A stretch of DNA of 64,000 nt from Thermodesulfobacteriota bacterium (lineage in GTDB: Bacteria > Desulfobacterota > GWC2-55-46 > JADFVP01), in contig JBHHUP010000001.1 in the NCBI GenBank assembly GCA_046753845.1, positions 13,343-77,342 of the forward strand, in the 5' to 3' direction. This document shows positions 1-64,000 of the stretch, in pieces (the first letter of the stretch is position 1; the number at the start of each line of letters is the position of its first letter). Below the pieces are notes generated by a model. That model was not told where the DNA came from, did not search any database, and saw only the letters and a list, made by a program, of their open reading frames with translations. The translations under genes were made by a program, and so were the position numbers.

Positions 1-1040
1 GCGCCCACTATGGAGACCTTGGAAATATCACGGTCCCCTATTACATCAGCTGCCTTTATATCCAGCGCAGTTGCACCCATAATTGACATGGCCTCGTCAA
101 AGTCCCCCTCAAAGACAGTAAAGGTAAGGTCAGTGGAGGCCTCTGTCCCTATGTTCTGAACTATCATGTCCACGTTTATACCTGCGTCCGTAAGGGGCTT
201 AAAGATACGGGCCGCTATGCCGGGCCTGTCGGGAACGCCTACTACGGAGATCTTAGCCTCGTCGCGCTCATAGGTAATACCTGATACCACTACTTTTTCC
301 ATATCCTCATCCTCCATTGTTACGAGCGTACCCTCGGAGTCTGTAAAAGAAGACCTTACGAGCACGGGGATGGAGTACTTTCTCGCAAACTCAACAGACC
401 TTGTCTGCAGAACCTTTGCCCCGAGGCTCGCCATCTCCAGCATCTCGTCATAAGAAATCTTGGAAAGCTTTCTCGCGTCAGCACATAAACCCGGGTCTGT
501 TGTAAAGACCCCCTCTACGTCTGTGTATATCTCGCAGACCTCTGCGTGAAGCGCCGCCGCAAGGGCCACGGCCGTGGTATCGGAGCCGCCTCTGCCAAGG
601 GTGGTTATCTCCCCCGAGGGCGTTACTCCCTGAAAACCAGGCACCACCACTATAAGCCCCTCGGCAAGCCTCCTCTTAATCGTCTCTACATCTATATCCT
701 TGATACGCGCCGAGGTATGGGTATCATCAGTAATAATGGGTATCTGATGGGCAAGAAGGGAGAGAGCAGGAGAACCCATTTCCTGTAATGTAAGGGCCAG
801 AAGCCCCGCAGAGACCTGCTCGCCGCTTGATACTATAACATCGTACTCCCTGCCAGCGGGGCTCTCGGCAACGCTCGAGGCAAGCCCCACAAGGCGGTTC
901 GTCTCGCCGGACATGGCGCTTACGACTACGACTACGGATTTACCCTCTACCGCCGCCGCAGCCACACGCTCCGCCACGCGCCTTATCCTCTCCGTGCTGC
1001 CTACAGAGGTACCGCCGTATTTCTGTACTATAATATCCAC
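1..1040 (-). CDS. lysC: aspartate kinase; the C-terminal end runs off the left window edge
   Basis: Absent from the ORF track because there is no stop in the window. My minus-strand translation from GTG at 1040 reads VDIIVQKYGGTSVGSTERIRRVAERV...VVVVVSAMSGETNRLV. Positions 119-1 read TVFEGDFDEAMSIMGATALDIKAADVIGDRDISKVSIVGA, which looks like the ACT region. The KYGGTS N-terminus is typical of aspartokinase. Confidence 0.85.
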   Translation of the reverse strand, partial: MDIIVQKYGGTSVGSTERIRRVAERVAAAAVEGKSVVVVVSAMSGETNRLVGLASSVAESPAGREYDVIVSSGEQVSAGLLALTLQEMGSPALSLLAHQIPIITDDTHTSARIKDIDVETIKRRLAEGLIVVVPGFQGVTPSGEITTLGRGGSDTTAVALAAALHAEVCEIYTDVEGVFTTDPGLCADARKLSKISYDEMLEMASLGAKVLQTRSVEFARKYSIPVLVRSSFTDSEGTLVTMEDEDMEKVVVSGITYERDEAKISVVGVPDRPGIAARIFKPLTDAGINVDMIVQNIGTEASTDLTFTVFEGDFDEAMSIMGATALDIKAADVIGDRDISKVSIVG

Positions 1041-1049
1041 GATGAAAAA

Positions 1050-2450
1050 CTACCTTCTCTTTCTTCCAAGCTTATGTACGGCCACACCGTGCACGTCCTC
1101 GGCGGCCTCAAGTACAAGCTCGGGAAGCGTGGGGTGGGCATGGACGGTATCTATAATATCCTCTGTCTTCAAGGCTGCCTTTACGGCCAGAGCCACCTCG
1201 CCGATAATATCCGTGGCATGGGCCCCTACGATAGAGGCCCCGAGTACAACGTCAGTGCCCTTATCAGAAAGTATCTGCACAAACCCCTCTGTCTCGCCCA
1301 TGCCGAGGGCCTTGCCGCTCGCGGCATAAGGGAACCTGCCAACGCTTACATCTATACCCTGCTCTTTGGCCTCTTTTTCCTTAAGGCCAACGCTTGCTAT
1401 CTCAGGGTCCGTAAAAATCCCATAAGGTATGGCCGAGTAATCCATGGTCTCGGACTTTCCAAGTGCGTTGGCCGCGGCTATCCCGCCCTGAACTGAGGCA
1501 ACATGGGCAAGGAGCATCTTTCCGGTGACATCTCCTATGGCATAAACGCCCTTAAGGCTTGTCTCAAGCCTCTCGTCTACCACAATTCTACCCTTCTCCA
1601 CCTCTACGCCGGCGGCGGTAAGCCCCAGGCCCACGGAGTTAAAGGCCCGGCCTATTGTAACAAGGACCTTCTCTGTGATAAATGCGTGGCCACCCTTAAG
1701 AGTGGTCTTTACCTGCTTCTCGCCGAGTACGGAGACGTCCTCAACAAGAACGCCTGTCATTACGTTAACGCCGCTCGCCTTAAAACCCTTCGCTATAACA
1801 CGCGAGACCATGCGGTCTTCTGTTGCAAGGATGCCGTCAAGTAACTCTACGACTATGCAGTCTGTGCCGAATGCGGAAAAAATCGTAGCGAACTCGCAGC
1901 CCATGACCCCGCCGCCTATGATGAGCATGCTCTTGGGAAGCTCTTTGAGGTCAAGGGCCTCCGTGGAGGTAATGACATTCTCACCATCTATCTTAAAGGC
2001 CGGTATAAGGGCTGGCTCCGAGCCCGTGGCTATGATGATGGAGCCTGCGGCGATGGTCTCGGACTCACCGTCTTCCCCCCTTACCCTTACGCGCCCCGCA
2101 CCCTCGATAAAACCGGTGCCCTCAATAACCTCTACGCCGTTGCCTTTAAGGAGCCCCCTTACGCCGCTTACAAGCTTATCTACTACGCCGTCTTTTCTCT
2201 CGACGGCCCCTGCCATATCAAAAGTATAATCAGAGACCGTAACGCCGAACTCTGCGGCCCCCTTAACGGCCTTCACACTTTTAGCAGAATAATAAAGGGC
2301 CTTAGTTGGAATGCACCCGCGGTTAAGACAGGTGCCTCCTACCTTTGCCTTCTCAATAAGGGCTACGCTCCCTCCAAGCTGCGCCCCCCGTATAGCGGCT
2401 ACATAACCGCCCGGGCCGCCGCCGATTACCACAAGATTAAATTCTCTCAT
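1050..2450 (-). CDS. lpdA: dihydrolipoyl dehydrogenase (E3)
   Basis: 466-aa ORF with an FAD motif VVIGGGPGGYVAA and the redox-active disulfide GGTCLNRGCIPTK. The C-terminal HAHPTLPE matches the dimerisation-domain signature. Confidence 0.9.
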   Translation of the reverse strand: MREFNLVVIGGGPGGYVAAIRGAQLGGSVALIEKAKVGGTCLNRGCIPTKALYYSAKSVKAVKGAAEFGVTVSDYTFDMAGAVERKDGVVDKLVSGVRGLLKGNGVEVIEGTGFIEGAGRVRVRGEDGESETIAAGSIIIATGSEPALIPAFKIDGENVITSTEALDLKELPKSMLIIGGGVMGCEFATIFSAFGTDCIVVELLDGILATEDRMVSRVIAKGFKASGVNVMTGVLVEDVSVLGEKQVKTTLKGGHAFITEKVLVTIGRAFNSVGLGLTAAGVEVEKGRIVVDERLETSLKGVYAIGDVTGKMLLAHVASVQGGIAAANALGKSETMDYSAIPYGIFTDPEIASVGLKEKEAKEQGIDVSVGRFPYAASGKALGMGETEGFVQILSDKGTDVVLGASIVGAHATDIIGEVALAVKAALKTEDIIDTVHAHPTLPELVLEAAEDVHGVAVHKLGRKRR

Positions 2451-2487
2451 AAAGATTTTCTCCTTGAAAATATCTCAATATTATTTT

Positions 2488-3000
2488 CTAAAGTGACCCT
2501 GCGGCTCCCCCTCCATCAAGACCGCGCCCCGAGCCCCTCTTCTGCACGCTTATCTCTCTTCGACTCTCACCAAGGTAGATAAACCTCACCACAACGGCGG
2601 AGTTCTCAAGTATCGCAGGCACCTTATCCGCCCATTCTATTACAGAGATACCGCCTGAGTAAATATATTCCTCAAGACCGGCCTCAAAAAAATCACCCTC
2701 GCCGGTTAGCCTGTATAGATCCATATGATAAAGGGGAAGTATATCCTTATCATCATCGTAGATATTAAGGAGATTAAACGAGGGGCTCTTCACATGCCCC
2801 TTCTGTCCGAGCCCTTTAAGAAACCCTCGTACAAAACAGGTCTTGCCGCCGCCGAGCTCCCCTACAAGGGATACTATATCACCTGCCTGAAGCAGGACCG
2901 CCACCTCGGCTCCAAGGGACTCCGTCTCCTCGGGAGAGGCCGTAATATATTTTTTGACCGCCTTCTCCGCTCCCTCCTCGCATGCCCCCATCTTACTCAT
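2488..3000 (-). CDS. tsaE: tRNA t6A37 biosynthesis ATPase TsaE (YjeE)
   Basis: 170 aa with Walker A GELGGGKT followed by SPSFNL..Y and HMDLYRL, typical of the TsaE family. It overlaps the nnr stop by 8 nt. Confidence 0.8.
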   Translation of the reverse strand: MSKMGACEEGAEKAVKKYITASPEETESLGAEVAVLLQAGDIVSLVGELGGGKTCFVRGFLKGLGQKGHVKSPSFNLLNIYDDDKDILPLYHMDLYRLTGEGDFFEAGLEEYIYSGGISVIEWADKVPAILENSAVVVRFIYLGESRREISVQKRGSGRGLDGGGAAGSL

Positions 3001-4558
3001 GGGTCAGTGAGTTAAGGAGCCGCGGCAGCTCCGCAAGGAGCTCCGTGGCTATAAGACCCTTGGGCCCGCCATGCCTATTACTTATCACATCTCCTGCGAG
3101 CCCGTGAATATATACAGCCGTGATAGCTGAGTGCACCGCGCTTTGCCCCTGCCCGAGGAGGCCGCCTATCATGCCGGCAAGGACGTCTCCAGTGCCTGCC
3201 GTGGCAAGGGCGGGCCCGCCTGTGGTATTAATATAAATCTCGCCATCAGGGGCGGCGATAATAGTATGGAAACCCTTCAGGACCACTAGGGCTCCTGCCC
3301 TCTTCGCAAGCTCCGCGGCCATACCGATACGGTCCCCCTGTATATCCGCCGTACTCACCCCGAGGAGCCTTGCCGCCTCACCGGGGTGCGGTGTAAGGAC
3401 TACTTCTCTTGAGGCGGCCCCTTTAAGGTCATCAGGTGAACCTGCAAAATTATTAAGCACATCGGCATCAAGAACCACGGGCAGAGAGACCTCGCCGATA
3501 AGGCTTTTTAACAGCGCCTTAAGCCCTGTCGATACGCCAAGCCCCGGCCCCGCCACAAGGGCGGCCTTACCCTGAAGAAGTTCTTTTATCTCCCCGTAAG
3601 CCTCTTCTCCGATGGTGCCTTTATTATCCTCCGGCAGGGCCCATGTCATGACCTCCGTGGTCTTGCACTCCATGATATTATTCAGACCCGCAGGAAGACC
3701 GATTGTAAGAAGGCCCGCGCCGCACCTCATGGCCCCCATGGCAGCCATATAAGGGGCCCCTGTCTTACCGGGAGAGCCGCCAAGCAGGGCAACGTGGCCG
3801 TATGTACACTTATGCGTCTCCGCCCTCCTCGGCATTAATATTGAAGAGACAGACTCCGCGGTGATAAGATTATGCTTTAAGGCCTTATCAGTAAGCATAG
3901 AGGCAGGCATGCCGATATCAGCTACCTCTACCCTTCCGGTAAGCCCTGAACCCGGTGCGAGGTAAAAACCAAGCTTCGGCAGGGCCATGGTGACGGTAAT
4001 CCCCGCCCTTACCGCCGCTCCGTCAACCTCACCCGTAGTGGCGTTCATGCCTGAGGGCACGTCTATGGAGATAACAGTGCCCTTTACGGTATTTATAAAC
4101 TCTAAGACCTCGCCGTAAAAACCCTCTACCGCAGAGGTAAGCCCCGTGCCCAGCACGGCGTCAACCACTACATGGGCATGGCGCATCGAAGAGATCTGTT
4201 TTGTTAAATCCGCGGAACTCTTAAGGCAATTAACGGCGCCGCCCATCTTCTGCCAGCACCGAACGTTTACGCCGCTATCACCCTTAAAGTTACCGGGGCG
4301 CGTTAGCGAAAAAACCGTCACCTCAACCCCTGCGTTCTGAAGATGACGGGCGCATACAAAACCGTCGCCGCCGTTATTGCCCTTGCCGCAGATTATGGCG
4401 ACGCGCCTCACCTCGCCTCCCTTAGAGGCAAGCTCCCGAAGCACCACCTCGGCAACGCTCCTTCCGGCGTTCTCCATAAGCTGAAGACCCTTCATGGCGT
4501 ACTCACTCAGGGCCCTCTCGTCCATAGCCCTCATGGCAACGGCGTCCATAACCTTCAT
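2993..4558 (-). CDS. nnr: bifunctional NAD(P)H-hydrate epimerase / ADP-dependent dehydratase
   Basis: 521 aa. The N-terminal YjeF_N motif is CGKGNNGGDGFV. The C-terminal carbohydrate-kinase part has GPGLG and ATAGTGDVLAG. Confidence 0.85.
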   Translation of the reverse strand: MKVMDAVAMRAMDERALSEYAMKGLQLMENAGRSVAEVVLRELASKGGEVRRVAIICGKGNNGGDGFVCARHLQNAGVEVTVFSLTRPGNFKGDSGVNVRCWQKMGGAVNCLKSSADLTKQISSMRHAHVVVDAVLGTGLTSAVEGFYGEVLEFINTVKGTVISIDVPSGMNATTGEVDGAAVRAGITVTMALPKLGFYLAPGSGLTGRVEVADIGMPASMLTDKALKHNLITAESVSSILMPRRAETHKCTYGHVALLGGSPGKTGAPYMAAMGAMRCGAGLLTIGLPAGLNNIMECKTTEVMTWALPEDNKGTIGEEAYGEIKELLQGKAALVAGPGLGVSTGLKALLKSLIGEVSLPVVLDADVLNNFAGSPDDLKGAASREVVLTPHPGEAARLLGVSTADIQGDRIGMAAELAKRAGALVVLKGFHTIIAAPDGEIYINTTGGPALATAGTGDVLAGMIGGLLGQGQSAVHSAITAVYIHGLAGDVISNRHGGPKGLIATELLAELPRLLNSLTHE

Positions 4559-4911
4559 TATATAATATTCTCCGCTACAACAACTGCCATGGCAATCTCG
4601 CTGGTATGGGTTATAGTAAGGCTTACGCTAAGATTATCATCCCTCTTAAGACTAAATTCTATAGAAGGCCTTCCCTTCTTATCTCTTCTTACCCCAATGT
4701 CCTGAAAAGAGAGAGACCTGCCAGTAGCCTTAAAAAAACTTATCTTGGCGGCAAAACGGGCCGCCAGATGAGGGCCGGGGTCTCGTTTAGAGAGGCAATA
4801 CCCAAGCTCGTCTTCAGTAAAGAGCCTCTTATAAAAAGGGGCGCCCCATCTCTTTATAGCAAGATTAAAGCGCTCCACCTCTACTATCTCTACACCAACC
4901 CCCTCTATCAC
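4558..4911 (-). CDS. acpS: holo-ACP synthase
   Basis: The track ORF is 4558..4938. The family N-terminus (IEGVGVEIVEVERF) begins at GTG 4911, 5 nt after the pdxJ stop, with GGAG upstream, so I trimmed the start. The TAATG junction shows stop/start overlap with nnr. Confidence 0.8.
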   Translation of the reverse strand: MIEGVGVEIVEVERFNLAIKRWGAPFYKRLFTEDELGYCLSKRDPGPHLAARFAAKISFFKATGRSLSFQDIGVRRDKKGRPSIEFSLKRDDNLSVSLTITHTSEIAMAVVVAENII

Positions 4912-4915
4912 ACCC

Positions 4916-5641
4916 CTACTCCGCCCCCTCGGCCACAAGCTCCTTCATACTCCCTACTGCCTCGTTAATGCCCGCGTAGATGCTTCTTGCGATAATACTA
5001 AAACCAATGGCAAACTCCTCTATGCCGCCAAGGGCGACCACTGCCGTCACGTTATGGTAATCAAGGCCGTGACCTGCGTGAACGTGCAGACCAAGTTTAT
5101 CGGCAAGGGCAATAGCATCGGCTATCCTCTTAAGCTCGGCTTCTTTTTTCCCCGCCCCTCCGGCGTTAGCGTATGTTCCCGTATGAATCTCCACACCCGA
5201 GGCGCCTATCTTATGGCTCTTACGTATGCTATCGGCCTCGGGGTCTATAAAGAGGTTCACGGGAATCCCCGAGTCCCCGAGGGTAGTTACAACCCCCTTG
5301 AGGTCTCCCATATTAAGGCCAAGGTCAAGGCCGCCCTCGGTAGTAAGCTCCTCTCTTTTTTCCGGCACCAGGGTAACAAGGTCGGGTTTTAGCTCAAGGG
5401 CTATCTCAACCATCTCGGCGGTAGCTGCCATCTCCATATTAAGCGAGGTCTTAAGGGTCTCGCGAAGGACTCTAATGTCCCTGTCCTGAATATGGCGCCT
5501 GTCTTCGCGAAGATGCATGGTAATACCGTCAGCCCCCGCAAGCTCTGCCATAAGCGCAGCCGTAACGGGGTCGGGCTCAGTATCAAGGCGCGCCTGCCGT
5601 ACCGTGGCCACGTGGTCTACGTTTACCGATAATCTTGCCAT
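4916..5641 (-). CDS. pdxJ: pyridoxine 5'-phosphate synthase
   Basis: 241 aa. [18 protein letters not shown] and HLREDRRHI are PdxJ hallmarks. Its start overlaps the glmM stop (TGATG). Confidence 0.9.
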   Translation of the reverse strand: MARLSVNVDHVATVRQARLDTEPDPVTAALMAELAGADGITMHLREDRRHIQDRDIRVLRETLKTSLNMEMAATAEMVEIALELKPDLVTLVPEKREELTTEGGLDLGLNMGDLKGVVTTLGDSGIPVNLFIDPEADSIRKSHKIGASGVEIHTGTYANAGGAGKKEAELKRIADAIALADKLGLHVHAGHGLDYHNVTAVVALGGIEEFAIGFSIIARSIYAGINEAVGSMKELVAEGAE

Positions 5642-6999
5642 CAGGCCCCCCCCAGTTCTTTTGTAAGTATACCCGCGAGCTCCTCGGACATGGACTTTAT
5701 CTCCGCCTCGTCCTCGCCCTCTATGGTTATTCTCGCCAGGGCCTCTGTGCCGGAATATCGTATAAAGGCCCTGCCCTTTCCTTTGAGCCTGGCCTCAACT
5801 GCCGAGAGGGCTCCCGGCAGACCGGGGATATCTTCTATCTTTTTCTTCTCCCGCACCTTTACGTTCCGCAGCACCTGGGGAAAAGACTTCATACAGCGCG
5901 AAAGAGTAGAGAGCGGCAACCCTTCCTCTACCATTACCTTCAAGACCTGCAGGGCCGTTATAATACCGTCTCCCGTGGTGGTGTGGTCAAGAAAAATAAT
6001 GTGCCCTGACTGCTCGCCGCCGAGATTATAACCTCCCCGGACCATCTCCTCGACAACGTACCTGTCGCCTACAGCGGTCCTTACCACATTGATGCCGGCG
6101 GCCCCCATGGCCTCGTCAAGACCTGAGTTACTCATTATGGTAGCAACAAGGGTATCTCGCCTGAGCGTTCCCTCCTTTAACTTGGCAAGGGCCAGCATGG
6201 CCATGATGTGGTCGCCGTCAATAACCTCGCCCCGCTCGTCAACCATGATACAGCGGTCCCCGTCGCCGTCAAGAGAGATGCCTATATGGGCCCCTGTCTC
6301 TCGGACAAGACGGGCTACGTTCTCGGCATACATGGAGCCGCACTCGTGGTTTATGTTCTCGCCGTTAGGGCTTACCCCGAGAGAGATAATATCGGCGCCA
6401 AGCTCTGCTAATATCGTCGGGGCAACCTTGTAGGTCGCGCCGTTGGCGCAGTCCACGGCTATCTTTATCCCCTCAAGGGTAAGGTGGCCGGGAAAGGTGT
6501 TCTTGGCAAAGACAATGTACCTGCCTATGGCGTCGTTAACTCGATAGGCCTTTCCAAGCTCACTTGCCGTTGGCCTATGGCTGGGGTCGTGATTATCAAG
6601 GATAAAACTCTCTATCTCCAGCTCTACCTTATCAGGGAGCTTAAAACCATTTCTTGAGAAAAACTTTATCCCGTTATCCTGATAGGGGTTATGAGAGGCC
6701 GAGATAACCACCCCGGCATCGGCGCGCATGCTTGAGGTGATAAATGCAATTCCCGGCGTTGGAAGGGGCCCTACCATAAGGGCGTCTACGCCCATGGAGC
6801 AAATCCCCGCCATCATGGCGCTCTCGAGCATATACCCCGAGAGCCTCGTGTCTTTACCTACGACTATCTTATGCCGCCGGTTCTCTTCTTTAAATATATA
6901 GGCGATAGCGCGGCCAAGCTGCAACGCCATCTCCGCTGTCATGGGTTCGATATTGGCTACACCCCTTACACCGTCAGTGCCGAAAAGTCTCTTTTCCAT
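5641..6999 (-). CDS. glmM: phosphoglucosamine mutase
   Basis: 452 aa with FGTDGVRG at the N-terminus, the active-site loop SASHNP, and the DGDGDR metal loop. Confidence 0.9.
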
Positions 7000-7049
7000 A
7001 GATATCCCATACCTGCCTTTTAACGGTAAACCCTCCTCCTAAGAAGAGC

Positions 7050-7703
7050 TCACTTCTTGGAGATTTTTTCTATTATAACGGTGACCTTCACCGTCTCGGG
7101 ACTTATAGACCTTACATCAAGCTTCTCAAGGTTGATACGGGCCTTGATTACCTTTGACTCTTTAAGGCCGTTTAGTGAAATAGTCTCTGTAAAGAGACGC
7201 CTTAAGAGCAGTATATTCTTCTTCAGCCCCGCCGCCTCCACGGTCCTCGGAGATACGGAGACATGCACCACCTTGTAGCCCTTCTCGGGCACTCCGCTGA
7301 GCTTTGCCTTTACGCCGACGGGTTTGCGCATTATAGACTCAAGACGAAACCTTACCGAACCCGGCTTTACAGAGGTAACCGTAACCCCTGTGGGCACATC
7401 GATATTACCCAGCTCAATGCGATGCCTGTTAAGCCCCTCTACCGCCCCGGAGAGATCGAGGTTGGCCGAGATCTTAGATGGCGTTAAGTTATTGATGACA
7501 AGCTTGGGGCCCCTCACCCGTACGGATATCTCTCCCGTGGGGGCCGTTGTCATCACCATGTCAGGAGGTATACCGGAGAACCCCAGTGGCACAAAAAAAC
7601 CGACCTCCATGGCGCTCTGTCCGGCTACAAAGTACCATAGCGCGCCTGCCAGAAGCAGCGAGAGGGCCTTAAGCCCCAGATTATGTGTAAACCAACCTCT
7701 CAT
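7050..7703 (-). CDS. cdaR: YbbR-domain protein, probable CdaA regulator
   Basis: 217 aa with an N-terminal TM helix and beta-rich YbbR-like repeats. It sits in the conserved cdaA-cdaR-glmM order with a 4-nt overlap with cdaA. The assignment rests mainly on context. Confidence 0.6.
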   Translation of the reverse strand: MRGWFTHNLGLKALSLLLAGALWYFVAGQSAMEVGFFVPLGFSGIPPDMVMTTAPTGEISVRVRGPKLVINNLTPSKISANLDLSGAVEGLNRHRIELGNIDVPTGVTVTSVKPGSVRFRLESIMRKPVGVKAKLSGVPEKGYKVVHVSVSPRTVEAAGLKKNILLLRRLFTETISLNGLKESKVIKARINLEKLDVRSISPETVKVTVIIEKISKK

Positions 7704-8509
7704 GTCTGCATATTCCGCGGCAATATTACATTAAGCCTATTCTTCAAGTTCGTTGTCTTAGTAGGCAGTATCTCTGTCAGCGACTGAAGAAGCTCCTCTG
7801 ATTTAAGCCCCATGTGCAGTTTTGAGTCCACGGCTATAGCGAACTCACCGGTCTGCTCAGATACGACAAGGGCCAGGGCATCCGTCTCCTCGGCTATTCC
7901 AAGGGCAGCCCTGTGACGGGTGCCCACGGAACGTGTTATCTCGCTTTTACTTAAGGGCAGTATGCCGCCGGCCTTAAAGACCCGCGCGCCCCTTATAAGA
8001 ACAGCCCCGTCGTGCATAGGCGACTTTGTATTGAATATGGATATTAAGAGCTCTTTTTTAACGGCTGAATCAATCTCCACGCCGCCGCCAACAATGGCCG
8101 AGAGCCCAACAGAGCGCTCAAAGACAATAAGACAACCCGTTCTCTTACCGGACATGGCTATAACGGCATCAACGACCTCGCCGATAAGCCCTCCAGTGGC
8201 TTTTTTCAGCTCGCGCGATATAAAGGGCCTTCCCATCTGCGTAAGCCCCCTTCTGATATCCTGCTGAAAGACAACAATTATAAATATAATAATAGAGCCG
8301 AGAAAGTTACTGAGTATCCAATGAAGTGTAAGAAGCTCTGCGCGAAGCGATACAAAATAGGCTATGATGACAACACCAAGCCCCCATAACATCCTCTCAG
8401 CCCTCGTGCGCCGTATAATCTGTATAATCCAGTATATGACAACGGCGACTATGAGTATGTCCAGTACAGAGAGTAAATTTTTGACGTTTACCAGCGCAAT
8501 ATCCATCAA
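7700..8509 (-). CDS. cdaA: diadenylate cyclase (c-di-AMP synthase), membrane-anchored
   Basis: 269 aa with three N-terminal TM helices and DisA_N/DAC motifs: HDGAVLI, GTRHRAALGIAEETDALALVVSEQTG. Confidence 0.85.
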   Translation of the reverse strand: MMDIALVNVKNLLSVLDILIVAVVIYWIIQIIRRTRAERMLWGLGVVIIAYFVSLRAELLTLHWILSNFLGSIIIFIIVVFQQDIRRGLTQMGRPFISRELKKATGGLIGEVVDAVIAMSGKRTGCLIVFERSVGLSAIVGGGVEIDSAVKKELLISIFNTKSPMHDGAVLIRGARVFKAGGILPLSKSEITRSVGTRHRAALGIAEETDALALVVSEQTGEFAIAVDSKLHMGLKSEELLQSLTEILPTKTTNLKNRLNVILPRNMQT

Positions 8510-8611
8510 AAGGCCTCAAGCTCCTGCCCTGTAATAATCCCCATGAGGGGACCTTATATATATATTACGACCAAAAATATGCTTCAGTTTATAAAAATAA
8601 AATCCGCCAAC

Positions 8612-9484
8612 CTATGAGGGGTATAAAGGCAGGGGAGAAGCGCCACCCGAGATGGCCTCGGCCATGAGTACGGCCTTCTTTGTCTCCCTCACATCATGCA
8701 CCCTAAGCACATCTGCGCCTTTTAGTACGGCAGCCGTCGCAGCGGCCAGCGAGCCAGAGAGCCTCTCTCCATCGGCCTCCCCTGTTACGGCGCCGATAAA
8801 GCTCTTACGCGAAACCCCGAGAAGAAGAGGGCATCCGAGTTTTTTAAAATAGGGGATACTTCGTATTAGTTCAAGATTCCCCCTGGCAGACTTTCCAAAA
8901 CCAATACCCGGGTCGATCATTATCCTCTCTCTCTCCACGCCGCGCTCCACGGCGTACTTTATACGGCTTTCAAGGTAAGAGTAGACCTCGTCCGAGAGGT
9001 TAGCGTACTCTGTATCCGACTGCATGGTGGCAGGTGTGCCGCGTTTATGCATAAGCACACAAAAGGCCTTGAATCTAGCGCAGAGGGCCGCCATCTCCGG
9101 GTCCATTGAAAAGGCGCTTATATCATTTATGATAGAGGCCCCCTCTTCAAGGGCCAGCCCTGCTACATAAGACTTTGTCGTATCAACAGAAATCGTAACA
9201 CCCTCTTTAATAAGGGTCTTAATAACCGGCATTATCCTCCCCGCCTCTTCAGACGCCGTAACAGGGGATGCGCCGGGCCGCGAACTCTCTCCGCCCACGT
9301 CTATCCAGTCGGCCCCCTCGGAGAGCATCTGCACTGCGCGGGTCACGGCCTTAGAAGGCTCTACGTAATCACCGCCATCAGAGAATGAATCCGGGGTAAT
9401 GTTAAGGATACCCATTATAACGGTACTACGCCCGGAGGGCATTACTCCGTCCATCCCATGCGTGAGGCCCTTAAGAGAGGTCAT
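8612..9484 (-). CDS. folP: dihydropteroate synthase
   Basis: 290 aa with GILNITPDSFSDGG, DVGGESSRPGA and a C-terminal LRVHDV. Confidence 0.9.
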   Translation of the reverse strand: MTSLKGLTHGMDGVMPSGRSTVIMGILNITPDSFSDGGDYVEPSKAVTRAVQMLSEGADWIDVGGESSRPGASPVTASEEAGRIMPVIKTLIKEGVTISVDTTKSYVAGLALEEGASIINDISAFSMDPEMAALCARFKAFCVLMHKRGTPATMQSDTEYANLSDEVYSYLESRIKYAVERGVERERIMIDPGIGFGKSARGNLELIRSIPYFKKLGCPLLLGVSRKSFIGAVTGEADGERLSGSLAAATAAVLKGADVLRVHDVRETKKAVLMAEAISGGASPLPLYPS

Positions 9485-10006
9485 ATCCTCACCGCCAGAC
9501 TCACCTCAGCAAGAGTAATCACATCAAAGACAGACAATACTCCCATGGGCCTATCATAAGCTGATAAAATGTAGGTGCAGGTCATAATCGACGGGTCGGC
9601 TAAGAGGCTAAAGTAAAGACATATGAGGACATTATAAAAAAAACAGGTACATCAAACCACCTGAAGAAGGGGTGGAAAAACCATACCCGCCATGTAAAGG
9701 GCCGCTCTTAAAGGCCTGCCGCAGGGCGGCGGAGACAGATTCAAGAGGCGCGGTATAGCCCCTCTATCATAAAACAATAATCAGTTAAGGCAATCAAAAG
9801 GCTTATAAAAAAAACCTGAAGGTTACTCCGCGGGAGGCTCTTTTGTAAGGACACCCCCCCTGCCCCTGCCCCTGCCCGCTTACCATCTTTGTAGGCCCCC
9901 AAAATGCCGGAGACCCTGCCCCGTACACATTATAAACACCCCCCGCCACAACAGCCCACCGGTAGAATCAAGCCAGCTCTCACCAATCAGCCCTTCATAA
10001 GGCCCC

Positions 10007-11944
10007 TTATTCTACGGCAAAGCCAAGTCTGCCCGGAGTCTTACCGTGTTTTTTCTCTTTGTCAGCCGTCTTTTTAGCGTCTTTTTTCTTGAGCTCACGG
10101 CCGCCGGAGTTTTCCTCGTTCTCACCGGCCTCACTGGGGCCGGAATCTTCTGTTATATTCTTTCCAAGCACAATGGCCTCTATCTCGGCCCTGTCAAGGG
10201 TCTCACGCTCAAGTAGCGCCTCAGCGAGCGTATAAAGTGTCTCGGAGTTGGAGGTAAGAATCTCTATGGCCCGCTCGTAGTGCTCGCTTATAAGCTGCTT
10301 CACCTCGGCGTCTATGATATTGGCCGTATCCTCGCTAAAGTCACGGGACTGGGAGATTTCCTTTCCGAGGAAGATGTGCTCTTCTTTTTTTCCCAGGGTA
10401 AGGGGCCCCACCTTCTCACTCATGCCCCACTCGCAGACCATCTTTCTCGCTATCTCCGTGGCACGCTCGATATCATTGCCCGCTCCCGTGGTCTGATGTT
10501 TCAGCACGAGCTCCTCTGCGGCGCGCCCGCCCATAAGTACGGCTATCTTGTTAATAAGATAATCCCTGCTGTATGTATGCCTCTCGTCAATGGGCAGCTG
10601 CTGCGTAAGCCCGAGGGCCATCCCCCTTGGTATGATAGATACCTTGTGAATGGGGTCTGTGCCGGGGATAAGCATGGCTACAAGTGTGTGGCCGGCCTCG
10701 TGGAAGGCCGTGTCTTTTTTCTCATCATCGCTGATGATCATAGACCTGCGTTCAGTGCCCATAAGGAGCTTGTCCTTGGCATCGTCAAACTCGGTCATCT
10801 CAAGTACGTCTTTGCCGCGTCTTGCGGCCAAGAGGGCCGCCTCGTTAACGAGGTTAGATAGATCGGCTCCAGAGAAACCGGGAGTACCGCGGGCTATGAT
10901 ATCAAGGGCCACGTCCTCGGCAAGAGGGGTCTTTACGGCATGAACCTTAAGTATCTTCTCCCTGCCGTTAAGGTCGGGTTTGGGCACAAGCACATTACGG
11001 TCAAACCTTCCCGGGCGAAGCAGCGCCGGGTCAAGGACATCAGGGCGGTTAGTTGCCGCGATGATGATTACGCCCTCGTTACTCTCAAAACCGTCCATCT
11101 CCACAAGGAGCTGGTTAAGGGTCTGCTCACGCTCATCGTGGCCGCCGCCGAGCCCCGCGCCTCTATGCCGGCCAACAGCGTCTATCTCGTCTATGAATAT
11201 AATACAGGGGGCGTTTTTCTTACCCTGCACAAATAAGTCTCTCACCCTTGAGGCGCCGACGCCTACGAACATCTCCACAAAATCGCTTCCTGATATGGAG
11301 AAAAAGGGCACCCCCGCCTCTCCGGCTATCGCCCGTGCCAGAAGCGTCTTACCCGTACCCGGAGAGCCTACAAGAAGCACACCCTTGGGTATACGCCCGC
11401 CGAGGCGCGTAAATTTTTTCGGATCGCGCAGAAAGTCTATTATCTCCTCAACCTCCTGCTTTGCCTCCTCAACGCCCGCGACGTCCTTGAAGGTAACCTT
11501 ATGCTGGTCCTCCATGAGGAGCTTGGCCTTTGATTTACCGAAACTCATGGCCTTGCCCCCGCCTGACTGCATCTGGCGCATGAAGAATATCCATACGCCG
11601 ATAAGAAGCACCATGGGAAACCACGAGACGAATATAGTGCCCCACGAAGGTGTGTCAACTATGGGCTCGGCCGTAATCCTCACATTATTGCTCCGAAGCT
11701 TTGCAACAAGCTCGGGGTACGATGGCGAGTAGGTCTTGAATGTCTTTCCATCGACGAGTTTACCGGCCAAATCGTTGCCGGTAATGGTCACCTCGGTAAT
11801 GCGGCCCGCCTCAACGTCTTTGATAAAGTCGCTGAAACTCACCATATTAGAGTCCACGTGCTTGTAATTTATAAAGTTGAAGACAAGGACCACTGTGGCG
11901 ATGATGATGAGCCAGAGGGCTATATTTTTATATAAACGGTTCAT
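10007..11944 (-). CDS. ftsH: ATP-dependent zinc metalloprotease FtsH
   Basis: 645 aa with two TM helices, Walker [12 protein letters not shown], the SRH region, and the zinc motif HEAGHTL. Confidence 0.95.
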
Positions 11945-12112
11945 TCTAAGTCCTTTTTAAGAGAGGGCGTCACGGATTCGGACGCAGTTAGCTACTTTAA
12001 TATTTAATTATTTCACACATCGTAGTTTTATTCAATAGAAAACTTCTTATTTAACGCATATTATGGGGAAGATGGAGGGTGCTTTTCAAGACCCTCAAGA
12101 GCCTTCTGAGTT

Positions 12113-12946
12113 TTAGTAATTTCTATCAATAAAGGCCGCGCGCGCAACGGCCGCGCTGAAGAGAAATATGGCCGCCGTAAAAAACATCCATAGAAGCAGT
12201 ATCATAATGGTACCAAGAGAGCCGTAGAGCCTGTTATATGTGGGAAAATAATAGAGGTAAAGTGTAAAACCCCACTTCGCGAGCTCCCATATGAAGGAAA
12301 AGATAAGGCTGCCGAAAAAGGCGTAACGGAGATAAAGCTCGGGACCTGAGAATATCTTGAAGACAACGGTAACAGCTACTACTACGAGTACAAAGGGAAA
12401 GACATACTTCAGGGCTAATATCTCAAGGACATATCCCGCCATGTCAAGGCCCGGCAGGCTGAAGGTAGCGCTCTCCACTACACCCATGGCCGCCGTGACG
12501 ATTATTGAGGCAAATACTGCGAAGACAGCCAGGAGTATTACAAAGACGTTTGTAATCCTTTTTCGCACAAAACCGTACCTGCCGCCTATCTCGAAGATGG
12601 CCGAGAGGGCGTCGGCTACGGCGTTAAGTACGAGCTCGGCGGAAAATACAAGGGCAACGATGCTTACCCACCCAAAGGTCCTGCCGTGGGCCACCACACC
12701 CTTCAACTCCTCAATAACACTGCCGTCAAGGTAGGGCAGGCTTATGCGCGCCGTCTTTATCACCTCATCAAGCATATCCCCCCTTGAACCGAGTATAAAA
12801 CCCAGGGCATAGGTGACGAGAAACATCATGGGGATGAGTGAGAAAAAGGCATAAAAGGATATGGCCGCGGCCCTCTGAATACAGGACTTATCAGAGAAGA
12901 TTCCCGCGCTGTCGCGAAGCACAATAAAGACCTTCCTGTGCGCCAC
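12113..12946 (-). CDS. YihY/BrkB-family inner membrane protein
   Basis: 277 aa, polytopic, with AAAISFYAFFSLIPMMFL near the N-terminus, typical of the YihY (formerly RNase BN) family. Confidence 0.7.
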   Translation of the reverse strand: MAHRKVFIVLRDSAGIFSDKSCIQRAAAISFYAFFSLIPMMFLVTYALGFILGSRGDMLDEVIKTARISLPYLDGSVIEELKGVVAHGRTFGWVSIVALVFSAELVLNAVADALSAIFEIGGRYGFVRKRITNVFVILLAVFAVFASIIVTAAMGVVESATFSLPGLDMAGYVLEILALKYVFPFVLVVVAVTVVFKIFSGPELYLRYAFFGSLIFSFIWELAKWGFTLYLYYFPTYNRLYGSLGTIMILLLWMFFTAAIFLFSAAVARAAFIDRNY

Positions 12947-12948
12947 CG

Positions 12949-14283
12949 TTAATGCCTCCGCCTAAAGACAAACCTCAGCGGTACCTGATCGAGCTCAAGG
13001 GCGGCCCGCATGGATTTTTCCAAATAGCGTTTATACGAATCCTTCAGCCCCTCGGGTTTATTAACAAATATGATGAAGGCCGGAGGCGCGGCTCCGAGCT
13101 GAGTGGCATAATAAAACTTCACAGGCTTATGCCTGTAGAGGGGCGGCCTGTGTACCTCTGTTATCTCCCGAAGGGCCGCGTTAAGGCGCGAGGTGCTTAT
13201 CTTTTTTCCCACCTCACCAAGTACTCCCTCTGCAGCGGGCAGGATCCTCTCCACCCGCCGGGAGGTCAGGGCCGATACAAAGACAATAGGGGCGTAATAT
13301 ATAAAGGCCAGCCTCTCTCTTATATCCTCTTCCACAAGGGCCATGGTATGGGTGTCTTTTTCCACGATATCCCACTTATTAACCACTATAAGGCAGGGTT
13401 TTTTGCGCTCCTCTATAATACCGGCGATGCGCTCGTCCTGCGTCCTTATACCGGCCTTGCCGTCAAGGACAAGGAGCGTTATATCAGAGCGCTCCATGCT
13501 CCTGATAGCCTCGAGCACGCAGTAAGACTCTACGGTCTGGCTTACCTTATGCTTTTTTCTAATACCCGCGGTATCAATAAAGAGGTAATCACGGCCCCCG
13601 AGACTCACGGGGGTATCAATGGAGTCGCGCGTGGTGCCCGCCATATCGCTTACAAGAGAACGCTTGCGCCCGATAAGCCTGTTAAGAAGAGAGGACTTTC
13701 CTACGTTGGGCCTGCCCACTATGGCAAGGGCGGTGCGCGAGGTATCATCAGAGACCGAATCAAAGACAGGCAATACCTCCTCAAGGGCATCAGTGAGCTC
13801 GGGGATATTAAGGCCGTGCTCGGCGCTAACCCCTATGACCCTCTCAACGCCAAGGCCGTAAAACTCCGCGAGCAGGGCCTCCCGTGAGGGCGAGTCAATC
13901 TTATTAACGGCATAGATTACGGGTTTACCGGCCTTTCTGAGTATTGCGGCTATCTCTCGATCACCGTGGCCAAGCCCTGCCTTACCGTCCATAAGAAAGA
14001 CAATGACATCGGCCTCCTCAATGGCAAAACGGGCCTGAGTCCGCACATCGTTCATTATCCCCTCGGCGGAAACCTCGAACCCGCCCGTATCAACTATGGT
14101 AAAAGGCACGTCCGCGTCCTCGATATCAGCGTAATTAAGATCACGGGTAACACCGGAAAGGTCGGCTACAATCGCCTTCTTCCTCCCCAGTATCCTGTTA
14201 AAGAGCGTGGATTTACCCACATTGGCCCGCCCAACAATAGCCACCAGGGGGCGTGCGCCCCTTTTATTGTTATTAACTCTCAA
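12949..14283 (-). CDS. der: ribosome-biogenesis GTPase Der (EngA)
   Basis: Two tandem G domains (GRANVGKSTLFNR and GRPNVGKSSLLNR) plus a KH-like C-terminus. The track ORF extends to 14355. I place the start at TTG 14283 (LRVNNNKRGARPLVAIVG), which has AAAGGAG 5 nt upstream. The longer form would run into the hairpin repeat. Confidence 0.88.
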   Translation of the reverse strand: MRVNNNKRGARPLVAIVGRANVGKSTLFNRILGRKKAIVADLSGVTRDLNYADIEDADVPFTIVDTGGFEVSAEGIMNDVRTQARFAIEEADVIVFLMDGKAGLGHGDREIAAILRKAGKPVIYAVNKIDSPSREALLAEFYGLGVERVIGVSAEHGLNIPELTDALEEVLPVFDSVSDDTSRTALAIVGRPNVGKSSLLNRLIGRKRSLVSDMAGTTRDSIDTPVSLGGRDYLFIDTAGIRKKHKVSQTVESYCVLEAIRSMERSDITLLVLDGKAGIRTQDERIAGIIEERKKPCLIVVNKWDIVEKDTHTMALVEEDIRERLAFIYYAPIVFVSALTSRRVERILPAAEGVLGEVGKKISTSRLNAALREITEVHRPPLYRHKPVKFYYATQLGAAPPAFIIFVNKPEGLKDSYKRYLEKSMRAALELDQVPLRFVFRRRH

Positions 14284-14349
14284 TATTGCTCCTTTATGCC
14301 GCAGATAAATGGCGGGCAGGAGAGGCAAGTTCAGCGCCCTTACACTCTG

Positions 14350-14400
14350 CCCCATTTTGGTTTTCTTTGCCCCGCTTTCTTTTTTCCAAAAGAAAGCGGG
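14350..14400. repeat. single copy of the hairpin-repeat family, in the era-der spacer
   Basis: ccccattttggttttctttgc followed by the perfect hairpin cccgctttctttt-ttcc-aaaagaaagcggg (14371-14400). Confidence 0.7.
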
Positions 14401-14440
14401 AGGGCCTTAACGTACTTTCTTATTGATATAAGAAAGCGGG

Positions 14441-15316
14441 TTAATACCCGAATTCTCTAAGGCTCCGTTCGTTGCCTGTCCAGTCTTTTTTCACACGCAC
14501 AAAGAGTTCAAGGTAGACTTTTGCACCAAGAAACCTCTCAATCTCGCCCCTTGCCTGCGTGCCTATTTTTTTCAGCATGGCCCCCTGTTTGCCGATTATT
14601 ATCCCCTTCTGCGAGTCTCTCTCAACGTTTATAACGGCCCTTATGGAGATGACCTTGCGGCCTTCCTTGAACTCCTCTACCATTACCGCCGTTGAGTAGG
14701 GTATCTCCTGCCTTGTAAGCCTGAAGACCTTCTCGCGCACCATCTCCGATACCACAAAACGCTCGGGCTGGTCGGTGACCATATCCGCGGGGAAAAAAGG
14801 CGGTCCCTCCGGGAGCACTGCTTTTAAAAGACTTAAGAGCATCTCCAGCCCCTGCCCCTTAAGGGCTGATATGGGGAGGATTTCGTGAAAGGGATAGAGC
14901 GACTTGTAGCCCTCTATTACGGGAAGGATATCATCGCGCCTTATGGTATCTACCTTATTGGGACAGAGTATTACAGGGGCGCGCGTACTCTTCAATGCCT
15001 TTATTATGGAGATATCACCCCGGGCAGGCGGGACCGCCTCAACAAGGAGCACAAGGGCGTCTACGTCTTTTATGGAGTTCATGGCCTCGCGCAGCATAAA
15101 ACTCGATAAGGCCCCCCGGCCCTTGTGAATACCCGGGGTATCGAGAAAGACGATCTGTCCCTCCGTGATATTTTTAACGCCCTTGATGACATTACGTGTC
15201 GTCTGCGCCCGTTTTGAGACAATGGATATCTTCTCGCCGAGAAGGGCGTTAAGCAGTGTGGATTTACCTGTATTGGGCCGCCCTATTATGGAGACGAAGC
15301 CCGATGTAAAGGCCAT
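14441..15316 (-). CDS. era: GTPase Era
   Basis: 291 aa with GRPNTGKSTLLN and DTPG motifs and a KH domain at the C-terminus (VERDSQKGIIIGKQG). Confidence 0.9.
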   Translation of the reverse strand: MAFTSGFVSIIGRPNTGKSTLLNALLGEKISIVSKRAQTTRNVIKGVKNITEGQIVFLDTPGIHKGRGALSSFMLREAMNSIKDVDALVLLVEAVPPARGDISIIKALKSTRAPVILCPNKVDTIRRDDILPVIEGYKSLYPFHEILPISALKGQGLEMLLSLLKAVLPEGPPFFPADMVTDQPERFVVSEMVREKVFRLTRQEIPYSTAVMVEEFKEGRKVISIRAVINVERDSQKGIIIGKQGAMLKKIGTQARGEIERFLGAKVYLELFVRVKKDWTGNERSLREFGY

Positions 15317-15346
15317 AATTATTCCTGCCTTAAAGAGTTTATTTTT

Positions 15347-16828
15347 TTAAAGAATATCATCAGAGACCTGCCCTGTCAAAGACGCAGGAGAGGAGCTCGG
15401 GGATTCACCCCGCGTTGCCGCTCTTCGCGAGTCCGGCCAGATGTTTGATATGACAAGGGCCGCGGCGAAATAGACAAGGGGGAGATAGGTAAGGGTATTT
15501 CTGTGTATTCCCGTCTCCTCCGTGACGGCGGTTATCTCAAGGGTAAGATAGATGAATAGAAACATGGATGATACGAGAAGGATAATCACGTAAAGATACT
15601 TTAACCTTGAGCTTATGATGGTTCGAAGAGCGATGAGGCTCGCTATTATCCAGAGCGGAAAGATAAGGTTGTAGTTTGCCGTAAAAAATATCTCCCTGAA
15701 AGCTATTCCCAGCACCTCCCAGTGCATGCCGCTGCTGACGGCATCGGGATCCAGGGGGTTGCTGCTAAACCATTGAAAGCCTGAAGAGGGGCCGCTGTGA
15801 CCGGAACCAATGCCGTGATGGTACTTAAAGAGCATCCATGGGCCGGCTATGATAATAAAGGGGAGAATAAAACCCGCCAGAGGGGCGATGAATGACCTTT
15901 TTCTCGTAAATAGATAGAGCACAAGGGCGGCCCCGCCGGCAAGAGCGAAGAAGATTCCCTCGTTTTTTACAAACATGGCCATGGCAAGAAATATCCCTCC
16001 GAGGACAAGGTAGGAGAGTAAGTCGTCCTTAAAAAACCTCCATAAGGCCACCGTGCCTGAGAGGGCGAAAAAACATAGCGGCAGATCGGCATAGGCGTCC
16101 TGGCCGTGTACGGTAAATATAGGCACACCAGCCATGAAAAAGACGGTGATAAGGGCGTAATATGACCCTGCCTCTCTCTTAACTCCGTAATAGAGCAAAC
16201 CGAGGACACCGGCAAAATAAAGGGGCCCCGGGGCCTTTACATATACCTCATGAAACAAACCAAGCACGAGGGCTATCCATGTCTGCAGGAGGGATAGATG
16301 CAGGGGATGGCCGATAAAGTACCTGTAGCCGCGACCTAAAAAGTGCTCATTTGAGGCATCAAGGAAGAGCCCGGCTTTGTAGTAAAAAAACTTGCCCGCG
16401 ATAGCCCAGTTAAGAAAACTATCATAAGAGAATACGGGACGTGTAAGGGACTCATAAAAGACAAAACCTGTCTTCGCCGCAACCCAGAGAACCATGATGA
16501 TGGTAAGGTAAAGCCTCAGCCCATGCAGACCCTGCCCCTTAGTACCGGGCATGGCAAGGCCACGGGCCTTTAGCCCGGTGCGGGCGAGGAAAAAAAAGAG
16601 GGCAGTAAAAACCGCAACAGGCAGTCCCGCTGTGACCACGGTAAAGGGCAGACCGAGAAGACCGAGTAAAAGCATCTCAAAGGCCGTAAAACCAAGACCC
16701 GCGCCTATGCCAAAAGTCACGGCCTCGAATATACTAAGCTCGGCGTCAGCGCGCAGCAGCCAACGTATAAAAAAGGTTCCGCCGGCAACAGGAAGCGCCA
16801 TGGAAAGTATAAGCAGGAATAACTCCAT
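15347..16828 (-). CDS. polytopic (~13 TM) membrane protein of unknown family, paralog of 18144..19550 (B2)
   Basis: 493 aa. It shares long identical blocks with B1: AGGTFFIRWLLR, FIGHPLHL, HGQDAYADLPLCF, FVKNEG, FTANYNLIFPLWIIA, GIHRNTLTYLP. A YDSFLNWA loop after TM4 is reminiscent of GT-C glycosyltransferases, but that is inference only. The start is 4 nt after the stop of the upstream partner. Confidence 0.6.
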   Translation of the reverse strand: MELFLLILSMALPVAGGTFFIRWLLRADAELSIFEAVTFGIGAGLGFTAFEMLLLGLLGLPFTVVTAGLPVAVFTALFFFLARTGLKARGLAMPGTKGQGLHGLRLYLTIIMVLWVAAKTGFVFYESLTRPVFSYDSFLNWAIAGKFFYYKAGLFLDASNEHFLGRGYRYFIGHPLHLSLLQTWIALVLGLFHEVYVKAPGPLYFAGVLGLLYYGVKREAGSYYALITVFFMAGVPIFTVHGQDAYADLPLCFFALSGTVALWRFFKDDLLSYLVLGGIFLAMAMFVKNEGIFFALAGGAALVLYLFTRKRSFIAPLAGFILPFIIIAGPWMLFKYHHGIGSGHSGPSSGFQWFSSNPLDPDAVSSGMHWEVLGIAFREIFFTANYNLIFPLWIIASLIALRTIISSRLKYLYVIILLVSSMFLFIYLTLEITAVTEETGIHRNTLTYLPLVYFAAALVISNIWPDSRRAATRGESPSSSPASLTGQVSDDIL

Positions 16829-16832
16829 AATC

Positions 16833-17969
16833 TTATTTAATCACCTCGTAGATCGCAGCGTTAACGGCATATTTCGCAAAGACCCTCACCCTCGGGGCTA
16901 TGAGTTTTCCCTTAACGTCATAGAGCGCGCCGGTAACGGGATCAAGGCGAAGGGACTCGCCGTATGACCAGAGAAGATCGGCCTCGCGGGAGGTCTCAGT
17001 AGGCAGGAGATAATATCTCGCTATAATGGCCAAGGCGTTTTTATATCCTATGCCTGCCGGACGAAGAGACCTGCCCGGGGGCACAACGCCCCTGGCGAAC
17101 TCGATAAAATCAAAAAAACTATCGAAATCTCTATTGTACACAATGTCTATTCTCTCTCCCACGTCCGCACCGGAAAAAACCTTCACATCATCGCGCCATA
17201 TGTTCAGCCAGTTATAATCCATCCTCACGATAAAGATGCCCCCTGTTAGAATAGCGATCATAATAAAGACCCTTGATGCCCTCCGCGGTAAAAAACGCTG
17301 CCCTGAGTATCTTACAAATAAAAAGGCGGCCGCAAATGCCACTGCCGCAAGGACGTAGAGCATAGTTATAAAACCAATGCCCCCAACTGAAGGCGTGGTG
17401 ACAAAACCCACAGTTGCCCCGGTGATAAAATCAGGCTTCCAGAACTCTCCCCAGAGCATGGAGGCAACCCCCATGGCCCCGGGTTCATATAGACGCAGGC
17501 TATCGAGGCGCACCTTCATTGTCTCCTGTGTGTAAAACTCTACGACAAAGTCATTTATATAGTTCTCTGCCCCCTCAAGCTTTCCAAAATAAAGAGAGAG
17601 GTCTGTAGCCTCATCACTACCGTCAAGGACCTGCACCTTTACGACCTTATGGATTACCCTGCCATGGGCGTCCTTGAGGCTGATCTTGGCAAGAAGGCTC
17701 TTGGGGGCCTTAAAGCTAAGCTCCATGGCCAGACGCCGAAGCGGCGCAGTAAAACCCGCAGGAGGGCTTATAGTCACATAGTTATTACCTTTTAAAAAGA
17801 GTCCGCCATCGGTAAAAAAGGCCTCATCAACGTGCTCGAAACGCCACCCTGCAACTGCCGCGGCGTTATTGAAGGCGTAGCCGAAGTCTGCCCCATATGC
17901 CGCCGCCGGCAAGAGAGAGAAGAGGCTCATCAGGAAAAAAAGAACCGATATGGAAGTTACTGGTCTCAT
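16833..17969 (-). CDS. signal-peptide protein with two periplasmic domains and a central TM hairpin, unknown family, paralog of 19555..20706 (A2)
   Basis: 378 aa. The signal peptide ends LLPAAAYGA. It shares blocks with A1: LKGNNYVTISPPAGFTAPL, RMDYNWLNIWRDDVK, and C-terminal LIAPRVRVFAKYAVNAAIYEVIK. Confidence 0.6.
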   Translation of the reverse strand: MRPVTSISVLFFLMSLFSLLPAAAYGADFGYAFNNAAAVAGWRFEHVDEAFFTDGGLFLKGNNYVTISPPAGFTAPLRRLAMELSFKAPKSLLAKISLKDAHGRVIHKVVKVQVLDGSDEATDLSLYFGKLEGAENYINDFVVEFYTQETMKVRLDSLRLYEPGAMGVASMLWGEFWKPDFITGATVGFVTTPSVGGIGFITMLYVLAAVAFAAAFLFVRYSGQRFLPRRASRVFIMIAILTGGIFIVRMDYNWLNIWRDDVKVFSGADVGERIDIVYNRDFDSFFDFIEFARGVVPPGRSLRPAGIGYKNALAIIARYYLLPTETSREADLLWSYGESLRLDPVTGALYDVKGKLIAPRVRVFAKYAVNAAIYEVIK

Positions 17970-18067
17970 AGACTTAATCGCGGGTTACCCCTGTAACCAG
18001 TGGAGATAAGCGGATAAGGAGAAAAGAAGGCCCCCTAAGGAGCTGGTCTTTATGAAAAATTTTTTTT

Positions 18068-18096
18068 AGTATAACACCGGCCATCCCCACTGTCAA
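18068..18096 (-). promoter_or_regulatory. sigma-70-type promoter for the second A/B module
   Basis: Minus strand TTGACA (18096-91), a 17-nt spacer, then TATACT (18073-68). It lies in the 174-bp gap between B1 and A2. Confidence 0.5.
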
Positions 18097-18143
18097 AAAA
18101 CTTCATAAGGCATGGAAGGGGAGACGGGTAAAGGGGGCGGAGG

Positions 18144-19550
18144 CTATGATTCACAGCCCTTATCGGGCCAGACCCTTGATAAGGCAAGGGCAGCGGCAAA
18201 ATACACAATGGGAAGATAGGTAAGGGTATTTCTGTGAATACCAGTCTGCTCCGTAACGGCCGTGACCTCCAGCGTAAGGTAAACAAAGGTGAACATGGAG
18301 ACAAGAAAGAGAATCATCAAATAAAGATACTTGAGCTCGGTTTTAATAATGGTACGAAGAGCGGTGATACCGGCGATTATCCATAGAGGGAAGATTAGAT
18401 TGTAATTGGCAGTAAAGAATGTGTACCTGAAAGCGAGCGAGAGGACCTCCCAGTGTACGCCGTAACCTGCCTTGCCGGAATAAAAGGGGTCGCTGAACCA
18501 TTTTAACCCTGAAGATGCGCCGCTATGCCCGAAACCAATGCCGTAATAATATTTAAAGAGCAGCCATGGCCCGGCGATAAGGATAAAGGGCATAATAAAA
18601 CCTGCCAGAGGGGTGATAAATGACCTTTTTCTCATAAATAGATAGAGTAGGAGGACGGCTCCGGCGGCAGCGGCGAAAAAGAGGCCCTCGTTCTTTACGA
18701 AGATGGCCATGGCAAAAAATATCCCCGAGAGGACAAGATAGGGTTGTGAATCGCCTCGAAAAAATCTCCATAGGGCCACCGTGCCAAGAAGGGCATAAAA
18801 ACACAGGGGCAGATCAGCATAGGCGTCCTGGCCGTGGGCCGTAAATATCGGTGCCGTTGAGATGAAAAAGGCGGTAAGAAGGGCGTAAAATGGCCCGGCC
18901 TCTCTCTTAACGCCGCAGTAGAGCACAGCGATAACCCCGAAAAAATAAAGGGCCCCCGGGGCCTTGATATAGAGCTCGTGAAAGCGGCCTATGGCAAGGG
19001 ATATCCATGTCTGCAGGAGGGGCAGATGCAGGGGATGGCCGATAAAAAACCTGTAGCCGCGTCCGAAAAAGTGCTCCTTAGAGGTATCAAGGAAGAGTCC
19101 GGCCTTGTAGAAAAAAAACTTGCCCGAGACGGCCCAGTTAATAAAGCTGTCAACAGAGTCAAGGGGGCGGACAAGGGACTCGTAAAAGACAAAACCCGTC
19201 TTTGCCGCAATCCACAGGGCCATGACGATTGCAAGGTAAAGCCTCCACCCCCGAAGTTCGTAGCCCTTAAGAGAGGCGGCTGCGGGGGAGCCTTTACCCG
19301 CGCGGGAGAGGACGAAGAAGATAAGGGTAAAACCCGCGATCGGCAGCCCCGCCGAGACCAATGTAAAGGGGACTCGGAAGAGGCCGAGTATAAACATCAG
19401 AGAGGCCGTAAAACCAAGGCCCAGCCCCATGCCGAATACAAGGGCCTCCGCAGACCCCAGAGCGGCATCAGAGCGAAGGAGCCAGCGGATAAAAAAAGTC
19501 CCGCCGGCTATAGGGAGAGTCATGGACAGGATAAGGTAGATAAACTCCAT
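18144..19550 (-). CDS. polytopic membrane protein, paralog of 15347..16828 (B1)
   Basis: 468 aa. See B2 for the shared blocks. The ATG lies 4 nt after the A1 stop. Confidence 0.6.
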   Translation of the reverse strand: MEFIYLILSMTLPIAGGTFFIRWLLRSDAALGSAEALVFGMGLGLGFTASLMFILGLFRVPFTLVSAGLPIAGFTLIFFVLSRAGKGSPAAASLKGYELRGWRLYLAIVMALWIAAKTGFVFYESLVRPLDSVDSFINWAVSGKFFFYKAGLFLDTSKEHFFGRGYRFFIGHPLHLPLLQTWISLAIGRFHELYIKAPGALYFFGVIAVLYCGVKREAGPFYALLTAFFISTAPIFTAHGQDAYADLPLCFYALLGTVALWRFFRGDSQPYLVLSGIFFAMAIFVKNEGLFFAAAAGAVLLLYLFMRKRSFITPLAGFIMPFILIAGPWLLFKYYYGIGFGHSGASSGLKWFSDPFYSGKAGYGVHWEVLSLAFRYTFFTANYNLIFPLWIIAGITALRTIIKTELKYLYLMILFLVSMFTFVYLTLEVTAVTEQTGIHRNTLTYLPIVYFAAALALSRVWPDKGCES

Positions 19551-19554
19551 GGCC

Positions 19555-20706
19555 TTATTTAATCACCTCGTATATGGCCGCGTTCTCGGCGTATGCGGCA
19601 AAGAGCCTCACTCTCGGCGCTATGAGCTTTCCACGGCCGTCATAAAGCGCGCCTGAGCCGGGGTCAAGGCGAAGGGACTCGCCGAAGGACCAGAGAAGGT
19701 CGGCCTCGCCGGATTCCTCAAGGGGGAGCATATAGTACCGCGCAAGGGCCGCCAAAGGCGTATCCAGGCCCAAGACGGCCGGACGCAGCACCCTGCCCTC
19801 GGGGACGGTTCTCTTTACGAACTCGATAAAATCAAAGAATTTATCAAAGTTCCTGTTGTTGACAATACGTGTCCTCTCTCTCAGGTCCTTGCCGGCAAGG
19901 GTCTTTACGTGGTCTCTCCAGACAATGGCCCAGCCGTAGTCCATCCTGAAGGCAAAAACAAAAGCGGCTGCAAGAAATATTATAACAAGAACTCTTGAAA
20001 TCGCGCGCAAAGTAAAAGACCTTCCCGCTGCTCTGTAAGAGGCCGTAACAACAAGAAAGGCAAGGGCCGCCAGGACATAAAGCATGGTCATAAAACCAAC
20101 TCGCCCTGCCTGTGGTGTAGCCACAAAACCCAGTATGGAGCCCGTAATAAAATCAGGTCTCCAGAACTCCTCCCATAATACGGAGGCAAGCCCCAGACTC
20201 GTCGGCTCATAAAGACGAAGGTTATAAAGAACGACATTGATGTTCTCAAGGCTGTAAAATTCTACTACAAAGTTATTGATGGGTGCCCCTGACGCGCCGC
20301 CAGCGTGCCTGCCGAAATATACTCGCAGATGCGTCTCATCATCACTGCCGTCAAGGACCTTCACCCTTACTGTCTTACGGGCCTCCCAGCCGTCGGAGGC
20401 ACCTATCCTGATATTGGATACCATGCTTTTTGTGGTCTTGAACCTTAGCTCCATGACCACACGGGAAAGCGGCGCGCTGAACCCGGCAGGCGGGGATATC
20501 CTCACATAGTTATTGCCTTTCAGCAAAAGTCCGCCTCCGGTAAGAGAGACCTCGTTCACATGCTCGATATGCCACCTCGATACGGCCTCATAGGTATTAA
20601 AGACAAAGCCGTCCCCCTGGCCATGAACCGACGGAGGCGTGACAATAAAGATACTCAAGAGAAAAAAAAGGAAAGATATGGAGGCGGTATGAGCGGCCCG
20701 GTTCAT
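19555..20706 (-). CDS. signal-peptide / TM-hairpin protein, paralog of 16833..17969 (A1)
   Basis: The track ORF starts at TTG 20820. The paralog alignment and the signal peptide (MNRAAHTASISFLFFLLSIFIVTPPSVHG) favour ATG 20706. Confidence 0.55.
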   Translation of the reverse strand: MNRAAHTASISFLFFLLSIFIVTPPSVHGQGDGFVFNTYEAVSRWHIEHVNEVSLTGGGLLLKGNNYVRISPPAGFSAPLSRVVMELRFKTTKSMVSNIRIGASDGWEARKTVRVKVLDGSDDETHLRVYFGRHAGGASGAPINNFVVEFYSLENINVVLYNLRLYEPTSLGLASVLWEEFWRPDFITGSILGFVATPQAGRVGFMTMLYVLAALAFLVVTASYRAAGRSFTLRAISRVLVIIFLAAAFVFAFRMDYGWAIVWRDHVKTLAGKDLRERTRIVNNRNFDKFFDFIEFVKRTVPEGRVLRPAVLGLDTPLAALARYYMLPLEESGEADLLWSFGESLRLDPGSGALYDGRGKLIAPRVRLFAAYAENAAIYEVIK

Positions 20707-20879
20707 ATGCCCTTTACCGGCTGAAGCATATAAGGCCTCTCTGATGGAGGCAGAGAAATAATACAAGGATTCTGCCCACCGCAAAGACCGCGGCAGAGAC
20801 AATACTGAGAGTGATGGCAATTATGCAAGAGAGAGTTTTTTTTCATGGCCCCCCATATATTAAGATGTCTAAAAAATAT

Positions 20880-20909
20880 ATTTTAAGACATAAAAAGGCG
20901 GCCTGTCAA
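20880..20909 (-). promoter_or_regulatory. sigma-70-type promoter for the first A/B module
   Basis: Minus strand TTGACA (20909-04), an 18-nt spacer, then TAAAAT (20885-80). It overlaps an imperfect palindrome atgtct...agacat (20864-20890). Confidence 0.45.
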
Positions 20910-20980
20910 CTACAAGGCGGCCTCGGCTGCAAGGCAGATGGGGGGGCAAAGGCCAACCGCGGAATACATGCGAAAAAACC

Positions 20981-22231
20981 CTACTGACTCATGGAACGGA
21001 AGAACTCCTTGTTGCTCTCGGTATTTTTTATCTTGTTAAGGAGAAACTCCATGCTGTCAATGGGGTTAAGGGGCTGCAGGACTTTTCTAAGTATCCATAT
21101 CCTGTTAAGCTCGGCCTTGGTAAGGAGAAGGTCCTCTTTTCTCGTACCGGACTTATTGATGTCTATGGCAGGGAAGATCCTTCTCTCGGCGAGCTTTCTG
21201 TCAAGGACGATTTCCATATTACCGGTGCCCTTGAACTCCTCGAAGATAACCTCGTCCATACGCGAGCCTGTGTCCACAAGGGCCGTGGCTATGATGGTAA
21301 GGCTGCCGCCCTCCTCGATGTTTCTGGCGGCTCCGAAGAACCTCTTTGGCTTATGCAGGGCGTTAGAGTCCACTCCTCCTGAGAGAACCTTGCCGCTCGC
21401 GGGCACAACGGTATTATAGGCCCGGGCAAGACGCGTTATGGAGTCAAGGAGTATTACCACGTCCTTCTGATGCTCAACAAGCCTCTTGGCCTTCTCTATG
21501 ACCATCTCCGAGACCTGCACATGACGCTGCGCGGGCTCATCAAATGTACTGCTTATAACCTCTCCGTTTACGGAGCGCTCCATATCCGTTACCTCCTCGG
21601 GCCTCTCGTCTATAAGGAGGACAAGGAGTATGACATCGGGATGGTTGGTTGTAATGGAGTTAGCGACCTTTTGCAGAAATATTGTCTTACCTGCCCTCGG
21701 CGGCGAGACGATAAGGGCCCTCTGGCCCTTTCCAAGGGGGGTGAATATGTCCATGATCCTCATAGAGAGGTCAGGGTCGTTCTCTGTCTCAAGGTGAAGC
21801 TTCTCTTCGGGGTATAATGGTGTGAGGTTATCAAATAATATCTTTTCTCTGGCTATCTCCGGGTCTTCGTAGTTTACCTTCTCTACTTTAAGAAGAGCAA
21901 AGTATCTCTCGCCCTCTTTGGGGGGCCGTATCTGGCCTGAGACGATATCGCCTGTGCGCAGATTGAACCTTCTTATCTGCGATGGCGATACGTATATATC
22001 ATCGGGGCCGGGAAGGTAATTATAATCCGGGGCCCGTAGAAAACCGAAACCATCAGGCAGGGTCTCAAGGACTCCTTCGCCGAAGATAAGGCCGTTTTTC
22101 TCACTCTGGTTCTGCAGAAGGGCGAAGATAAGGTCCTGTTTCCTCATACTTGAGGCGCCTTCTATCTTATACTTTCTGGCAAGCGCGGTGAGGTCGTTTA
22201 TCTTTTTGTCCTTTAAATCTCTTAAATGCAT
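20981..22231 (-). CDS. rho: transcription termination factor Rho
   Basis: 416 aa with an N-terminal Rho_N region ([26 protein letters not shown]), an RNA-binding cold-shock-like domain, and Walker A PPRAGKT. Confidence 0.95.
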
Positions 22232-22413
22232 AAACTACTCCTGTGAATATGGCATAGAAACAGATACATGCCCTACAACAGGGCAGGCGCAATAGTCTCT
22301 AACGCAAAAATTTTATTTGTTATGATGTCTTTAAGACTTAATTCCTCTGGGTTAATAACTGGATTTGAACCAGGACATAGGGTGAGAACTTATGCCGGTT
22401 GAAAGGTATTTTG

Positions 22414-22443
22414 AACATAGCATGGTGCGAGCACCTTTGTCAA
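22414..22443 (-). promoter_or_regulatory. sigma-70-type promoter for rho, giving a ~180-nt leader
   Basis: Minus strand TTGACA (22443-38), an 18-nt spacer, then TATGTT (22419-14). It overlaps the coaE stop. Confidence 0.4.
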
Positions 22444-23054
22444 CCCTTTTCTAAGAGCAGCCTCTTATAAAGGCTCCGCACCTCGGCAAGCGTCTCCTCA
22501 GGGGTGCCGTTATTGTCTATAAGATAATTGGCGCGGGACTTCTTCTCCGTTAAGGGCATCTGCGAGGCCACCAGGCGGCGGGCCCTGGTCTCCCCGAGGC
22601 CGTCTCTCTTCATCAGCCTCTGTAACTGCACCTCCGCGTCGGTAAAGACCACTATGACCTTATCCATCTCACCGGCAAGCCCGGCCTCGAATAAGAGCGG
22701 AGCGTCAAGGGCTATGAGCGCGCTCTCTCCAGCCTCCTTAAGGGCCTTTATGCGTTCTCTAATCACGGCAACAATAGCTGGGCGGGTAATAGCCGTAAGC
22801 TCGGCAAGGCGGCTCTTATCGGAGAAGACGATATTACCGAGGACTTTTCTCGCAAGGGTTCCGTCGGGAGCTACGATAGAGGGCCCGAAGGCGCGCACCG
22901 CCGCGGTAAACTCCGCGCGCCCCGGGGTCAGGACCTCACGGGCGATAATATCGGCGTCAATAAGGGCCGCGCCAAGAGAGTCAAACTCCGCCGAGACAAG
23001 GCTTTTGCCCGTTGCCGGCCCACCTGTTATACCTATTACCAGAGCCTTAGCCAT
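22440..23054 (-). CDS. coaE: dephospho-CoA kinase
   Basis: 204 aa with IGITGGPATGKS at the N-terminus, typical of CoaE. Confidence 0.85.
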   Translation of the reverse strand: MAKALVIGITGGPATGKSLVSAEFDSLGAALIDADIIAREVLTPGRAEFTAAVRAFGPSIVAPDGTLARKVLGNIVFSDKSRLAELTAITRPAIVAVIRERIKALKEAGESALIALDAPLLFEAGLAGEMDKVIVVFTDAEVQLQRLMKRDGLGETRARRLVASQMPLTEKKSRANYLIDNNGTPEETLAEVRSLYKRLLLEKG

Positions 23055-23066
23055 TCTCCCCTCTCA

Positions 23067-23897
23067 TCAGGTCCGCCTCTTCATGATAAAACTCAGCTGC
23101 CTGCCCGTGACCTTATCCCTTCTGTATGAGTAAAAATCCGAGGCCCCGCATGAGGTGCATGGCCCCGGAAGGCTCACATTGCCCGCGGGTAGACCGGACT
23201 CTGTAAGGGCATCATGGACAGCCCTTCCAAGGTCAAGGTGAATACCCCCTTTATCCCTTGTAAAATAAGGGGCCGCCTTAAGGCCAGCGGCTCTGAAGCT
23301 CTCAACAAGGTCTTCTGATACCTCGTAGCAGCAGGGCCCTATATAGGGCCCTATGGCCCCGAGCATATTAGCCGGCCGCGCTCCAAAGTCACGAAAGAAG
23401 ACAAGAAGGGTCTCCCTTAATACCCCGGCTACAAAACCGCGCCAACCTGCGTGAACAGCTGCTATGGCCCCGCTCCCGGGGTCGTGAAGGAGTACCGGCA
23501 CGCAATCCGCCGTAAGTATGCCTATGGGCAGCTCCGGGACAGCCGTAATAATGGCATCGCCCCGCGGCCTCTCGGCGGCCCCGTACACGGCCTCGTCCAT
23601 TACTACAACATGGCGTCCATGAACCTGCTCCGCCGTAGCCACCCCGCCGGGAGGCAGGCCGAAGGAGCGGACAAGGAGCCCCATATTAGCCCTTATATTA
23701 GAGGGCTCGTCATCGCCGCCAAAGTTAAGGCCTGTAAAGGGGGCGGGGCTGAATCCCCCCGCGCGTCTCATAAAGGCGTGTTCAATCCCCGCGGCCCCTT
23801 TAAGGACGTGGGCCTGCAGAAAACTCAGCCCCTTGCTCTCAGCAGGCTCAAGTAAGATAGAATTCACTCTTCTCATCACGACTCTCATTAAGGGCAT
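23067..23897 (-). CDS. pgeF: YfiH/PgeF-family (DUF152, laccase-domain) protein
   Basis: HAFMRRAGG.S, EQVHG and TADCVPVLL motifs. The start is uncertain: in-frame ATGs occur at 23897, 23888 and 23876, and all overlap the rluD 3' end. Confidence 0.75.
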   Translation of the reverse strand: MPLMRVVMRRVNSILLEPAESKGLSFLQAHVLKGAAGIEHAFMRRAGGFSPAPFTGLNFGGDDEPSNIRANMGLLVRSFGLPPGGVATAEQVHGRHVVVMDEAVYGAAERPRGDAIITAVPELPIGILTADCVPVLLHDPGSGAIAAVHAGWRGFVAGVLRETLLVFFRDFGARPANMLGAIGPYIGPCCYEVSEDLVESFRAAGLKAAPYFTRDKGGIHLDLGRAVHDALTESGLPAGNVSLPGPCTSCGASDFYSYRRDKVTGRQLSFIMKRRT

Positions 23898-24843
23898 CTA
23901 TAATCTCGGCCATATCCCGCGGAGGCGGGGCGCTAAACTCCATTAACTCCCCTGTCCCGGGGTGTCTAAAGGCCAGAAAGGCCGCGTGCAGGCACTGGCG
24001 CGGCGCCTTTTTCAGTAGAGCCGTGGCACGAGGCGGCAGATTCACAGGCGTATCCCTCTGCCCGTCCCAGCCGTATACACGGTCCCCCACCACAGGCCTG
24101 CCTATGGATGCAAGGTGGACGCGTATCTGATGAGTACGGCCCGTCTCCGGGGTAAGCTCAAGAAGGGTAATGCCGCCGTAACGCGCGAGGACGCAAAAAC
24201 GCGTCAGGGCCTTTCTCTTTTTTCTTGCCCTTGTGGATATTTTTCTTCTATCCGCGGGGCTCCTGCCAAGTGGTTTGTCTATCTCTCCCGCGTCGATCTT
24301 CATGGGGCCGCGCACAAGGGCAAGGTATCTTCTCTTCGTGGAGTGGGCCTTGAACTGGGCCGCCAGATTACTGTGGCTCCTGTTGTTCTTTGCCGCTACC
24401 ATTACGCCGGAGGTATCCATATCAAGGCGGTGCACGATGCCCGGGCGGAGCGAATCACCGCCTGTGGAGAGGCTCAAAGTGTGATTTAAGAGGGCGTTTA
24501 CAAGAGTCCCGCCGCTTCTTCCGGCACCGGGGTGGACGGCAAGGCCGGACTGCTTGTTTATGACGATAAGATCATCGTCCTCAAAGAGTATCTCAAGGGC
24601 TATATTCTCAGGCCGCAGCGTAAGGGGGGCCGGCGGGGGAAGGGTAACATCCACATTATCCTTAAAGTGCAGCCTGTGCGAGGCCTTCACCGTACTACCG
24701 TTTACAAGTACAAGGCCACGGGTTATGGCCTTCTGAATGGCCGCCCTTGTGGCATTATGCAGGCAATCGCTGAGATAGCGGTCAAGCCTCTCGCCCTCGG
24801 AAAGACTTGAAAGTATTACTCTGCCTTCAGTATCCATATTCAT
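23848..24843 (-). CDS. rluD: RluA-family 23S rRNA pseudouridine synthase (RluD-like)
   Basis: 331 aa with an N-terminal S4 domain (RLDRYL), the catalytic HRLDMDTSG, and RTHQIRVH. Confidence 0.85.
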   Translation of the reverse strand: MNMDTEGRVILSSLSEGERLDRYLSDCLHNATRAAIQKAITRGLVLVNGSTVKASHRLHFKDNVDVTLPPPAPLTLRPENIALEILFEDDDLIVINKQSGLAVHPGAGRSGGTLVNALLNHTLSLSTGGDSLRPGIVHRLDMDTSGVMVAAKNNRSHSNLAAQFKAHSTKRRYLALVRGPMKIDAGEIDKPLGRSPADRRKISTRARKKRKALTRFCVLARYGGITLLELTPETGRTHQIRVHLASIGRPVVGDRVYGWDGQRDTPVNLPPRATALLKKAPRQCLHAAFLAFRHPGTGELMEFSAPPPRDMAEIIDALNESRDEKSEFYLT

Positions 24844-25017
24844 AATTAAAAACTATCATCCATCTCAATGACAAAAAAATAGAGACCCCTCTGTAGAAGG
24901 AGGGCTAAAGAGGCAAAAAATCTTATGCATTATTATTAAAAAGTAGAAGGAGAGCTCGAAGAAAGGCTTACTCTCACCTTAAACAAAAGCCGCAAAAGCG
25001 CGTTGAAGAGAGATGCA

Positions 25018-25710
25018 TCACAGGTCTCCCGCTTTATCTCTCAGTATCTCATCGACAAGCACGTCCCGGCCCTTCTCGGCGTTGGCCCGCACCAGGGTCT
25101 CTACAAGGACGGCATCGGCGTTTTTAAAGGCCTCAATAATATCACGGTGCTGTGAGAGTGACTCTGTCATCCTTCCCGGCAGGCTCAGGGCCGTTATCCT
25201 GAAACGCTCGAACTGCTGCACCAGGCTGTGCACAAGGGCGCAGAGCTTATCATTGCCGCAGCCCTCGAGGAATGTATCATGAAACTGATTGTCAAGGCTG
25301 AAAAAACCCTTTACATCGTCCTTATCGGCGCATTTTTTCATGGCCGCGTTGAGCCCTTCGAGCTTCTTTATATCACGAGGCGTCAGGGCAGCGCAGGCCG
25401 TCCTCGCGGCATAACCCTCAAGAAGGCTCTTTATGGCGTAGAACTCCACAACGTCCTTATCGGTTATGGGGCTCACAACTGCGCCCTTTCTCGGTATAAG
25501 GGAGATAAAGCCCTCGGACTCGAGCTGCCTGAAGGCCTCTCTTATAGGGGTGCGGCTAATGCCGAAGTTGGCGGCTATCTCCTGCTCGGGAACGCGCTCG
25601 CCGGGTTTTAGCCTGCCGCTTACCACGGCGTCCTTGATAAAGTCTACTATGCTCTCCCTCAGCGTAAGGGGCCTCTCTACGGGATAATCAAGCACTCTTA
25701 TTTTCTCCAT
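25018..25710 (-). CDS. GntR-family transcriptional regulator with FCD ligand domain
   Basis: A winged HTH region (LKPGERVPEQEIAANFGISRTPIREAFRQLESEGFI) plus an FCD-type C-terminus. The start is trimmed to ATG 25710 (MEKIRVLDYP); the track ORF extends to 25806. Confidence 0.8.
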   Translation of the reverse strand: MEKIRVLDYPVERPLTLRESIVDFIKDAVVSGRLKPGERVPEQEIAANFGISRTPIREAFRQLESEGFISLIPRKGAVVSPITDKDVVEFYAIKSLLEGYAARTACAALTPRDIKKLEGLNAAMKKCADKDDVKGFFSLDNQFHDTFLEGCGNDKLCALVHSLVQQFERFRITALSLPGRMTESLSQHRDIIEAFKNADAVLVETLVRANAEKGRDVLVDEILRDKAGDL

Positions 25711-25844
25711 AGGAACCGATATTCCCCTGAAAAGGCAAGACCATTTAAAAAAGATTATATGTAATTTCCTGAGAGATATTAGACATAAACCAGCGGGAAA
25801 AACCAATCTTCAAGCCTGACATATAAGCCTGCAGGTTATACTTA

Positions 25845-25859
25845 TGTATACAGTATACA
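25845..25859. promoter_or_regulatory. perfect 15-bp palindrome, candidate GntR operator
   Basis: TGTATACAGTATACA lies in the divergent intergenic region between the GntR gene and the TIM-barrel gene. It fits the GT...AC core of GntR/FadR-type operators. Confidence 0.45.
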
Positions 25860-26007
25860 CTCCAAAAAGTCAAGTCATTTCTCCCCTTAAAGCCCCTGCG
25901 TGAGCTCGCGGAATTAACGGTAAAATTACCGCACGGATGAGTATGAAAGATATGTTTTTTCTTGCCACCTTCTCTCGGCTGTGTTTAATAATATCAATAG
26001 GAGAGAC

Positions 26008-26808
26008 ATGATTGAAAAAAACGAAGAAAAGATACAGGTGCATATCCCCTACCCTATGCTTAAGAAAAGGCTTCAGGAGGCCCTCGGACTCGGCATTAAC
26101 CCCGAGGTCTATATTGACGGAGACGACCTTGAGGCACCGGATAAAGGGTTTCTAAAGCGCGCGGGAGAGGAGTTCAAGGCCCGTGGGCTCAGGATTACAC
26201 AACACGGCCCTTATATACATGTAAATCCCGGCAGCCCCGGGGAAGAGACAAGACGCTTTGCCGTAAAAAGGTACCAAGAGGCATTCGCCGCGGCCCGCCT
26301 CCTCGGGTCCAAGGTCATAGTGCTCCACGCCTGTTACAGCAAGAAGAGATTTAACGGGAATATAGACCGCTGGATAGAGTCCAGCATGAGGACATGGCCC
26401 GAGTTCGTAAGGACAGCAGAGGACTATGATATCACCATAGCAGCGGAGAATATCTTCGAGGTTGAACCTACCCCTCTTAAGAGGCTCGTTGAAGAGATAA
26501 ACTCACCGGGTTTCAGGCTCTGCATTGATTCAGGGCACCTTAACATCTTCTCCGAGGTGAGTTTCGAGGCATGGTTCAAGGCAGTGGGGCCTTACATAGC
26601 CGAGCTGCACCTTCATGACAACAGAGGCCACTCCGATGAGCACCTGCCCCTTGGCGACGGCGCCATAGACTTTAAAGAATATTTCAGACTCTTAAAATTA
26701 TACAAGGTGAACCCTGTGTACACCATAGAGCCCCATGGCGAGGAGGCCTTTAACCGGGCCATAAGGGCGGCAAGAAAATTCGTCTCGCCGCAGATGCCCT
26801 TACCTTAA
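26008..26808 (+). CDS. sugar phosphate isomerase/epimerase (xylose isomerase-like TIM barrel) family protein
   Basis: AENIFE, DSGH and LHLHDN motifs are typical of AP_endonuc_2/TIM-barrel proteins. The start is set at ATG 26008, preceded by AGGAGAG. Confidence 0.65.
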   Translation: MIEKNEEKIQVHIPYPMLKKRLQEALGLGINPEVYIDGDDLEAPDKGFLKRAGEEFKARGLRITQHGPYIHVNPGSPGEETRRFAVKRYQEAFAAARLLGSKVIVLHACYSKKRFNGNIDRWIESSMRTWPEFVRTAEDYDITIAAENIFEVEPTPLKRLVEEINSPGFRLCIDSGHLNIFSEVSFEAWFKAVGPYIAELHLHDNRGHSDEHLPLGDGAIDFKEYFRLLKLYKVNPVYTIEPHGEEAFNRAIRAARKFVSPQMPLP

Positions 26809-26878
26809 AAGAGGAGTAGGGCTATTCAGGCAGGCCCTCTCCTGCCTCTTCATCTTAACTGCCTGTTTTCAGGCAAGA

Positions 26879-27226
26879 TTAATCTTCCTCTTCAAGACCG
26901 CAGTTATAGGCTACAATCGTTATCTTCTCAAGGGTAATCAGCCCCTTATGGTTCATCTCCTTGATAACAGGGATAAACTCCGCGATACGCGCAGAGGTAT
27001 CAACTATCTCCACGACCATGGGCAGGTCCTCTGAGAGCATAAGGATCTTTGCCCTATGGAGCTTGCAGTGCGCGCCGTAGCCGAGAATGCCGCGGAGCAC
27101 CGTGGCGCCCATAAGCCCCCGGTCCCGCGCCGCCTCCACTATGGTCTCGTATACGGGACGGCCCTCAAATTGTTGCTGCTCACCTACAAAGACACGCAGT
27201 AAATCCACCTCGCAAGGTACTCTCAT
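26879..27226 (-). CDS. DUF190 (UPF0166) protein, commonly linked to crcB
   Basis: 115 aa containing PVYETIVEAARDRGLMGATVLRGILGYG. It lies immediately downstream of crcB. Confidence 0.7.
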   Translation of the reverse strand: MRVPCEVDLLRVFVGEQQQFEGRPVYETIVEAARDRGLMGATVLRGILGYGAHCKLHRAKILMLSEDLPMVVEIVDTSARIAEFIPVIKEMNHKGLITLEKITIVAYNCGLEEED

Positions 27227-27352
27227 AAGACCCCCTCTCTTATATAGAAGGACGCGGATGCAATAACTCCTGATAAGGCCGGGACAAAAGATTCTTCGTA
27301 ATAATAAAGGGCCCTCATCAACTTCAGCGGTGCCGCCCTTTACACAAGCGCC

Positions 27353-27724
27353 CTACAGAAGGCGCCCAACGGCAAGGCCGATGAAGAGGACTATTATGCC
27401 GGAGACAACCTGGAGCAAGACGTTGCCCGCGGCAAGAAACCACTGGGCGTCACGCATTAACTGACCTGTCTCGAACATAAAGGTAGAGAATGTAGTAAAG
27501 GCCCCCATGAAACCGCCAAGCACGATAAGCCTCGTATGGCCGCTGATAAGAAGACGCTCCTCGGAGAGGCTCCAGACAAAGCCGAAGAGAAAGGCCCCCG
27601 CAATATTTACGGCAAAGGTGCCCCATGGAAATCCGCCGCCATAAATCCTCTGCACAAAACCGGAGAGAAGGTACCTTGAGACGGTGCCTCCGGCTCCGGC
27701 GAGGCAAAGCCATAATAAATCCAT
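27353..27724 (-). CDS. crcB: fluoride ion channel CrcB/Fluc
   Basis: Four TM helices with GGTVSRY and GFMGAFTTFSTF motifs. The start is trimmed to ATG 27724 (MDLLWLCLAGAGG), with AAAGGAG upstream. Confidence 0.85.
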   Translation of the reverse strand: MDLLWLCLAGAGGTVSRYLLSGFVQRIYGGGFPWGTFAVNIAGAFLFGFVWSLSEERLLISGHTRLIVLGGFMGAFTTFSTFMFETGQLMRDAQWFLAAGNVLLQVVSGIIVLFIGLAVGRLL

Positions 27725-27820
27725 AGGGTCTCCTTTGTTACTAATAACACCAATGGCTCTGATGTTATTATCATATAACAGATAAAGCTTTGAAAGTAAA
27801 AATTTTTTAGAAACGCCGCG

Positions 27821-27849
27821 TTGACTTACCAAGACCAATCATGTTATAT
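27821..27849 (+). promoter_or_regulatory. sigma-70-type promoter for the tol-pal operon
   Basis: TTGACT (27821-27826), a 17-nt spacer, then TTATAT (27844-27849). It lies about 65 nt upstream of the tolQ start. Confidence 0.55.
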
Positions 27850-27914
27850 AGGTGTGATATAAATTTATCAGCCAGTCACTCTCATTGTGAGTCAAAGAGG
27901 AGGATATAAGTAAA

Positions 27915-28610
27915 TTGAACCCAACGGCATTAAGCTCCCAATTAGGGCTCTGGGGCATGATCGCGCATGCCGGGCCCATAGTAAAACTCGTGCTCCTCGT
28001 ACTGCTCATATTCTCCGTGGTCTCCTGGGCCATCATCGTCTACAAACTCATGCTCATTAAGAAGATAGAAAAAGAGACCACGGCTTTTTACGAGGTCTTC
28101 TGGGAAAAGAGGCAATTTTCTCACATAGCCTCCGTAGCCGGCTCATACAGAAACACGCCCCTTGCGCCTCTATTTACTGCTGTCTATAACGAGCTCGCCA
28201 ATATCATGAAGGCCCCGGACGAGGATAAGGGCGCGATGCGTCACGATAATATAGACCGCATTGAGCGCCTGCTGAAAAAGACAAGCTCAGTTCAGGGCAC
28301 GAAGATGGAGTACGCCGTAAGCTTTCTTGCTACGGCCGGCAACACGGCCCCTTTCATAGGCCTCTTCGGCACGGTCTGGGGCATAATGAGCTCATTTCAG
28401 GACATCGGCGCCAGCGGGGCCGCCAACCTTGCCGTCGTGGCCCCTGGAATCTCCGAGGCCCTTGTGGCAACTGCCATGGGCCTTATCGTAGCCATACCCG
28501 CCGTAGTGGGATATAACCACATCATCGCAAAGATAAACCGTGTTTCAACGGAGATGGACAATTTTTCGTCAGACCTCCTGAACATCGTAGAAAAACAGCT
28601 CTCCCGTTAA
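27915..28610 (+). CDS. tolQ: Tol-Pal system protein TolQ (MotA/TolQ/ExbB proton channel)
   Basis: 231 aa with a TTG start and GAGGAGG 11 nt upstream. The conserved motif is TAPFIGLFGTVWGIM...GISEALVATAMGL. Confidence 0.85.
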   Translation: MNPTALSSQLGLWGMIAHAGPIVKLVLLVLLIFSVVSWAIIVYKLMLIKKIEKETTAFYEVFWEKRQFSHIASVAGSYRNTPLAPLFTAVYNELANIMKAPDEDKGAMRHDNIDRIERLLKKTSSVQGTKMEYAVSFLATAGNTAPFIGLFGTVWGIMSSFQDIGASGAANLAVVAPGISEALVATAMGLIVAIPAVVGYNHIIAKINRVSTEMDNFSSDLLNIVEKQLSR

Positions 28611-28636
28611 AGGGGGCAGGTTTTAAGCAGCAATCA

Positions 28637-28930
28637 ATGGCCCCTGCGTATAAGCCTTTCATTGCCAGAGAGATAGGGCGCTAACGTTAAAAAGGGGGCA
28701 AGTCTCAGATAAGAATGCAGGGCCCTTGCGTAAAAGCTGTAATTACCGCGTAGATAGGGCGCTCCCGTAAAAAAAAAGACTCTAAAGGCACATAAGTCAC
28801 GGCATCTCTCTAAGAGATGAGGTATCGTCATGGTAACCAGAGAGCGTTAACAAACAAGGCCAATTTCAGCAGCAACAAGACGCACCCCCATAGGCGCATG
28901 TAAGCACGAAGGGGCTTGGCGGATACATTA
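28637..28930. repeat. degenerate ~82-bp direct repeats filling the tolQ-tolR spacer
   Basis: Copy 1 starts at 28639: ggcccctgcgtataagcc...ccagagagatagggcgctaacgttaaaaa. Copy 2 starts at 28721: ggcccttgcgtaaaagct...ccgcgtagatagggcgctcccgtaaaaaa. Two weaker copies follow (ggcacataagtcac...ccagagagcgttaac and ggcgcatgtaagcac). Confidence 0.6.
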
Positions 28931-28958
28931 AAAGATTACAGAATTGAGATAGATTTTT

Positions 28959-29375
28959 ATGGCTATGAACGGACACTCCGATAGAAAGCTGATGTCGCAG
29001 ATAAACGTAACGCCCTTTGTAGACGTTATGCTCGTTCTGCTCATAATATTCATGGTAACGGCGCCCATGATGCAGTCTGGCATTGATGTAAATCTGCCAA
29101 AGGTCACTGCCAGCGCCGTTAACACCAAGTCTGACCCCCTTATAGTAACCATAGACAGCAGGCAGCGTACGTACCTCGGTGATAAACGCTTCACCTCGGC
29201 ACGCCTCGGCAAGAAGCTAAAGGCCATAAACAAGATAAAACCAGGGAGCATGGTACTTCTAAAGGCCGATAAGAAGGTACCTTACGGATACGTTGTAAAG
29301 GTCATAGGAGAGATACGGAAATCGGGCATCACCAAGATAGGCATGATTACCGAATCATCCTCTAAAAGAAGATAA
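28959..29375 (+). CDS. tolR: Tol-Pal system protein TolR (ExbD/TolR family)
   Basis: 138 aa. INVTPFVDVMLVLLIIFMV is the canonical TM segment with the conserved Asp. Confidence 0.8.
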   Translation: MAMNGHSDRKLMSQINVTPFVDVMLVLLIIFMVTAPMMQSGIDVNLPKVTASAVNTKSDPLIVTIDSRQRTYLGDKRFTSARLGKKLKAINKIKPGSMVLLKADKKVPYGYVVKVIGEIRKSGITKIGMITESSSKRR

Positions 29376-29455
29376 ACCCGCAAAGGCATTGTAGCTATAG
29401 AGTACGTCCCATAAAAGACCTTTCCAAAAACCGTCCCTGGTCTTTAAAAAAACAC

Positions 29456-30262
29456 ATGGATAATTTGTTCGGCCATACCCCCAAGGTCTTTAAAAAAATC
29501 CTCTACTTCTCCATAGCGGCGCATATTATCGCCCTTGGCTCCCTGGGTTTTTTCATGGACAGCTCCAAAAAACTCTTCTTCACCCCCGTATACACGGTAA
29601 GTCTTGTGGAGCCCGTGAGGAGCCATAGAAAAACAAGGGCAAAAAAAGTCGTCAGGCGCACCGTTAAGAAGAAAAAGGCCGTAAAAAAGCACATTACCAA
29701 GAAAAAAGCGGTAATAGTAAAGAAAAAGGCGGTAAAGAAGACCAAAACACATGAAAAAGAACTCTCAACAGCTATAAGTAAGATCCGCGAGAAGGTTAAA
29801 GAGAGTGAGGAGCAGCAGCTTATAGCAAAAAAGATAGCGGCCATAAAGGAAAGAGAGGCCGCAGAGGAGAGGGCAAGGCGTCTGGCTAAAATTCGAGGTT
29901 CCATAAAGGCCGCCCCGGCAGAGAAGGCCCCACCACCCGCCGCCTCATCAGGCGGTCTTAGAAGCGATAGCCTGGAGATAAAATTCAAGGCATACTTCTC
30001 GCTTATAAGGGACCACGTACAGAATAACTGGATAGTCCCCGAGCGCTTTGACAATGAAAAGGTCTCTGTTATAGTATCAATACGTATCCGTAAAGATGGC
30101 ACACTCATCAAGAGCTGGGTAGAAAAAGGCTCGGGGAGCAGGCAGTTTGACGACTCCCTCTTAAAGGCCGTGCAGAAGGCATCGCCCTTTCCGCCTCTAC
30201 CTCAGGACTTCACTGAAGACGTACTGGAGACAGGCCTGAGGTTCTGCCCTCGCTGTGATTAA
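29456..30262 (+). CDS. tolA: TolA-like energy transducer (TonB C-terminal fold)
   Basis: An N-terminal TM helix, a Lys/Ala/Glu-rich linker, and a C-terminal TonB_C-like domain (SGSRQFDDSLLKAVQKASPFPPLP). Its position between tolR and tolB supports the call. Confidence 0.65.
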   Translation: MDNLFGHTPKVFKKILYFSIAAHIIALGSLGFFMDSSKKLFFTPVYTVSLVEPVRSHRKTRAKKVVRRTVKKKKAVKKHITKKKAVIVKKKAVKKTKTHEKELSTAISKIREKVKESEEQQLIAKKIAAIKEREAAEERARRLAKIRGSIKAAPAEKAPPPAASSGGLRSDSLEIKFKAYFSLIRDHVQNNWIVPERFDNEKVSVIVSIRIRKDGTLIKSWVEKGSGSRQFDDSLLKAVQKASPFPPLPQDFTEDVLETGLRFCPRCD

Positions 30263-30265
30263 GAT

Positions 30266-31594
30266 ATGAGATTTTTTATAATATACGCCTTATTAGCCTT
30301 ATGTGCAGGCCTTACCTCAGGGCCGGCAGCGGCAAAGGTCTATATTGATCTTGCGGCCCCCTCCATCAAGAGGCTCCCCCTTGCCGTTCAGGAGTTCCGT
30401 TACCTTGGCCCTGACCCCTACTCCGATGTGGAGAGAGAAAATATCCGGGCAACAGGCGGGGCCATGCTTAATACCCTTAAAAAAGACATGGAATTCTCGG
30501 GGGTTTTCAGGGTTCTGCCAAACGATGCCTTTATCGAAGGCCCCGAGGAAGCCGCCTTTGATATTAACGCTATAAACTTCAAGGGCTGGCGGATGATAGG
30601 GGCTGACGCCGTTGTGGAGGGCAGGTTCAGGCTGAGGGAAAAGAGGCTTATCGTAGAGGTAAGGCTCTTTGACAGCATACGCCACACCATGATAATGAGT
30701 AAACGTTTCATCGGCAACGCGGCCCGCCCTGAGCGGCTCGCGCATTTTATCTCTGAGCGGATCTATGAGGAAATAACAGGGCGAAGAGGCATATTTACGA
30801 CAAAACTGCTCTTTGTCTCAAAAAAAACAGGTAATAAAGAGATATATCTATCAGATTATGATGGCCGGCACAGAGTAGCCATTACCTCTAACCGGTCCAT
30901 AAACCTCTCGCCAAGGTGGTCTCCCGACGGGGCGAAGATGATTTACACCTCCTATAAGAGGGGTTACCCATACCTCTATCTCTTTGATATCAAGACCGGT
31001 CATGACGAGGTGCTCTCCAGCAAACGGGGTATTAACATAGGGGGCAGGTTCTCTCCTGATGGTAAAAGCATAGCCTTGACGCTAAGCACAAAATCAAGCC
31101 CCGATCTATTCCTCTTAAAACTCGGCGGCGGCGGTTACGAGCGCCTTACCAGCAACTACGGTATAGATGTCTCTCCCACGTGGAGTCCCGACGGTAAAAA
31201 GATAGCCTTTGTCTCAGATAGAAGTGGAAATCCGCATATCTTTGTGTTAGACTTGCGAACCAACAAGACTAAACGCCTGAGCTACGGCGGCACATATAAC
31301 GCAAGCCCCGTATGGTCCCCTGACGGCACAAAGATAGCCTTTTCGCGTGCCGATGGAGGCAGCTTCAATATCTGGGTCGTAAACTCCGAGGGAGGCAGAC
31401 AGGTTCAGCTTACCTATGAGGGAGATAATAAATCCCCTTCCTGGTCACCGGACGGAAGGTTCATAATCTTCACACGAAGCTACAAAGGCGCCGGGTCTCT
31501 TTACGTCATGCAGGCCGACGGCACAGCACAGAGAAAGCTTCCAACAGGCGCAGGCGATGTGAGCTCACCATCGTGGTCGCCATTTCTGCATTAA
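30266..31594 (+). CDS. tolB: Tol-Pal system beta-propeller protein TolB
   Basis: 442 aa with a signal peptide and repeated SP.WSPDG blades: PRWSPDGAKM, PTWSPDGKKI, PVWSPDGTKI, PSWSPDGRFI. Confidence 0.9.
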   Translation: MRFFIIYALLALCAGLTSGPAAAKVYIDLAAPSIKRLPLAVQEFRYLGPDPYSDVERENIRATGGAMLNTLKKDMEFSGVFRVLPNDAFIEGPEEAAFDINAINFKGWRMIGADAVVEGRFRLREKRLIVEVRLFDSIRHTMIMSKRFIGNAARPERLAHFISERIYEEITGRRGIFTTKLLFVSKKTGNKEIYLSDYDGRHRVAITSNRSINLSPRWSPDGAKMIYTSYKRGYPYLYLFDIKTGHDEVLSSKRGINIGGRFSPDGKSIALTLSTKSSPDLFLLKLGGGGYERLTSNYGIDVSPTWSPDGKKIAFVSDRSGNPHIFVLDLRTNKTKRLSYGGTYNASPVWSPDGTKIAFSRADGGSFNIWVVNSEGGRQVQLTYEGDNKSPSWSPDGRFIIFTRSYKGAGSLYVMQADGTAQRKLPTGAGDVSSPSWSPFLH

Positions 31595-31650
31595 CTCTTG
31601 ACACCATGATAAATACAACCATCTTATTGTAACAACTCAAGGAGGCCTCA

Positions 31651-32229
31651 ATGAAAAGATTCTTTAAATTCATGCCAATCTTACTCATTTGCCTATCCCT
31701 TGCGGCATGCGCGGGAAAGACCAAGGTAACTGAAGACGCTTCCATGACCTCCGGGGCCGATAACGCCACGATGGTCCCTGATGAAAAGGGTCTTGGCGAG
31801 GCCGGTGTAGAGGAGTCCAATATGCCTGGAGACAAGTTCCGTGAGGCCTTTGTCTCCGCAGAAGACAGAGAGGCGGCAACAGCGGCGGCCGTAAAAGCAG
31901 GGCTTAAGGTCGTGCACTTTGATTTTGACAGATACACCATACGGGACAGCGACCTTGAGCTACTGCAGGCCGATGCCCAGTGGTTAAAAGACCACCCCGA
32001 TGTATATATACGCATAGAGGGACACGCCGATGAGCGCGGCGAGTCTGAGTACAATATGGCCCTTGGCGAAAAAAGGGCCATGAGCGTAAAACGCTACTTT
32101 GAGTCACTCGGTGTATCGGACAAGAGGTTATCCATCATCAGCTACGGCGAAGAGAGTCCCGCGATTGATGCTCATAACGAAGAGGCCTGGGCAGCTAACA
32201 GGCGTGTTGAGTTCGAGAAACTCAAATAA
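31651..32229 (+). CDS. pal: peptidoglycan-associated lipoprotein Pal (OmpA-like)
   Basis: Lipobox LSLAAC and an OmpA_C domain (VHFDFDRYTIR...GHADERGESEYNMALGEKRA...NRRVEF). Confidence 0.9.
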   Translation: MKRFFKFMPILLICLSLAACAGKTKVTEDASMTSGADNATMVPDEKGLGEAGVEESNMPGDKFREAFVSAEDREAATAAAVKAGLKVVHFDFDRYTIRDSDLELLQADAQWLKDHPDVYIRIEGHADERGESEYNMALGEKRAMSVKRYFESLGVSDKRLSIISYGEESPAIDAHNEEAWAANRRVEFEKLK

Positions 32230-32258
32230 GACCTTAAACCGCCTGAAAGGTACTGTAT

Positions 32259-33278
32259 ATGAAGATTTTTAAAGAGGCCCGCGGCCTCATGAGGTGGCGC
32301 GGGCTTATGGCGATGCCCGTACTTGCATTGCTTATCTATGGATGCGGGCCGGGTTTTCCCATTGTCACTGAAGAGCAGCAGGACTTCATGGACAAGGCCG
32401 ATAAGGCCTCCAAGGATACGGCCTCTCTGAACAGGCGTATCACCACCCTTGAGAACAGAGGCGCTGACAAAGAAGGCGTGGAGGAGATGAAACTACGCCT
32501 TGCCGATACCACAAAGGCCGTAGAAGATCTCAGCAGAGAATTCTCTTTTGCACGAGGCAGCATGGAAGAGGCCGGCAACGCACAGGCCCAGGCCAGCAGC
32601 GAGATAGCCGCCCTTGATGAGGCAATGCGCGGTCTGAATGAACGAATCCGCTCCCTTGAGGCCGCAAAAGCCGGCAACGCGGCGGAGCTATTAAAGTTAA
32701 AGACAGCACTTGGGGCCTCGGCGAAGAAGATAACCGTCCTTGAGAATCAGTTAGCCCTCTTGCGGGGAACCATTCAGAGCCCTACTGCCGGTGCGCCCGC
32801 ACCCTCGGCTGCTACAGGCGAAGCAGCGGCTGCCATAAAAAACAACCACGATAAAGCGGCGATAAAGGCCGCGCAGGCCGCGGCAAAGGGGCAGAAAAAA
32901 AACGACCCCGAGGCCCTTTACTTTAAAGGATTTAAACTCACAAAGGACGGAGAGTTTGAGAAGGCCCGCGCCGTATTCAAGTCATTTCTCAGCCTCTACC
33001 CCAGAAGCCGCCTCGCAGACCACGCCAGGTACTGGCTCGGAGAGATATACTACTCAAAGGGCAACTGGGAAAGGGCCATCCTTGAGTTTGACAGGGTAAT
33101 AAAAGAGTACCCCGGAGGAGACAAAGTCCCTGCGGCTATCCTTAAGGAAGGATTTGCCTTTGACCGGCTGGGCTCAAAGAAAGAGGCCCGTCTGCTCCTT
33201 GAGAGAGTTATAAAAAAATACCCCGATACCCCTGAGGCGAAGATGGCAAAAGAACGCCTTCTGAAGATAAAGGAATAA
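32259..33278 (+). CDS. cpoB: cell-division coordinator CpoB (YbgF)
   Basis: A lipoprotein-like N-terminus, a coiled-coil middle, and a C-terminal TPR region (YWLGEIYYSKGNWERAILEFDRVIKEYP). It is the last gene of the tol-pal cluster. Confidence 0.8.
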   Translation: MKIFKEARGLMRWRGLMAMPVLALLIYGCGPGFPIVTEEQQDFMDKADKASKDTASLNRRITTLENRGADKEGVEEMKLRLADTTKAVEDLSREFSFARGSMEEAGNAQAQASSEIAALDEAMRGLNERIRSLEAAKAGNAAELLKLKTALGASAKKITVLENQLALLRGTIQSPTAGAPAPSAATGEAAAAIKNNHDKAAIKAAQAAAKGQKKNDPEALYFKGFKLTKDGEFEKARAVFKSFLSLYPRSRLADHARYWLGEIYYSKGNWERAILEFDRVIKEYPGGDKVPAAILKEGFAFDRLGSKKEARLLLERVIKKYPDTPEAKMAKERLLKIKE

Positions 33279-33316
33279 CCCGCCCGGTACGTATCAGCAA
33301 GCAGGCTTTTTCATCG

Positions 33317-33354
33317 CCCCCTCCCAGGATTAAAGGTGGGGGTTTTGTTTTCTT
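33317..33354 (+). terminator. putative intrinsic terminator after cpoB
   Basis: ccccctcc (33317-24) pairs with ggtggggg (33335-42) with one mismatch, followed by ttttgttttctt. Confidence 0.45.
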
Positions 33355-33581
33355 CCTCAAGGGATGCCCGTATCCGCTCCCTGAAGAGGCTCTGAATGAA
33401 GACCTTACCGGACCTGACTACCCATCCATTTCTCCCTGATATTAAGGAGACAGGCTATAGCACCTGAATACTTATATACAGAAAACCTCTTTTTAATGTA
33501 GGAATTTTATAATCACATACTAAAGTCATGGCCACGAGCCCTGTCTTTTAATGTATAATAAAAGTAGAAGTAAGGCTATTT

Positions 33582-34718
33582 ATGAGAGAGACTATATCGC
33601 TTAAGAAATGCTCGGGATACGACCCCGATGAGGTCATGGAGAAGGTCACCGAGGCGCTTGAACTCCTTGGCGGAGTTAGCCGCTTTGTGAGCCCCGGTGA
33701 ACGTATACTTATTAAGCCGAATCTACTCACAGCCAAACCCGTTGACGCTGCCGTTACAACGCACCCTTCTCTTGTGCGGGCCCTTATAAGACTCGTTCAA
33801 AAAGCAGGCGGCACGCCCTTTGTAGGTGACAGCCCGGCCATAGGCACCGCGCAAAAAGTGGCCGAGAGATGCGAGATACTTGATGTATGCGAGGCCGAAG
33901 GCGTGGAGTTTACGGGCTTTGACGAGGCCGTTGTGGTAGATAACCCAGAGGGGCATATCTTCAAGCGCCTTGAGGTGGCGCGCGCCGCCATTAGTGCTGA
34001 CGGCATCATCAACGTGGCAAAGCTCAAGACACACGCCCAGATGCTCCTTACCATGGGCGTAAAGAACATCTTCGGCTGTGTTCCCGGCAAGAGAAAACCT
34101 CAGTGGCATCTAAGCGCAGGTGTGGACACCTCGCACTTTGCCAATATGATACTCGACCTTTATCTCTTCATAAAACCACGCCTTACTGTCATGGACGCCG
34201 TTATCGCCATGGAAGGCAACGGGCCTGCAAGCGGGGAGCCCAGAACAGTCGGGCTTATCGCCGCAGGAGAAGACGCCCTTGGTGTTGACGCTCTATGCGC
34301 CCGTATCCTTGGCGTAGAGGCTGAAGAAGTACCCATTCTCGCGGCAGCGATAGAACGCGGACTAAGGGGGGCAAGACTTAACTCAGCAAAGATTCTCGGC
34401 GATGCCCCTGAGCTCTTTACAGTAAAAAACTTTAAGCTCCCGCCGCTTGTCCACACAAGGTTTACCGAGGGTCTACCTTCTTTTCTCGGCAAAGGTCTCA
34501 GAAAATCACTCACAGCAAGACCGCACATAATTCACTCTAAGTGCACACACTGTGATTTATGCGTAGGCGTATGCCCGGCGCGGATAATGACAAGCGCCTC
34601 CCGGATAAAGATCGACTACGACAAGTGTATACGGTGCTTTTGCTGCCAGGAGATGTGTCCCAACGAGGCCATAACATCAAAATCCGGATTTTTAAAGAAG
34701 ATAATACCGGGGCTGTAG
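33582..34718 (+). CDS. DUF362-domain protein with C-terminal 2x[4Fe-4S] ferredoxin domain
   Basis: 378 aa with a DUF362-like N-terminus (GERILIKPNLL) and two C..C..C...CP clusters: CTHCDLCVGVCP and CIRCFCCQEMCP. Confidence 0.65.
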   Translation: MRETISLKKCSGYDPDEVMEKVTEALELLGGVSRFVSPGERILIKPNLLTAKPVDAAVTTHPSLVRALIRLVQKAGGTPFVGDSPAIGTAQKVAERCEILDVCEAEGVEFTGFDEAVVVDNPEGHIFKRLEVARAAISADGIINVAKLKTHAQMLLTMGVKNIFGCVPGKRKPQWHLSAGVDTSHFANMILDLYLFIKPRLTVMDAVIAMEGNGPASGEPRTVGLIAAGEDALGVDALCARILGVEAEEVPILAAAIERGLRGARLNSAKILGDAPELFTVKNFKLPPLVHTRFTEGLPSFLGKGLRKSLTARPHIIHSKCTHCDLCVGVCPARIMTSASRIKIDYDKCIRCFCCQEMCPNEAITSKSGFLKKIIPGL

Positions 34719-34776
34719 CAGCCTCTTAAACCGGCCTTGCGGAGCCTCTCTAACAAGAAGACCGCCGGAGCATATC

Positions 34777-37700
34777 GTGTCTATTTTCAGACCTCGTAAA
34801 AAAACCTGTTTGACCATCTTTATCATCTGCCTCGTAATAATCGCCGCGGGCGCTTTTTTCCTATGGCGCGTGCCCCTTGATATCAGCCAATACCACGACC
34901 GTATAACTACGTCCCTTGAAGATATAACAGGGGGCTCCATCACCACCGGAAAGGTTACGCTGCGAATACTTCCGGCCCCCTATATCGAGGTTCACGATAT
35001 TAAGATGAACCTTGATGATGGTGAGTTTTTACGATCAAGGCTCATGAAGTTCCGCGTCTCTATCCTGCCGTTTTTCCGTAAAAAAGTAGTCCTGCAAAAG
35101 GTGGTAATGCAGGGTTGGAGCCTCAATATCCGCAGAGACAGGGACGGGGCCATGGCCCTTCGGAAGATGTACGAGAGGATCATAAAGAGAAAACATATAA
35201 TAAGCGTACAGGATTTGAGGCTCTTGGCAGGAGAGCTATTTCTTGAGGATAAGGCCAAGGGCAGAGACCTCCGTCTAAAGGCGCAGCTCAATAACGGAAC
35301 GGCCAGGTTAAGTGACTACGGCCTGAGTTTTCAGGCTGATCTCAGCCTTGAAGACGGTGCTAATCTTTACACGCGTGGCTCTGCCCGAAAAGAGGGTGAA
35401 AAGATAGGGCTGCGGGGACAGGTTACAATATCGGACCTCTCTGTCTCCACCCTCACCTCCTATATAAAGACCCCCGCAGTGAAAGGGTCTGTCTCAGGAG
35501 ACCTTGCCTTCAGCCTTGGTGACATCATCGAGCTTAGAGGCCCTGTAAATTACAAAAATATTACTTTAAACCTGCCTTCTCTAAGAAAGGCCCCCGTGGA
35601 TTCGCCCTCGGGCAAGGCCTATCTTGATTTAAAACTCGCCGATGACTATCTTAAGCTGCAGGCAAAAAAAGCCGAGCTTGCCATAGAAGATTTTGTTCTA
35701 AGCGGTTCCATGGATTTAGGCGGCGCCCCTTCCAAGACAGATGATATGGCCCTTACCTTTAATCTGAAGTGCACGCCCATCCCCTTAAAGGACGTCAAGG
35801 CCCATGTACTGAATAAAATTTTAACCAAGAAACTCTCATGGATAAATGACTTTACCCCCACAGGCGGAGCGGTGCGGATAGAGAACTTTACCCTTGGCGC
35901 CACGGTAAAGGAGCTGCGAGACGGCAAGGCCTTTTCGCTCCCCGGAGCCATGCGCCTTGATGCCGAGTTTGTAGATATAGGGCTGCGCCACACTCTGCTT
36001 AAAGAAGATATCGGAGGCCTTAAGGGAAAACTCACATTGACGGATAACTCTATTAATTTTCATGATATATCCTCCAAACTCGGCCGCGGCTACGTAGAGA
36101 AGCTCTCATACAGGATGAACGACCTGCACAGTACAAAAAAAGCCGCATCTTACGATCTCTCAATCCTCGGGCACATGGACGCCGGCAGGGCCATCGCCAT
36201 GACCATAAGGGTTTTTCGAGACAGCGGCAAGTCAGCAAAGAAACAGCTCCGCCGTATCGCTGCAACAGGCGAGACCCGTATAAAGTTCAACCTCAAAGGA
36301 AAAATAGACGTAAAGGACAGCACGTGGTTTTCTGTCAATCTCGGCCTTCATGGCGCCACCTTCCGTTATAAGGGGTTTCCCCTCTCCTTTACCTCCATGA
36401 ATGGCAATATAGATGTTGACAGCCACAGATTCACCTTCACCGACCTTATCTTAAGAGACAGCGCCGCCTCCAACCTTAGGATAGAGGGGTATGTAAGGGA
36501 CTATACCCTTAAAAATCCCTACTTTCACCTTAATACAGAAGGCAGGGTATTTAATGGAACGCTCTCGGCCTTTACGGAAAAGACGGCCCTTGATGAGATA
36601 ATTATGGACGAGACCCTCTTATTCCACTCAACGATTGTAGGGTTGAAGAAATCCCTCAAGGTAAATGCCGGCGTAGACCTTGGCAAAGCGGGTCTGGAGT
36701 ACAGGAAACTACTTAAAAAATCAAGCTCCATCCCCCTTGCCATGGACGCTGAGTTTATCGTAAAAGATAAGACCATAGATATCAAAAAGGCATCCATTAG
36801 CACCGCGGCCTCAAGCATCGATATAAACGGATACCTCAGCAGAGGCAAGGGACCCTACAGCCTCTTTATCAACTCTAAAAAATTGCGCTTATATGATCTG
36901 GCTGATCTAACGCCCCTTATAATAAAGAAGGCTGACACGGCGGGGCTGCTTAAGGTAATACTAAAGGTATCAAAAAAACCCGGGGATAAGCGGCCCGCAT
37001 ATAAAGGACTTATCTCCGTAAAAAACGCTGCGTTCTCATCTCCCGTTATAAAAGAGCCCATAAAGACCTTTGAACTTTCCATGAACTTTGATGATGACAA
37101 GGCGAAGCTTAATATACCGGAGCTTAAATTTGGAGAGAGCGACATCTACGGATCGCTTGATATAAACTCCATATCAAAAACAGGTATCACCTTCAACCTC
37201 TCTTCCAATATGCTTGAGACCAATGACATATGGGGCGATGGAGAAGATGATGGGCTAAAAGCCTGGCTATTAAAGATGCGCTCACTGGGGATTATAAAAA
37301 AGAAAGACACCTCAAAGAGAGCAACCCTCAGCGGTTCAGGTAAGATCAGCATTGCAAAAGGCCGCATATTCGATGAAGAAATACGTGACTTCAAGGCTGT
37401 AACCCTCTTTCGTCCCGAGACCATTAGCCTCGATCCCATCGTCTTTCTCACCGAGGGCGGAACCGTAACAGGAACGACGGTATTTTACAGAGCAGATAAG
37501 AGCCCGGAACTCTTCGAGGCATCGGCTGAGATCAGCGGAATACACCTTAAAGATGCCCTCGACCGCCTCGGCGCCACCAAAGAGATGCTCACCGGAACCC
37601 TCTACGGAGATATAAAGATACGATGCGCGCGCGGCGAGGCGCACTTTACCAGGTGCCTGAACGGCAACGGGTTCTTCAAGGCCGAGCGGGGACGCATGTG

Positions 37701-38193
37701 GAAGTTTCCTGTCATCAGCAAGATTTTCTCCATAGTAAATATAATTTCCATAGATGAGCTATTTAAAAAAGGACTTCCTTACAAGAGCCTTAAGGCTGAC
37801 GTAAATATTACGGATGGAATTTTCTCAACTGATAACCTGCTATTTGAGAGCGACTCCATGAAGATGAGCGCCGTCATGGATATAGACAGCACAAAAAGCA
37901 CAATCAACGCCACATTAGGCGTTCACCCCTTTGTAACCATAGATAAACTTGTCACAAGTATACCCCTTGTAGGATGGATAATGGGAGGAGATGAAAAAAG
38001 TTCCCTTAGCCTCTATTACAATATAAATGGGCCTCTTACAAAACCGGATGTAGAGCCTGCTATGATAAAAAATATGCAAAAAGGCATTTTGGGCAAGCTG
38101 GAGCGCCTTATTACATCGCCCATAAAAATAATTCAAGAGAGCAATGATATGATCAACCACAAAGATAAGGGAGGGAATAACGGTGGCAGATAA
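34777..38193 (+). CDS. YhdP/AsmA-like large envelope protein
   Basis: 1138 aa with a GTG start and a single N-terminal TM helix, then a long beta-rich body. The C-terminal region (ISKIFSIVNIISIDELFKKGLPYKSLKADVNITDGIFSTDNLLFESDSMKMSA...) fits the YhdP/AsmA_2 C-terminal pattern as I recall it. Confidence 0.6.
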   Translation: MSIFRPRKKTCLTIFIICLVIIAAGAFFLWRVPLDISQYHDRITTSLEDITGGSITTGKVTLRILPAPYIEVHDIKMNLDDGEFLRSRLMKFRVSILPFFRKKVVLQKVVMQGWSLNIRRDRDGAMALRKMYERIIKRKHIISVQDLRLLAGELFLEDKAKGRDLRLKAQLNNGTARLSDYGLSFQADLSLEDGANLYTRGSARKEGEKIGLRGQVTISDLSVSTLTSYIKTPAVKGSVSGDLAFSLGDIIELRGPVNYKNITLNLPSLRKAPVDSPSGKAYLDLKLADDYLKLQAKKAELAIEDFVLSGSMDLGGAPSKTDDMALTFNLKCTPIPLKDVKAHVLNKILTKKLSWINDFTPTGGAVRIENFTLGATVKELRDGKAFSLPGAMRLDAEFVDIGLRHTLLKEDIGGLKGKLTLTDNSINFHDISSKLGRGYVEKLSYRMNDLHSTKKAASYDLSILGHMDAGRAIAMTIRVFRDSGKSAKKQLRRIAATGETRIKFNLKGKIDVKDSTWFSVNLGLHGATFRYKGFPLSFTSMNGNIDVDSHRFTFTDLILRDSAASNLRIEGYVRDYTLKNPYFHLNTEGRVFNGTLSAFTEKTALDEIIMDETLLFHSTIVGLKKSLKVNAGVDLGKAGLEYRKLLKKSSSIPLAMDAEFIVKDKTIDIKKASISTAASSIDINGYLSRGKGPYSLFINSKKLRLYDLADLTPLIIKKADTAGLLKVILKVSKKPGDKRPAYKGLISVKNAAFSSPVIKEPIKTFELSMNFDDDKAKLNIPELKFGESDIYGSLDINSISKTGITFNLSSNMLETNDIWGDGEDDGLKAWLLKMRSLGIIKKKDTSKRATLSGSGKISIAKGRIFDEEIRDFKAVTLFRPETISLDPIVFLTEGGTVTGTTVFYRADKSPELFEASAEISGIHLKDALDRLGATKEMLTGTLYGDIKIRCARGEAHFTRCLNGNGFFKAERGRMWKFPVISKIFSIVNIISIDELFKKGLPYKSLKADVNITDGIFSTDNLLFESDSMKMSAVMDIDSTKSTINATLGVHPFVTIDKLVTSIPLVGWIMGGDEKSSLSLYYNINGPLTKPDVEPAMIKNMQKGILGKLERLITSPIKIIQESNDMINHKDKGGNNGGR

Positions 38194-38965
38194 GGACGAG
38201 GATACCTTCCACGACAGGCCCGGTTTCTGGAATACCCTTAAGGCGAAGTGGTATAAAGAAGGGCTGGCCGGATCTACCTTTCCCTCTACGGTAGCCCCAT
38301 TTATCCTCTCTCACGCAGCGGGCGCAGAGTCTTTTCTGGACGTTGGTTCAGGCTGCGGCAGCCTTGCCCTGCCCCTTGCAAGGGCCGGAAAAAAAGTCAC
38401 CGCCCTTGACCCGGCTCCGCCCATGATAGCTATACTGGACAATGATATTAAAAAAGAAGGACTCGCAAACCTCAAGACCATTACCGCGACCTGGGAGGCA
38501 GGCGCAACAGAGCCCCATGACGTAATAATCTGCGCCAACGTACCGGGGCTGTTAAAAGGCCGTAGAGATTTTCTAAAAGAGGCTGATGAGGCGGCAGGAA
38601 AATACGTCTTTATCATCGAGAGCGCAGACCCCGGGGCAGACAAGTTCTACTATAAAGAGCTCTACCCCCTTGTCTTTAACAGGAAGTTCGGCCCGCGAAA
38701 GGACTACATCGCCACATACGATGCCCTGCACGCCATGGGTATATTCGCCAACGTACGAGTAGTGGAGTATGACTTTGACCAGCCATTTACATCTATGGAT
38801 GAGGCCCTGGAGTTCTGGAAAGAGCACATGTGTATAGTTACCGCCGAGCACGATGAGACCTTAAAAGATTTTCTAAGCAAAAAACTTGTCACCAGTAACG
38901 GGCGGCTTATCTCGAAGATACATAAGAAGTCGGCGATAATCTGGTGGAAAAAAGAGGGCTGCTAA
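38183..38965 (+). CDS. class I SAM-dependent methyltransferase
   Basis: 260 aa with motif I LDVGSGCGSLALPLA and an acidic post-I LD. The GTG start overlaps the upstream gene by 11 nt. Confidence 0.65.
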   Translation: MADKDEDTFHDRPGFWNTLKAKWYKEGLAGSTFPSTVAPFILSHAAGAESFLDVGSGCGSLALPLARAGKKVTALDPAPPMIAILDNDIKKEGLANLKTITATWEAGATEPHDVIICANVPGLLKGRRDFLKEADEAAGKYVFIIESADPGADKFYYKELYPLVFNRKFGPRKDYIATYDALHAMGIFANVRVVEYDFDQPFTSMDEALEFWKEHMCIVTAEHDETLKDFLSKKLVTSNGRLISKIHKKSAIIWWKKEGC

Positions 38966-39065
38966 AGCCCAAGTGCCGAAGAACTGAGCTTTAAGTTTTT
39001 TAAGTGATAAAAGAACACTCTTTGAGAACTTATTTTATTAACCACAAAAAACATGAGGTGCTGAA

Positions 39066-39461
39066 ATGAATCTATTTAAAAAAACTTTTTTAGCCTTCCT
39101 GCTAATCACCTTCTGCCTCACAGGTTCAAAGGCCATGGCAGAGGACTCTCTTGCCCATACCGTGAGGAGCGCGATCTACGGCGGAGTAATCGGAGGACTC
39201 GTCTCCGGAGCTGTGGTTCTGCTTACCGATACAAGCGGTAATCTCGGCTACATACCCACAGGCATTGGCGCCGGCATTCTCCTTGGCACTGCCTACGGAC
39301 TTGTCACAAGCGAGGCCGTGCAGGACAGAGGTTTTGGCGAGATAGAAGGGGGAAAATTCAGCCTCAAGATGCCAACGGTAAAGAGCTCATCCACATTCGA
39401 TAAGAAGACACAGACATACGAGACAGTAGAGTCACTTGACCTTCTTAAGGTGCGGTTTTAA
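39066..39461 (+). CDS. small secreted/membrane glycine-zipper protein
   Basis: 131 aa with a signal peptide ending KAMA and Gly-zipper stretches (IYGGVIGGLVSGAVV, GIGAGILLGTAYGLV). No family could be assigned. Confidence 0.4.
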   Translation: MNLFKKTFLAFLLITFCLTGSKAMAEDSLAHTVRSAIYGGVIGGLVSGAVVLLTDTSGNLGYIPTGIGAGILLGTAYGLVTSEAVQDRGFGEIEGGKFSLKMPTVKSSSTFDKKTQTYETVESLDLLKVRF

Positions 39462-39536
39462 GTTCAGGGGGGGCAAAAGAAAAATAAATCTGTCCCCTTT
39501 TTTTCTTTTTTTGCTAAGTTGTCCCCATTTATTCTT

Positions 39537-39815
39537 TTGATGGGTTGCGCTTCACTTCACCCATCCTACAAGGCTATTGTTGTAAAAAAAACACCTCTGT
39601 AAGGAGAGAGACCTCCCGCCTTCTCTCTCCTTACCCCCACCCATAGAAGAGCCTCTCTATCCTATTTTGACCCGTAAATAAGTATATACTATAATCTTAA
39701 GCATAGAAATATTTTAAGAATTTTTGCACAATGAAACGCTTGCCTCACCTTACTGTAAATATCAGAGAGCAAGCCCAGCCTTGTAGGTTGGGTAGAGCGA
39801 AGCGAAACCCAACAA
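39537..39815. mobile_element. MITE-like element bounded by 37-bp inverted hairpin repeats
   Basis: The left end (39537-39573) is ttgatgggttgcgcttcacttcacccatcctacaagg. The right end (39779-39815) is ccttgtaggttgggtagagcgaagcgaaacccaacaa. The reverse complement of the right end matches the left at 31 of 37 positions. Each end is itself a 7-bp stem with a 13-nt loop. A partial third copy (acccaacctac) lies at 39857-39867. Confidence 0.35.
39667..39695 (+). promoter_or_regulatory. near-consensus orphan sigma-70 promoter inside the MITE-like element
   Basis: TTGACC (39667-72), a 17-nt spacer, then TATAAT (39690-95). There is no plus-strand CDS downstream, and it points at the 3' end of the convergent ccsA-like gene. 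Confidence 0.45.
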
Positions 39816-39910
39816 TTTTGATAAGCAATACCAATATCGTTTAGTTGAAAAAACCAACCCAACCTACGAAAAACCTCGCCTTGCCTTTCTATCTTTTAAG
39901 CTTGCCCCCC

Positions 39911-40699
39911 TCAGAACATATGACTGCTCTTCATCAGGAGGCTTACGCCAAGATAGGTAAAGAGCAGAAGTCCAAACCCGATTATCGTGGCCACGGATAG
40001 CCCCCTGCCGCGCCACTTTCTTATGTACCACGCGTGCATGGCCCCAGCGTAATAGAACCACAAAATAAAACTCCAGATGCTCTTCGGCTCCCAGAGCCAA
40101 TACGCGCCCCAGGCCAAATACCCCCAGACAGCCCCTGATATCATGGCCCCTGAGAATAATAAAAAACCCCATAGCACGCCCTTACCTGCAATATCCTCGT
40201 ATTTTCTTAGAGTATTCCTATCTGCACCACCTGCTCTCAGAGAGTAATATAAATACAATACCGCCCCGGCAAAGGCCAGCGTAAATAAGGCGTAGGCCGC
40301 AAAGGATAAGGTCACGTGAGACTCGAACCATCGGGTGCGGAGTATAAGGTTAAGGGGACGGCCGGCCTCGTACCTTGAGAGGGCAAAGACAAGGGCGAGT
40401 ATTGATACGGGAAGTGTAATAAGGCCCGGCGCACGCTCTCTGTACCTGAGGATTACGATGATGGTTACAAGGACGGTGCACCAGGAGTAAAAGATAAGGG
40501 TCTCGAACATAGAGGCCATGGGCACGTGGCCTGTGGCGATCATCCTTAGTATTAGGGCTATGGTCTGCGCGATAAAGCCAAGGGAGATAAGTCCCGTTGA
40601 GATGCGTCCCGTTAGGCGGCATTTTCCCGTGCGCCCCGTGAGGATAACAAGGACATCAAGAAGATAAAAAAGGGCCGCAAGCTTAAGGAGTATTAACAC
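39911..40699 (-). CDS. cytochrome c assembly (CcsA/YpjD-like) membrane protein
   Basis: 262 aa, polytopic, with a Trp-rich motif WGYLAWGAYWLWEPKSIWSF resembling the WWD heme-handling motif. Confidence 0.65.
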   Translation of the reverse strand: MLILLKLAALFYLLDVLVILTGRTGKCRLTGRISTGLISLGFIAQTIALILRMIATGHVPMASMFETLIFYSWCTVLVTIIVILRYRERAPGLITLPVSILALVFALSRYEAGRPLNLILRTRWFESHVTLSFAAYALFTLAFAGAVLYLYYSLRAGGADRNTLRKYEDIAGKGVLWGFLLFSGAMISGAVWGYLAWGAYWLWEPKSIWSFILWFYYAGAMHAWYIRKWRGRGLSVATIIGFGLLLFTYLGVSLLMKSSHMF

Positions 40700-40708
40700 A
40701 GACCGCCT

Positions 40709-41353
40709 CTACCTGCCCTTCTCGCCGGGCCAGATACGGGCATGAAGCTGAAGCTGAAACCTGACGGCAAGCCTATCCTCAAGGACCCACTCAGCAAGGG
40801 TCTTTGGCTGAAGGTTTCCGTTGACGGGAGAGAAGAGAATTTTATCGGGCCCGGGAAGGAATAAATGATGAGAGGTGATAAAGTCCACGGCAAACTCATA
40901 ATCCGCCCTATCGCCGATTACAAACTTCACTTCATCATTGGGGCTGAGGCGATTAAGGTTCTCCATGTGAAAACTATCTGAGGCCCCGCTTGAGGGGCAT
41001 TTCACATCCACTACCCTTACTACCCCGTCAGGGACGCGGCTTATATCAATGCTACCGTTGGTCTCAAGGAGCACGGTATCAAATGAATCAAGGAGGCGGC
41101 CCGCAAAGGCTGCCGTATCACTTTGCAAAAGAGGCTCCCCGCCGGAGATCTCAATAAGGCCCCGTGGAAATTTTTCAACTTCCTCTACTACCTCATCCAC
41201 GCTTTTATCTACAGCGCCCTCCTCTGTTCGGGCATAGGCGGTATCGCACCAGGAGCACTCGAGATTACACCCCGCGAGGCGTACAAAGACACATGGAAGC
41301 CCGGTAAAGGTGGACTCGCCCTGAAGGCTGAAAAAAATCTCGTTAATCAGCAT
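40709..41353 (-). CDS. queE: 7-carboxy-7-deazaguanine synthase (radical SAM)
   Basis: 214 aa. The N-terminus EIFFSLQGESTFTGLPCVFVRLAGCNLECSWCDT is the QueE signature. Confidence 0.85.
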   Translation of the reverse strand: MLINEIFFSLQGESTFTGLPCVFVRLAGCNLECSWCDTAYARTEEGAVDKSVDEVVEEVEKFPRGLIEISGGEPLLQSDTAAFAGRLLDSFDTVLLETNGSIDISRVPDGVVRVVDVKCPSSGASDSFHMENLNRLSPNDEVKFVIGDRADYEFAVDFITSHHLFLPGPDKILFSPVNGNLQPKTLAEWVLEDRLAVRFQLQLHARIWPGEKGR

Positions 41354-41374
41354 GACAAATACAGAGGCATTGGA

Positions 41375-43840
41375 TTACACCTTCTTATCTTCACCGTTGT
41401 TATTATCATCGTTATTCTCCGTCTTTGCTTTTTTTCTCGCGGGTTTGGGCCGCCCAAAGGCCTTGTAGCCCTTTGCGAGCTCACGCAGCTTGTCCTCTAC
41501 CTTGCGGTTCACGGTACCGGCAGGGTACTTTCCATCGGCGCCGCGTATTCCAGCTGTCTTACCTGTAAGTATCTCTATGCCGTCATTGATGTCGCCTATG
41601 GAGTAAATGGAGAATTGTCCTTTCTCCACGGCATCACGCACATCTTTCTTTAACATCAGATTTCGTACATTACGCCCCGGGATTATTACACCCTGCTCAC
41701 CTGTAAGGCCCTTTGCCAGACATACATCAAAAAATCCCTCTATCTTCTCATTCACCCCGCCTATGGGCTGAACCTCGCCTTTCTGGTTCATGGAGCCGGT
41801 GATGGCAAGGCCCTGCTTGATGGGGATCTCAGAGAGGCTCGATATCAACGCGTAGATTTCAGCGCATGTGGCGCTATCGCCCTCTATGCCCTCATAGAGC
41901 TGCTCAAAACATACCGAGGCAGAGAGCGTAAGGGGAAAGCCCCTGGCAAAACGCGCGCCAAGAAAACTCTTCAGTATCATATGGGCCTTATTATGAATGC
42001 GGCCGCTCATCTTGGCCTCTCGCTCTATATTAACAACACCGGTATCACCCATGTATGTGCGTGCAGTTATGCGCGATGGTTTTCCAAAGGTGTAATCACC
42101 GAGGCTAAGAACGGCAAGGCCGTTAATCTGACCTACCGCCACGCCCTCGGTCTGCACCATGATGGTGTCTTCCTCAATGTATTCACGGAGACGGTCCTCT
42201 ATACGCGAATGCCTGTAGACTTTTTCTGTAAGGGCACGCTCCACGTACTCCCCTGTGACAAGCTCTGCCCCATCGGCCCCGGCCCAGTAACTTGCCTCTT
42301 CGACAAGGTTCTGTATATCATTAAAACGCGTCGAGAGTTTGTTCTTCTGCCCGGCAAGCCGTGAGCCGTACTCCACCACACGGGCAACGCCTGTTCTGTC
42401 AAAGGGCACAAGAGAGTCTTTGCCGCAGCAGGCCGAGATAAAATAAGCGTACTTCTCGGAGTTATCCCTGTCCCGTTTCATGGTGCTCTCAAAGTCGGCC
42501 TTTACCTTGAAGAGTTTTCTATACTCCCTGTCCTGACTATAGAGGAGATAATACAAAAATGGGTCACCGACAAGGACGAACTTTATATCAACTGGAATGG
42601 CCTCAGGTTTAAGCGTAGAGGTAGAGACAACCTTGTACTGCTCCCAGACATCCTCAATCTTCACCTCGCGGTTCTTTATCATCCGCTTGATGGAATCATA
42701 AACAAATATATTCTTTAAGACGTCAAGGGCATTTACCACAAGATAACCTCCGTTGGCCTTGTGAATGGAGCCTCCCTTGATCATGGTAAAATCCGTTGAT
42801 GCCACACCAAGCTGGACCCTGTACTCGATACGCCCGAAGAGATTATAATACGTGGGGTTTGAATCAAAGACCACGGGCGCGCCCTCGGTCTCGCTGTTAT
42901 TAACTATAAGGTTAACCCTGTACCTCTCATAAGGCGGCTCCTGCTTCTGCTGCAGATTCAGCCCGCCTATGGCAAGGGGCATGGGCTCGCCGGGCTTGAA
43001 GTCGTCAAGGTTAGCGAATATATGGGCCTTCACGCGGCCAAGATACTCCACCACTTTCTCAAAGCCATCGAATTTTTCAAGGAGCTCATTTATTATTGGG
43101 TTAACAACATACTGCACCATCTCCCTGTCAAGGGCGGCAATCCTCTCCCTTGTATCCTTCTCAATCTTCTTTGCCTCACGGATGGCCGCCGAGAGCTTAT
43201 CCTGCAGGAGTTTCAGGTTACTCTCTACCTTTGCCCGCTCCTCAGCGGGAAGTTTATCAAAGACCTCCTGCTTCATGGGTTTGCCGTCTCTTGCCGGGAC
43301 CATCGCAAGGCCAGATGAGCTTTTACGAAGTATCAGTCCATGCTCAAGGGCGGTTTTTTCAAGCCTTGAGAATATTGCCTTCGTACTCTCCTGCTGTCCG
43401 TCGAGTATCTCGTCTCTATGGCTCTCATAGTCTTTTGTCTCAAAGACACGGGGGATATCCCTCTTAAGAGAAGCTATGAGCCCGTTCATCTCCTCTACAA
43501 AAAAATGGCCCTTCCCCGGAGGCAGCCTTATGGCCATGGGAGTGTCGGGTGAGATAAAATTATGGACATAACACCAGTCATCGGGGCAGGTTTCCTCGGC
43601 AGCCTTCTTCTTAATAAAATCCATTACGGTAGTGTGCTTGCCTGTGCCGCCCTCGCCGAGGACAAATATATTGTAAGAGGAATTACGTATGCCGAGGCCG
43701 AACTCTATGGAGCGTATGGCCCTCTCCTGCCCGATTATCTCGTGCAGAGACGGCAGGTCTACCGTACTCTCAAAAGAAAACTCCGAAGCGTCAAAAAGCT
43801 CTGCTAACTCCGAGACCTCAAGCCTCTCTGGTCCTGGCAT
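41375..43840 (-). CDS. Lon-like ATP-dependent protease (AAA+ with long insertion, S16 protease domain)
   Basis: 821 aa with Walker A GEGGTGKHT and a C-terminal Lon protease domain containing the catalytic-Ser context (AITGSMNQKGEVQPIGGVNEKIEGF). It ends in a basic/acidic low-complexity tail. Confidence 0.75.
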   Translation of the reverse strand: MPGPERLEVSELAELFDASEFSFESTVDLPSLHEIIGQERAIRSIEFGLGIRNSSYNIFVLGEGGTGKHTTVMDFIKKKAAEETCPDDWCYVHNFISPDTPMAIRLPPGKGHFFVEEMNGLIASLKRDIPRVFETKDYESHRDEILDGQQESTKAIFSRLEKTALEHGLILRKSSSGLAMVPARDGKPMKQEVFDKLPAEERAKVESNLKLLQDKLSAAIREAKKIEKDTRERIAALDREMVQYVVNPIINELLEKFDGFEKVVEYLGRVKAHIFANLDDFKPGEPMPLAIGGLNLQQKQEPPYERYRVNLIVNNSETEGAPVVFDSNPTYYNLFGRIEYRVQLGVASTDFTMIKGGSIHKANGGYLVVNALDVLKNIFVYDSIKRMIKNREVKIEDVWEQYKVVSTSTLKPEAIPVDIKFVLVGDPFLYYLLYSQDREYRKLFKVKADFESTMKRDRDNSEKYAYFISACCGKDSLVPFDRTGVARVVEYGSRLAGQKNKLSTRFNDIQNLVEEASYWAGADGAELVTGEYVERALTEKVYRHSRIEDRLREYIEEDTIMVQTEGVAVGQINGLAVLSLGDYTFGKPSRITARTYMGDTGVVNIEREAKMSGRIHNKAHMILKSFLGARFARGFPLTLSASVCFEQLYEGIEGDSATCAEIYALISSLSEIPIKQGLAITGSMNQKGEVQPIGGVNEKIEGFFDVCLAKGLTGEQGVIIPGRNVRNLMLKKDVRDAVEKGQFSIYSIGDINDGIEILTGKTAGIRGADGKYPAGTVNRKVEDKLRELAKGYKAFGRPKPARKKAKTENNDDNNNGEDKKV

Positions 43841-43887
43841 AATCCCACCCCTTCTAAGTTTATTTTTTTAAAGCGACGCTCTTATTA

Positions 43888-44862
43888 TCAATGCAGATGC
43901 CCGTGCCCGTGCTCATTGCCCCTGTGCGAAACGCTTCCGAATAACCCCGGGCTCGTGCAGCCTATGCACTCTGCCTGTAAGGTAGTATAAAATATATGAT
44001 GGTCACGGGCAAGATTTTCATTGAGTTCCTTGTAAATCTCACCCATCCGCCACCTCTCATCCTTTATTATATCTATATGGGCGCTCATGGCATATACGTT
44101 ATGACATATGCTCCAGATATGAAGGTCATGCACCGAGTCTACTCCTTGTGTACCGGTCATATCAAGGACTACCTTTGCGATATCCACATCAGGGGGCACC
44201 CCCTCAAGGAGTATATTTGATGAATCCCTGAGAATTCGCGCGATACCAAAGAGCAGAACCACGCAGATGGATATGCTTATAAGGGGGTCTACGGTACTCC
44301 AGCCCGTGAAGTAAATAATAACAGCGGCAATAATGACACCCACAGAAGCCGCGGCGTCACCTGCAACGTGCAAGAAGGCGCTCTTTATATTCATATCAGT
44401 GGACGAAAGAGGGGCGAGCCACATGGCCACGATAAGGTTCACGACAAGGCCTACCACAGCGATGATGAACATACCAAGGCCCTCCACCTCTATGGGATGG
44501 AGTATCCTCTTATAGGCGCTGTAAAAGACAAAAAGAGTTACGATAAGAAGGGTGAAACTGTTGACAAAAGCAACAAAGACCTCCACTCTGTGAAGCCCGT
44601 ATGTCCTTTTTTCCGTAGGCGCAAGCTCGGAGATGTATATGGCCGATAAGGTAAGGCCCAGGGCAAATACGTCCATGAACACGTGAGCCGCATCCGTCAT
44701 GAGGGCCAGACTGCTCGTAAGATATCCGCCCACAAGCTCCACAAAGAATATAATCCCCGTAAGGGCTATGGAGACAGCAAGCCTCTTCTTCAGCCTCCTC
44801 TCAGAGGGGGAGGCCGCGTATGGACCTGCGTCTGTATTTTTCAGTTTTTCTTCCATCACCAT
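43888..44862 (-). CDS. cation diffusion facilitator (CDF) family metal efflux transporter
   Basis: 324 aa with six TM helices, HVFMD and HVAGD metal-site motifs, and a His-rich C-terminus HRGNEHGHGHLH. Confidence 0.85.
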   Translation of the reverse strand: MVMEEKLKNTDAGPYAASPSERRLKKRLAVSIALTGIIFFVELVGGYLTSSLALMTDAAHVFMDVFALGLTLSAIYISELAPTEKRTYGLHRVEVFVAFVNSFTLLIVTLFVFYSAYKRILHPIEVEGLGMFIIAVVGLVVNLIVAMWLAPLSSTDMNIKSAFLHVAGDAAASVGVIIAAVIIYFTGWSTVDPLISISICVVLLFGIARILRDSSNILLEGVPPDVDIAKVVLDMTGTQGVDSVHDLHIWSICHNVYAMSAHIDIIKDERWRMGEIYKELNENLARDHHIFYTTLQAECIGCTSPGLFGSVSHRGNEHGHGHLH

Positions 44863-44871
44863 AAAAACGCC

Positions 44872-45966
44872 CTAAGGGATTATCCAGATACTCTCCTTCT
44901 TTAATAATAAACTGATATCATGGCCCTCGGCAAGGTCTAAATCCCGCATGACAAAGTTTGGCAGCTCTACCTTAAGGATACTCTTTCCCGTATCCACGAA
45001 GATGCTGTGCGTAGTGCCTCTGCCTGTAAGGGATACAATTCGGCCCTCCAAAACATTGGCCCCCCTGCCGTGCTCCATAGCCCTGCCTTTTCTTACTACA
45101 GGTATCTCCTCCGGCCTTATGCAGAAAGAGACTTTTTTGCCCTCTTTAAGTCTCTGCGGCTCTGCAGATACCTGTAAAACCCGAAGCTCTCCAGTAGACT
45201 CGCTGCAGAGCCTTACTTCATGCTCCGAAGAGTATACAACAGAGCCGGAAAAGATATTCCTTGTCCCCACAAAACGTGCCACATTACGCGTAGCAGGGCG
45301 GTAAAAAACATCCTCACTGCTTCCGAACTGCTCCACAGAGCCGTCATTTATCACGGCGATGGAGCTGCCCATCATAAAGGCCTCCTCAAGGTCATGAGTA
45401 ACCATTATAATGGTTATGGGAAAACGCTCGTGGATAAGTTTAAGGTCACGGCGGAGTTTTTCTCGCACCTGATAATCAAGAGCAGAGAAAGGCTCATCAA
45501 GAAGAAGTATACGAGGCGAGGTGGCAAGGGTACGGGCAAGGGCGGCGCGCTGCTTCTGACCTCCCGATAACTCATGAGGGAATCTTTTGTCAAGGCCCTT
45601 AAGACGCATAATCTCAAGAAGCTCTCCAACAAGAGCGGTACGGGCTTCCCTGCCTTGCTCCGAAACGCCGTAAGCGATATTATCATATACACTCATATGA
45701 GGAAAAAGAGCGTAGTCCTGAAAAAGATGACCTACCCGCCGCTTTCTTACAGGTACGTTAATGCCCGCTGATGAATCAAAGACAGGAGCACCGGCTATCT
45801 CTACAAGACCCCCGTCAGGATGCTCAATGCCGGAGATAAGTTTTAAGATAAGGCTCTTGCCTGCCCCCGAAGGACCGAAGAGCACGTTCAAGTCCTCGCC
45901 CATGGAGAAAGAGACATCAAGAGAGAAGTCCTTGAAAGATTTTTTTAAACTTAAGTTAAGACTCAT
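44872..45966 (-). CDS. modC: molybdate ABC transporter ATP-binding protein
   Basis: 364 aa with Walker A GPSGAGKS, the signature LSGGQKQR, and a C-terminal TOBE-like domain. Context with modB and modA supports the call. Confidence 0.8.
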   Translation of the reverse strand: MSLNLSLKKSFKDFSLDVSFSMGEDLNVLFGPSGAGKSLILKLISGIEHPDGGLVEIAGAPVFDSSAGINVPVRKRRVGHLFQDYALFPHMSVYDNIAYGVSEQGREARTALVGELLEIMRLKGLDKRFPHELSGGQKQRAALARTLATSPRILLLDEPFSALDYQVREKLRRDLKLIHERFPITIIMVTHDLEEAFMMGSSIAVINDGSVEQFGSSEDVFYRPATRNVARFVGTRNIFSGSVVYSSEHEVRLCSESTGELRVLQVSAEPQRLKEGKKVSFCIRPEEIPVVRKGRAMEHGRGANVLEGRIVSLTGRGTTHSIFVDTGKSILKVELPNFVMRDLDLAEGHDISLLLKKESIWIIP

Positions 45967-45974
45967 TCAAAAAA

Positions 45975-46210
45975 CCTTCCTTACTTTCTTTTGGAAAAAA
46001 GAAAGTAAGATAAAGAAAACCAATAGCCCGTTCCTAAACACAATGTTCCATAAATATAGTGGCTGCGCAAAGACAACATAACTCAAATGATAATTCCTTA
46101 CTTTCTTTTGGAAAAAAGAAAGTAAGATAAAGAAAACCCATGGCCCGTATCTACACTTGTTTTTTTATAAGTACAACTGCTACGCAAAAACTTAATACCC
46201 TAGCTTAGAA
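45975..46210. repeat. two tandem ~117-bp units of the hairpin-repeat family, in the modB-modC spacer
   Basis: Perfect 13-bp-stem hairpins cttactttctttt-ggaa-aaaagaaagtaag occur at 45980-46009 and 46097-46126. Each is followed by ataaagaaaacc[ac]at[ag]gcccg and a related tail. Confidence 0.8.
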
Positions 46211-46219
46211 CTAAAATAC

Positions 46220-46876
46220 TTAAAACCTGCCTTTTGTAAAAATGCCCGCTATGTAAAGAACAACAAAAGAAAAAAGCGTTACTATCAAGACAAGGATATT
46301 GGCCATGTGACTATCACCCATCTGCACGGCATCGTAAATGGCAAGGGGCATGGTCCTTGTAAGACCCGGGATGTTGCCTGCCACCATCAGGGTGGCACCG
46401 AACTCTCCTGTGGCACGCGCAAAGGCCATAACCGTACCTGCGGCAATACCGCGCCAGGCAAGGGGCAGCGTAATGGTGCGAAAGACCTGCGACTCCGTCT
46501 TTCCAAGTATCCTTGCGGCGTCCTCGTACTCACGGCCCACGCCCTCAATAGCGGCCCTCGTTGGTTTCACAAAGAGCGGCAGCGCTGATATTACAGCCGC
46601 AATTACAGCCCCTTTCCACGTAAAAATTAGCTCAACACCGAGGGTCTCTGAGAAAAAAGAACCAATAAAAGACGAGCGGCCAAGGAGAGTCAATAGATAA
46701 TAACCCAGTACGGTAGGCGGCAGGACAAGAGGCTGCATTATAAGAACATCAAGTACATTCTTACCAACAAAATTCTTCTTCGCAAGTAACAAAGCAAGAC
46801 AAAGGCCGATAAAAGCCACAAAGACCGTAGCCGTTATAGAGACCTTAATGGTAAGGTAAAGTGGAAATAAATTCAT
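46220..46876 (-). CDS. modB: molybdate ABC transporter permease
   Basis: 218 aa. The EAA-loop region (AAIEGVGREYEDAARILGKTESQVFRTITLPLA) is typical of ModB/CysTW permeases. Confidence 0.85.
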   Translation of the reverse strand: MNLFPLYLTIKVSITATVFVAFIGLCLALLLAKKNFVGKNVLDVLIMQPLVLPPTVLGYYLLTLLGRSSFIGSFFSETLGVELIFTWKGAVIAAVISALPLFVKPTRAAIEGVGREYEDAARILGKTESQVFRTITLPLAWRGIAAGTVMAFARATGEFGATLMVAGNIPGLTRTMPLAIYDAVQMGDSHMANILVLIVTLFSFVVLYIAGIFTKGRF

Positions 46877-46909
46877 AATTGACCTATCACTGCCTGATTT
46901 TTTTTTGGC

Positions 46910-47677
46910 TTAGGGTCTCGTAAAACCATATTTTTTAAGTATAGAGATGGCCGCATCTCCTGTAAGATAGCGAATAAATTTCTCTGCGGCATTTTTGTGT
47001 ACCGTCGTGCCTACAACCGCGACGCTCTGCAGGATAGGTTTATGAAGGGCCCTGTCTAAGGGTACAATTCTTATCCCCTCACGCTTTGCCACAGAGAGGG
47101 CTATGATACCGGCATCCACATTACCGCTCTCCACGAACTGCAGAGTCTGTCTTACGTTCTCACCGTAAACGAGTTTTGTCCTCACACCTTCCCATACCCC
47201 CGCACTTTTCAGCGCCTCTACGGCGGCCCTGCCATAAGGCGCGTGAAGAGGGTTGGCTATGGCCACCCTTCCTATATCTTTACCGGTTAAATCCTCGAGC
47301 CCTCTTAGATCATTACTATAACCTCTAAGCATGGCCAGGACTATGGCACCATCGGCAAAAGCCCGCACTGAGCCGCCGGACACAGATCCGTGCCTTACGA
47401 GATCATCTATAAAAATTTTATTAGCGGAGATAAAGACATCAAAGGGCGCGCCGCGCTCTATCTGTCTTGCCAGAATACCTGATGATCCGAAGACGAGCTT
47501 TACGGCTGTGTGATTACCGCGTGAAAAAGCCTCGGCGATTTCTTTAAGAGCAAAGGAAAAGCTGCTTGCTGCGGCAACGGTAATAACCTCTCCGCCGCCT
47601 GCACACGCCGGCTTTTCTAAAGAGGATATAAAGAAAAGAACTGCGGTAAGAAGTACAAAAGATATTTTTTTTATCAT
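46910..47677 (-). CDS. modA: molybdate ABC transporter periplasmic binding protein
   Basis: ModA-like residues (VAAASSF...FGSSG...FISAN). The start is trimmed to ATG 47677 (MIKKISFVLLT signal peptide); the track ORF extends to 47758. Confidence 0.8.
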   Translation of the reverse strand: MIKKISFVLLTAVLFFISSLEKPACAGGGEVITVAAASSFSFALKEIAEAFSRGNHTAVKLVFGSSGILARQIERGAPFDVFISANKIFIDDLVRHGSVSGGSVRAFADGAIVLAMLRGYSNDLRGLEDLTGKDIGRVAIANPLHAPYGRAAVEALKSAGVWEGVRTKLVYGENVRQTLQFVESGNVDAGIIALSVAKREGIRIVPLDRALHKPILQSVAVVGTTVHKNAAEKFIRYLTGDAAISILKKYGFTRP

Positions 47678-47780
47678 AAACTTTAAAGACCTGCCGGAGG
47701 GTAATAAACCGTAACAAATTAAAGGCCCCGCAAGAGAAACTCTCCGGAGAAGACTCATATGTTATTCGGCATTTTCCCAC

Positions 47781-47811
47781 AAAAAAAACCGGCCACGGAA
47801 AGGCCGGTTAA
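47781..47811 (-). terminator. intrinsic terminator (expression platform of the Moco riboswitch)
   Basis: The minus-strand RNA is AACCGGCC-UUUCCGU-GGCCGGUU followed by U8. Confidence 0.7.
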
Positions 47812-47925
47812 AGCAGGCTCTCCTTTCCAAGTGGGGAGGCATGTCCGTTTCCAGACCATACCCTGAACGGCCCAGCCTCCTTAGCTTTTTTAAAAAGCCT
47901 TAGAAGAAGAAGGGCTCGGAGATAA
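47812..47925 (-). promoter_or_regulatory. molybdenum cofactor (Moco) riboswitch
   Basis: The minus-strand RNA is AUCUCCGAGCCC...AAGGAGGCUGGGCC...GGAAACGGACAUGCCUCCCCACUUGGAAAGGAGAGCC. The CUCCGAGCC, GCCUCCC and GGAAAGGAG blocks match the Moco RNA motif as I recall it. It sits upstream of modABC. Confidence 0.7.
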
Positions 47926-47945
47926 AATATTTAATTTTCAGATAA

Positions 47946-47974
47946 ATTGTATGGTATTTCCCCCCCTCAGTCAA
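47946..47974 (-). promoter_or_regulatory. sigma-70-type promoter for the Moco leader and modABC
   Basis: Minus strand TTGACT (47974-69), a 17-nt spacer, then TACAAT (47951-46). Confidence 0.5.
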
Positions 47975-48009
47975 GGTAAAAGCCGGACCTCCGCTGGAAC
48001 CGATAAACC

Positions 48010-49194
48010 TTAGCCCGTTAAGGATAGTAAAAAAGAGGTACCCGCGCCGCCTCGCCTAAGACCGAATGCATCGCAAAGTGTAGCGCCAAGGTCGGCAAAG
48101 GTTTTTCTTGTACCGAGGTCTACTCCGCACTTTAAGGAAGGGCCGTAAACCAGAAGCGGCACGTACTCACGGGAGTGGTCAGTAGATGGAGTCGTGGGGT
48201 CGCAGCCGTGATCCCCTGTTATAATGAGAATATCTTCAGGTCCAAGCAGAGCCATAAGCTCCGCCAATCTGGCATCTATGGCCTTAAGCGCGCGGGCACA
48301 TCCCGCGGCGTCACGCCTGTGTCCGTACCTCATATCAAAGTCTACAAGATTAGTAAATACAAGGGTGGGGCTTACGTCTGCGCCCGCATTCTTTACCGCA
48401 TCCATGGTCATCTCCAGACCATCCATATCACCCTCTGTATGCACCTCTTTTGAAAGCCCCCTGTGAGCAAAGATGTCACCAATCTTACCTATACCCGTAA
48501 CAGAGATACCCGCATTCACGAACCTCTCAAGTAGAGTGACCTCAGGCGGAAGGATAGAAAAATCCCTCCTCTCATAGGTACGTGTAAAGGCACCTGCCTT
48601 TCCAGTAAAGGGCCTTGCTATAACTCTCTGTACGTTATAATTGTCAAGAAAAGCGCGCGTCTTTTTACACACTTCATAAAGCTCCGTAATAGAGATCGCA
48701 TCCTCATGGGCAGCTATCTGAAAGACACTGTCTGCCGAGGTGTAGACAATAAGCCTGCCGGTAGCCAGATGCTCCGGCCCCAATCTGTTTATAATCTCCG
48801 TACCTGAAGCAGTCTTGCCCCATAGCCAGCCCTTGCCCGTAACCTCAGTAAACTCATGGAGCATCTTCGCTGGAAAACCATCGGGGAATGTAGGGAAAGG
48901 TTTATCAAGTATTAAACCGGCCATCTCCCAGTGTCCTGTAATGCTGTCTTTTCCCGGCGAGGCCTCTGCCATGCGTCCGTAGGACCCTTGGGGGGAGGCG
49001 GCTTTTTGAATCTCAGTTACGCCTTCGATACAGCCGAGACCAAGGGCCGCGAAGTTCGGAAGATGGAGCTTGCCAAGGGCTTTAGCCGTATTATCAAGGG
49101 TATGGCTGCCTGTGTCGCCGTAACTTGCGGCATCAGGAAGAGCCCCTACCCCGAGTCCGTCTATGACGATAATAACAGCCCTCTTAAGTTTCAT
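48010..49194 (-). CDS. deoB: phosphopentomutase
   Basis: MKLKRAVIIVIDGLGVG...GKDSITGHWEM...ITGDHGCDP. The start is trimmed to ATG 49194; the track ORF extension would run into the repeat array. Confidence 0.85.
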   Translation of the reverse strand: MKLKRAVIIVIDGLGVGALPDAASYGDTGSHTLDNTAKALGKLHLPNFAALGLGCIEGVTEIQKAASPQGSYGRMAEASPGKDSITGHWEMAGLILDKPFPTFPDGFPAKMLHEFTEVTGKGWLWGKTASGTEIINRLGPEHLATGRLIVYTSADSVFQIAAHEDAISITELYEVCKKTRAFLDNYNVQRVIARPFTGKAGAFTRTYERRDFSILPPEVTLLERFVNAGISVTGIGKIGDIFAHRGLSKEVHTEGDMDGLEMTMDAVKNAGADVSPTLVFTNLVDFDMRYGHRRDAAGCARALKAIDARLAELMALLGPEDILIITGDHGCDPTTPSTDHSREYVPLLVYGPSLKCGVDLGTRKTFADLGATLCDAFGLRRGGAGTSFLLSLTG

Positions 49195-49221
49195 AAAAAT
49201 CTCAATAAGTTTTTTTAGTGG

Positions 49222-49520
49222 GTAGCGATGCCGCGGTGCTAACAAGTAAACAAGTGTAAACGCGGGCCATTGGTTTTCTTTGTCCTGGTTTCTTTTTTAT
49301 AGGTGTCAGTTGAGACAAAGGCATCTCGTAGCCGCGGTGCTAAGAAAAAAACCAGTTTAGACGCGGGCCATTGGTTTTCTTTGTCTTGGTTTCTTTTTTA
49401 TAGGTGTCAGTTGAGACAAAGGCATCTCGTAGCCGCGGTGCTAAGAAAAAAACCAGTTTAGACGCGGGCCATTGGTTTTCTTTGTCTTACTTTCTTTTTT
49501 CCAAAAGAAAGTAAGGAAGG
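49222..49520. repeat. tandem 101-bp repeats of the hairpin-repeat family, ending in a perfect hairpin
   Basis: cgcgggccattggttttctttgtc recurs at 49261, 49362 and 49463, a period of 101 bp. In the stretches I compared by eye I found one mismatch between copies 1 and 2 (tcctgg versus tcttgg). The last copy ends in cttactttctttt-ttcc-aaaagaaagtaag. This is the same family as 45975-46210, in the opposite orientation. Confidence 0.8.
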
Positions 49521-50321
49521 TTAGATGTTTTTATATCCTCTTGGCGTTATCATGCGGCCGTCTTTTACAGAGGTAGACTTATTGCCGATGATAATGATAG
49601 TAAGCATATCTATCTCCTCGAAAAAACCAGGAAGTTTTCCAAGGGTTGTCAGCCTTACCTCTTCGCCTTCTCTGCTTGCGTTTTTAACAATTCCCACAGG
49701 AGTAGACGGGGCTTTAACCTCAAGCATATCCTTAACGGCCTTTACAAGACCTTCTTTACGCTTGGAGCTTCTGGGATTATAGAGTGCTATGACAAAGTCC
49801 GCCTGTGCCGCGGCTCTGACCCGTTCTTCAATTACCTCCCATGGGGTAAGGATATCGGATAGGGATATGGAGGCAAAGTCGTGCATAAGGGGCGCGCCAA
49901 GAAGCGATGCCGCGCTTACAAATGCCGGAACCCCGGGTATTACCTCTACGTTAATGTCGTTAAGGGTTAACTCTGTCTTATCTGAAGTAAGTATCTCAAG
50001 TACAAGGCCTGCCATGGCGTATATACCGGCGTCACCTGATGATACTATTGCCGTGGTACGGCCGTCGGCGGCGAGCTCTATGGCTTTTTCAGAGCGCGCC
50101 ACCTCTCCTGTCATGGCCGTTGAGTATATCTCTTTACCTGCGGTAAGGGGTGCGATAAGCTCCACGTACCTTGTGTATCCCACTACGCAGTGAGACTCGC
50201 GGAGCGCCTCGGTAGCCCTCAGCGTAAGTTCACTAAGGCTGCCCGGCCCGATGCCTACGATGTAAAGGGTACCCTTGCCGCCGCCACTGTTACTCTCGCG
50301 CTCTTTTGTTTCTTTAACCAT
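49521..50321 (-). CDS. cbiH: cobalt-factor III / precorrin-3B C17-methyltransferase
   Basis: 266 aa in the TP_methylase family (LYIVGIGPGS), resembling CbiH/CobJ. Context within the cbi operon supports the call. Confidence 0.8.
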   Translation of the reverse strand: MVKETKERESNSGGGKGTLYIVGIGPGSLSELTLRATEALRESHCVVGYTRYVELIAPLTAGKEIYSTAMTGEVARSEKAIELAADGRTTAIVSSGDAGIYAMAGLVLEILTSDKTELTLNDINVEVIPGVPAFVSAASLLGAPLMHDFASISLSDILTPWEVIEERVRAAAQADFVIALYNPRSSKRKEGLVKAVKDMLEVKAPSTPVGIVKNASREGEEVRLTTLGKLPGFFEEIDMLTIIIIGNKSTSVKDGRMITPRGYKNI

Positions 50322-51319
50322 AATCTCTTAGCTCCTGCGGATATAAGGGCCGCCGGTTCTGATACTCCGCGTGCCCCTGTTGCCGAGAGGACAAAACTCG
50401 ATGACCTCGTTGCCCTCGTATTAAGTTCCTTTGCGGTAAATAGCTCAAGTTCAAGGCCCCTTGAGTCCGCGAACTCAAGAAGCCCGGCCTCGTCGCCTTT
50501 TATATCGATGGTGGCAATATTTCTTATGCATAGGGGAGATACTCCGCGCGCCTTAAAGGCGCTGTCTACGGTCCTGCCGATATCCTCGCCGCTTGTCCCA
50601 CGCCTGCAGCCCACGCCTGCGACAAACTCTCTGGGGCGAAGGATTAATGTACGGCCAGACATCCCGGGAGGAGTCTTAAGATTAAGGTCGCTTGAGATAA
50701 GGGCTACTGCCTTACTCCCCTTTCGGTACTCACTGCCAAAAGTAAAGATACCGCTTGCGCGCTTAACTAAAAAACTCTTAATGGCAGCGAGACGCTTGCG
50801 GTTTTTTTCTATGATATGAACGGGCTTGCCGCCGAGTATGGCGGAGTTAAGGGCCTTAATAGCAGATACGTTTTCTATGGCAAGGTTAAACTCAATGGCC
50901 ACGTCCTCAATACAGGGCAGTGCGTTCACATCCGTTGCCGTCGTTACCACGGGTGTGGCATTTAAGAGGCGGGCGATCTCTTCAGTAAGGCGGTTGGCAC
51001 CGCCGAGATGGCCTGAGACAAGGCTTATGACAAACCGCCCCTTCTCGTCCATGGCGATAACAGCGGGGTCTTTTTCCTTGCCTTGAAGGTGCGGCGCGAT
51101 GGCCCTTACGGCTATGCCGGCGGCTCCAATAAAGACAAGTGCCCTTGATGATGAGAAGGCCTCAGAGACAAGGGCCTTGAATTTACCTTCTTTCAACTCC
51201 GCAGGCCTATATATAGAGACCGTGCCTGCAAGGGAGTTAAGTGCCTCTCCAAGGGCGTAGCCTTTTTTTGTAAAGGGAAAGATAATTATTGATCTTGGTT
51301 TCAGAGAGGTTTTTCGCAT
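50255..51319 (-). CDS. cbiG: cobalt-precorrin-5A hydrolase
   Basis: 354 aa with CbiG N, middle and C domains (LVSGHLGGANRLT; VAGVGCRRG). It is adjacent to cbiH. Confidence 0.8.
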   Translation of the reverse strand: MRKTSLKPRSIIIFPFTKKGYALGEALNSLAGTVSIYRPAELKEGKFKALVSEAFSSSRALVFIGAAGIAVRAIAPHLQGKEKDPAVIAMDEKGRFVISLVSGHLGGANRLTEEIARLLNATPVVTTATDVNALPCIEDVAIEFNLAIENVSAIKALNSAILGGKPVHIIEKNRKRLAAIKSFLVKRASGIFTFGSEYRKGSKAVALISSDLNLKTPPGMSGRTLILRPREFVAGVGCRRGTSGEDIGRTVDSAFKARGVSPLCIRNIATIDIKGDEAGLLEFADSRGLELELFTAKELNTRATRSSSFVLSATGARGVSEPAALISAGAKRLWLKKQKSARVTVAAARVPFTS

Positions 51320-51345
51320 GGGAATTCCGGGGCGGATGATCGTGG

Positions 51346-52065
51346 TTAAAGACCCGCTTTATCCATCTTTTTTAAAATATCCAGCGTCTCACGCACCATA
51401 GCTGTAAAGAGCTCTTTACCCTTTTCAGCCGTTGCCTTCTCGGGGTTACCCCATACTGCGCCCGGCCACCGGCTCTGCTTGTCAGCGTATATAAGTGGAT
51501 TTAAAAGTTTGGGGTACTCCTCGGCAGAGCGGCCCTTTACGAGATTTGGTGCAAGGTGCAGGATAACGGAGGTCTCCATCTCGCCTGCGTGTGAATCGTT
51601 CTCTGTCTCGGCAAGGCGGGTAAGGTCGTCCCATATAACATCGTAGATGGAGAGGGCCGCTATGGTAAGGTCCGGTAAAGCGGCGGCCATAAGCTCGGCG
51701 GCCTCTTTCATCGCCGCTACATGGGCGCCTCCTCCGTGTCCTGAGATAAGGAGGATATTTCTAAGACCCCTGTGGTATGCGTCATTGACTATATCCGTAG
51801 TAACCCTTCTAAGCGTCGGCGGTGTAATGCCTATGCTGCCGGGATGCTGTCCCGTAGATGTGCATACTCCGTAATGTACAGGTGGTGCGATAAAAAAGTC
51901 CGCTTCCCGCGCCGCTTCTTCAAGTACACGGCACATGGTGAGGGTATCGGTATTAAGGGGCAAGTGTCTGCCGTGGGCCTCTAAGGTGCCGTAAGGCACT
52001 GCCAGTGTCTTTGTCTTTGTGAGCCCCGCGCTGAACTCCTCCATAGTCATCTCTTCAAGCAGCAT
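51346..52065 (-). CDS. creatininase-family metal-dependent amidohydrolase
   Basis: Family motifs: PYGTLEAHGRHLPLNTD, ISGHGGG, DSHAGEMETS. The start is probably ATG 52065 (MLLEEMTMEEF); the track ORF begins at 52098. Confidence 0.7.
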   Translation of the reverse strand: MLLEEMTMEEFSAGLTKTKTLAVPYGTLEAHGRHLPLNTDTLTMCRVLEEAAREADFFIAPPVHYGVCTSTGQHPGSIGITPPTLRRVTTDIVNDAYHRGLRNILLISGHGGGAHVAAMKEAAELMAAALPDLTIAALSIYDVIWDDLTRLAETENDSHAGEMETSVILHLAPNLVKGRSAEEYPKLLNPLIYADKQSRWPGAVWGNPEKATAEKGKELFTAMVRETLDILKKMDKAGL

Positions 52066-52079
52066 ACTCCACCCCCGCC

Positions 52080-52451
52080 TTAACTTATACGAACGCATCT
52101 ATTGATAAGAGTGTAGAGGAGAACCCCGGAGAGGGCGCCCGCTCCGTTGGCAAGGGCGTCATATAAAGAGGCCTCCCTTGCCGGTAAAAAGCCCTGAACA
52201 AACTCGATAATAAGACCGAACAAAAAAGTAATTGCCACGGCCTTCAGGACCACACCTTTGGGCCTGCCGCCGCCAAAACTGTGCTGCCTTCTCGTTAAAA
52301 AAACCCTTATCCATAATAACCCCATAAGTCCGTAAAGAAGAAAATGCAGAACCTTGTCCATGCCTGCGAAGGTCTCAACTCCATCAGAGGTCTTTACAAC
52401 GGAGACAATTAAGACAACTATCATATAGACAATAGTCAGCGTAAGGTTCAT
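52080..52451 (-). CDS. VanZ-like small membrane protein
   Basis: 123 aa with four TM helices. DKVLHFLLYGLMG and EFVQGFLPAREASLYDALANGAGA resemble VanZ family motifs. Confidence 0.55.
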   Translation of the reverse strand: MNLTLTIVYMIVVLIVSVVKTSDGVETFAGMDKVLHFLLYGLMGLLWIRVFLTRRQHSFGGGRPKGVVLKAVAITFLFGLIIEFVQGFLPAREASLYDALANGAGALSGVLLYTLINRCVRIS

Positions 52452-53218
52452 GCGTCCCTGCAGCCGTGGCTGAAACCGGCGTCATATAAGAGTGATTTTT
52501 CTCCGTCGCCTATGCCTCCCGTGGCCTTTCCCACTATGACCATGGCGTGTTTTGTAATTCCTGCGGCGCGCACCTTCTCTGCGATATCGGGAAGCGTGCC
52601 GGTAATCTTCAGCTCATCAGGCCATGTCGCCCTGTATACAACGGCAACGGGAGTATCAACGGGGCAGCCGCCTTTGGTAAGCTCAAGGACGACCTTGTCT
52701 ATCATGGCTGCGCTTAAGAATATACACATCGTAGCCCTGTGAGAGGCAAGAAGGTGCAGGGCCTCTTTTTCCGGCACAGGGGTCCTGCCGGCAAGCCTTG
52801 TAAAGATTACGGTCTGCGTCTCACCGGGGACGGTAAGCTCTCTACGAAGGCTTGCCGCCGCCCCGGAGGCCGAGCTTACACCCGGCACCACGGAAAATGA
52901 GAGCCCCTCGGCGCTAAGGATAGCCGCCTGCTCGCGCATGGCGCTGTAAAAGGCGGTATCCCCCGTATGTAGCCTTACTACAAGCTTACCGGCCCTTGCC
53001 CCTTTTATCATAACCTCTGTAATCTCACCGAGGTTCATGGATGCGCTGTTATAGACTACGGCCTCTGCACGACAGTAAGAGAGCAGCTCTTTAGCCACAA
53101 GCGATCCTGCGTATACGACGATATCCGCCTCGGTAAGGAGCCTCCTGCCCTTAACGGTAAGGAGCTCCGGGTCTCCTGGACCTGCTCCTACAAAAAAAAT
53201 TTTTACATCATCGGCCAT
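52448..53218 (-). CDS. cbiF: cobalt-precorrin-4 C11-methyltransferase
   Basis: 256 aa with FVGAGPGDPELLT, VVRLHTGD and other TP_methylase features. It is CbiF/CobM-like. Confidence 0.85.
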   Translation of the reverse strand: MADDVKIFFVGAGPGDPELLTVKGRRLLTEADIVVYAGSLVAKELLSYCRAEAVVYNSASMNLGEITEVMIKGARAGKLVVRLHTGDTAFYSAMREQAAILSAEGLSFSVVPGVSSASGAAASLRRELTVPGETQTVIFTRLAGRTPVPEKEALHLLASHRATMCIFLSAAMIDKVVLELTKGGCPVDTPVAVVYRATWPDELKITGTLPDIAEKVRAAGITKHAMVIVGKATGGIGDGEKSLLYDAGFSHGCRDA

Positions 53219-53265
53219 AAGAACACCATAAGTTAAAAACCAGGAGCGCTACTAAAAGACAATTT

Positions 53266-54009
53266 TTAAGAAAAACTTTTTTTTAATATAACCATGGAGA
53301 GATATCCCGCGCCCTTTGTAAGGTCAAGGTCTCTCAGCTCGGCAACGACCTCCATCCCATCCCAGCCGGCCCGTTCCACGAATAGGGCGCTAAGTGCGCT
53401 TTTTTGCCCCTTATCACGAGTTAATAAAAAATCCTTCAACTCTCTTAACCTGCTCTTCACCTTCATGAGTACTACCGTATCAAAGGACTCCACCCACTGC
53501 TCAAGGTCTTGGAGGCTATAAAACGCCGGGGCGATAAGAAGCTTTTCCTCGGCCTGCACCAGCGGCCACGCAACCCGCGCTGCCGCAGCACTTACAGAAG
53601 TAATACCCGGGACCACTGATACGGTAACATCAGGGATAATACCCCTTACAAGGGGTATTAAAAAAGCGAATGTAGAGTAGAGCATAGGGTCGCCGAGGGT
53701 TAGAAAAGAGACGTCCTTACCCTCGGCGAGCTTTGCGGCTACCTCCACCGCGGCCTCGCGCCGGGATTTTTCAAGAAGGGCCTCATCTTTTGTCATGGAA
53801 AAGCGAAGCCTCAGTATATCTTTATCACCAGACTCGGGCAATGCTTTTTTTATTATCTCAAGCGCTATTGTGCCATCGCCGCCTCCGCCCTTCGCCGATA
53901 CGGGTACGGCCAAGACAGGACACTCTTTTATGACCCGAAGGGCCTTTAAGGTAATTAGTTCGGGGTCTCCCGGGCCTACGCCGAGGCCGTAAAATCTCGC
54001 CGCGCTCAA
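53266..54009 (-). CDS. cbiL: cobalt-factor II / precorrin-2 C20-methyltransferase
   Basis: 247 aa. FYGLGVGPGDPELITLKA and FLTLGDPMLYSTF are typical of CbiL/CobI. Confidence 0.8.
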   Translation of the reverse strand: MSAARFYGLGVGPGDPELITLKALRVIKECPVLAVPVSAKGGGGDGTIALEIIKKALPESGDKDILRLRFSMTKDEALLEKSRREAAVEVAAKLAEGKDVSFLTLGDPMLYSTFAFLIPLVRGIIPDVTVSVVPGITSVSAAAARVAWPLVQAEEKLLIAPAFYSLQDLEQWVESFDTVVLMKVKSRLRELKDFLLTRDKGQKSALSALFVERAGWDGMEVVAELRDLDLTKGAGYLSMVILKKSFS

Positions 54010-55247
54010 GCCTTTATCCCCTTTATAATAAAGACAGGGTTACAGGCCGATAAAATACTCAGCCCTGCTATCTCTTTACCGCGCGTAAGGCTGAGCTGAA
54101 CAAGCTCGGGCCTCATGCCCTTCTTTTTAAAAAACTCCAGCGCTCGAGCCGCTGTCTCCATGGTAACTGCGTTTACCACAATAACCCCCTCTGCCCTCAG
54201 CCTTCTAAAGACGTTGCTTAATATCTTTACAATTCCCGCGCCGCCGCCGCCGATAAATACGGCGTCAGGCTTCGGTAAGCCCTTAAGGCAGGCCGGGGCC
54301 TCGCCTGTAATCACCTGAACATTAGCGGCCTTAAAGCGGGAGATGTTCTCCGTTATATCCTTAACCCGTTTTTTGTTCTTCTCCACGGCGTAGACCTTGC
54401 CGGAAGGCGCGAGGCGGGCCGCCTCTATGGCAACAGAGCCCGTGCAGGAACCGATATCCCAGATAACGTCTGTTGGCAAGGGGGCGAGCTTGGATAAGGA
54501 AACGGCCCGTATCTCGGCCTTTGTAATCATATTTGCGGAATGAGTAAATAATTCGTCATCCATGCCAATGGGAAAGCTATCCTCGCCGCCAGGTGCCGGG
54601 CTTTTCTCTCTTATAAATATCATTACACTAAGGGGATGGGTGAATTTTTCTCTTGCCATGCTCTTAAGAGAGCCGCTGCGGATTTTTTCTTCGGTATAAC
54701 CCAGCGCCTCGCAGACATGAACCTTTACTCCGCCGAGACCGGCCTTAAGAAGACCGCCAGCCACCACATCAGGGGTATTGCGGCTGTCCGTAAAGAGGGC
54801 CAGAGAGGGGTTAGAGGAGATATTACGGCAGAGCTCATCATACTCTAAGTGCCTGCCGTGGAGGCTCTGTACCTTCAGCCCCGCCGAGCTCTCCTTAATT
54901 CGCGCAAAGGCCTCTTGAATAACGCTTACTCCTGGAATTATCCTTACACGTGCCTTACCAAAACGCCTTATAATAAAATTGCCTATACCGTACAGAAGGG
55001 GGTCTCCTGTAGCAAGTACCGTAACAGTGGAGCGTTTATTTTTTAAGCTAAATCCTCTTATGCAGCCCTCAAGGGCAGCCAAATCCGAGGTAATGGCAAA
55101 CCTCTCGCCCGCAACCTCTGCCACATCCGCAAGGCCCTCAAGGTGACGCCGACCGCCTGCTATAAGGCCGGATTTTTTTATTATCCGCAGGGCCTTACCA
55201 GATAAACTCTCAACACCTTCGAGCCCCAGACCGATAACATATATCAT
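54006..55247 (-). CDS. cbiET: cobalt-precorrin-6B/7 methyltransferase-decarboxylase (CbiE-CbiT fusion, CobL-like)
   Basis: 413 aa. The N-terminal half is a TP_methylase (IYVIGLG). The C-terminal half is a class I SAM methyltransferase (VIWDIGSCTGSVAIEAA). Confidence 0.8.
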   Translation of the reverse strand: MIYVIGLGLEGVESLSGKALRIIKKSGLIAGGRRHLEGLADVAEVAGERFAITSDLAALEGCIRGFSLKNKRSTVTVLATGDPLLYGIGNFIIRRFGKARVRIIPGVSVIQEAFARIKESSAGLKVQSLHGRHLEYDELCRNISSNPSLALFTDSRNTPDVVAGGLLKAGLGGVKVHVCEALGYTEEKIRSGSLKSMAREKFTHPLSVMIFIREKSPAPGGEDSFPIGMDDELFTHSANMITKAEIRAVSLSKLAPLPTDVIWDIGSCTGSVAIEAARLAPSGKVYAVEKNKKRVKDITENISRFKAANVQVITGEAPACLKGLPKPDAVFIGGGGAGIVKILSNVFRRLRAEGVIVVNAVTMETAARALEFFKKKGMRPELVQLSLTRGKEIAGLSILSACNPVFIIKGIKA

Positions 55248-55279
55248 AGAGTACGACCTCTTCGCTGTAAAAGCCCCGG

Positions 55280-56389
55280 TTAAATACTACAGACCACATC
55301 GGCCTCGTACCCAACGAGGATAGCGCGCAGGGCCTTACCTTTACCGCACATCTCGCGGCAGTTACCGCGCACCATCTCCGTAATGGCCTGTAAGACCCTT
55401 GTATCGCCTATGTCTTTCAGTATAAAAAAAATCTCTCTTGCAGTATTCGCGCCGCGCATCTGTGAGATAATATCATCGCCAAGGCCCTCTTTTCTTGCGG
55501 CCTCTGCGATAAACTCCATATCCACCGAAGACCTCGCGCAATGCGTATCGCCCCAGCCTGAGGCGAGTTTTGTAAACTTACCGAACTGGCCGGCTACGAT
55601 AATACTCTTAATCTCAGATTTTCTGCCGGCGCACCTAATGGCAAAACCCATGTGGTCGCCTGTAGTAATAAATGCCTGGGGAAGGAGATCAAGCCCGGCG
55701 GCCGCGACCTTCTCGCTGCTCCTGCCCGTGGAAAAGACCACCTCTTCGCAGCCTGATGCCACGGCAACATCCACGGCGCATGAGATGGAATCCTTATATG
55801 CCTCAAGCGACATGGGCTCCACGATACCCGAGGTGCCGAGTATAGAGATACCGCCCATGATGCCGAGGCGGGCGTTCATGGTCTTTTTTGCTATAAGCTC
55901 GCCTCTCGGCACGGTAACCGTGACAACAACAGCCGGGGTAATACCTGCGGCCTCTGCGGCCTCAAGTACGGCTGTTCTTATCATGGCTGCGGGCACGGGG
56001 TTTATGGCAGGCTCCCCTACGGGGACCTTCAGCCCCGGCCTTGTAACAAGGCCCACGCCAGGGCCGCCTTTTATCCGAATTGTGGGGGTAGTGGATGAAG
56101 CGGTATTACTCAAAAACTCTACGGTGGTGATTATCTCGGCTTTATCTGTAACATCGGGATCATCACCTGCGTCTTTAATAACAGTAGCCGAGGCAAGCCC
56201 TTCTGTAACCCTGAGGTCTCTTACCTTGATAGTGATGGCTCCGCCGTCAGGCAGTGTTACAGATACCTTTCCCGCGGGACGGTCTGAGAAAGGCCTCAGC
56301 CCGAAAAGCGCAAGCGCCGCTGCCTTTGCCCCGGCGGCGGCGCTTGTCCCAGTCGTAAAACCTCTTCTAAGCCTCCCTTTACCTTTCAA
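55280..56389 (-). CDS. cbiD: cobalt-precorrin-5B C1-methyltransferase
   Basis: 369 aa. LRRGFTTGTSAAAGAKAA at the N-terminus and GILGTSGIVEPMS are CbiD hallmarks. Confidence 0.85.
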   Translation of the reverse strand: MKGKGRLRRGFTTGTSAAAGAKAAALALFGLRPFSDRPAGKVSVTLPDGGAITIKVRDLRVTEGLASATVIKDAGDDPDVTDKAEIITTVEFLSNTASSTTPTIRIKGGPGVGLVTRPGLKVPVGEPAINPVPAAMIRTAVLEAAEAAGITPAVVVTVTVPRGELIAKKTMNARLGIMGGISILGTSGIVEPMSLEAYKDSISCAVDVAVASGCEEVVFSTGRSSEKVAAAGLDLLPQAFITTGDHMGFAIRCAGRKSEIKSIIVAGQFGKFTKLASGWGDTHCARSSVDMEFIAEAARKEGLGDDIISQMRGANTAREIFFILKDIGDTRVLQAITEMVRGNCREMCGKGKALRAILVGYEADVVCSI

Positions 56390-56479
56390 AAATAATCACC
56401 GATGCGATAAGAAATCCCCCCCCTCTTAATCCACTCCCCCAACTCTTGCCCAGAGCCCTTCATTTCCAAGAGGCTCTTA

Positions 56480-56914
56480 TCAGGCCCCTGCTTCGGCCCT
56501 TCCGGCCTTAAGCCCCATCTTCCAAAAGGTACCGAGGATAATCCCCAGTATAGCGGCAAGGAAAAGCCCCTGAAGACTCTGTCCGGCCTCAAAGTGGTAC
56601 CTTATCGGACTTAATACGCTAAGCACAAAACCCGCTCCGTTAAGCGCCAGCCAGATAACAACAGATACCATTACAGCCTTCTTCGTAAGCCCCCGGCCCG
56701 GCATAAAACTCTGCAAGACGCTCAAGAGACCGCCTGTAACAAGGCCGAATAAAGCTCCGCCGAGAGTAAAGGTGACCAGATCATGCACAAGGCTGGCCTC
56801 AAGCGTAAAGGCCCCTGTAAATGTATTTACAAGAAGAGATACCATACCCCAGAGAGCGCCTGCGAGCAGGCATAGGAATAAGCCGTCCTTCCATGTATTA
56901 AATCCCGGATTCAT
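56480..56914 (-). CDS. 4-TM membrane protein of unknown family, sitting where cbtA would be expected
   Basis: 144 aa with four predicted TM helices. It is 64 nt downstream of cbtB. It is too short for CbtA as I recall that family, and I saw no CbtA motifs. Confidence 0.4.
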   Translation of the reverse strand: MNPGFNTWKDGLFLCLLAGALWGMVSLLVNTFTGAFTLEASLVHDLVTFTLGGALFGLVTGGLLSVLQSFMPGRGLTKKAVMVSVVIWLALNGAGFVLSVLSPIRYHFEAGQSLQGLFLAAILGIILGTFWKMGLKAGRAEAGA

Positions 56915-56978
56915 CGTGTTCTCCTTATGATTACAGCAATAGCACTTCGTCTTTTAATTAATCCGCCCCAGAGCCGCC

Positions 56979-57152
56979 TCAGTGACAGGGCATGCCGATG
57001 GTGTGGCGGAAATCATGGAACATATCATGGACGCCGGCTACGACATTCTCCATACCGAATACTACTACAACCATGGCAAAGGCCACGGCCATAAGCACAA
57101 CAGCCGGCAGCAGGGTATTCATCACAAAGTCTCTCTCAAAAAACCTCTCCAT
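56979..57152 (-). CDS. cbtB: putative cobalt transporter subunit CbtB
   Basis: Absent from the ORF track because it is only 57 aa. My translation is MERFFERDFVMNTLLPAVVLMAVAFAMVVVVFGMENVVAGVHDMFHDFRHTIGMPCH. It has one TM helix plus a His/Cys tail of the CbtB type (HD..HD.RH..G.PCH). AAAGGAGG lies 8 nt upstream. Confidence 0.6.
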   Translation of the reverse strand: MERFFERDFVMNTLLPAVVLMAVAFAMVVVVFGMENVVAGVHDMFHDFRHTIGMPCH

Positions 57153-57231
57153 CTTTTTTTACCTCCTTTTTTATTATTAGCTGTCTCTATCCCAGGTGCG
57201 CAAGAGAGGTATCAGTTCCCTATCGCCCCCG

Positions 57232-58530
57232 TTAAAAATCCGCCTGAAGCCTCAAACCGTATATAAAGGCGTTTTTAGTACTTCTATCGCCTCCGCGGTT
57301 GATAATGTACTGAAAATCCGGGGCAATATGAAAGCCCATGCCGCGGCTCCCGCCAAGAAAGACATTGTAATAGGCCTCAAGGTAATGCTCGTTACCGGCA
57401 CTAAATCCTCCGGCGCTATTACGCTTAAAGTCTTTATAATCCCTGCCTATGAAGTTTACCCCGTAACCAAGGCCCATAGTATCATGTAACCTGCCTAAAA
57501 ACCATGACGAAGAAGAAATACCGCCGCCAAGAAAGGCCTTCATCTCTGAGACCCTCTCTCTCTGCGTGCCCGCTCTCAGCCATACCCCGATGTGCTCGGT
57601 GAGGTATTGATCAAGGCTTATACCCAGCCCCTGATTAGCGGTCTTCAGAAGGTCTGTATCCGTGGGGTCGGCGAGAAACTCAAGGTTTCCCGCTGGCCTC
57701 GAGGGCCTCTTCCAGTAATAGAGCCTGTACGTGCCTTCTCTGCCTGAGAACGCAAGGTGAATATCGGCCTCGGCCATTACAAAGGGGTCGTCAAAGGGCC
57801 TTGCGTAATCACCGTCACCATCAAAGACACCTACAGTTATACCAAGTATCTCTGCCGGTGAAAAGGTTAACGTGAGGCCAGGTGAATAAAAATTATCAGA
57901 ACCCCCGAACTCAATAGAAGAGTTATTTACAAAGACATTGGCCATGAACTGCGCCGTCTCGTCATTGGCGAAGTTATTGGCGTCAAAATACCCCGTAATA
58001 TCAAGCTGACCAAGGGCTATATCAATAAGACCGTCAAAAAGATGATGCTCATAATAGAGCTGGGTAACCTTTACACCGATATCGTTAAAAGACTCTACAT
58101 CGGCGTTAATGCCTGTGGGGTTGCCGTTAGGCGCCGCCAATAGATTCAGTCCCTCTACGCCCACTCCGCGCTGTACGTCCAGGACAATTACGGCCATGCC
58201 GTCCTTGCCGATGGGCCCCTCAACGGCCAGATCGCCTGAGATGGAGGCCTCGCTTCTCTTCTGCCCCGGCAGGTTGGCCACGCCGTGGACTATAAAGGTA
58301 AGCCCTCCTGTTATCTCAAGGCCGAACTCGCTGTGCACGGGATGAAGCCTGTGAGAACGCTCCTTACTCGTATCTGTACCATCGCTCTTATCCTCAAGGG
58401 CTTTTATCCTTTGCTCAAGCTCATTAACCTTATTAGAATTTTCAGCGCCGAGGGCAGACACCGGGCCTGCCGCCAAGCATACAACAACAATCCCTGCGAA
58501 GAGCAGAAAAATCCCATAGCCTTTTCTCAT
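57232..58530 (-). CDS. outer-membrane porin (OprB-like beta-barrel with N-terminal coiled coil)
   Basis: Signal peptide, a coiled-coil segment NKVNELEQRIKALEDK, alternating beta-strand pattern, and a C-terminal GLRLQADF. The start is placed at the second ATG (58530), 8 nt after AGGAGG. Confidence 0.5.
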   Translation of the reverse strand: MRKGYGIFLLFAGIVVVCLAAGPVSALGAENSNKVNELEQRIKALEDKSDGTDTSKERSHRLHPVHSEFGLEITGGLTFIVHGVANLPGQKRSEASISGDLAVEGPIGKDGMAVIVLDVQRGVGVEGLNLLAAPNGNPTGINADVESFNDIGVKVTQLYYEHHLFDGLIDIALGQLDITGYFDANNFANDETAQFMANVFVNNSSIEFGGSDNFYSPGLTLTFSPAEILGITVGVFDGDGDYARPFDDPFVMAEADIHLAFSGREGTYRLYYWKRPSRPAGNLEFLADPTDTDLLKTANQGLGISLDQYLTEHIGVWLRAGTQRERVSEMKAFLGGGISSSSWFLGRLHDTMGLGYGVNFIGRDYKDFKRNSAGGFSAGNEHYLEAYYNVFLGGSRGMGFHIAPDFQYIINRGGDRSTKNAFIYGLRLQADF

Positions 58531-58812
58531 AAACATTCCCTCCTGAAAATTCTCTCTTCAGTGTTCGTCTTGAGATGTCTGAGGACCATGGTGAGTTATG
58601 AACAACTGTACCCTGTTCATCTGTCTGCTCGTGTATGAGGTGTTCCCGTAAAAGAAGCTCTCGGCCTCAATATATCCATACATCAGCAGGGGCGAGGCAT
58701 CTCCCTCCTTTTATAATAAAGACTTCTTCGGCTGAATCTACCTTAAACTAAAGCCTACTCCCGAAAAAAAAGCTTAATCAGGCAAGAAATGAGTCATCTT
58801 CGAATATTTAAT

Positions 58813-58848
58813 AAAAAAAACCCGCGCCTCACAAGAAGAGGTGCGGGG
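58813..58848 (-). terminator. intrinsic terminator of cobalamin riboswitch 2
   Basis: The minus-strand RNA is CCCGCACCUC-UUCUUGU-GAGGCGCGGG followed by U8. Confidence 0.7.
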
Positions 58849-58914
58849 ATGCCGTTTTTCATCCAAAGCGATACTTATTCCCCTACCACCGGTGAATAAG
58901 CCCAAGTCAAATAT

Positions 58915-59071
58915 TATATTGGCAGGTCTTCTGGCTGCCGGATCATCCTACTCACCGCGCCTTCCCATCCTTACGGATAGTGACGTATTGCGGCTTTTGT
59001 CCCCGGTTACAGCGGCGGGTCCGCGACGGATTCTCACCGTCTTCCCTTTTAAGGCCCTCTCGGGCCACCAG
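58915..59071 (-). promoter_or_regulatory. cobalamin (B12) riboswitch 2
   Basis: The minus-strand RNA is CUGGUGGCCCGAGAGGGCCUUAAAAGGGAAGACGGUGAGAAUCCGUCGCGGACCCGCCGCUGUAACCGGGGAC...GGAUGGGAAGGCGCGG...CCGGCAGCCAGAAGACCUGCCAAU. This is a textbook match, with the GGGAA..GGUGAGAAUCC..CCCGCCGCUGU core and the B12 box AGCCAGAAGACCUGCC. Confidence 0.9.
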
Positions 59072-59083
59072 TAATTTAAAGCA

Positions 59084-59112
59084 AGTTTAAAGCAACAAAA
59101 GGCGCCTGTCAA
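59084..59112 (-). promoter_or_regulatory. sigma-70-type promoter for riboswitch 2 and the porin-cbtB unit
   Basis: Minus strand TTGACA (59112-07), a 17-nt spacer, then TAAACT (59089-84). It lies between the hupE stop and the riboswitch. Confidence 0.5.
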
Positions 59113-59124
59113 GACCAAAAGGAC

Positions 59125-59715
59125 TCAGGCAATAAACATATAGACCCCTGAGGCGGCTATGGCCGCACCTGAGTAACGGATAAGCCGCGCCCCTGCCGTC
59201 TTCTGCAAGAGCAGACCCGTTACAATGCCGCCGAGGTGAAGAAGTAGCGTTGCCGCCGTAAAGCCCGCGACATAGACAAGCCCCGATGCGGCAAGGGGCA
59301 TCTCAGTACCGTGGGCAAAACCATGAAAGAGGGCGAATAATCCCACGATGCTCATGGCCGGTGCCAGAGGCAAAGACGCCGCCACCGCTATTAAAAGGCC
59401 CAGGATCAAGACGGAGGTAATTACGCCGCCTTCAATAAAGGGTACTGTAAGGCCGGTTAACCCCAGTATGCACCCCAGCAGCATTAAGCTGAGAAAGGCC
59501 GCCGGTAGTACCCAAAGGGCCCTGCCGCCGCTCTTAAAGGCCAGGATGCCAACGGCAACCATTGCCAGAATATGATCAAGGCCGCTAAAGGGGTGGATGA
59601 AAGCGTTAAAAAACCCCGGGCCGTGAGCAAAGCCCGGATGCGCAAAGGCCGAAGCAGGTAAGAGAAAGATTATGCTTAATAATACCAGCAAGCTACAAAA
59701 TTTTATTAATTTCAT
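59125..59715 (-). CDS. hupE: HupE/UreJ-family Ni/Co transporter
   Basis: 196 aa with a signal peptide then HPGFAHG and FIHPFSGLDHILAMVAVG, the HupE/UreJ signature. The protein is polytopic. Confidence 0.8.
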   Translation of the reverse strand: MKLIKFCSLLVLLSIIFLLPASAFAHPGFAHGPGFFNAFIHPFSGLDHILAMVAVGILAFKSGGRALWVLPAAFLSLMLLGCILGLTGLTVPFIEGGVITSVLILGLLIAVAASLPLAPAMSIVGLFALFHGFAHGTEMPLAASGLVYVAGFTAATLLLHLGGIVTGLLLQKTAGARLIRYSGAAIAASGVYMFIA

Positions 59716-59900
59716 ATCCTCCTCCTTCTGTTTTTAGCAGGTCCAGTGGTTTGCCTCTTACATCTTTTTTATTTCTACAAGGCCATATTTTTTCATTATG
59801 CTCTGTAAAAGGCTTCTTTCATCTCGCGCCGTAAGAACCAGGCCATGTAGAGTGCCGGAAAAACGTGAGATATGCGCACCGGGCAGTAACCTCTTTAAAG

Positions 59901-60950
59901 CTACATAGCCGCGGTAAGGCCTTTTGCAGCCTCTATTATAAGGGCGTTTACAATGGATACGGCTACTGAGCTGCCGCCCTTTCTGCCCTTTGCGGCGATA
60001 TAATTAAGGTCCGAGGTCATCAGGGCCTCCTTTGATGCCTCTGCCCCTACAAAACCCACTGGCACGCCGATGATAAGCGCGGGGTTTGCCTTACCTTCCT
60101 TTACAAGGCTCAGCAGCTCTGTCAGCGCCGTGGGGGCGTTGCCCACGGCCACAATGGCGCCGTTCATAAAGTCCGCCGCCACCCCCATGGACGCGGCCGT
60201 ACGCGTAGTCCCTGTTCTCTTAGCCTCATGGGCTACAACGGGGTCTGATGAGAAGCAGCGCACATGGCCGCCAAAGGGGGCGAGACGGCCCCTTGAGATA
60301 CCCGAGGCAACCATCTTTACATCCGTTATTATATCAGCTCCGCCGCGTATGGCCTGCAGACCCGCGGCTACGGCCCCATCGCTAAAACGAAGAATATCCT
60401 TGAACTCAAAATCCGCTGTGGCGTGAATCACCCTCTTTACCACCTCTCTTGCCACAGGATCAAAACCTTGCAGGTCTGTCTCTGACTCGATGATATTAAA
60501 ACTCTCTTTCTCAATGGGGTGCTGGCCTGTAACAGGCCCGGGGGCATGCTCCGGGGCCATGGCCTCGGTAAGCCTCTCTACCACGATATCGAGGAGTTTA
60601 CCGTGAACGCCGAGATTCTTTGTAATCCTCATCTTAAGGTCCGGGTACTTTTTTCGGGCCAGATCCATCTCACCGGGTATATCCTTTACCACATGGGCGC
60701 CGCAGTAGAGAAAATAAGGCATTACGGTAATATCCCTGAAACCGCGCTCAAGGAGTCCCTCAAGGGCCTGATGAAAATCCGGTTCTTCAAGCTGCAGGAA
60801 GGCGGGCTCCACTACGCCGAACCTCTTAAGGTCATGAAGGGCGCCGGCCATCTCGCGAAGTATATCATTGGCCTCGCCTCTCTTACTGCCGTGTCCCAGC
60901 ATAAGCACCGCGTGATCCGCAGGTACTCCGTCACTAAATGTCACACTCAT
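59901..60950 (-). CDS. cbiXC: fusion of small sirohydrochlorin cobaltochelatase (CbiX) and cobalt-precorrin-8 methylmutase (CbiC)
   Basis: The N-terminal ~130 aa (AVLMLGHGSKRGEAND...VMPYFLYCGAHV) looks like CbiX-S. The C-terminal ~210 aa (HPIEKESF.II...RVIHATADFEF...ITDVKMVASGI...VGNAPTAL) looks like CbiC/CobH. It is a single uninterrupted 349-aa ORF. Confidence 0.75.
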   Translation of the reverse strand: MSVTFSDGVPADHAVLMLGHGSKRGEANDILREMAGALHDLKRFGVVEPAFLQLEEPDFHQALEGLLERGFRDITVMPYFLYCGAHVVKDIPGEMDLARKKYPDLKMRITKNLGVHGKLLDIVVERLTEAMAPEHAPGPVTGQHPIEKESFNIIESETDLQGFDPVAREVVKRVIHATADFEFKDILRFSDGAVAAGLQAIRGGADIITDVKMVASGISRGRLAPFGGHVRCFSSDPVVAHEAKRTGTTRTAASMGVAADFMNGAIVAVGNAPTALTELLSLVKEGKANPALIIGVPVGFVGAEASKEALMTSDLNYIAAKGRKGGSSVAVSIVNALIIEAAKGLTAAM

Positions 60951-61074
60951 ATCTCTACCTCGAGTTAGAATATTAATTATTTTTTATACACCAAAAAGCC
61001 GTAGTCATTTATGTTATTAACCATGCCACGATACCCCTTCCCCTCACTCCCCATTAAGCCACCCTGGGGGCCAT

Positions 61075-61110
61075 AAACAAAAAAACCCCCCTTCGGTATA
61101 GAAGAGAGGG
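61075..61110 (-). terminator. intrinsic terminator of cobalamin riboswitch 1
   Basis: The minus-strand RNA is CCUCUCUUC-UAUACC-GAAGGGGGG (9 bp including 2 G-U pairs) followed by U7. Confidence 0.6.
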
Positions 61111-61164
61111 TCTTTCCCCGAAAAAAAGGAAAACTCGCGGCTGCCCCCACTGTTCTTAAGACCG

Positions 61165-61372
61165 AAGAAAACGTGGGCCTATAGAGAAAGGTATCCTGAC
61201 TCGCGGCTCTGCCTGCTTTCTCCGGCCTTCCCGGCCCTTTGTAAAGGCTTCAGTGGCCCAATACAGAGATTTCGTCACCACTCACAGTGGCGTGCCCGTT
61301 CCCGATTCTACGCAAAAAAACGGACCACGGGATTCACTCTCTTCTCCCAAAAGAAGCTCCGAATAGGCGTTA
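61165..61372 (-). promoter_or_regulatory. cobalamin (B12) riboswitch 1
   Basis: The minus-strand RNA is GGGAGAAGAGAGUGAAUCCCGUGG...GGGCACGCCACUGUGAG...GGGCCACUGAAGCC...GGCCGGGAAGGCCGG...CGAGUCAGGAUACC. It contains GCCACUG, GGGAAGGC and B12-box-like AGUCAGGAUACC blocks. It is more divergent than riboswitch 2. Confidence 0.65.
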
Positions 61373-61383
61373 ATTTACAATAA

Positions 61384-61412
61384 CTATTACATGGCAGAGG
61401 CCCGGCTGTCAA
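61384..61412 (-). promoter_or_regulatory. sigma-70-type promoter for riboswitch 1 and cbiXC-hupE
   Basis: Minus strand TTGACA (61412-07), a 17-nt spacer, then TAATAG (61389-84). Confidence 0.45.
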
Positions 61413-61449
61413 CTAAAAACCCGGTATGAAAAAGCCCCCTTCAGCTCCA

Positions 61450-62208
61450 TTAACGGCCAAGCCTTACGAGTATCTGAGCGAATAACCCGCGCAGCATATT
61501 GACCTCTTTCTCCATAAGAGATGTCCTTCCAAATAAAACACGGAAATTCTTCATTATGGCCCGGAGCAGAAACTCCCTTCCTTCATCTCCATAATCAAGG
61601 GCGCGAAGCATCTCTTCCAAGTGAACATACATCTTATCGCGTTCCTCACGTGGGGCCGCTGTAATAGCGCGAAAGGGCTCCCTCTCCCCTGTATCCATAT
61701 AGAGGTAATGGCAGAGCAGAAAGACAGCGTGAGAGAGGTTAAGAGAGGGGTAATCCTCATGAGCGGGCAGCTCCACGAGGGCGTCGCATAGGGCAAGCTC
61801 GGTGTTTACAAGACCTCGGTCCTCACGGCCGAATAATATGGCTACGGAGTTACTCTCGCTCATGCCCTTTATCATACGGACGGCACCGGGCAGATCAGTC
61901 AAGGGTTCGCGTAATTTACCTGTTCTTCGAGTCGTGCCCATTACAAAGGCGAACTCGCTTACGCACTCGCTAAGGGTAGGAAAGACACGGGCATTCAGCA
62001 CCACTTCACCTGAGTTGCAGGCACGTCCGAAGCACTCGTCGTTATGGTACTCGCAGGGGTTTACAAGTACCAGGTCGTGAAGCCCGCAGTTTGAAATAGC
62101 CCTTGCCGTGGCTCCGATATTAGCGGGGCCGCGGGGCTCTACGAGAACAATGGAAATGTTATTCATGGCCGTTGACCAGTCTTTCGAGACCTCTTCTCTC
62201 TCACTCAT
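61450..62208 (-). CDS. trmJ: SpoU/TrmH-family RNA 2'-O-methyltransferase (TrmJ-like)
   Basis: ISIVLVEPRGPANIGATARAISNCG and the C-terminal trefoil-knot region (PSLNLSHAV). The start may be the internal ATG at 62166. Confidence 0.7.
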   Translation of the reverse strand: MSEREEVSKDWSTAMNNISIVLVEPRGPANIGATARAISNCGLHDLVLVNPCEYHNDECFGRACNSGEVVLNARVFPTLSECVSEFAFVMGTTRRTGKLREPLTDLPGAVRMIKGMSESNSVAILFGREDRGLVNTELALCDALVELPAHEDYPSLNLSHAVFLLCHYLYMDTGEREPFRAITAAPREERDKMYVHLEEMLRALDYGDEGREFLLRAIMKNFRVLFGRTSLMEKEVNMLRGLFAQILVRLGR

Positions 62209-62384
62209 GCTTCATTCCTGCCGCGGATAAGCACCCCCGCCATGAAAAAATCATATAAAAAATTCATAAGGGGGATTATAACAGAAAGAAGCCGGCTCTG
62301 AAATACCGCAATTACATAAAACCAGGTCTACTGCAGAATCAATCCACAGGGGACAAGGGCAATAGGGTGGTAAAAAAGGATGGT

Positions 62385-62424
62385 AAAAAAAGAAACCCCC
62401 GCGCCGTAAAAAAGGCACAGGGGT
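62385..62424 (-). terminator. intrinsic terminator after the sigma factor gene
   Basis: The minus-strand RNA is ACCCCUGUGCC-UUUUUUAC-GGCGCGGGGGU (11 bp including 2 G-U pairs) followed by UUCUUUUUUU. Confidence 0.6.
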
Positions 62425-62487
62425 TGTGAGTGATAGGTTTATTGGCAGGTATGTGTACAGCAGTCTTCTTAACTCTTATCTAAATCC

Positions 62488-63495
62488 TTAGAGCACATCG
62501 CTAAAGGTCATATCATGGTCCTTGATAATATTTTTGAGTTTTCCAAGGGCCTTTACCTCTATCTGCCTCACCCTCTCACGCGTTACACCAAGACGCAGCC
62601 CTATCTTCTCAAGGGTCTCTGTCTCGGTTCCGTCTATACCGAAGCGGAACTTGATTATCTCCGCCTCGTTGCTCTCAAGTAGCGTAAGCCACGCCTTTAC
62701 GTTTTTCACCCTCTTATCGCCGTCAATCACCTCCATGGGCGTAAGCGACGAGGTGTCTTCGAGCCTCTCAAGAAGGGGCTGCTCGAACTCACCCGGCACA
62801 GTGGCCTCAAGGGAAGTGGTCTTTTTGACAATCCCATCGAGTTTTTTTACGTACTTCTCTTTAAAACCCGTCTTAAGGGCGACCTCTTCCTGCTCAGGTT
62901 CTCTGCGCAGTTCTTCACTTAAGAGCCGTCTTGCACGTCTCACCTTTGAGAGGTCATTGGTAACATGAATGGGCAGACGCACTGTATTGGCCTGGTTGGC
63001 TATGGCCCTGTCAACAGACTGCCTTATCCAGTACGTGGCGTATGTTGAAAACCTGCAGCCTTTTATGGACCTGAAGCGTTCAACGGCCTTTATGAGCCCG
63101 ATATTACCCTCTTCTATAAGGTCCGCAAGAGGCAGGCCCCTGCCCGTATACCTCTTGGCGATATTAATGACAAGCCTGAGGTTAGACTCTATCATCTTCG
63201 AGCGTGCCGCCTCATCTCCCGCCTCTATCTTAAGGGCGAGTATTTTTTCTTCTACCGCGCTTAAGAGCCCGAGGCCCTTAATACTCTCGAAGTAAAAACT
63301 TATGGCATCTTTACCGGACTCGGCAGCGGCCTTATGCGCCCTGAACTTCTTCGTCCGTCCTGTACCAACCCTCCGCCTCTTAAGGGGTCTGTCAAGGGGC
63401 GGGGCCGAAGATGGGGCAGGACGAGATAAGAGGCGCAAGGAAGCATCCATCTGCTCATGGTCCTTAATCATCTTTTCCGGACTTAGATGTCTCAT
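62488..63495 (-). CDS. sigma-70 family RNA polymerase sigma factor (RpoD/RpoS-like, group 1/2)
   Basis: 335 aa. Region 2 is NLRLVINIAKRYTGRGLPLADLIEEGNIGLIKAVERF...FSTYATYWIRQSV. Region 4 is LGVTRERVRQIEVKAL. Confidence 0.85.
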   Translation of the reverse strand: MRHLSPEKMIKDHEQMDASLRLLSRPAPSSAPPLDRPLKRRRVGTGRTKKFRAHKAAAESGKDAISFYFESIKGLGLLSAVEEKILALKIEAGDEAARSKMIESNLRLVINIAKRYTGRGLPLADLIEEGNIGLIKAVERFRSIKGCRFSTYATYWIRQSVDRAIANQANTVRLPIHVTNDLSKVRRARRLLSEELRREPEQEEVALKTGFKEKYVKKLDGIVKKTTSLEATVPGEFEQPLLERLEDTSSLTPMEVIDGDKRVKNVKAWLTLLESNEAEIIKFRFGIDGTETETLEKIGLRLGVTRERVRQIEVKALGKLKNIIKDHDMTFSDVL

Positions 63496-63532
63496 CTATT
63501 ACCCCCTTTGAGCTAAAAACGTCAAACAACAA

Positions 63533-63637
63533 CTACTCCGCTTTCTCGAACTCCTTGCCCTCACACTCGGGGCAAGCCTTTGGCCTGCATCTTGTCTCTT
63601 TTGAATAACCGCACTTCGTACACTTCCAAAGGGCCAT
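63533..63637 (-). CDS. 34-aa Cys4 zinc-ribbon (rubredoxin-like) protein
   Basis: Absent from the ORF track because it is too short. My translation is MALWKCTKCGYSKETRCRPKACPECEGKEFEKAE, with two CxxC knuckles. AGGAGG lies 6 nt upstream of the ATG. It ends 37 nt before the sigma gene start. Confidence 0.5.
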   Translation of the reverse strand: MALWKCTKCGYSKETRCRPKACPECEGKEFEKAE

Positions 63638-63725
63638 CGTAAGACCTCCTATTTCTATTATCTTAACTTAACCACACATTTTAAGGTCTGGCTGTAATAT
63701 ATCGTACATATCCCAAAAACCGTCC

Positions 63726-64000
63726 TTACAGGTGCGCCTTGGCGTATTCTTCAAGACCGTCCTGATTTGGCTTCATAGCCTCATCGCCTTTTTTCCAGTT
63801 CGCCGGGCATACCTCGCCGTGCTTTTCTGTAAACTCAATGGCGTCTATAACACGGAGCACCTCGTCTATGTTCCTGCCGATGGGCAGATCATTTACAGTG
63901 TAACTCCTGAGTTTGCCGGCCTTGTCTATAATGAATACTCCGCGAAGTGCCACGCCGGCGCACTCGAGAAGAACTCCGTACTTCGCGCTTATGCATTTAT
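63726..64000 (-). CDS. 2-Cys peroxiredoxin (AhpC/Prx1 type); the N-terminal part lies beyond the right window edge
   Basis: The C-terminal sequence RGVFIIDKAGKLRSYTVNDLPIGRNIDEVLRVIDAIEFTEKHGEVCPANW includes the resolving-Cys context. The ORF stays open to position 64000. Confidence 0.85.
   Translation of the reverse strand, partial: KCISAKYGVLLECAGVALRGVFIIDKAGKLRSYTVNDLPIGRNIDEVLRVIDAIEFTEKHGEVCPANWKKGDEAMKPNQDGLEEYAKAHL

Follow-up and report, generated by a model that had tools for sequence, protein, structure and literature searches.

A tandemly duplicated gene pair next to era encodes a putative two-component periplasmic GT-C glycosyltransferase in a Thermodesulfobacteriota bacterium

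Introduction

In Gtr-type, three-component periplasmic glycosylation (a GT2 synthase, a flippase and a GT-C enzyme), the final step is performed by a polytopic GT-C glycosyltransferase (PMC11127046, PMC8035078), whose first extracytoplasmic loop carries a catalytic Asp and whose donor is a lipid-phosphate sugar. We analysed a gene pair, A-B, found twice in a 64,000-nt stretch of a Thermodesulfobacteriota genome (hereafter the window), in which protein B resembles these enzymes in topology and loop Asp and would likewise use a lipid-phosphate sugar. The likeness extends to a Nitrospirota locus (L020), where one TPR gene separates the A-B pair from a GtrA_DPMS_TM+GT2 fusion a short way upstream. 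However, Gtr-type systems have no A-like component, whereas the constant partner of the GT-C protein here comes from an undescribed family of periplasmic proteins with 2 TM helices, and neither in the window nor in close relatives is a synthase or flippase linked to the pair.

Other GT-C enzymes carry their recognition module in cis. In EmbA/B/C, AftD and the GT136 enzyme ORF12, the acceptor glycan is bound by a periplasmic jelly-roll CBM fused to the GT-C core (PMC11127046; PMC3044687), and the N-terminal domain of A is predicted to have the same jelly-roll fold. In contrast to these enzymes, to which A-B has no sequence relationship, the CBM-like domain here belongs to a second protein, which has a membrane hairpin of its own, and is dispensable or exchangeable within the A family (absent, or with TPR instead). 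Comparable in composition is GPI mannosyltransferase I, a solved heterodimer in which a ~430-470-aa GT-C enzyme without a soluble domain (Gpi14/PIG-M) associates 1:1 with a ~400-aa membrane-anchored auxiliary subunit (Pbn1/PIG-X), whose beta-rich extracytoplasmic domain contacts Gpi14 and can be likened to A (PMC12653191). One lobe of this auxiliary subunit is optional between species, as is the beta-sandwich of A. However, the enzyme is from eukaryotes, Pbn1 is anchored by a single C-terminal TM helix where A has a hairpin, no sequence similarity was detected between Pbn1 and A, and the complex is solved for Gpi14-Pbn1 whereas for A-B we infer one. Finally, ArnT (GT83) and PMT (GT39) have in common with B the clan, the Pfam model PMT_2, the overall membrane fold and the EL1 Asp. 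B differs from them in lacking a C-terminal periplasmic domain or MIR domain, in three additional N-terminal helices that appear to precede the canonical TM1, and in a motif that has one Asp (D-S) where theirs is D-E; it has no NCBIfam or PDB sequence match, and its assignment as an ArnT or PMT orthologue was rejected on that basis.

Results and Discussion

Two diverged copies of one gene pair

The genes and their main features are as follows (all minus strand).

19555-20706 (-), A1, 383 aa, putative auxiliary subunit, copy 1: signal peptide, CBM-like beta-sandwich, TM hairpin, C-terminal domain
19930-19947 (-), RMDYGW motif of A1, in the TM hairpin
18144-19550 (-), B1, 468 aa, predicted GT-C-fold glycosyltransferase, copy 1
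19131-19151 (-), DSFINWA of B1 (Asp134 motif), from motif conservation
18684-18701 (-), FVKNEG of B1, from motif conservation
18222-18236 (-), HRNTL of B1, from motif conservation
16833-17969 (-), A2, 378 aa, putative auxiliary subunit, copy 2 (NCBI MFQ5479671.1, 'hypothetical protein')
17892-17969 (-), signal peptide of A2, from model and hydropathy
17481-17891 (-), beta-sandwich of A2, CBM-like fold, from model
17214-17375 (-), TM hairpin of A2, from model and hydropathy
17208-17225 (-), RMDYNW of A2, end of hairpin
16836-17123 (-), C-terminal domain of A2, from model
15347-16828 (-), B2, 493 aa, predicted GT-C-fold glycosyltransferase, copy 2
16403-16423 (-), DSFLNWA of B2 (Asp136 motif), from motif conservation
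15956-15973 (-), FVKNEG of B2, from motif conservation

The original prediction, made from the window sequence alone, described four minus-strand ORFs as two diverged A-B pairs; all four are present at the coordinates it gave, and every peptide motif it quoted as shared between paralogues was found in our pairwise alignments. A1 and A2 are 57% identical across 375 aa (E 2e-143; 53% in the beta-sandwich, 46% in the hairpin and 72% in the C-terminal domain) and B1 and B2 are 69% identical across 467 aa, while A1 matches the A-family HMM at 451 bits and B2 the B-family HMM at 699 bits. The A1 ORF is extendable to a TTG at 20820; homologues favour the ATG at 20706. Direct DNA repeats recur with a period of 2,722-2,731 nt and 72-80% identity, and one of them (16741-17021 versus 19463-19743, 78%) contains the alignment of 16832-16990 with 19554-19712 reported earlier. 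Both A-B junctions read ...GAGGTGATTAAATAA followed by 4 nt and ATG, the spacing that had been described, and B2 does end 30 nt before era. The dN/dS ratio between the copies was 0.25-0.26, implying that both are functional and under purifying selection.

Protein B belongs to the GT-C clan

B had been called unassignable, which does not hold: B1 and B2 match Pfam PMT_2 at 35.3 and 34.1 bits (gathering cut-off 26.1), placing them in the GT-C/PMT_2 clan. The existing NCBI name of B and its relatives, 'ArnT family glycosyltransferase', is most likely a generic label. The B1 structure model (pLDDT 85.3, pTM 0.90) has 12-13 membrane helices and is without a soluble domain, in line with the ~13 TM helices expected. 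Its best 31 Foldseek matches in the PDB were all GT-C structures (AglB, ALG9, Pmt4, Pmt1/2, STT3, PglB, EmbA/B, AftA), albeit with modest TM-scores of 0.36-0.49, so that the GT-C-like fold put forward earlier came through this test. The same is true of the acidic first-loop motif, since the loop Asp (VDSFINWA in B1, YDSFLNWA in B2) is invariant in one set of 48 and another of 27 family members; in the 27 sequences, the most distant included, D134, K286 and R440 are kept throughout. D134 sits 38 residues ahead of PMT_2 profile position 1, and the catalytic DD of TMTC1 sits 39 residues ahead of it (PMC7801869). Judged by sequence profile and predicted fold, B is a member of the GT-C clan.

Protein A is a rare membrane protein with a variable N-terminal domain

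As anticipated, A could not be placed in a named family, with no sequence match in Pfam, NCBIfam or PDB. Genes of the A family are uncommon, making up 160 of 1.84 billion clusters. The model and hydropathy indicate that a signal peptide is followed by a beta-sandwich of CBM-like fold and then by two membrane helices forming a hairpin, with a small domain at the C-terminus. The predicted architecture thus stands, including the K/R-rich loop between the two TM helices, except that the beta domain is ~140 aa rather than ~190. The A2 hairpin loop holds 5 K/R and 0 D/E, which places both soluble domains in the periplasm, as had been claimed. By fold, the beta-sandwich is close to CBM6/11/27/35/61-type jelly rolls (E 7e-7 to 1e-4). 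Such folds are generic, and by sequence A falls in no CBM family; for the C-terminal domain no fold was identified.

Across the family, A occurs in CBM-type, short (211-243 aa, without the beta-sandwich), TPR-fused (P0182, P0184) and distant forms. Conservation peaks at the end of the hairpin, with its invariant RMDYNW motif (RMDYGW in A1), and in the C-terminal domain, the strongest conserved residues outside the latter being R249, D251, W254 and D261 at the membrane boundary, while the N-terminal domain is variable or absent. T192-P193, in a low-confidence Thr/Ser-rich segment beside the membrane, is also nearly invariant. The TPR-fused forms hint at protein, not glycan, acceptors in some lineages.

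A and B are adjacent at every A-family gene with downstream sequence

A lack of A-B adjacency outside this genome had been named beforehand as refuting, and the opposite was seen: a B-family gene lies directly 3' of A in 26/26 A-family genes with downstream sequence (22 distinct loci plus the window), the two genes overlapping or lying a few nt apart, for all four forms of A alike. In relatives the pair occupies the same slot before era, and A and B are always amplified jointly, in 1, 2 or 3 copies. Their distance matrices correlate (r = 0.96), largely reflecting shared species history. Such linkage in itself could arise if A and B were functionally independent and adjacent only through vertical inheritance in a conserved housekeeping neighbourhood; the rho...era-der-brkB-ftsH block is indeed syntenic in Thermodesulfobacteriota relatives, making adjacency there alone weak evidence. 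We give this explanation the slimmest of chances, however, as the pair is intact in wholly changed neighbourhoods (TatD/radical-SAM in L005-L007, Nitrospirota in L020-L022, glycan clusters in L023 and L024), is duplicated only as a unit and has start and stop codons 4 nt apart or overlapping. On this comparative genomic pattern, A and B are obligate partners.

Sugar-donor genes near the pair

Within the window no polyprenyl-phosphate sugar synthase or flippase was found. The GtrA+GT2 fusion in L020 has its best NCBIfam similarities to AglJ, PpgS and ArnC, which supports the earlier suggestion that the module possibly depends on polyprenyl-phosphate sugars. In L024, genes for GT2, Ugd, epimerase/dehydratase and NTP-transferase proteins surround the pair. 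More generally, the core of the original prediction, a duplicated, diverged, periplasm-facing and GT-C-like envelope-modification module, is borne out by the PMT_2 match, fold, motif and adjacency.

Proposed mechanism and alternatives

We consider it fairly probable that the A-B pair is a heteromeric periplasmic GT-C glycosyltransferase, in which B is catalytic and A is an auxiliary acceptor-recognition subunit. B would take a sugar from a polyprenyl-phosphate-linked donor at the outer leaflet of the inner membrane, using in catalysis its invariant Asp, predicted at the N-terminal end of the helix in the first periplasmic loop, while the Lys of FVKNEG and the Arg of HRNTL may contact the donor phosphate. 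A, in physical complex with B, would supply the periplasmic target-binding part that B, having no soluble domain of its own, is without. The conserved core of A (hairpin and C-terminal domain, with R249-M-D251-Y-N-W254 and D261 where the membrane meets the periplasm) would dock on B, possibly completing the substrate site and perhaps contributing to catalysis, and the optional and swappable CBM-like beta-sandwich would capture the acceptor. Because short A forms lack the beta-sandwich, the core role of A must be something other than acceptor capture. In this organism the acceptor would most likely be an envelope glycan of a diderm bacterium, and the tandem copies may be maintained paralogues differing in acceptor or linkage specificity. 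Whether small GT-C enzymes bind their acceptors through a separate partner has been raised as an open question (PMC8035078); if our reading is true, A-B is a bacterial split GT-C enzyme of the kind so far only speculated on by the field's reviewers.

TPR repeats are typical protein-binding modules. Their fusion to the A core in other lineages, the TMTC-like membrane+TPR genes that accompany the pair in L020 and L021, the PMT_2 match itself and the presence of Pmt4 and Pmt1/2 among the best fold matches would all suit B as a PMT/TMTC-type protein O-glycosyltransferase, with A as an adaptor presenting periplasmic or outer-membrane protein acceptors, not glycans. This appears unlikely, because the domain appended to A in the window and close relatives is a CBM-like jelly roll rather than TPR, B is without a MIR domain and has D-S instead of the PMT/TMTC D-E/D-D, and distant pairs sit in polysaccharide-type clusters (Ugd, epimerases, polysaccharide deacetylase). 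Strict adjacency would be equally expected if A were the dedicated, membrane-anchored acceptor substrate of B, glycosylated for example at the conserved T-P before TM1, and T192-P193 is in the kind of site used by O-mannosyltransferases. Yet the top conservation of A falls on charged and aromatic residues and the C-terminal domain, resembling a functional or interaction site rather than a passive target, and pairing is kept when A consists of hairpin and C-terminal domain only or is fused to other recognition modules, so that we regard a substrate role as distinctly improbable. The subunit and substrate roles of A are compatible with each other.

The NCBI name, and a diderm organism with Tol-Pal and a YhdP-like protein, would also accord with B being an ArnT orthologue that adds aminoarabinose to lipid A, A then being an unrelated neighbour. 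This is very improbable: no NCBIfam ArnT model matched even at E <= 1, ArnT gave no PDB sequence match and is missing from the 50 best fold matches, the C-terminal periplasmic domain of ArnT is lacking, no arn genes occur among the window ORFs scanned, and the strict linkage with A is left unexplained.

Promoters and a cstA relic

Four further features concern transcription of the module and of era.

20880-20909 (-), sigma-70-type promoter 3' of rho (TTGACAGGCCGCCTTTTTATGTCTTAAAAT), TTGACA-18-TAAAAT, 11/12 consensus
20762-20845 (-), apparent relic of a deleted cstA 5' end, in the 5' leader of A1
18068-18096 (-), promoter-like site in the B1-A2 spacer, TTGACA-17-TATACT with TG, 11/12 consensus
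15351-15379 (-), conserved putative era promoter inside the last B2 codons (CTTTGACAGG...CTGATGATATTCTTTAA), 10/12 consensus with TG

A promoter-like TTGACA site was recovered at both places where a promoter had been predicted. The site after rho, which probably drives A1-B1, is not merely a chance match, as a near-identical 30-mer occurs at the same position in six related genomes (L009, L012, L008, L001, L015, L004). In L009 and L012 a promoter of this type sits ahead of an intact cstA (the L009 gene was identified as CstA by Pfam). The relic is 81% identical to L009 cstA across 47 nt, and its peptide, KKTLSCIIAITLSIVSAAVFAV, matches the N-termini of CstA from L009 and L012 at 64-68% identity. 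From these alignments, the promoter upstream of A1 is ancestral and would first have served cstA, since deleted. In the first inter-pair spacer a similar TTGACA is present in L004 and absent in L012. The site at the 3' end of B2 is kept in L001, L004, L009, L011, L012 and L015 and takes a variant form in L006, L007 and L018. Since era appears to have its own conserved promoter there, co-transcription with the module is not implied; we read this promoter as belonging to era and not to the A-B module, yet as shaping the C-terminal tail of B2.

A tandemly duplicated gene pair between rho and era

The interval between rho and era holds four consecutive ORFs on the minus strand, which, as the original prediction had claimed, form two diverged copies of one A-B gene pair:

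A1: 19555-20706, (-), ORF
B1: 18144-19550, (-), ORF
A2: 16833-17969, (-), ORF
B2: 15347-16828, (-), ORF
rho: 20981-22231, flanking the four-ORF module
era: 14441-15316, flanking the module on the other side

In protein alignments, A1 and A2 share 57% identity over 375 aa and B1 and B2 share 69% over 467 aa, while direct DNA repeats with a period of 2,722-2,731 nt and 72-80% identity record the duplication. Both A-to-B junctions read GAGGTGATTAAATAA followed by 4 nt and ATG. The duplication is evidently old and both copies have been maintained (dS between copies 0.8-1.2; dN/dS 0.25-0.26, A and B genes alike). A2 corresponds to NCBI MFQ5479671.1, annotated as 'hypothetical protein ACE5DW_00145' of a Thermodesulfobacteriota MAG. 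The start of A1 is ambiguous, as its ORF reaches a TTG at 20820 (19555-20820, -) and crosses a relic of the carbon-starvation gene cstA; alignment of homologues favours the ATG at 20706 (383 aa). Among the NCBI gene models (P0007 and P0021), that of A1 (367 aa) starts within the signal peptide, and that of B1 (459 aa) is shorter than the 468-aa ORF.

B is assignable to the GT-C superfamily by profile and predicted fold

The original prediction could place neither protein in a named family, which was wrong for B. Pfam PMT_2 (PF13231) matched B1 at 35.3 bits and B2 at 34.1 bits, above the gathering cut-off of 26.1, and is also the precomputed annotation on most relatives. GT-C enzymes have 7-13 TM helices and bear juxtamembrane helices on the extracytoplasmic loop that follows the first core helix. 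A structure model of B built from a 48-sequence alignment (pLDDT 85.3, pTM 0.90) has about 12-13 TM helices, and residues 133-149 form a helix in the loop that follows TM 102-127. B appears to carry three additional N-terminal helices ahead of the canonical first helix. The best 31 Foldseek matches of the model in the PDB were all GT-C enzymes, including AglB, ALG9, Pmt4, Pmt1/2, STT3, PglB, EmbA/B and AftA (best E 4.6e-4, TM-scores 0.36-0.49). Searches of PDB chains with the B sequence and the B profile returned nothing meaningful. On profile and predicted fold, B is a distant but assignable GT-C-superfamily glycosyltransferase, and therefore not unassignable.

The acidic loop residue that had first suggested a likeness to GT-C enzymes proved to be invariant, and it probably sits at the GT-C loop position. 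D134 (B1 numbering; VDSFINWA in B1, D136 in B2) starts the helix in the loop after TM 102-127, which is periplasmic by charge distribution, and is invariant in B-family sets of 48 and 27 sequences, including relatives at ~25-30% identity. K286 (FVKNEG) and R440 (HRNTL) are invariant in the same 27 sequences. GT-C templates all have at least the first loop Asp (ArnT D55, Pmt1 D77, EmbA D281, TMTC D52), and the donor phosphate is bound by the Lys of a K-E motif, KET in TMTC (PMC7801869). An Arg ahead of a late TM helix is another basic residue of this kind in GT-C enzymes, and K286 and R440 are candidate counterparts in B. D134 lies 38 residues ahead of PMT_2 profile position 1, compared with 39 for its TMTC1 counterpart, and this positional spacing suggests that D134 is the equivalent of the GT-C catalytic Asp. 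The TMTC-like 'LTKE' was set on the 'VKNE' of B by hhalign with a probability of only 35%.

NCBI calls the B proteins 'ArnT family glycosyltransferase', and we rejected B as an ArnT orthologue: NCBIfam gave no match for any of the four module proteins (at E <= 1, B drew only a noise match at 0.64, and no ArnT model), PDB sequence searches were equally empty, ArnT was missing from the 50 best fold matches of the B model, and B has no ArnT-type C-terminal periplasmic domain, its last TM helix occupying 437-460 of 468 aa. The scanned ORFs of the window included no arn-type gene, and the 'ArnT family' label is most likely generic. By motif and predicted topology B is not a PMT orthologue either; its loop-1 motif is D-S, D-T or D-A, versus D-E in PMT (GT39), and B has neither a Pfam match to MIR nor a large soluble loop. 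A Gtr-type three-component system has linked GT2 and GtrA genes, whereas the one A-B locus with such genes is L020, from a distant Nitrospirota lineage; neither a GT2 polyprenyl-phosphate sugar synthase nor a GtrA-type flippase was found among the window ORFs scanned or at the loci of close relatives.

A combines a constant core with a variable N-terminal module

For A, the original failure to name a family was borne out. A1 and A2 had no Pfam, NCBIfam or PDB-chain sequence match, singly or as a profile, and ten distant A relatives and odd-length members were blank in Pfam except for TPR repeats. A full-text literature search found no description of the A-B pair or of the A family, and we regard A as an undescribed protein family. 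An exhaustive profile search among 1.84 billion proteins recovered 160 clusters at 50% identity, ~60 of them full-length. Many others are short forms of ~210 aa that start at an amphipathic W-x-x-F-W segment and are without the beta-sandwich described below.

The A model reaches a pLDDT of 72 overall and of 80-90 in its two soluble domains. In A2 it comprises a cleavable-looking signal peptide, a beta-sandwich (27-163), the W-x-x-F-W segment, a two-helix hairpin and an alpha/beta C-terminal domain of roughly 100 aa. The cytoplasmic loop of the hairpin has five K/R residues in A2 and three in A1, with no acidic residue in either, which places both soluble domains in the periplasm. The original reading of a periplasm-facing, GT-C-like module is supported, with the correction that B can be assigned. 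By fold, the predicted N-terminal domain is a CBM-like beta-jelly-roll: Foldseek matched it to CBM6, CBM11, CBM27, CBM35, CBM61 and a porphyran-binding CBM (E 7e-7 to 2e-4, target TM up to 0.68), while Pfam and NCBIfam gave no match that would make it a member of a CBM sequence family. The whole-chain Foldseek search was dominated by the beta-sandwich and did not identify a fold for the C-terminal domain.

Conservation in A peaks where TM2 reaches the periplasm (R249, M250, D251, Y252, W254 and D261, A2 numbering) and across the C-terminal domain (R273, P297, G299, Y319, L322, P323, S327, W334, D343 and L349), with T192-P193 ahead of TM1 also conserved family-wide. This concentration implies that the hairpin and the C-terminal domain form the constant core of A. 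The N-terminal module is evidently variable, as proteins P0182 and P0184 carry TPR repeats where the beta-sandwich would be. A evolves faster than B, and A1 and A2 are 46% identical in the hairpin, 53% in the beta-sandwich and 72% in the C-terminal domain.

The P0182 and P0184 fusions are each single-member clusters. P0184 (locus L023, 6001-9465) joins a ~420-aa polytopic domain, TPR repeats and the A core, and is followed by a B-family gene. The DD, YRP and TKE motifs of its polytopic domain resemble those of TMTC-type GT-C enzymes (compare PMC7801869); the domain had no Pfam or PDB match and aligned to the B family by hhalign at only 35% probability, so its TMTC-like GT-C nature rests on motif resemblance.

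A and B are consistently paired and repeatedly amplified

We ran A-family and B-family HMMs on every locus fetched from other genomes. All 26 A-family genes with downstream sequence (22 distinct loci plus the window) had a B-family gene directly next, spaced by a few nucleotides or overlapping. The pairing was kept in close relatives (A 45-60% identical), in 'Deltaproteobacteria' MAGs (A 24-32%, B 41-44% identity), in Nitrospirota loci L020-L022 with either full-length or short A, in L023, where the P0184 fusion precedes a B-family gene (368 bits), and in L024, where A is very distant (127 bits; B 160 bits). Coincidental adjacency of A and B was rejected, as the pair stays intact where the neighbourhood changes completely. 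The converse is not fully strict: L018 contains a diverged B-family gene (6452-7882, 122 bits) that lacks a preceding A-family gene. This paralogue lies upstream of a regular A-B pair, is preceded by an unrelated 163-aa ORF, and is the only B-family gene seen in the fetched loci without an A partner.

The A-B family is rare. A genome scan, queried with the closer A alignment because the broad 68-sequence alignment was too divergent, found A in at least 15 of 185,579 species representatives, a lower bound given that the scan was pattern-based. All 15 are MAGs of uncultured Thermodesulfobacteriota, 'Deltaproteobacteria' or Nitrospirota, and the family was found only in MAGs of Thermodesulfobacteriota and Nitrospirota type. 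Most loci have one pair; the window, L012, L013 and L017 carry two each, and L004 carries three. In trees, the two pairs of the window fall in one group with each other and with the lone pairs of L008 and L009. The copies of L004, L012 and L013 belong to orthologous sets of their own, and L017 had an independent duplication. These separate groupings indicate that tandem amplification of the pair recurred.

Glycan genes neighbour the pair outside its housekeeping slot

In Thermodesulfobacteriota relatives the pair occupies the slot GntR-RluD-YfiH-CoaE-rho-(cstA)-(A-B)n-era-der-brkB-ftsH. Farther away in the phylogeny a TatD/radical-SAM gene stands upstream, with era or ftsH directly downstream of the pair. 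Where the pair has left the housekeeping slot, it is found among glycan genes. The order in L020 is two TMTC-like membrane-TPR genes, a GtrA_DPMS_TM-GT2 fusion, a TPR gene, A and B; the best NCBIfam similarities of this GT2 were to AglJ, PpgS, ArnC and dolichyl-phosphate hexose transferase, all under the equivalog cut-offs. A GT2 gene is also near the pair in L022. In L024 a methyltransferase, GT2, Ugd and an epimerase/dehydratase precede A and B, which are followed by a second PMT_2 GT-C, further epimerases and an NTP-transferase, and in L023 an epimerase, a methyltransferase, HAD, ATP-grasp and XrtA-type polysaccharide deacetylase genes precede the P0184 fusion and B.

Elsewhere in the window lies a Tol-Pal cluster:

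27915-38193 with following genes, (+), Tol-Pal cluster (TolQ-like, TonB/TolA-like, TolB, CpoB-like TPR protein)

It is followed in this interval by genes for a DUF362/4Fe-4S protein and a 1,138-aa YhdP/AsmA-like protein. The cluster and the YhdP/AsmA-like protein imply that the organism is diderm.

A proposed role for A as a partner of B

GT-C enzymes make or decorate many envelope glycans, and how the small ones that have no soluble domain recognize their acceptors is unresolved. A separate acceptor-binding partner was posed as an open question in a 2021 review, in which Rismondo et al. speculated on a two-protein arrangement for small GT-C enzymes (PMC8035078). We infer an A-B complex in which B would be the catalytic subunit, with a polyprenyl-phosphate sugar as putative donor, and A an auxiliary subunit whose hairpin and C-terminal domain dock onto B. 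The evidence for this donor is contextual, namely the GtrA-GT2 fusion next to the pair in L020 and the GT2 genes close to it in L022 and L024. The R/D/W/D cluster of A would then lie level with the GT-C active site, where any catalytic role of A would be conjectural, and the N-terminal module would recruit the acceptor, probably a glycan given that this module is CBM-like in the window. The proposal agrees with the two-protein arrangement of Rismondo et al. In Emb, AftD and GT136 ORF12, CBMs fused in cis do what the N-terminal module of A would do (PMC11127046), and the Gpi14-Pbn1 heterodimer (GPI-MT-I) likewise corresponds to the proposed A-B complex, down to an optional lobe in its auxiliary subunit (PMC12653191).

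A more far-reaching reading, which we consider possible but rather unlikely, is that the A family is an unrecognised class of obligate bacterial GT-C partner. R249, D251, W254, D261 and the C-terminal domain would join with B in a shared active or substrate site, and acceptor choice would be set by an exchangeable N-terminal module, be it CBM-like, TPR or a complete TMTC-like GT-C. The conserved slot before era and the recurrent one- to threefold amplification would point to an envelope glycan that is essential and specific to the lineage, and that the paralogous pairs make or decorate step by step.

With its modular partner, the A-B pair offers a well-defined and testable candidate for the separate-partner arrangement, and it opens the question of how small GT-C enzymes recognize their acceptors to direct testing. 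Its independent amplification in several lineages may supply natural specificity variants, such as A1B1 versus A2B2. The novelty lies in the A family, which gains a working role for about 160 clusters at 50% identity without a Pfam or NCBIfam model, and in the modular, repeatedly amplified, obligate A-B partnership.

Promoters, a cstA relic and riboswitches

The two TTGACA promoter-like sites originally assigned to the two copies both exist, each with 11 of 12 consensus positions, and a further promoter overlaps the end of B2:

20909-20880, (-), promoter after rho, near-identical in seven genomes
About 20762-20845, (-), cstA 5'-end relic in the rho-A1 spacer, all that the window keeps of cstA
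18096-18068, (-), promoter-like site in the B1-A2 spacer, conservation not broad
15351-15379, (-), era promoter (CTTTGACAGG...TGATGATATTCT), within the last ~10 codons of B2

Protein identity among the seven genomes sharing the post-rho promoter is only about 50-60%. In L009 and L012 this promoter precedes an intact cstA (644 aa) in the spacer between rho and the pair, with no other promoter-like site ahead of A, and in L008 the cstA relic is fused in frame with A (P0002, 495 aa). With cstA reduced to a relic, A1-B1 is now the first unit behind an ancestral post-rho promoter.

The era promoter occurs in the 3' end of the B gene next to era, both in the window and at nine related loci, being kept in L001, L004, L009, L011, L012 and L015 and variant in L006, L007 and L018. 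Embedded in the end of B2, it doubly constrains the B2 tail (...LTGQVSDDIL*), as coding sequence and as promoter, and this overlap accounts for the longer C-terminal tail of B2. It also argues against a dependence of era on read-through from the module.

In the putative A2 leader, downstream of the B1-A2 promoter-like site and ahead of the A2 start, is a weak terminator-like hairpin (5-bp stem and T-run) at 18030-18043 (-); such hits are no more numerous in this region than shuffling would lead one to expect. Further along the window are two cobalamin riboswitches, at 58904-59087 (-) and 61169-61377 (-) (126.8 and 66.7 bits), and a Moco/tungsten riboswitch at 47804-47933 (-) (69.4 bits), which lies upstream of a solute-binding protein/ABC transporter operon (46910-47758 and downstream).
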